Below, in pieces: positions 1-21,790 of a DNA stretch of 21,790 nucleotides (the first letter of the stretch is position 1; every line of letters begins with the position of its first letter). Origin of the DNA: an uncultured bacterium. GTDB lineage: Bacteria > CAYUVA01. The position numbers and the translations under genes were made by a program. Location: assembly GCA_964448115.1 (NCBI GenBank), contig CAYUVA010000016.1, forward strand, positions 62,001 through 83,790, read 5' to 3'. The notes under the pieces were generated by a model that had not been told where the DNA came from, made no database searches, and worked only from the letters and a program-made list of their open reading frames with translations.

Positions 1-123
1 GATGATCATCAGGCGTTATGGGGAATAATTTGCAGGAATTGGTGCTTATCATATACGAATTTTTAATCGAATCCCCGATATACGAGGCTTTAAAGCCAAT
101 TATCGCGGAGCCGAAAAAAGTAC

Positions 124-152
124 TTGACAAGCGAAATAAGATGTATTATATT
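124..152 (+). promoter_or_regulatory. sigma70-type promoter upstream of rho
   Basis: TTGACA at 124-129, 17-bp spacer, TATATT at 147-152, A-tract just upstream; predicted TSS ~159. Confidence 0.8.
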
Positions 153-471
153 ACATTTACTACTTCTGGGAAGTCCTCCTAGATTAAGAATGTTCAATGA
201 GCATATCAAGCTAGATGACTGATCTTCCATAAGACTCAAAGAAGAATGAAGACAATCTAAAGAAGCTGCGATTGAGAATGGATTGCGTTATATTATGCGA
301 CAGATGTACACATTTCAGAGCATAGGAAATCTCATTGAATGCCTTAAGGAAACGACTTTCCAAAAGACGGGGATTTGATAAGTAACCTTGAATGAGGAAT
401 AGAGAATCAATCTTTTTCATAAGATAGAAAATAATAACCACATAACACCTATATAAAGGAGTAACCTGAGA

Positions 472-1719
472 ATGAACCTAGCAGAGCTAAAGAGGAAGAC
501 CATGACGGAACTGAACCAGATAGCAAAGGAGGCTAATCTGCAGAATGTTTCCAATCTACGCAAACAGGAGTTGATCTACCGCATACTTGAGACTCGCGCT
601 CAGAATAACGGCAATATCTTCAACGAGGGAACGCTTGAGATATTATCAGAGGGATTCGGATTCCTTCGAAGCTCCAATTACAACTATCTACCCGGGCCGG
701 GAGATGTCTATGTATCTCCTTCGCAGATTCGCAAGTTCAATCTGCGCACCGGTGATACCATTAGTGGAGAGATCCGTCCCCCAAAGGATAACGAGAGATA
801 CTTCGCCCTGCTGAAAGTCGAATCGATAAACTTCGAGAGTCCCAATAGCAACAAAGATAAGATACTATTCGATAACCTGACCCCGCTTTATCCCATGGAG
901 AAGATCCACCTGGAGTATGATCCGGCTGATATATCAACCAGAGTTATGGATCTGCTAACCCCCATAGGCAAGGGGCAGCGCGCTCTGATCGTGGCTCCAC
1001 CTAGAACTGGCAAGACCATGATCCTACAATCTATCGCTAATGCTATCACCACTAATCACCCAGAGATATTCCTCATTGTGCTGCTTATCGATGAGCGCCC
1101 AGAGGAGGTTACCGACATGGAGAGATCGGTAAAGGGTGAGGTGATAAGCTCCACCTTCGATGAACCGGCTACCAGGCATGTCCAGGTCGCTGATATGGTC
1201 ATCGAGAAGGCAAAGCGACTGGTCGAACACAAAAAAGATGTAGTCATCCTCCTCGACAGCATAACCAGGCTGGCGCGCGCTCACAACACGGTAGTTCCAC
1301 CGAGCGGAAAAGTGCTCTCCGGTGGCGTCGATTCAAATGCCTTGCATCGACCCAAGCGATTCTTCGGCTCAGCACGCAATATCGAGGAGGGGGGTAGTCT
1401 GACCATAATAGCAACCGCCCTTATCGAGACCGGATCCAGGATGGATGATGTAATCTTCGAGGAATTCAAGGGAACTGGAAACCTCGAGCTGCACCTCGAC
1501 AGGAGACTGGTGGATCGTCGTGTATTCCCAGCTATTGATCTGCTTCGCTCTGGAACCCGCAAGGAAGAGCTGCTGTTGCCACCTGATGTGCTGAATCGAG
1601 TATGGATACTGCGAAAGGTGCTTAATCAGATGAACCCGGTCGAGGCAATGGAGCTAATCGTTGATAGGATCGGCAGAACTAAGGCTAACCAGGACTTTCT
1701 CAACTCCATGAACCAGTAA
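472..1719 (+). CDS. rho: Transcription termination factor Rho
   Basis: 415 aa. N-terminal LRKQELI helix, RNP-like GFGFLR and [18 protein letters not shown], Walker [49 protein letters not shown] upstream. Confidence 0.99.
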
Positions 1720-1854
1720 TTACACACCGTGTTGCATGGTTTTACTATAATACCGGGAACCAAAGTTTCTATGCTTCTATTTTTTAGGATAATAGGATCG
1801 TCTAGTGTCTTGAGTTGAAATATATTAAACTAAAAATGAATCCGGAGGTGCTCA

Positions 1855-4227
1855 GTGAAATCAGGTAGATCTAATCGAATGTTTGCTTCGTTATTCATTC
1901 TTATTTTTGTTAGTGGCAGTTGCTTTGCTGATCTTTTTTCTCCCAAGAATGCAGCACAGTTCACATTGGTAAGAAATGCCAACCAATATAAAGGATGGGA
2001 CCAGGCTGTACTCGGAGGCCCGGTCGAGCTTAAGGATTCTAATCAGAGAACAATAGGATACCTATACCCAGTAATAAATGAGGAAATCGAAGTCGGTTAT
2101 ATCAGCGTAGGCGCATCGATCGAGTTTCCACCCGTTTACGAGTTCTCGGAAGATAGGACTCCCATTTCAAAGCTGAGAGACTCTGGTCTTGAACAAAGAG
2201 CTATCCAAGTCCTGGGTAGAGCCGAGGGGTGGGATCTTCTGTACTTCGGCGGGCTTGATTACTATGTGGCATTCTATGGCAATCAAAATAGGGTTGTCTT
2301 TAGCATCAATCGTCGCATAGAGGTCAGGGATGATCATCTTTTTTACAAGCAAGCTTTCCTTGATGATCGCTTGGCTAATACAGTTTTGGAAAACAAGAAT
2401 TTATGGTCCTGGATGAATGGTGCTGATGCAACTGATATCAAGGATAAGGCAGTATATCGGGTTCCGGGTCGAGAGGCATATATTTGGTATCGCGGGTGCG
2501 GACCTACCTCGTGTACTATGCTGCTAAATGTCTTTTATAATCAGGATCCCACTTACTTTGCAGACCTTCACATAAACGAGCATACTTTTAACTGGTACGG
2601 ACCCAATGGCTGGACAACGGTATTTATCGATCAGGGGCTGTGCGATCTCATCGCAAATTATTGCGGGGTCCCAACCCAGGGGGGATCTATGGAGCAGTAT
2701 GGTGTAACCATATACCAGATGCGGGATTCTACCAGAGATGTTGCTGCAAACAGGGGCTACAGCTTCACGGTTGGCATCCGCAGCTCTGATCCTGATTATA
2801 ATTATTACAAGACAGAGATAGATCAGAACGATCCGGTTGCATTCGGTATTTACAGTGATGGAAGCGGCAGTGGATACGATAGCCATGCCATCTTAGGCTA
2901 CGGATATAATTATGATGGGCCCCAGCGTTTCGCCTTGGTTTTCGATACCTGGGGAACTGGGGAGCATGCCTGGGCTATGAACGCATCAGGGAACGACTAT
3001 GACTTCATATATGTAGAGCCTCCCGGCGGGAGTGCAACAAGTACGCCGACAAGAACTCCCACCCAGGGAGCGACCAGCACCCCGACTCCTACCCAGCCAA
3101 CTTTTACGCCAACCCCTACCCAGGGAAGCGGAACCGTACTCAGTTGGAGCGGTGGAGACCCTGACGGGGACATGGTCAGGTATGATATCTACCTCGGTAT
3201 TACGAGTAATCCGCAACTGGTGGCAGACAATGTTCTAAATTCTTACTATAATCCGGGAGTTATGCAGGAAAATACGACCTATTACTGGAAGATAGTCGCC
3301 AAGGATGATTCAACGCAGACAATCGGTCCCTTGTGGAGATTTACTACTGGCTACCGGGAGCAGCCGACCAATACTCCGACCAGGACAGCTACACCGGGTC
3401 CGGGAACTCCAACTGATACTCCTACTAACACGCCTACTAGAACCAACACTCCAGGACCGGGCACCCCAACCGATACGCCCACCAGGACTCCAACAGCAAA
3501 TCCCTCTCACTCGCCCACCCCAACTGGCACTATAGTGCAGAACCACCCACCGGTAGTCCTTTGTGCTGGATATTGGGACACATTCTTGACCTGGGAAAAT
3601 GGTGGAATGGTCGATATTATAGCAGTTTGCTCAGATCCAGACTACCACTCGGTGAATAATGTTGAAATATTCTACCAGGGCATTCCGACCGGTGTTTTCA
3701 TACCTGCCTGGCCGCATCAGAGGGATGTATTTTGGCTCCAGGATGTCCCTGTCGAGGCCGGTTTCACTCCTCAGACCATTCTTGCAGAACTGGTACCAGA
3801 GGATGTAATGGTTACCGAGGGATATGCCTGGCCATACCTGCATGTGCCCAATACCTCAAGCCAAGAAGCTCAGCAAGCTGCCAGCGATACATCGGATCAA
3901 CCAGCAGAATCGACATCATTTATGCTCCAGCGCAAAAATATATTTGCCAAAGTTGTTGATCGGATTATAGGCATATTCCGTCCGGTTGTTTTGCAGCCGA
4001 CATCTTCAGGGCAAGCTAAAGATGTATCCTGGCTGGAGAAGCTAATAGTCCCTGAGCGAGGATTAAAGACAGGCGATGGACCCTGGGAGAAAGGGGACTC
4101 CATCAGTGGAATCTCGACAATGATATACTCAGCGGTTGACACAAATCAAAAGGCATACAATCAGCCGCCTTACGAGCCATCGAATCCGAATCCACCCGAT
4201 GGTGCAACTGGTGTAGATCCCAACTAG
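1855..4227 (+). CDS. Secreted papain-fold cysteine peptidase (C39-like/C10-like) with prodomain, Pro/Thr linkers, split FN3-like domain and GYWDT domain
   Basis: GTG start after SD GGAGGTG; signal peptide (~aa1-25). Spi-inhibitor-like prodomain (GYISVGAS..PPVYEFS). Putative triad C215 (WYRGCGPTS), H344 (SHAILGYGY), D364 (FDTWG). FN3-like body aa427-498; GYWDT domain aa563-664. Confidence 0.8.
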   Translation: MKSGRSNRMFASLFILIFVSGSCFADLFSPKNAAQFTLVRNANQYKGWDQAVLGGPVELKDSNQRTIGYLYPVINEEIEVGYISVGASIEFPPVYEFSEDRTPISKLRDSGLEQRAIQVLGRAEGWDLLYFGGLDYYVAFYGNQNRVVFSINRRIEVRDDHLFYKQAFLDDRLANTVLENKNLWSWMNGADATDIKDKAVYRVPGREAYIWYRGCGPTSCTMLLNVFYNQDPTYFADLHINEHTFNWYGPNGWTTVFIDQGLCDLIANYCGVPTQGGSMEQYGVTIYQMRDSTRDVAANRGYSFTVGIRSSDPDYNYYKTEIDQNDPVAFGIYSDGSGSGYDSHAILGYGYNYDGPQRFALVFDTWGTGEHAWAMNASGNDYDFIYVEPPGGSATSTPTRTPTQGATSTPTPTQPTFTPTPTQGSGTVLSWSGGDPDGDMVRYDIYLGITSNPQLVADNVLNSYYNPGVMQENTTYYWKIVAKDDSTQTIGPLWRFTTGYREQPTNTPTRTATPGPGTPTDTPTNTPTRTNTPGPGTPTDTPTRTPTANPSHSPTPTGTIVQNHPPVVLCAGYWDTFLTWENGGMVDIIAVCSDPDYHSVNNVEIFYQGIPTGVFIPAWPHQRDVFWLQDVPVEAGFTPQTILAELVPEDVMVTEGYAWPYLHVPNTSSQEAQQAASDTSDQPAESTSFMLQRKNIFAKVVDRIIGIFRPVVLQPTSSGQAKDVSWLEKLIVPERGLKTGDGPWEKGDSISGISTMIYSAVDTNQKAYNQPPYEPSNPNPPDGATGVDPN
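3364..3477 (+). repeat. Tandem 57-bp (19-aa) repeat x2, PTNTPTRT[A/N]TPGPGTPTDT
   Basis: Units 3364-3420 and 3421-3477: 18/19 aa identical, third codon positions mostly different. Confidence 0.9.
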
Positions 4228-4250
4228 GGTAGTGTCCTACCCTTTCATTT
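4226..4250 (+). terminator. Probable intrinsic terminator overlapping the peptidase stop codon
   Basis: AGGGTAG-tgtc-CTACCCT hairpin (4226-4243) followed by TTCATTT. Confidence 0.6.
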
Positions 4251-4366
4251 CCCTTTGGCTTGCCGCTGCCGTAATCGTATATATCCTCAAGCACAGCCTG
4301 GATGGGTTTGGATTGATCGTTAATGTTCTTGCCATTTCTTACTTCTTTTGAGATATTAACATCTTC

Positions 4367-4414
4367 GTGTTATTCTTAATGTTGTATGGAGAGTGCAACA
4401 TTGCTTGATAACAC
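4367..4414 (+). promoter_or_regulatory. Imperfect inverted repeat/stem-loop upstream of the solute-binding protein gene
   Basis: GTGTTAT(4367-4373)/ATAACAC(4408-4414) encloses AATGTTG(4378-4384)/CAACATT(4396-4402); GGAGA loop. Confidence 0.5.
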
Positions 4415-4436
4415 ACAATAAAATAAAGAGCCGATC

Positions 4437-5444
4437 ATGATGAGAAAGATCATTCAAATACTATTAGTCTTTTCTATCATTTTCTGGTTATCTGGGTGTA
4501 AAAAATCGGCCAACCAGAATGTAGTCAATATCTATGCTGGCGTTCTACCTGACGAGGTGCCAATCTATGTAAACCCGTTTATCGAACAAACTGGTATCAA
4601 GGTCAACTATGTAAGGCTTTCGGCAGGTGAGGCATTGGCACGCCTCAAATCTGAGGCAAAGAATCCTCAAGCCACGGTCTGGTATGGAGGGACTATTAAC
4701 GAGTTCATAGTGGCAAAGAACGAGGGATTATTGACACCATATAAATCTCCGAATGCAGAGATATTACGACCCGCCTTCAAGGACGCTGATGGATATTGGA
4801 CCGCCTTTTACTTCGGTGCCCTCGGGTTCGCGGTCAATCCCGACTTCATTAAGCGCACAAAAGCCCCTATTCCTGAGTCCTGGCAGGATCTGCTCAAGGA
4901 TGACTACAAGGGAGAGATCACCTTTGCCTACCCATACTCAAGCGGCACCGCTTATACATTGCTATTTACACTGGTTACCTTGATGGGAGAAGATGAGGCA
5001 TTTTCTTATATGAAGGAGCTGGATGAGAATGTTCATCACTACAATCGCTCAGGTACCGCGGCAGCCAACCAGGTCGGTCTAGGCGAGATGGGCATCGGCA
5101 TCGCATTTTCTCAGGATATCCTGCGCACCAAGACTAAAGGATACGATATCATCCTCTCCTTCCCCAAGGAGGGCACCGGATACGAGATAGGCGGTGTGGC
5201 TTTGGTAGCAGGTGCTCCCAATCAAGACCTAGGCAAAAGGTTCATCGACTATGTGCTCAGTCCCCAACACCAGGACCTATTCGCCAAGAGCGGATCATAT
5301 CGAGTCGCCCTGCATCCCCAAGCCAAGATACCCGAAGAATATGTTACCGCTGATGAGGTTGACCTTATTGACCTCAACTTCACCATCGCTGCCAGGCAGA
5401 AAGATCGCCTGGTCAGGCGCTGGCAAAGAGAGATCATGCGCTAG
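4437..5444 (+). CDS. ABC transporter substrate-binding lipoprotein (Fe3+/sugar-phosphate/2-AEP-type, AfuA/FbpA-like)
   Basis: Lipobox LSGC; TGIKVNYVRLSAGEALARL, PESWQDLL, SSGTAY, FPKEGTGYEIGGVALV motifs of this SBP family. Confidence 0.9.
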   Translation: MMRKIIQILLVFSIIFWLSGCKKSANQNVVNIYAGVLPDEVPIYVNPFIEQTGIKVNYVRLSAGEALARLKSEAKNPQATVWYGGTINEFIVAKNEGLLTPYKSPNAEILRPAFKDADGYWTAFYFGALGFAVNPDFIKRTKAPIPESWQDLLKDDYKGEITFAYPYSSGTAYTLLFTLVTLMGEDEAFSYMKELDENVHHYNRSGTAAANQVGLGEMGIGIAFSQDILRTKTKGYDIILSFPKEGTGYEIGGVALVAGAPNQDLGKRFIDYVLSPQHQDLFAKSGSYRVALHPQAKIPEEYVTADEVDLIDLNFTIAARQKDRLVRRWQREIMR

Positions 5445-5483
5445 GTTCATCTCGGAACCATATAGAACAAAGCTTTCCAGGAA

Positions 5484-7400
5484 ATGAAATCGATCATAGT
5501 TGGGACTGCTGGTCATATCGATCACGGCAAGACCGAGCTGGTTAAAGCTTTGACAGGCATAGACACCGACCGGCTTATCGAGGAAAAAGAGCGCGGCATC
5601 ACCATCGATATTGGCTTTGCTTACCTTTACCCAAGGGATGACCTGGAGATAGGAATCATAGATGTCCCCGGGCACGAGCGCTTTGTCGGAAACATGTTAG
5701 CTGGTGCTTTTGGAATGGATCTTGTCATCCTGGTCATCGCTGCTGACGAGGGCGTGATGCCACAAACAAAAGAACACTTGGCTATTTGCAGCTATCTTGG
5801 AGTAGAAGATCTTATTGTCGCTATCACCAAGATAGATATGGTTGATAAAGAGCTTGTCGAGCTTGCAATCGAGGAAGCAGAGGAATCTTTATCAGCAACC
5901 CGCTTCAAAGCTGCTCCGATAATACCTGTCTCCAGTGTTACCCATGAGGGAATCGATAAGTTGCTTGACCAGGTCATGACAAGGGCATCAGCGATCAGTA
6001 ATCGCACCTTTAATGAACCATTTCGCCTTCCAATAGACCGGGTCTTTACCCTCAAGGGCTTCGGTGTAATTGTTACTGGCACCTTGGCAAACGGCAGCCT
6101 TTCAAAAGGAGACCAGGTGCTGATCCTGCCAGTAAACATCCAGACCACCATTCGCAACCTACAGGTACATGGTAAGGATGTAGCCACAGCTTATGCGGGC
6201 GAACGCACCGCCTGCAACCTGCGCGGGGTGAATAAAGAGCAGGTAGCTCGCGGTCATGTAATTGTTCAGCCTAACGCTGATTACAGCGAGACTAGACTGC
6301 TCGATGCTCGCATATCCCTTTTGAACGATGCTTCTTATGAGATCCGCCATCAGCAACGAATTCGAGTTCATCTTTGGACTAGCGAGGTCATGGCAAGAGT
6401 TTATCTTATGGATAATAAAAACCTTAAAAGAGGTGAGACTAGTTACGCGCAGCTTAAACTAGAGAGACCTGTTGTGGCAAGATTCAATGATCCTATCATC
6501 ATCCGCAGCTACTCGCCGGTAACAACTATTGGTGGCGGAGTTATACTCGATAATCATCCAAGACCCTTTAGGCGAAGCGATAAGATGCGCCCCAAGCTGC
6601 TTCACCAACTATGCGAAGGCTCAGGTAAAGAAAAAATTTCTGCTGCCGTGGAGCTGGCTGGAAACTCTGGAATAGAACTAAAAGCTCTTAGTCAAAACAT
6701 TAGAATTGAGTATAACAACGCACTCGCGGTTGCACATGAGCTGGTAAAAGATGGAGCACTTGCGGTTATAAGAGGTGATCAGGATCTGCTTCTATCGCGA
6801 GCTGCTATAGACCGCCTGAAGAAAAGGCTAAAGGATTATCTTGGCAAGTTCCACCAGCGTTTCCCCACCCGTCGCGGCATACAAAGAAACGAGCTGCTTC
6901 AATCTTTTGGGAAAAATGTTAGACCATTTATTCTCGATTACCTGCTAACGGAGTTGATAGAAGGCGGCGAGATTAACAAGGATAATGACTATCTCAAGCT
7001 GCCTGGTTTCAAGATAAACATATCTCCTAGGTTGCAAGAAAATATGAAAAAATTGGAGCAAGAACTTTACAATGCGGGGATAGATCTATTGACCATGAAA
7101 CAATTAACATCAATGTTCGATACCCCAACCGACTTCAAGGAGGCAGCGCATCTTCTTTTAGAAAAAGGTAATATCGTGAAATTAAGCTCCGAGTATTACA
7201 TACATGCAAAACATTATAATGCAGCTAAGGACAAGATCATCAATTACTTGCAGCAACGCAAGAAAGCTAATGTTGGCAGCATTCGCGATATGCTCGGTGG
7301 AGCGCGCAAGGCAACCATTCCCTTATTGGAATACCTTGACAAGGTTGGGATAACGGTTCGCCAGGGCAACGAAAGGACCTTAAAGGAACATATTGATTAA
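5484..7400 (+). CDS. selB: Selenocysteine-specific elongation factor SelB
   Basis: 638 aa. [47 protein letters not shown]-terminal winged-helix region ending [12 protein letters not shown]. Confidence 0.97.
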
Positions 7401-7481
7401 GACCTTGTTTGAATTATGTAAAGATTTTGACTATGCTAATAGCTAGGCAAATATTTTGATATAATCAAGGAGTGAAACAAG

Positions 7482-8552
7482 ATGCCCTTGATCTCACGGG
7501 AAGCCCCCCAGAATGTTGCTGTGGTGCTCAACCCAAATGCGCGGAAGGTCTCCAAGGTGGTATTCGAGTCAGTTACCAGATACCTCCCCAAGGCACATGT
7601 ATTCTACTCCAACACCTTTGAGGAGGCTCGCAATGCGATCAAGGAGATAGTGGAGAAGAGATACGAGCTGGTACTCTGCGGCGGCGGGGATGGTACTATT
7701 GTTAACCTTATCACCCAGCTTCGTAATCGAGTTTTACAGTTAAACCAAAACTTGAGAAAATCATCTTTATCCTCCGCTAATATCAAGAATTATTCCTTAC
7801 CAAAGATCGGGGTTATGCCCCTTGGCACCGGTAATGGGCTAGCCGGCTTGACCAATAGCCCTAGAGGTATAAAAACCTTGGAGAAGCTAGCTCAAGGCGG
7901 CGAATTCAAGACCAGAGAGCTTGGCTTCGTGGAGACCGATGGCAAGATGGCGCCATTCGCCGGGGTCGGTTGGGATGCGGAGATATTAAACGATTATATC
8001 GAGTTCAAGGAAAGATTTAAGGATCATCCGATATTAAAATATGTTAGCAAAGGATTGATAGGCTATCTTTTAGCCGTATTTGGAATTGCAATCCCAAGAA
8101 TACTTCCCCAGCAGGATAAGGTAACCGTAAGGATCACAAATCTTGGAAACAAGGTCTATTTTATAAACGAGGATCGAAAACCTGTTCCTGTCCAGATCGA
8201 ACCTGGGGAGCTTTTATACCAGGGTCCCGCAAATGTCGTACTTGCTAGCACTGTACCCTATTATGGATTTAAGCTGAAGATCTTCCCCTATGTAAACAGC
8301 GTTCCCAACACTTTCCAGCTTCGAATAGCAAAAGTTCGGGTCATGGATGGTTTGCTAAATATAATCCCTATTTGGCTAGGCACTTTCCAACACGAGAAGA
8401 TCATCGACTATATGGTTGAAAGTATAGAGGCAGAGTTCTCCAGGGAGATGCCCTTCCAGGTAGGTGGTGATGCGGAAGGTAGGAGAAAGAAGATACGAAT
8501 CTCCTTTGGAGAGCAGAAGGTTTATATTATCGATTTCACCGAAGATCAGTAG
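7482..8552 (+). CDS. Diacylglycerol kinase catalytic-domain family lipid kinase (YegS/DagK/SphK-like)
   Basis: LNPNA, GGDGT, PLGTGNGLA, GVGWDA, FQVGGD motifs; SD AAGGAG. Confidence 0.9.
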   Translation: MPLISREAPQNVAVVLNPNARKVSKVVFESVTRYLPKAHVFYSNTFEEARNAIKEIVEKRYELVLCGGGDGTIVNLITQLRNRVLQLNQNLRKSSLSSANIKNYSLPKIGVMPLGTGNGLAGLTNSPRGIKTLEKLAQGGEFKTRELGFVETDGKMAPFAGVGWDAEILNDYIEFKERFKDHPILKYVSKGLIGYLLAVFGIAIPRILPQQDKVTVRITNLGNKVYFINEDRKPVPVQIEPGELLYQGPANVVLASTVPYYGFKLKIFPYVNSVPNTFQLRIAKVRVMDGLLNIIPIWLGTFQHEKIIDYMVESIEAEFSREMPFQVGGDAEGRRKKIRISFGEQKVYIIDFTEDQ

Positions 8553-8659
8553 AGATTATATCAATCTCTTCCAGGCATCTTACAATAGATAACTAATTGT
8601 CTTTATTCTTTATTAGTTGAAACCTTATGCCTAATGATATTATATATAAGTAATATCGT

Positions 8660-11113
8660 ATGTCCAGGGTGATTAAAAGGCTGCTGATAGTTGATGTTCT
8701 CAGGGAGGATCTGGAGCTACTAGCTGAGCTTTTATCCGAGGCAGGCTATTCGATCAAGATAATCCATGAACCTACAGAGATCCCCCGCATGGTGGCACGA
8801 CTTAAACCGGAGCTTATCCTGATAAACTCCATCCCCGAAACTCAGACCTACGATAAATACTACAAAACATTGAAGGATGCCTTCAAGGAATGCAATTTCA
8901 TTATCGGAGTGGAATCAAAACGGCGACATGAGATCTCAAGCGTGCTTGGAAAAATGTCAGACCGCGATGCGGTAGTAGCAAAACCCTATGACTTTGACCG
9001 ACTCATCGAGGTTATGGACATGACCCTAGGCTCCTTTGTGGATAGCGACCATGAAAGCTTCGAGCAGACAATGGGATTCACCATCGCCAGCCTGCTTAAA
9101 CAGAAACCTAGAAAAAAGAAAAGCAAGAATGATGATATGGACAATTTTGCCGGGCTTGGTGAATTCATGACCGATGGCGAGATATCCGAGGTGCTAAATG
9201 TTGAGGAGATTTATAAACCACAAAGTGAAATAACCGAGGAAACCAGTTGGACTGCGGCTAATATCGAATTTGGCAATTATATCCTGGTGGCTAAGATCGA
9301 AGATAAAGGCATGACAGAGAGTTTTCTCGCTAAGTACAAGGGGGCAGAGGGCTACGAGAAGATCGTTATCCTACAGCGGATTCTGCCTGAATTTCAGTGG
9401 GATAACGAGGTGGTTGAGATGTTCATCAAGCAGAACCGTATCGCCGCCAGCTTCAACCATCAGAACTTAATCCAGGTTTATGAACTTGGTGAACATGATA
9501 GCCAGGTTTATATAACTACTGAATTCATTCAAGGCAAAAGCCTGCGCCAGCTCCTGCAGGTATATTCGATGCGCAATGAGAGGCTTAATCCAGATCTTGC
9601 TCTCTACATAATAAGCAGGTTACTGCTCGGCTTAGATTATATACACAGACAGAAAGACCCAGATGAGCCGGATAAATCGTTGGTACATAGAGCCTTGGAG
9701 CCGGATAACATCTACTTAACCTACTCTGGCGAAATCAAGATAGGCGGCTTTGGGATAACCAAGGGGCTTATTGATATCTCTCGCTCTGAGGCACAAAGCG
9801 GCATAGGCAAGGTGCTCTATATGTCCCCGGAACAAGCCTGGGGATATGAATTAGACCAGCGTAGCGATATCTTCGTAGCTGGTCTTATACTTAGCGAATT
9901 GCTTACCTCGATACCCCCCTACTCCAGCAAGAAAACTGTTAAGGTCATCCAAAAGGCGCGCAGCGGCAAGTTTCGACCCCCAGTATTTTTTGAGCCTGAG
10001 ATACCGGTGGAGATCAATAACCTGGTGGAAACCGCCTGCCGTAAACAACCGGACAGCAGGTTCCAAACCGCACAAGAGATGTATCAAGCTGTGCAGGATG
10101 TCGCACGGAAAAGAGGTCTGCATATTACTTCTTTTGACCTTGGCGAGATCGTTCGATCTCAATTCAAGAGTAAAATAAAAAAAGAAATGGATCTGCTTGA
10201 TACTATCCATAACCAAAAGGATAAAGCTGCTGTGGATCAAGTATTCGACTCAGATATATTCAGGCTATCTGATGGGAAACTAACCGACTCCTTTTCTGTG
10301 GATGGGATAGATTCATACTTGAATGACCTAGCATATAAAATAGCAAGTGGGGAGGATGTATCAGCAATAAAGGAGCAATTAGATATCGACTCAAAAGAAT
10401 ATGAGGGTGCTTCAGACCAACAACCTGTCGAATCGCCCATCGCAGAAAAACAGCCCCCTTCAAATGTAGCCGCCCAAAAGCAGGAAGATAAACCACAAAA
10501 AGAATATCCCCAACCTCAAATCGATGATCTTAACCGGAATAATATTCAAACAAACGCTGAAGACACCGCCCCGATAGATCTCATTTCTTCAACAGATACA
10601 ATAAGCAGGGAAATAAAAAAAACTGGCCAGAAACCGCTAAGTCGCTTGGGCATAATAGGATTGGCTTTGATAATAGGTCTTGGAGTCAGCGGCTTGGTAA
10701 TCGCCGGCTTATGCTTATTCAAGGTAATAGCCGAAATGAACCAAAGTCCGCCAGCATCATCCTACAGCATTAGCCACTCCAAGTCAGCCATTGAAACTAA
10801 AAAGCCAATCCCTGGAGAATACATAAAGAAACCTGACCAACCACCAAAGGTGCTCAAAGCCCTGCATCCAACAACCAATGAATGGCCGGCTGCGGAAACC
10901 AAGAATTGCGGTACTGTGCTATTAAAATTAAAAGTAGGTCCCGATGGCATTCCTACAGAGCCGAAAATACTCTACACAGATTTTGATACCCAAAAAATCA
11001 ATGACCTTGCTCTTAGAAGCATCAAGTTCTGGAGATTTGCACCTGCGACCCATGATGGTGTTCTTGTAACCAGCGATGTAATCGTAAAGGTCAGGATCGA
11101 GAAACCTCAATAA
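8660..11113 (+). CDS. Membrane protein: degenerate receiver domain + Ser/Thr pseudokinase + TM helix + TonB C-terminal domain
   Basis: REC fold aa6-122 (LLIVD..PELILIN..KPY). Kinase fold ~aa204-480 (FGNY..GAEGYEK..YMSPEQ..RSDIF). One hydrophobic helix (LGIIGLALIIGLGVSGLVIAGLCLF). TonB_C pattern (GTVLLKLKVGPDG..ALRSIKFWRFAPA..G). Confidence 0.85.
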   Translation: MSRVIKRLLIVDVLREDLELLAELLSEAGYSIKIIHEPTEIPRMVARLKPELILINSIPETQTYDKYYKTLKDAFKECNFIIGVESKRRHEISSVLGKMSDRDAVVAKPYDFDRLIEVMDMTLGSFVDSDHESFEQTMGFTIASLLKQKPRKKKSKNDDMDNFAGLGEFMTDGEISEVLNVEEIYKPQSEITEETSWTAANIEFGNYILVAKIEDKGMTESFLAKYKGAEGYEKIVILQRILPEFQWDNEVVEMFIKQNRIAASFNHQNLIQVYELGEHDSQVYITTEFIQGKSLRQLLQVYSMRNERLNPDLALYIISRLLLGLDYIHRQKDPDEPDKSLVHRALEPDNIYLTYSGEIKIGGFGITKGLIDISRSEAQSGIGKVLYMSPEQAWGYELDQRSDIFVAGLILSELLTSIPPYSSKKTVKVIQKARSGKFRPPVFFEPEIPVEINNLVETACRKQPDSRFQTAQEMYQAVQDVARKRGLHITSFDLGEIVRSQFKSKIKKEMDLLDTIHNQKDKAAVDQVFDSDIFRLSDGKLTDSFSVDGIDSYLNDLAYKIASGEDVSAIKEQLDIDSKEYEGASDQQPVESPIAEKQPPSNVAAQKQEDKPQKEYPQPQIDDLNRNNIQTNAEDTAPIDLISSTDTISREIKKTGQKPLSRLGIIGLALIIGLGVSGLVIAGLCLFKVIAEMNQSPPASSYSISHSKSAIETKKPIPGEYIKKPDQPPKVLKALHPTTNEWPAAETKNCGTVLLKLKVGPDGIPTEPKILYTDFDTQKINDLALRSIKFWRFAPATHDGVLVTSDVIVKVRIEKPQ

Positions 11114-11124
11114 TAGGAGTGATT

Positions 11125-11766
11125 ATGGAAAATATGTTCCGCGTGGATGAGAAGTATATTCACCTAGGTGAGGATGTTTTTATAGATCAAACTGCAATCA
11201 TCGGCTATCGTCCCGGCAGGAATCTGGAAGAAATCGACCTGTATATCGGCGATAATGCGATGATACGTTCCAACACGGTGATCTATGCCGGTTGCAAGAT
11301 CGGGGTAGGCTTACAGACTGGGCATAATGTGGTGATAAGAGAACAAAACCAAATCGGCGATAATCTCCAGGTTTGGAACAACACGGTAATCGATTATGGC
11401 TGCGTGCTGGGCAATAACATCAAGTTGCACTGCAATATCTATATTGCTCAGTTTACTACTATGGAAGATAATGTCTTCATGGCGCCGGGGGTAACGGTTG
11501 CAAACGATATGCATCCCGGCTGCCAGTTCTCCAATGAATGTATGAGAGGACCATACATCGAGAAGGGAGTCAAGATCGGGGTGAATGTAACCTTGCTTCC
11601 TTTTATTCGGATCGGGAGGCGATCGCTAATCGGAGCCGGCTCGGTAGTTACCAGGGATATCCCGGCAGAATCTGTGGTCTATGGCAATCCTGCAAAGGTG
11701 AGAGGATCCATATATGACCTCAAGTGCGTCAGTGGCATAACAGATAAGCCATTCTATCGGATTTGA
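11125..11766 (+). CDS. Hexapeptide-repeat (left-handed beta-helix) acyltransferase, WbpD/WxcM-like sugar N-acetyltransferase family
   Basis: Repeated [LIV]G-x4 hexapeptides, FMAPGVTVAND, IGAGSVVTRDIP..VYGNPAK. ATG 11125 fits SD AGGAG better than GTG 11119. Confidence 0.88.
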   Translation: MENMFRVDEKYIHLGEDVFIDQTAIIGYRPGRNLEEIDLYIGDNAMIRSNTVIYAGCKIGVGLQTGHNVVIREQNQIGDNLQVWNNTVIDYGCVLGNNIKLHCNIYIAQFTTMEDNVFMAPGVTVANDMHPGCQFSNECMRGPYIEKGVKIGVNVTLLPFIRIGRRSLIGAGSVVTRDIPAESVVYGNPAKVRGSIYDLKCVSGITDKPFYRI

Positions 11767-11769
11767 GCA

Positions 11770-13185
11770 ATGTACAAAGGTGAAATCACGGAAGGAACTA
11801 GCTGCTCGAAAGGATTAAAATGCGACCTTTACGAGCTTACCATGGCTGCCGGGTATTTTCTGAAGGGTATGAATTACACTGCTGTATTCGAGGTCTTCGT
11901 GCGCCGTATGCCGCTGGAACGATCATATTTCGTATTTATCGGATTGGAGCAGGTGCTTGAATTTATCCGTGAATTTCGCTTCTCGGAGAAGGATATCGAT
12001 TTCTTGAGATCCCTGGAGATCTTCAAATCGACCCCAGATGAGTTCTTTGATTTTCTAATTAAACTTCGATTCACTGGCGATGTTTGGGCAATGCCAGAGG
12101 GAAGCTATTTTTTTGCTAATGAGCCTGTCCTTCAAATTAAGGCACCTTTGATCCAGGCGCAGTTGCTCGAATCGGCGATATTGGCAATCCTTAACCTCCA
12201 ATGTACTGTAGGCACCAAGGCTCATCGCATACTGCAAGCAGCAAAGGGTAGAACGGTAGTCGATTTTGGTATGAGGAGAGCGCACGGATTCGAGGCTGGC
12301 TTATATGCAGCTAGAGCGAGCTACATCGCCGGCTGCAACGGTACCTCAAACTGCCTGGCTAGCAAGCTCTTCGGAATCCCGACCTATGGAACCACCGCTC
12401 ACTCATGGGTTATGACACACCAGGATGAGAGGACATCCTTTGTCAATTTTCACGATCTATTTCCTGAGGACTGCACCTTGATCGTTGATACCTACAATAC
12501 CATCAAGGGAATCAGGCAGGCTATCGATGCTGTGAAGGGTATAACCGCAATTCGGTTGGATAGCGGTAACATTGTCAAGCTGAGCAAGAAAGCTAGGAGA
12601 ATGCTGAACAAGGCTGGGATGAGGGATACAAAGATCATCGCCAGCGGGAACCTGGATGAGTACGAGATTCAAAGATTACTCTCCAAGAAAGCCAGGATTG
12701 ACCTCTTTTTTGTGGGAACCTCCTTGGTAACCGCCCCTGATTCTCCAAGTCTCGACTGTGTATATAAACTGGTGGAACAAGAGGACAAGGACGGTAATCC
12801 GATATTCAAAACAAAGACAAGTCGAGATAAAAAGCTATATACAGGACAGAAACAGGTTTACCGGTTCTATGACCGCAAGGGAAGAATGAAGAAGGATTTA
12901 ATTAAACTGGCACATGATAAAGCGCCCAAGAAAGGCAAGCCTCTTTTAGAAAAATATATGGAAAATGGAGAACTCGTGCATCCACTTCCAGATTTGGAGG
13001 AAATACGATCATCAGTGCATGAGAAGGATGAATGTCTTAAACATAGATACAGAAGATTAACCGATGCTGATGAATATCCGGTTCATTTCAGCAAGCACAT
13101 AAAGTCCCCCAGGCGAGCCAAAAAACTCTTTAACAAACTTAATCAAAAGGTTACTCCAAAAGAGAACCGTACTCCTGATAATTGA
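11770..13185 (+). CDS. pncB: Nicotinate phosphoribosyltransferase
   Basis: DLYELTM, FEVFVRRMP, DFGMRRAHG, GTSN, GTTAHSW (phospho-His), VDTY, IRLDSG, ASGNLDE, VYKLVE. Confidence 0.95.
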   Translation: MYKGEITEGTSCSKGLKCDLYELTMAAGYFLKGMNYTAVFEVFVRRMPLERSYFVFIGLEQVLEFIREFRFSEKDIDFLRSLEIFKSTPDEFFDFLIKLRFTGDVWAMPEGSYFFANEPVLQIKAPLIQAQLLESAILAILNLQCTVGTKAHRILQAAKGRTVVDFGMRRAHGFEAGLYAARASYIAGCNGTSNCLASKLFGIPTYGTTAHSWVMTHQDERTSFVNFHDLFPEDCTLIVDTYNTIKGIRQAIDAVKGITAIRLDSGNIVKLSKKARRMLNKAGMRDTKIIASGNLDEYEIQRLLSKKARIDLFFVGTSLVTAPDSPSLDCVYKLVEQEDKDGNPIFKTKTSRDKKLYTGQKQVYRFYDRKGRMKKDLIKLAHDKAPKKGKPLLEKYMENGELVHPLPDLEEIRSSVHEKDECLKHRYRRLTDADEYPVHFSKHIKSPRRAKKLFNKLNQKVTPKENRTPDN

Positions 13186-13209
13186 CAAGCACGGCGCAAG
13201 TCATAAGAT
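13182..13209 (+). promoter_or_regulatory. Possible internal sigma70 promoter for the EndoQ-UvrD gene
   Basis: TTGACA 13182-13187 (overlaps pncB stop), 16-bp spacer, TAAGAT 13204-13209; no SD before ATG 13219. Confidence 0.45.
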
Positions 13210-13218
13210 CCCTGTGAG

Positions 13219-16200
13219 ATGTTCTACGCAGACCTCCATGTTCATTCATATCTATCCCGGGCAACAGCCAAGGACTTGGACCTGGAGCACCTCAACTACT
13301 GGGCGCAACTTAAAGGCATAAGCGTCGTTGGAACCGGCGATATCACCCACCCCGAGATGCTAGCCCAGATTCAGCAGAAGCTGGAACCGACTGGTAATGG
13401 GTTATTCACCTTGAAAAGGGAGTATGCTGAATCAATAAAGGATCCCCTTCCAGCCGGCTGCAAACAAAAGGTCTATTTCATGCTCCAGGGAGAGATAAGC
13501 ACCATCTATAAGGCAAAGGGGAGCACCCGCAAGATTCATCATGTCGTCTGTTTCCCCGACATAGAATCGGTACGGAAACTACAAACGATATTGAAGGGAC
13601 TGGGGAATATCACCTCGGATGGAAGGCCTATACTTGGTTTGGATTCAAGGAAGCTGTTGGAGATAGCCCTGGAATGCTGCCCGGATGTGCTATTCATACC
13701 TGCGCATATCTGGACCCCCTGGTTCTCTGCTTTAGGCTCCAAGTCCGGCTTTGATTCCATCGAGGATTGCTATGGGGATCTTAGTGAGCATATTTACGCG
13801 GTGGAGACCGGCTTGTCCTCAGACCCGCCAATGAACTGGATGTTAAGCAGCCTCGATAAATACAGGCTCATCTCCAATTCTGATGCTCATTCGCCGGCAA
13901 AACTCGGTCGCGAGGCTAATATCTTTGATTGCGAGTTAAGTTACCTAAGCATAGTCGAGGCGCTAAAGACCGGCACCGGGTTCCATGGCACCATCGAATT
14001 TTTTCCAGAGGAAGGCAAGTACCACTATGATGGACATCGTAAGTGCCATAAACGAATGGAACCACTGGAGACAATAAAGCAAAATGGACGCTGCCCTTCT
14101 TGTGGAAAGCCGGTAACCATCGGAGTGTTGCACAGGGTATTTGAGCTTGGCGATCGTCGCTATGGCTACAAACCCGAACAGGCTGCGCCATATAGGTCGT
14201 TGGTCTCGCTGGAATCGATCATCTGCGAGGTCTTGGGACTCAAAAGCGCAACCAGAAAGGTCAAGTCGCTTTATCACAATATTATTGAACGGTTCGGATC
14301 TGAGTATCAAGTGCTCATGGATGCTGATCTCGATAGATTGAGCAGTAATTACGGGGATCTTCTCGCAGAGGGGATCAGCCGCGTTCGTGAAGGCAGGCTT
14401 CACATTGAAGCTGGTTACGATGGAGAGTTCGGCACCATCAATATCTTCACCCCGCAGGAGAGAGCGAGTTTTGCCACCAAGACCTCTTTGGGGCAGACTA
14501 TGGATAGAGCAGCTCAAGCGACACGATATGAAAAACAAAATAAGAAAAGGGAAGATCTCCAGACCCAAAAGCTTACTATATCTGCCCATACAAAGAAGGT
14601 TCAGATGGAGATACCGCTATCCAACCCGGATGAGCTGCTTGCTAACCTGAATCCAGAACAACGAGCTGCAGCAACATACTTTGAGGGTCCTCTTCTCATC
14701 GTAGCCGGTCCAGGAACCGGTAAAACACTCACCGTTACCCATCGAATTGCTTACATGATTATGCAAGGCGCTCTCAGGGCTGAAAATGTATTGGCTGTAA
14801 CCTTCACCAATAAAGCCAGCCAGGAGATGAGAGAAAGGCTATCCAGGTTATTAGGGGGCACCGATGATGCTGATAGGTTGACCATTGCAACCTTCCACCG
14901 CTTTTGTCTTAACTTGCTGCTTAATAATAAAGAATCAGCCGGTCTTGAGGATAACTTCAGCATCTTGGATGATACAAAGAGAGATGAGCTTCTAAAAGGC
15001 TTAAAGAGGGCTATGCTAAGTAAAGAAGTAATGCTGAGCGCTGATGATATTGGGAATACGATAAGCCATTACAAGCAACGAATAGTATATCCGGAATATA
15101 ATTCATTAGTAGATAAGGATTTTTTTCCTATCTATCAGGCGTATCAGAACATCCTGCTGCAAGAGAATTCGATCGACTTCGATGATCTAATCGCTAAATC
15201 AGTCCTTTTGCTACAGGAAAACCCGAAGATACTCGAGGAATATCAACATCGATTCAGCTCCATAACCGTTGATGAATACCAGGACATCAATCAGGCTCAA
15301 TACAGACTGACCAAGTTACTTGCAGGCAATGGCAAGGGGTTATGTGCCATCGGGGACCCCAACCAGGCAATCTATGGATTCAGAGGTGCTGATAGGTCTT
15401 ATTTCAACAGGTTCAGATCGGACTATCCTACAACAAAGGTTATCCCACTTACCACCAACTATCGATCAACCAAGATAATCCTGGAAGCCTCAAGGCATGT
15501 CATGTCCAAGTCCCAAGATTGCCTCGATACAAGACTTGAAACTGTTATCAAGGAGGGAGCTCGCATCAATATTTGCCCCTGCGCAAGCGATCGCCAGGAG
15601 GCTGAGCAGGTGGTGCATACTATTGAGCGCCTGGTGGGAGGAACCAGATTCTTCAGTATGGATAGCGGTAGAAGCGAGGGGCATGAATCCATGCAAGATC
15701 TTGGATTCAAAGATATCGCAGTCCTTTATCGCCTCAGAACACAAGGCGCTTGCCTTCAGGAAGCGTTCGATCGTTCGGGAATTCCATATCAGATAATTAA
15801 AGAAAAAGCCTTGAATCTAACCCCAGAAGATAGACTTCTACATAGCTTAATAAACCTGTTATACAATCCAAAGAGCCGATATCATTTTCTCAATATCCTT
15901 GCAAGTCCACTAGTCGGACTTTCACCAAAGGAAATCGACCAGGTAAAAAACGACCTTTTCTGGGGAATTAGGTGCCACCGGTGGGAGATCAAATATCCCA
16001 AGAAAAGCTGGAAGCTCGATAAATTCAAATCTGCAAACCTGGTTGAACTAGGCAAGATCATGGAATCGCTAGCCCGATCTTCTATCAATAATACTCCAGG
16101 TGTCCTCCTCATGGATATCCATAGAATAATCAAGGAAAAGATAAAACTTCGCGGCGATGCATCATTCTATGGAAAATCAAATGAGTCGATCTCTAGATTA

Positions 16201-16656
16201 CTGCCGCTAGCAAAATCCTGTAAAACCCTAGGCGAGCTTGTGCACTGGTTAGCATTACATCAAGAAATAGACAACCTGGACTTCACTGCTGATAAGGTTT
16301 CGTTACTGACCTTACATGCTGCAAAAGGATTGGAGTTCCAAGTCGTATTTATGGTCGGTTGCGAGGAGGGTATCTTGCCACTTGGGCTGGATGATCTAAA
16401 GATGGACGCTGATCCAGAAGAGGAGAGAAGACTTTTTTATGTCGGCATGACCCGCCCAAAGCAGCTTCTATACATTAGCTATGTTCAAAAAAGAAGGCTT
16501 TATGGCAAGCTAAGAGAGTTATCGCCATCGACCTTTCTCGATGATGTAAAAGACTCGCTGAAAAAATATATAGCCACCACCCATAGGTCGAATAAACGAA
16601 AGCCCAAGGATCGCTTCAAGCCGCTGAGCATCTTCGACTTCATTGAGGATAAATAG
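13219..16656 (+). CDS. Endonuclease Q-family PHP domain fused to UvrD/PcrA-type SF1 helicase
   Basis: PHP/EndoQ motifs DLHVHS, GTGDxTHP, DGRP, PAHIWTPW, ETGLSSD, SNSDAHS, EGKYHxDGHRxC, CPSCG, GYDGEFG. Helicase motifs LNPEQ, AGPGTGKT, TFTNKA, VDEYQD, GDPNQAIYGFRGA, NYRS, TLHAAKGLEF, EERRLFYVGMTR. Confidence 0.93.
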   Translation: MFYADLHVHSYLSRATAKDLDLEHLNYWAQLKGISVVGTGDITHPEMLAQIQQKLEPTGNGLFTLKREYAESIKDPLPAGCKQKVYFMLQGEISTIYKAKGSTRKIHHVVCFPDIESVRKLQTILKGLGNITSDGRPILGLDSRKLLEIALECCPDVLFIPAHIWTPWFSALGSKSGFDSIEDCYGDLSEHIYAVETGLSSDPPMNWMLSSLDKYRLISNSDAHSPAKLGREANIFDCELSYLSIVEALKTGTGFHGTIEFFPEEGKYHYDGHRKCHKRMEPLETIKQNGRCPSCGKPVTIGVLHRVFELGDRRYGYKPEQAAPYRSLVSLESIICEVLGLKSATRKVKSLYHNIIERFGSEYQVLMDADLDRLSSNYGDLLAEGISRVREGRLHIEAGYDGEFGTINIFTPQERASFATKTSLGQTMDRAAQATRYEKQNKKREDLQTQKLTISAHTKKVQMEIPLSNPDELLANLNPEQRAAATYFEGPLLIVAGPGTGKTLTVTHRIAYMIMQGALRAENVLAVTFTNKASQEMRERLSRLLGGTDDADRLTIATFHRFCLNLLLNNKESAGLEDNFSILDDTKRDELLKGLKRAMLSKEVMLSADDIGNTISHYKQRIVYPEYNSLVDKDFFPIYQAYQNILLQENSIDFDDLIAKSVLLLQENPKILEEYQHRFSSITVDEYQDINQAQYRLTKLLAGNGKGLCAIGDPNQAIYGFRGADRSYFNRFRSDYPTTKVIPLTTNYRSTKIILEASRHVMSKSQDCLDTRLETVIKEGARINICPCASDRQEAEQVVHTIERLVGGTRFFSMDSGRSEGHESMQDLGFKDIAVLYRLRTQGACLQEAFDRSGIPYQIIKEKALNLTPEDRLLHSLINLLYNPKSRYHFLNILASPLVGLSPKEIDQVKNDLFWGIRCHRWEIKYPKKSWKLDKFKSANLVELGKIMESLARSSINNTPGVLLMDIHRIIKEKIKLRGDASFYGKSNESISRLLPLAKSCKTLGELVHWLALHQEIDNLDFTADKVSLLTLHAAKGLEFQVVFMVGCEEGILPLGLDDLKMDADPEEERRLFYVGMTRPKQLLYISYVQKRRLYGKLRELSPSTFLDDVKDSLKKYIATTHRSNKRKPKDRFKPLSIFDFIEDK

Positions 16657-16666
16657 CTACCTGTAG

Positions 16667-19600
16667 TTACTCGTCCACCACCAGGAATGGCCAGGGCTTA
16701 CTAGCCAGCATATCTGTGCTAGTCGCGATGAGTTCCAACGGTACCAGCATCGGTGTTAATCCACCCTGCAATGCAGCGGTGAATCCCCAGAAGCCGTCAT
16801 CAACGCCGAAGTCTCCGTGAGCACCGTCATCATATAACAGGATTCCAGTGGGTCCCATGTAGTAGATCTCTACGCTACCCACAATGATGTACTGGTCATC
16901 GGGAGCATAAGCAAGTAGTATCAGGTTACCGCCTGCGCTAGCCGTGAGCCTTGTATCCCAATACCCTCCGATCAGTATGGATGGATAATGGGCAGGCACT
17001 GTCGGCGTAGCCGTTACTGTAATCGTAGGTGTCGGACTTGGAATCTCGGTTTCTGTTGGGGTTGGCGTTGCAGTAGGCTCAACGGTGGGGGTTAAGGTCG
17101 GTGATGCGCTGGGTGCTTCAGTGTTGGTGGGAGTGAAGGTTGGAGTCTTGCTGGGAATTGGAGTATTGGTCGGCACATCGGTAAATGTTGATGTTGCCGA
17201 AGGTGTTACCGTCGGGGTGGAGGTATCCGGTGGCGTATCTGTAACCGTTGGCGTAAAGGTCGGAGTTACCGTACTGGTTGGTGTCCTGGTCGGGGTAAGG
17301 GTCCGGGTGTTGGTCGGGGTTATCGTATCGGTCGCTGTCGGAACCAAGGTGGGAGTATTTGTATAAGTCGGCGTTTGTGTCCAGGTCTCTGTGGGTACGA
17401 GTGTCATGGTCGATGTCGGCGTAACTGTTGGCGTATTAGTCGGCGTGTAAAAGATCTCCTCGTACTCGACCCAGATCTCATAATAATAATTCTCGCCGTA
17501 ATTTCCCGCTTGCTGCTCTTTAACCATCAAGTAATAAGTATCATTGCGATCAAACTCGTAGTCGATCCGGGAGTTAGGCTCCTCATCATAGTCTGCGTTT
17601 TCAGCCAGCTTGGTGGTTCCATCGCTGTCATACAAGTATAAGTAAGTATCGCATAGAGATCCCAAGTTATCGGTCTGTATGGTGTAAAGTCTTTGCACTT
17701 GTCCGCTGAACCTCATCCAGTCTCGATCCAACGCATTGCATATATAGTGTAGCTGCGCGGTACCGTCGGTAAGGATCTCCTTGGCAGTTGCGAAAGAGTC
17801 ATCCGGTTCATAGATATCGACATCCGAGCATGGCGTTTGAGTCGGAGTATTGGTTACAGTTGGGGTTAAGGTGGGAGTCAAGCTCGGAGTTCTGCTTGGG
17901 GTCATCGATGGCGTCATACTGGGTGTCTTGGTAGGGGTGAATGTATTGGCTGTGGTCGGTGTTATCGTCGGTGTTGCAGTCGGGACCAGGGTCGGAGTCG
18001 CGCTCGGAGTAACTGTCGGCACACCGGTAAAGGTATTAGTTGGAGTTACCGTCATGGTTGGAGTGCGAGATGGCGACATGGTTGGAGTCAAGGTCGGTGT
18101 GCCGGTCTTGGTTGGCGTCCAGGTCGGAAGGAAGGTCATGGTCGATGTCGGCGTCAAGGTTGGGCTTCGAGTCATGGTTGAAGTGGGGGTTCTGGTCGGA
18201 GTGCGCGTATTGGTCGGCGTCGGGGAAGGTGTTGATGAGGGAGTACTGGTCGGTGTGTGGAAGATCACCTGGATGTCATAATAGGCATCGTTGCCCCAGC
18301 CACCTGCCTCATCAATGATCTTAATATAGTAAGTATCATCACTAGGCATAGAATAACTGATCAGAGATTCCGGTCCACCCTCAAAATCACTATTCTCCGC
18401 AAGAAGGTCCATTGAGGAGTTATACAAGTACAGATATGTATCCGCTTCAGAGCCAAGATTGCTAGTCCATATAATATAACTTATATCGGCAAAGCCGCTG
18501 AACTTATGCCAATCCTGATCATTATCGTTACAGAAATAATGTAGATAAGATACCCCAATAGTCAATATCGGCTTTGCAGTTGAACTATCATTGTCCGGCT
18601 CGAACAGATCAACCTCAACACAGGCTGTGTTGGTGGGGGTCATGGTCGGTGTTGATGATGGAATGGCGGTATCTGTAGCGGTCAGGGTTGGGGTTAAAGT
18701 AGGCGAGCTTGTCCCGGTTGCGGTCGGAGTCAGGCTCGGTGTCAGCGATGGCGTGCTAGTGGGGATATCGGTTATAGTAGGTGAAACGGTCGGCGTAAGG
18801 CTAGGCGTAAGTGTGGGAGTGAATGTCGAGGTGCTGGTTGGGGTGCTGGTCGATGTCATGGTGGGTGTATCAGAAGGCGTGCTGGTCGGAGTTACAGATG
18901 GAATCTGCGTGCTGGTATTCGTAGGAGTTAAGGTGGGAACATCGGTCGGCGTGTTAGTATATGTTGGCGTCAATGTCGGCGTATTACTTGGTGTCCAGCT
19001 CGGTTCGCCGCTAGGTGTGGGCGACAAGGTAGGAGTGTTAGTAGGCACGCCGGTATTAGTTGCAGTTGGAGTTAAGGTCGGCGTCAATGATGGGGTATCC
19101 GTGGGCAGGGAAGTCGATGTAACCGTCGGTGTTATTGTCGCAGTCGAGGTCGGTATATCGGTTGCAGTACTGGTTGGGGTACCGGTAGGCAGATCGGTCG
19201 CTGTATTGGTCGGGGTGTAGGTGGGTATCGCCGTTGAGGTATTGGTCGGGGTTGAGCTGGGAAGCGTGGTGGCAGTATTGGTCGGCGTTAGCGTCGGAGA
19301 ATTGGTCGGTGTAGGCGAGATGGTTGGTGTATCCGATGGCGTATAGGTCGCCATCCCCGATGGAGTTACTGTCGGTGTATCTGTTGGGGTCGGTGTGCTG
19401 GTAAAAGTGTAAGATGGAGTCGATGATGGCGTACTTGTCGGAGTGATGGTAGGCAAGGTAGTTGGCTCCATAGTCGGTGTGGGGGTCATCGTTGGTGTCT
19501 CGCTCGGTAGCGGCGTTATGGTAGGCGTGTCTGTGGCGGTCATTGTAGGTGTATTAGTAATAGTCGGCGTGTTGGTTGGGGTCGGGGTATAATATAGATT

Positions 19601-21790
19601 CTGCTCGTCTGCTCCAATATCGATCTCCCCGTAAGTTCTTGGTTCGTAATCATAATCATCATTCGGTGCATAGGTATCCCCAGCGGCATCTATACAACAC
19701 GAGTCGGAAAGGATGTGATAATCGCTGTTTGGTACATCGACAAACCTGGGATCGCAGGAGATATTCCCCGCTGAACCGATAAGCGTGGGATTGCTCTCGT
19801 TGAGATCGCAGTATTTTACATAGGTTGTACTAATATAACTCCCATCGAGATCGTCATATATGGGACCACCTTGGACTACGATATTATGCCAATAGATGTT
19901 GTTGAAGGCGTTTACAGCAGAGGAATGGTATCCACCAGCTCCATATAAATCCGCCTCGTTATAGGCAATGGTGTTGTTGACCATATATACATTTCCACCA
20001 GAATAGGCATAAATTCCACCACCGCGGTTGCTGACCGTGTTCTCCACCAGGAAGTTGTTTCGCACCATCACCCTTGCATTGTTAAAGGCTAGCGCTCCCC
20101 CTCGATTAGCGAAATTGCCAGCGAAATAGTTGTATTCAATGCGAGGATAAAGATCTGGATTGTCCCCCATCACAAAGGATAGATAAACAGCCCCTCCATC
20201 CATGTTGGTTGTGTTATTGATGATGATATTGTTCTTTATATCAAATGAAACAAACTCACCTTTGATGCCTCCGCCGTAGTTTGGCGAGTTTCCACCGGTT
20301 ACCAAGAAACCATCGATATGTGCGCCTTCTGCGCCGATTATAACCGAGTCACTCCCGCTACCCTGCAGAACGCTTGTATAACCGCGTGGATCTCTCGTCC
20401 ATCCCGGATACTCATAGCCCCCATAAATGGGAACATTCATCTTCATCAGGTAGTCTCCATAATAAAGACCGTTAGCTACCCTGATGGTATGATTCATATC
20501 CGATCTTGCGGTATCTAACGCCTCATGCAGGCTCCTAAATGGCTTGGAAGCGGTGCCATCCGAATCGCCTCCCGTGTATCCAGCATAGACATAAATATCG
20601 CTCCACGCCGGATAAGATGTGGGGGTGCCAGTGGCGGTCGGTGTCCAGGTTGCAGTCGGCGTGCCGGTTGATGTGGGAGTATTAGAGGCTGTAAAAGTGG
20701 GAAGGAAGGTCGGCGAATTTGTGGGCGTGGTAGTCGGGTTCAAGGTCGGTGTTGCTGTTGGTGTGTGGGTATCGGTTGAGGTAGGCGTATAGCTTGGGGT
20801 TACGCTTGGAGTCATGGTGTTGGTCGGGGTAAAGCTCGGAGTCATCGATGGCGTCCCAGTAGGCGTTGTGCTTGGAAGATCGGTACTGGTTGGGGTGTTA
20901 GTCGGGGTTAGAGATGGTGTTCCGCTTGGAGTCATGGTCGGAGTATAGCTCGGAGTATGGGTCGGGGTGAGCGATGGAGTTTCAGTCGGAGATGTAGTAG
21001 GTGTGCCGGACGGTATATCGGTGGCTGTCGGGGTATTGCTAGGAGTCATGCTGGGAGTTAAAGACGGAGTTTGTGTGGGCGTATTTGTTGGCACATTGGT
21101 ATCCGTTGGCGTTGCACTGGGCGTCATGGACGGTAATTGTGATGGTGTCATGGTCGGAGTAGTGCTTGGCATTCCGGTGGCTGTGGCGGTCATTGTAGGA
21201 GTAAGGCTCGGAGTTAGCGTAGGTGTGGCACTGGGAGTGCTGGTGGGAGTATGTGTTGGCGTCCCGCTTGGAGTCTCCGATGGAGTTTTGGTTGGAGTTA
21301 GACTTGGTGTTTGGGTTGGTGTAAGCGTCGGTGTATCAGTCGCTGTTGGTGTCAAAGAAGGTGTACTGGTGGGAGTGTTGGTCGGGGTGATCGATGGGGT
21401 TAAAGAGGGCGTTGAGCTAGGTGTAATAGTCGGCGTAACCGTTGGTGTTGGTGTCGGCGTAGGGGGCGGTGACAAGCCGATAGCCTCATCAGCGCCAACA
21501 TCGACCTCACCGGTGGCGTTCTCCCTGGTCTCTCGATCATAATCGAGAATCGGTCCTGAACTCAGATAATCAATACATGGAGAATGATTTCCCAGATGGT
21601 AATCCCATCCATCTCGATTCTGAAAAACCGGGTAATCCTTGAAGTTTCCGGTTCCTGCTTCTACATCCACTGTTTCGTTGAGATCCGAGTCGTCCATTGT
21701 GTAATTATAAAGATTATCGATATTTCCCCAGACGATATTCCCGGTTGATGAGATCCCCGAACCAACGCTTGATCTATCTACCCCGCCATA
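16667..21790 (-). CDS. Very large Pro/Thr-rich surface protein (5'-truncated): beta-helix/choice-of-anchor-Q-like modules, two PPC-like domains, C-terminal GYWDT domain
   Basis: Frame stays open from 21697 to the window edge (YGGVDRSSVGSGISSTGNIVWGNIDNLYNYT precedes the listed Met). Beta-helix module 19601-20605 (DGTASKPF.., GGAV/GGGI repeats, DYHILSDSCCIDA..DIGADE). PPC-like domains at 18260-18622 and 17465-17830. Confidence 0.9.
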   Translation of the reverse strand, partial: YGGVDRSSVGSGISSTGNIVWGNIDNLYNYTMDDSDLNETVDVEAGTGNFKDYPVFQNRDGWDYHLGNHSPCIDYLSSGPILDYDRETRENATGEVDVGADEAIGLSPPPTPTPTPTVTPTITPSSTPSLTPSITPTNTPTSTPSLTPTATDTPTLTPTQTPSLTPTKTPSETPSGTPTHTPTSTPSATPTLTPSLTPTMTATATGMPSTTPTMTPSQLPSMTPSATPTDTNVPTNTPTQTPSLTPSMTPSNTPTATDIPSGTPTTSPTETPSLTPTHTPSYTPTMTPSGTPSLTPTNTPTSTDLPSTTPTGTPSMTPSFTPTNTMTPSVTPSYTPTSTDTHTPTATPTLNPTTTPTNSPTFLPTFTASNTPTSTGTPTATWTPTATGTPTSYPAWSDIYVYAGYTGGDSDGTASKPFRSLHEALDTARSDMNHTIRVANGLYYGDYLMKMNVPIYGGYEYPGWTRDPRGYTSVLQGSGSDSVIIGAEGAHIDGFLVTGGNSPNYGGGIKGEFVSFDIKNNIIINNTTNMDGGAVYLSFVMGDNPDLYPRIEYNYFAGNFANRGGALAFNNARVMVRNNFLVENTVSNRGGGIYAYSGGNVYMVNNTIAYNEADLYGAGGYHSSAVNAFNNIYWHNIVVQGGPIYDDLDGSYISTTYVKYCDLNESNPTLIGSAGNISCDPRFVDVPNSDYHILSDSCCIDAAGDTYAPNDDYDYEPRTYGEIDIGADEQNLYYTPTPTNTPTITNTPTMTATDTPTITPLPSETPTMTPTPTMEPTTLPTITPTSTPSSTPSYTFTSTPTPTDTPTVTPSGMATYTPSDTPTISPTPTNSPTLTPTNTATTLPSSTPTNTSTAIPTYTPTNTATDLPTGTPTSTATDIPTSTATITPTVTSTSLPTDTPSLTPTLTPTATNTGVPTNTPTLSPTPSGEPSWTPSNTPTLTPTYTNTPTDVPTLTPTNTSTQIPSVTPTSTPSDTPTMTSTSTPTSTSTFTPTLTPSLTPTVSPTITDIPTSTPSLTPSLTPTATGTSSPTLTPTLTATDTAIPSSTPTMTPTNTACVEVDLFEPDNDSSTAKPILTIGVSYLHYFCNDNDQDWHKFSGFADISYIIWTSNLGSEADTYLYLYNSSMDLLAENSDFEGGPESLISYSMPSDDTYYIKIIDEAGGWGNDAYYDIQVIFHTPTSTPSSTPSPTPTNTRTPTRTPTSTMTRSPTLTPTSTMTFLPTWTPTKTGTPTLTPTMSPSRTPTMTVTPTNTFTGVPTVTPSATPTLVPTATPTITPTTANTFTPTKTPSMTPSMTPSRTPSLTPTLTPTVTNTPTQTPCSDVDIYEPDDSFATAKEILTDGTAQLHYICNALDRDWMRFSGQVQRLYTIQTDNLGSLCDTYLYLYDSDGTTKLAENADYDEEPNSRIDYEFDRNDTYYLMVKEQQAGNYGENYYYEIWVEYEEIFYTPTNTPTVTPTSTMTLVPTETWTQTPTYTNTPTLVPTATDTITPTNTRTLTPTRTPTSTVTPTFTPTVTDTPPDTSTPTVTPSATSTFTDVPTNTPIPSKTPTFTPTNTEAPSASPTLTPTVEPTATPTPTETEIPSPTPTITVTATPTVPAHYPSILIGGYWDTRLTASAGGNLILLAYAPDDQYIIVGSVEIYYMGPTGILLYDDGAHGDFGVDDGFWGFTAALQGGLTPMLVPLELIATSTDMLASKPWPFLVVDE
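16995..21470 (-). repeat. Four low-complexity (T-P-[T/S]-x)n linker tracts
   Basis: Approximately 20611-21470, 18625-19590, 17835-18255 and 16995-17447; 2/4-residue periodicity with mixed codons. Confidence 0.9.
17465..18622 (-). repeat. Duplicated ~120-aa PPC-like domain
   Basis: Both copies share CxxVDx[FY]EPD..TAKxIL..LHYxCN..DxDW..FSG..NLGSxxDTYLYLY..LAENxD..DTYY. Confidence 0.85.

Follow-up and report, generated by a model that had tools for sequence, protein, structure and literature searches.

The gene at 1855-4227 of the window (the whole stretch of 21,790 nucleotides analysed here) encodes a 790-residue protein with an FN3-like domain whose first strand, strand A, lies at the C-terminus of the chain. 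We read this as a circularly permuted FN3-like domain that is probably closed in cis. Judged by sequence comparison, the displacement of strand A is a rare but conserved rearrangement.

Organization of the protein

The open reading frame lies on the forward strand, starts with a GTG codon 6 nucleotides downstream of a GGAGGT and ends in TAG. Its translation comprises a signal peptide, a C39-like head, a PT linker, an FN3-like body lacking strand A, a second PT linker, an Ig-like domain (AGY), a linker with a helix and a pre-A motif, and finally the strand-A tail. A signal-peptide-like hydrophobic segment was read by eye at aa 9-25 (1879-1929). The head gave a weak Peptidase_C39_2 match over aa 213-359 (2491-2931; E 0.0021, 19.1 bits, under the 24-bit cut-off) and shows a Cys motif, CGPTS (aa 212-219), and a His motif, SHAILGYGY (aa 342-351). 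PT linker 1 (aa 391-426; 3025-3132) occupies the usual place of the proline leader and strand A, and the body with strands B-G (aa 427-498; 3133-3348) opens with TVLSW straight from this linker. It is followed by PT linker 2 (aa 499-564; 3349-3546) and by the AGY domain (AGYWDT...WPYL; aa 565-664; 3547-3846), which has strand G on one side and the displaced strand A on the other and found no match in Pfam, NCBIfam or PDB. The linker beyond it contains a conserved amphipathic connector segment (aa 689-714; 3919-3996), homologous to an N-terminal segment of the normal-order relative C34. It also contains the pre-A motif (WE...YSAVD...Y; aa 743-768; 4081-4158; hhalign Prob 81%, E 1.2e-5), which stands directly upstream of strand A in normal-order relatives as well. 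The tail, composed of proline leader and strand A (aa 769-790; 4159-4224), terminates in PN before the TAG stop.

The tail matches the profile positions missing from the body

The original prediction had taken the tail to be the missing first segment of the FN3-like domain. This was borne out by a 98-position FN3-like HMM trained on 594 intact domain instances from other organisms, which placed the body at positions 24-98 (88.0 bits) and the tail at positions 1-20 or 1-22 (29.0 bits with a strand-A sub-HMM). The split is clean at the A-B turn, with the tail reaching position 22 and the body starting from 24, in agreement with the earlier claim that the two parts meet without a gap. When tail and body were joined artificially, as had been suggested, the local HMM returned a single full-length match to positions 1-98 with 119.6 bits. 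By comparison, the native upstream 22 residues plus body scored 87.9 bits, and 20 shuffled-tail joins averaged 92.1 bits with a maximum of 96.7 bits. The profile match of the joined tail and body is thus far beyond chance. With the strand-A sub-HMM, the 26 residues upstream of the body scored 5.4 bits, where the family median is 30.9 bits; leader and strand A do not directly precede strand B in this protein but sit at aa 769-790. Among 574 domain instances, the upstream strand A scored below 8 bits in 21, including all eight permuted bodies described below, and the other 13 were judged by eye to have divergent A strands or misplaced anchors.

Over strands B-G, the body matches the family profile (LSW, DPDGD, YDVY, TTYYWKV, GPxWxFTT). 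Homologs carry a precomputed annotation as PF25788 (Ig_Rha78A_N, the 'YYWK' domain), to which the window's protein gave no match at E <= 1. The cut-off of this family is 27.4 bits; C25 reaches 17.5 bits, and the intact domain of C17 also falls below it with 25.8 bits. A PDB sequence search with the body returned only distant FN3 domains (neogenin, DCC), and the same search with the intact C17 domain returned nothing. For annotation, this means that domain callers miss such bodies and tails, on which Pfam is silent here.

The layout is shared by at least eight proteins

Searching the same genome for proteins with a terminal strand A and a strand-less body uncovered five further ORFs of this layout, six in all. 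In all six paralogs the tail corresponds to positions 1-22 and the body to positions 24-98; joining them adds 19-32 bits, compared with 0-4 bits added to the body score by the native upstream 22 residues. Their heads differ (C39-like, caspase, subtilase, trypsin-like, Kelch and unknown), and Pfam identified among them one clear protease (S8), one caspase-family domain and two weak matches (C39-like, trypsin-like). Two unrelated metagenomic proteins, P0181 and P0158, have the layout too, bringing the count for this very small family to at least eight proteins, with the best 150 of 682 hits covered in the public-protein search. Every A-less body has a single orphan A, located downstream in its own chain, and in 8/8 proteins every element of the domain occurs once, in rotated order, within one chain.

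AGY is found between strands G and A in six of the eight. The exceptions are C61, which runs B-G, linker, A and lacks AGY, and P0158, which runs B-G, linker, pre-A, A, PT linker, AGY. The displaced strand of P0158 is internal, and its permuted domain is a self-contained internal unit. Strand A lies 0-2 residues from the free C-terminus in 7/8 permuted proteins, and the connectors from G to A measure 25-124 aa plus a domain. A lipobox-like signal was read by eye in C61 alone.

Averaged over all pairs of seven split proteins, sequence identity reaches 63% in the tail and 43% in the body and falls to 38% in AGY and 17% in the linker. The head of P0181 is only 35.6% identical to the nearest paralog of this genome, and the permuted layout is therefore old. 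The terminal PN is invariant in the tails, whereas Pro occurs at that position in 2% of intact domains; a purely cis permutant has no obvious need for it. In a tree, the eight permuted bodies and two intact domains form one supported clade (96/86). A one-off decayed rearrangement among homologs of intact order, the outcome that would have undone the original prediction, is contradicted by the occurrence of the layout in eight proteins and by the tail being the best-conserved segment.

Searches farther afield were largely negative. A profile of the tail, run over 200 other genomes related to this one no more closely than by belonging to the same taxonomic domain, gave 15 matches in 6 genomes, and in all of the 10 matches checked strand A was contiguous with the body. 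The DNA pattern 'P.P..GAT.V.PN-stop' hit 2 sites in this genome, and its matches in genome contigs (4) and metagenome contigs (4) all proved to be chance by translation; the pattern is narrow and misses GAV tails and PNP, PNQ and PNPD ends, such as that of P0181. Word-index homolog searches from P0181 and P0158 each retrieved only their own query, the index having limited reach.

As the assembly is of metagenome type, with 86 contigs, and the PT-linker region 3427-3548 is absent from the contigs of one run, we asked whether the layout could be an assembly artefact or the product of a decaying pseudogene. This is vanishingly unlikely: six loci on six contigs share the layout with intact frames, two foreign proteins share it too, conservation peaks in the tail, and per-run contigs bridge every junction. 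Contigs from three runs of one sample cover 2900-3426, 3293-3649, 3549-4500 and 4156-4500 without a difference and cross both junctions singled out in the original prediction; this sample may be the source of the assembly and is therefore not independent of it. The gene at 1855-4227 is not a misassembly. A terminator hairpin overlapping the stop codon had also been put forward against misassembly. Such a hairpin is present (4226-4243, with a T-run to 4253), but it is weak: its fold energy is -10.1 kcal/mol (z = -1.42), 18/200 shuffles fold equally well, and the scan yielded 3 terminator-like sites compared with 2.6 expected. Stop read-through was rejected, the frames beyond all six stops showing nothing FN3-like.

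Residue coupling between tail and body

Mean-field DCA, for which 565 intact domains served as the training set, links the leader/A segment with positions in strands B, F and G; pairs (10,93), (6,91), (12,76) and (12,27) rank 2nd, 6th, 9th and 17th, respectively. Residues at the top coupled positions are invariant in the split proteins. Cognate tail-body pairs obtained coupling scores of 124-195, compared with -19 to 33 for native upstream segments, and shuffled tails averaged 27-40 with a maximum of 122. When tails were reassigned among bodies, 3 of 40,320 assignments scored at least as high as the natural one (2/720 for the six proteins of this genome), the cognate assignment beating all but 2 of 40,319 others. 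With other DCA settings the count was 3-28/40,320 and with held-out intact domains 2-12/40,320. The negative control gave 34,018/40,320, and native upstream segments gave no cognate signal. The cognate advantage is small (166 versus 156, a total of 9.4 units), stems chiefly from positions 2 and 6 of the leader, and is negative for C29. One contact predicted in C1 and C29 pairs Lys at tail position 6 with Asp at body position 92. Covariation of this kind cannot tell docking in cis from docking in trans onto another copy of the same protein.

These data bear on whether the tail complements the body at all. The body might be stable without strand A, perhaps with the help of linker residues, leaving the tail as an independent motif from a truncated repeat that would serve, for example, as a sorting or recognition tag or as the binding site of another partner. 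In C1 and C25, part of the HMMER alignment places the PT linker on leader positions, and the invariant PN end is atypical for the family. Moreover, AGY is terminal in 134/152 ORFs and is followed here by the tail, which could mean a different sorting fate. Nevertheless, we hold this explanation to be highly doubtful, because upstream segments score about zero by both the strand-A sub-HMM and the couplings and lack any cognate signal, while the partners contacted by the leader in the body stay invariant. Tail and body also co-occur in 8/8 proteins and never appear alone, and their cognate signal resembles that of held-out intact domains.

Circular permutation and its probable origin

Relatives of normal strand order (C17, C34, P0028, P0056 and P0104) have the pre-A segment at the N-terminus. 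An HMM of the linkers preceding the tails matches C34 at aa 45-144 (E 4e-4), and aa 463-571 of P0158 align with aa 11-135 of C17 (E 1.6e-6). Because normal-order proteins carry the same pre-A segment at their N-terminus, the arrangement qualifies as a circular permutation: homologs of canonical order exist, and the flank preceding strand A has moved together with it. Permuted and normal orders coexist in one genome.

The ancestral unit would have consisted of the pre-A segment, the proline leader with strand A, and strands B-G. After rotation, the chain would enter at strand B from the PT linker and exit after strand A, with AGY and a linker of about 100 residues nested in the G-to-A connection of the window's protein. 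The most likely origin is from tandem copies, via duplication and truncation. C29 and C53 retain 'DPN[KR]' before strand B, overlapping the '..PN' end of the tail, and this may be an overlap scar of the permutation. A circular permutant built from the C-terminal part of one repeat and the N-terminal part of the next has been described (PMC6863430) and fits the proposed duplication origin; the permutant of that report is a misfolded state of tandem repeats, whereas the present one is a fixed, conserved gene product. To our reading, the value of the case lies in being a natural and conserved FN3-type circular permutation whose closing connection harbours an entire domain, and it offers a clean example for asking how well a beta-sandwich domain copes with rotated connectivity and by what steps duplication leads to permutation.

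Proposed docking of the tail in cis or in trans

After secretion, the C-terminal 22 residues would fold back onto the body of their own chain. The leader prolines would pack on the conserved Trp and Tyr residues found in strands B, F and G, while strand A would occupy the open edge of the sheet; the tail would pair with strand B (aa 427-433) and lie along strand G (aa 491-498). Docking would close a non-covalent loop around AGY, and the permuted unit could then serve as a folded stalk joining the AGY domain to an enzymatic head that varies between proteins. Cis docking is favoured because the module exists in normal order and the strand of P0158 is internal, because every body has one orphan A in its own chain, because no chaperone- or usher-like gene is common to the neighbours examined, and because tails fit best on their own bodies. 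Docking within one molecule is favoured by connectors that are long and flexible. No tail-only protein was found among 70,724 frames of the genome, nor was any donor-only, acceptor-only, cap or adaptor protein found in it. The ten ORFs flanking five other paralog genes and the neighbours of the window's gene shared no family and contained no chaperone or usher family. The original prediction had offered either a cis lasso or a trans donor-strand chain under the title of a donor-strand complementation system. Of the two, the cis side is strengthened by the permutation, the internal strand of P0158, the cognate fit and the lack of shared assembly genes in these neighbourhoods.

Donor-strand chaining in trans, of either kind considered here, is unlikely. 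In the first kind, the tail would enter the body of a neighbouring molecule of the same protein, giving head-to-tail enzyme chains without chaperone or usher, possibly from a cis-latched precursor opened by PT-linker cleavage. The body does lack a strand, the donor is C-terminal and free in 7/8 proteins, the tails are highly conserved, and the cognate preference agrees with this arrangement as well as with cis docking. Type V pilins start out as self-complemented monomers and turn to trans exchange once a protease has cut them (PMC13655056), and four of the six heads match peptidase families, two of these weakly, and could supply a trigger. We still find homotypic chaining quite unlikely, as the strand of P0158 lies in the chain interior and connectors of 25-124 aa plus a domain are no bar to cis docking. 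Furthermore, no assembly gene is shared by the ten ORFs flanking the five other paralogs or present beside the window's gene, cap, adaptor and donor-only proteins are missing from the genome, and normal-order relatives show the unit to be an ordinary single domain. A distinctly improbable extension would have the tail docked in cis at secretion, with PT-linker cleavage, perhaps by the protease heads, freeing tail or groove for intermolecular strand exchange. If true, donor-strand exchange would chain or tether secreted enzymes at the cell surface with no need of chaperone, usher or lipoprotein anchor, and a type-V-pilus-like principle would have been recruited for enzyme display in an almost unsampled phylum.

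In the second kind, any tail would fit any body, stringing six enzymes on the cell surface in a cellulosome-like manner. Six different heads on one common plug-and-socket module would suit such promiscuity, and non-cognate pairs still score high (mean 156, compared with 27-40 for shuffled tails). However, the near-optimal rank of the cognate assignment (all but 2/40,319 others beaten) is unexpected if selection acted on a common interface, and the genome yielded no protein that combines several bodies or tails and could act as scaffold or anchor. The two foreign examples are single matches on short contigs, and word-index searches return only themselves. We therefore rate hetero-chaining as very improbable, and a permuted domain closed in cis remains the favoured reading.

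Comparison with known systems

In chaperone-usher pilins, a separate strand completes an Ig-like fold that lacks strand G, and a chaperone and an usher are required. In engineered self-complemented pilins, a strand tethered by a linker docks in cis. SpyTag/SpyCatcher is a split Ig-like fold that is man-made and covalent. The present body lacks strand A instead of G, and neither chaperone nor usher was among the neighbours examined.

Our literature search, which covered main texts, turned up no account of an FN3 domain permuted or split in this way. The earlier statement that the arrangement was undescribed thus holds for its exact form but not for its components, as C2 domains provide a known case of A-strand permutation and RTX adhesins known cases of split Ig-like domains. 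C2 domains of topology I and II have the same fold, with the A strand circularly permuted to the C-terminus (PMC12051499). As here, a beta-sandwich is involved, and the strand that comes first in one form is contributed in the other by the C-terminal end. By contrast, the present fold family is FN3-like, an Ig-like domain and/or a connector of about 100 residues separates strand G from the displaced strand, and the occurrence of both orders in one genome is a feature of the present case. In the RTX adhesins MpIBP and FrhA, an Ig-like domain is formed from two separated segments with another folded domain nested between them (PMC10865825), as AGY is nested here in 6/8 proteins. Those adhesins keep the strand order and carry the insert in a loop, whereas here strand A comes after G and the very C-terminus of the protein forms the second segment.

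Type V pili (FimA/Mfa1) use a donor strand at the C-terminus and a beta-sandwich as its acceptor, and their monomers have a self-complemented state (PMC13655056). They resemble the present proteins in pairing an incomplete Ig-like fold with a terminal donor strand, the missing strand here being A. According to the same source, type V pilins are lipoproteins that polymerise after a protease has removed the N-terminal anchor strand, and tip pilins have no donor strands. Here, the sequences show no anchor strand to be removed, no class of tip or adaptor and no sign of polymerisation.

If the tail docks reversibly or in trans, tail and body would form a natural plug-and-socket pair of 22 and about 75 residues, which would be of interest for protein engineering.

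Regarding secretion, T9SS SprA and Por_Secre_tail found no match in this genome, but the control genomes were silent too, which makes this negative uninformative. The same genome encodes a very large family of proteins that have an Ig-like domain without a name at their end.

Organization of the gene encoding the split protein

The ORF at 1855-4227 (+) encodes 790 aa: a signal-like N-terminus (aa 9-25), a head weakly matching Peptidase_C39_2 (aa 213-359, E 0.0021), a first PT linker (aa 391-426), an FN3-like body opening with TVLSW (aa 427-498), a second PT linker (aa 499-564), an 'AGYWDT...WPYL' (AGY) domain (aa 565-664; 3547-3846, +), another linker (aa 665-768) and a tail followed by a TAG stop (aa 769-790). 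Neither Pfam nor NCBIfam gave a family name for body or tail. Contigs from three separately assembled runs of one sample, which may be the assembly's own source, read across both junctions and through the PT repeats with no difference, supporting the junctions, and an assembly artefact is exceedingly improbable. The terminator hairpin that had been placed at the stop codon is present but statistically weak.

The neighbouring genes (472-1719 and 4437-16656) are housekeeping genes unrelated to the permuted domain. They include rho, a solute-binding protein, selB, a DAG-kinase-like gene, a Ser/Thr kinase, NAPRTase and a UvrD-type helicase with a long N-terminal extension; the presence of selB indicates that the organism uses selenocysteine.

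The tail matches the missing start of an FN3-like domain

We built a 98-position HMM of the FN3-like domain from 594 intact instances in 119 homologous proteins, all from other organisms and many carrying a precomputed PF25788 match. The body aligned to positions 24-98 (88.0 bits) and the tail to positions 1-20/22. The original prediction was that an artificial tail+body join would read as one full-length domain. Such a join gave a single match across positions 1-98 with 119.6 bits, beyond all 20 shuffled-tail joins (mean 92.1, maximum 96.7 bits), and the outcome is thus as predicted. Joining the native upstream 22 residues to the body gave 87.9 bits, no gain over the body alone.

Scanning all six frames of the genome (3.98 Mb, 86 contigs; completeness 94.45%, contamination 0.46%) revealed five further ORFs with the same split layout, a strand-A-less body and a C-terminal strand A. 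These paralogs start with a secretion signal and a head, and a long PT linker, possibly O-glycosylated, leads into the body in all except C61. Their heads vary (Peptidase_C14, 1.8e-17; Peptidase_S8, 1.2e-33; weak trypsin; Kelch; weak Y_Y_Y), their bodies open at 'T[YVI][LM]xW', and in 4 of the 5 a PT linker and an AGY domain follow. A further linker comes next in all five, and they terminate with 'N.PP..PSNP.P..GA[TV].V.PN' plus 0-2 residues. In all six proteins the tail fell on profile positions 1-20/22 and the body on 24-98, and joining them gained 19-32 bits. Only eight ORFs of the genome matched the domain strongly: these six and two with intact domains near the N-terminus and no tail (contigs C17 and C34).

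The Ig-like AGY domain ('AGY[WM]DT...WPYL'), searched with a 99-position HMM from 7 seeds, occurs 187 times in 152 ORFs of this 4-Mb genome, 33 of which hold two or more copies; the window also carries it at 16667-21697 (-). It ends at most 12 aa before the stop in 134 of the 152 ORFs, and in 99 of 148 foreign representatives a WPYL-like motif lies no more than 10 aa from the C-terminus. Pfam, NCBIfam and PDB returned nothing for this domain except a faint choice_anch_X match; it appears to be an as yet unnamed domain for C-terminal sorting or anchoring.

The split domain is a circular permutation

In five normal-order proteins (C17, C34 and the foreign P0028, P0056 and P0104), a signal, a variable stretch that includes an amphipathic segment, and a 'W(E)...(F/Y)SAVD...Y' motif come first, after which leader, strand A and body run unbroken. 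The split proteins carry the same pre-A segments in the same order, but C-terminal to the body. When the 85 aa preceding strand A were compared by hhalign (6 split against 5 intact), the last 31 columns aligned (Prob 81%, E 1.2e-5). An HMM of the pre-tail linker, tail excluded, matched C34 aa 45-144 (E 4e-4, 121 sequences searched), and aa 463-571 of the foreign protein P0158 aligned with C17 aa 11-135 (E 1.6e-6). Judged from these alignments, the split FN3-like domain is a circular permutation of the normal-order domain. A 'DPN[KR]' directly ahead of strand B in C29 (L003) and C53 (L004) overlaps the tails' terminal '.PN' and may be a relic of duplication and truncation.

Two normal-order relatives encoded in the same genome, L006 4028-5824 (+) and G000:C34:21703-23199 (+), have a signal, amphipathic segment and SAVD-type motif, no enzymatic head, and tandem AGY domains after the intact FN3-like domain.

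Circular permutation of strand A is a textbook case in C2 domains (PMC12051499), and RTX adhesins are reported to contain Ig-like domains split around nested inserts (PMC10865825). [quoted passage not shown] Our literature search found no description of an FN3 domain permuted or split in this way.

Distribution beyond the genome

The genome collection searched contained no second genome of the phylum. Among 1.84 billion representative proteins, a profile from AGY to tail gave 682 matches, of which the best 150 included five tail-ending proteins: the window's, three of its paralogs and P0181. The latter (1077 aa, metagenome contig) combines an S8 head 35.6% identical to that of C25 with a strand-A-less body; an AGY domain and ~120 aa of linker lie between this body and the tail. 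Screening 574 domain instances from all retrieved proteins for an upstream strand A gave a median of 30.9 bits; the 21 instances below 8 bits include the seven split proteins of the set and P0158. P0158 runs body, ~115-aa linker, pre-A motif, strand A ending 'VYPN', PT linker and terminal AGY, so the displaced strand is internal there. Real orphans among 559 strand-A matches occurred only in permuted proteins found by the body screen, the weaker tail of C25 being below threshold. The tail as a narrow DNA pattern gave only chance matches in two sequence collections; its profile, run on 200 other genomes (all 'same domain' kin only), gave only intact domains in the 10 of 15 matches checked; and word-index protein searches from P0181 and P0158 returned the queries alone.

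In a tree built from the eight permuted bodies and a thinned set of 60 intact ones, all eight permuted bodies fell in one supported clade (96/86), in a tree of few columns and unsettled bootstrap that leaves out about 500 other intact instances. Two intact domains share this clade, one with 'V.P.T.L.W' at the turn. In foreign proteins P0248, P0232 and P0260 a sister family, in arrays of 8-13 repeats, shares the proline leader and strand A; 'LSVDVSDPDGD' replaces 'LSWxGGDPDGD', and the strand-B Trp is missing.

Tail and body are co-adapted

Mean-field DCA of 565 unique intact instances (effective number about 500) coupled the leader/A segment strongly to strands B, F and G; among pairs at least 5 positions apart, (10,93), (6,91), (12,76), (7,80) and (12,27) ranked 2, 6, 9, 13 and 17. 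All six paralogs keep the prolines and aromatics at the coupled positions without variation. Tail-by-body scores were 124-195 for natural pairs, -19 to 33 for the native upstream 22 aa, and 27-40 on average (maximum 122) for shuffled tails, and a tail that leaves the body uncomplemented is unlikely.

When eight tails were reassigned among eight bodies, only 3 of 40,320 assignments equalled or beat the natural one (2 of 720 for the six paralogs), and 3-28 did so over three pseudocounts and without sequence-near pairs. With upstream segments the signal was gone (34,018 of 40,320). Held-out intact domains behaved similarly to the split proteins over five rounds (2-12 of 40,320; cognate 181-190 against 159-172). 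The cognate advantage is modest (166 against 156) and comes mostly from leader positions 2 and 6; Lys at position 6 is found only alongside Asp at body position 92 (C1, C29), and for C29 as a whole cognate preference fails. The couplings show that each tail is co-adapted with its own protein's body, which fits docking in cis and into an identical chain alike; chaining between different paralogs is very unlikely.

Probable closure of the permuted domain

The arrangement itself is well supported. We infer physical closure by the tail, which probably docks in cis and closes the domain within its own chain. P0158 holds an internal permuted unit, C61 is a permutant without AGY, and all eight proteins have one orphan strand per body within the chain. 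No donor-only protein was found among 70,724 frames of the genome, which also counts for cis. Long flexible connectors favour intramolecular docking, and those after AGY span 25-124 aa. Docking into the body of an identical chain would be consistent with the free C-terminal position of strand A in 7 of the 8 proteins and with the tails' invariant PN, where Pro occurs in 2% of intact domains; type V pilins are described as monomers first complemented in cis, with protease-triggered exchange later (PMC13655056). We consider such homotypic exchange rather unlikely. Closed in cis, the permuted unit would act as a stalk module.

Neither the ten ORFs that flank the other five paralog genes nor the neighbours in the window included a shared family or anything chaperone/usher-like, another point for cis. 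Two paralog genes adjoin genes for membrane proteins that handle glycans (PMT_2-like, Wzy_C-like and a Polysacc_synt flippase; loci L003 2112-3938 (-) and L004 2369-3796 (-), 8157-9566 (+)).
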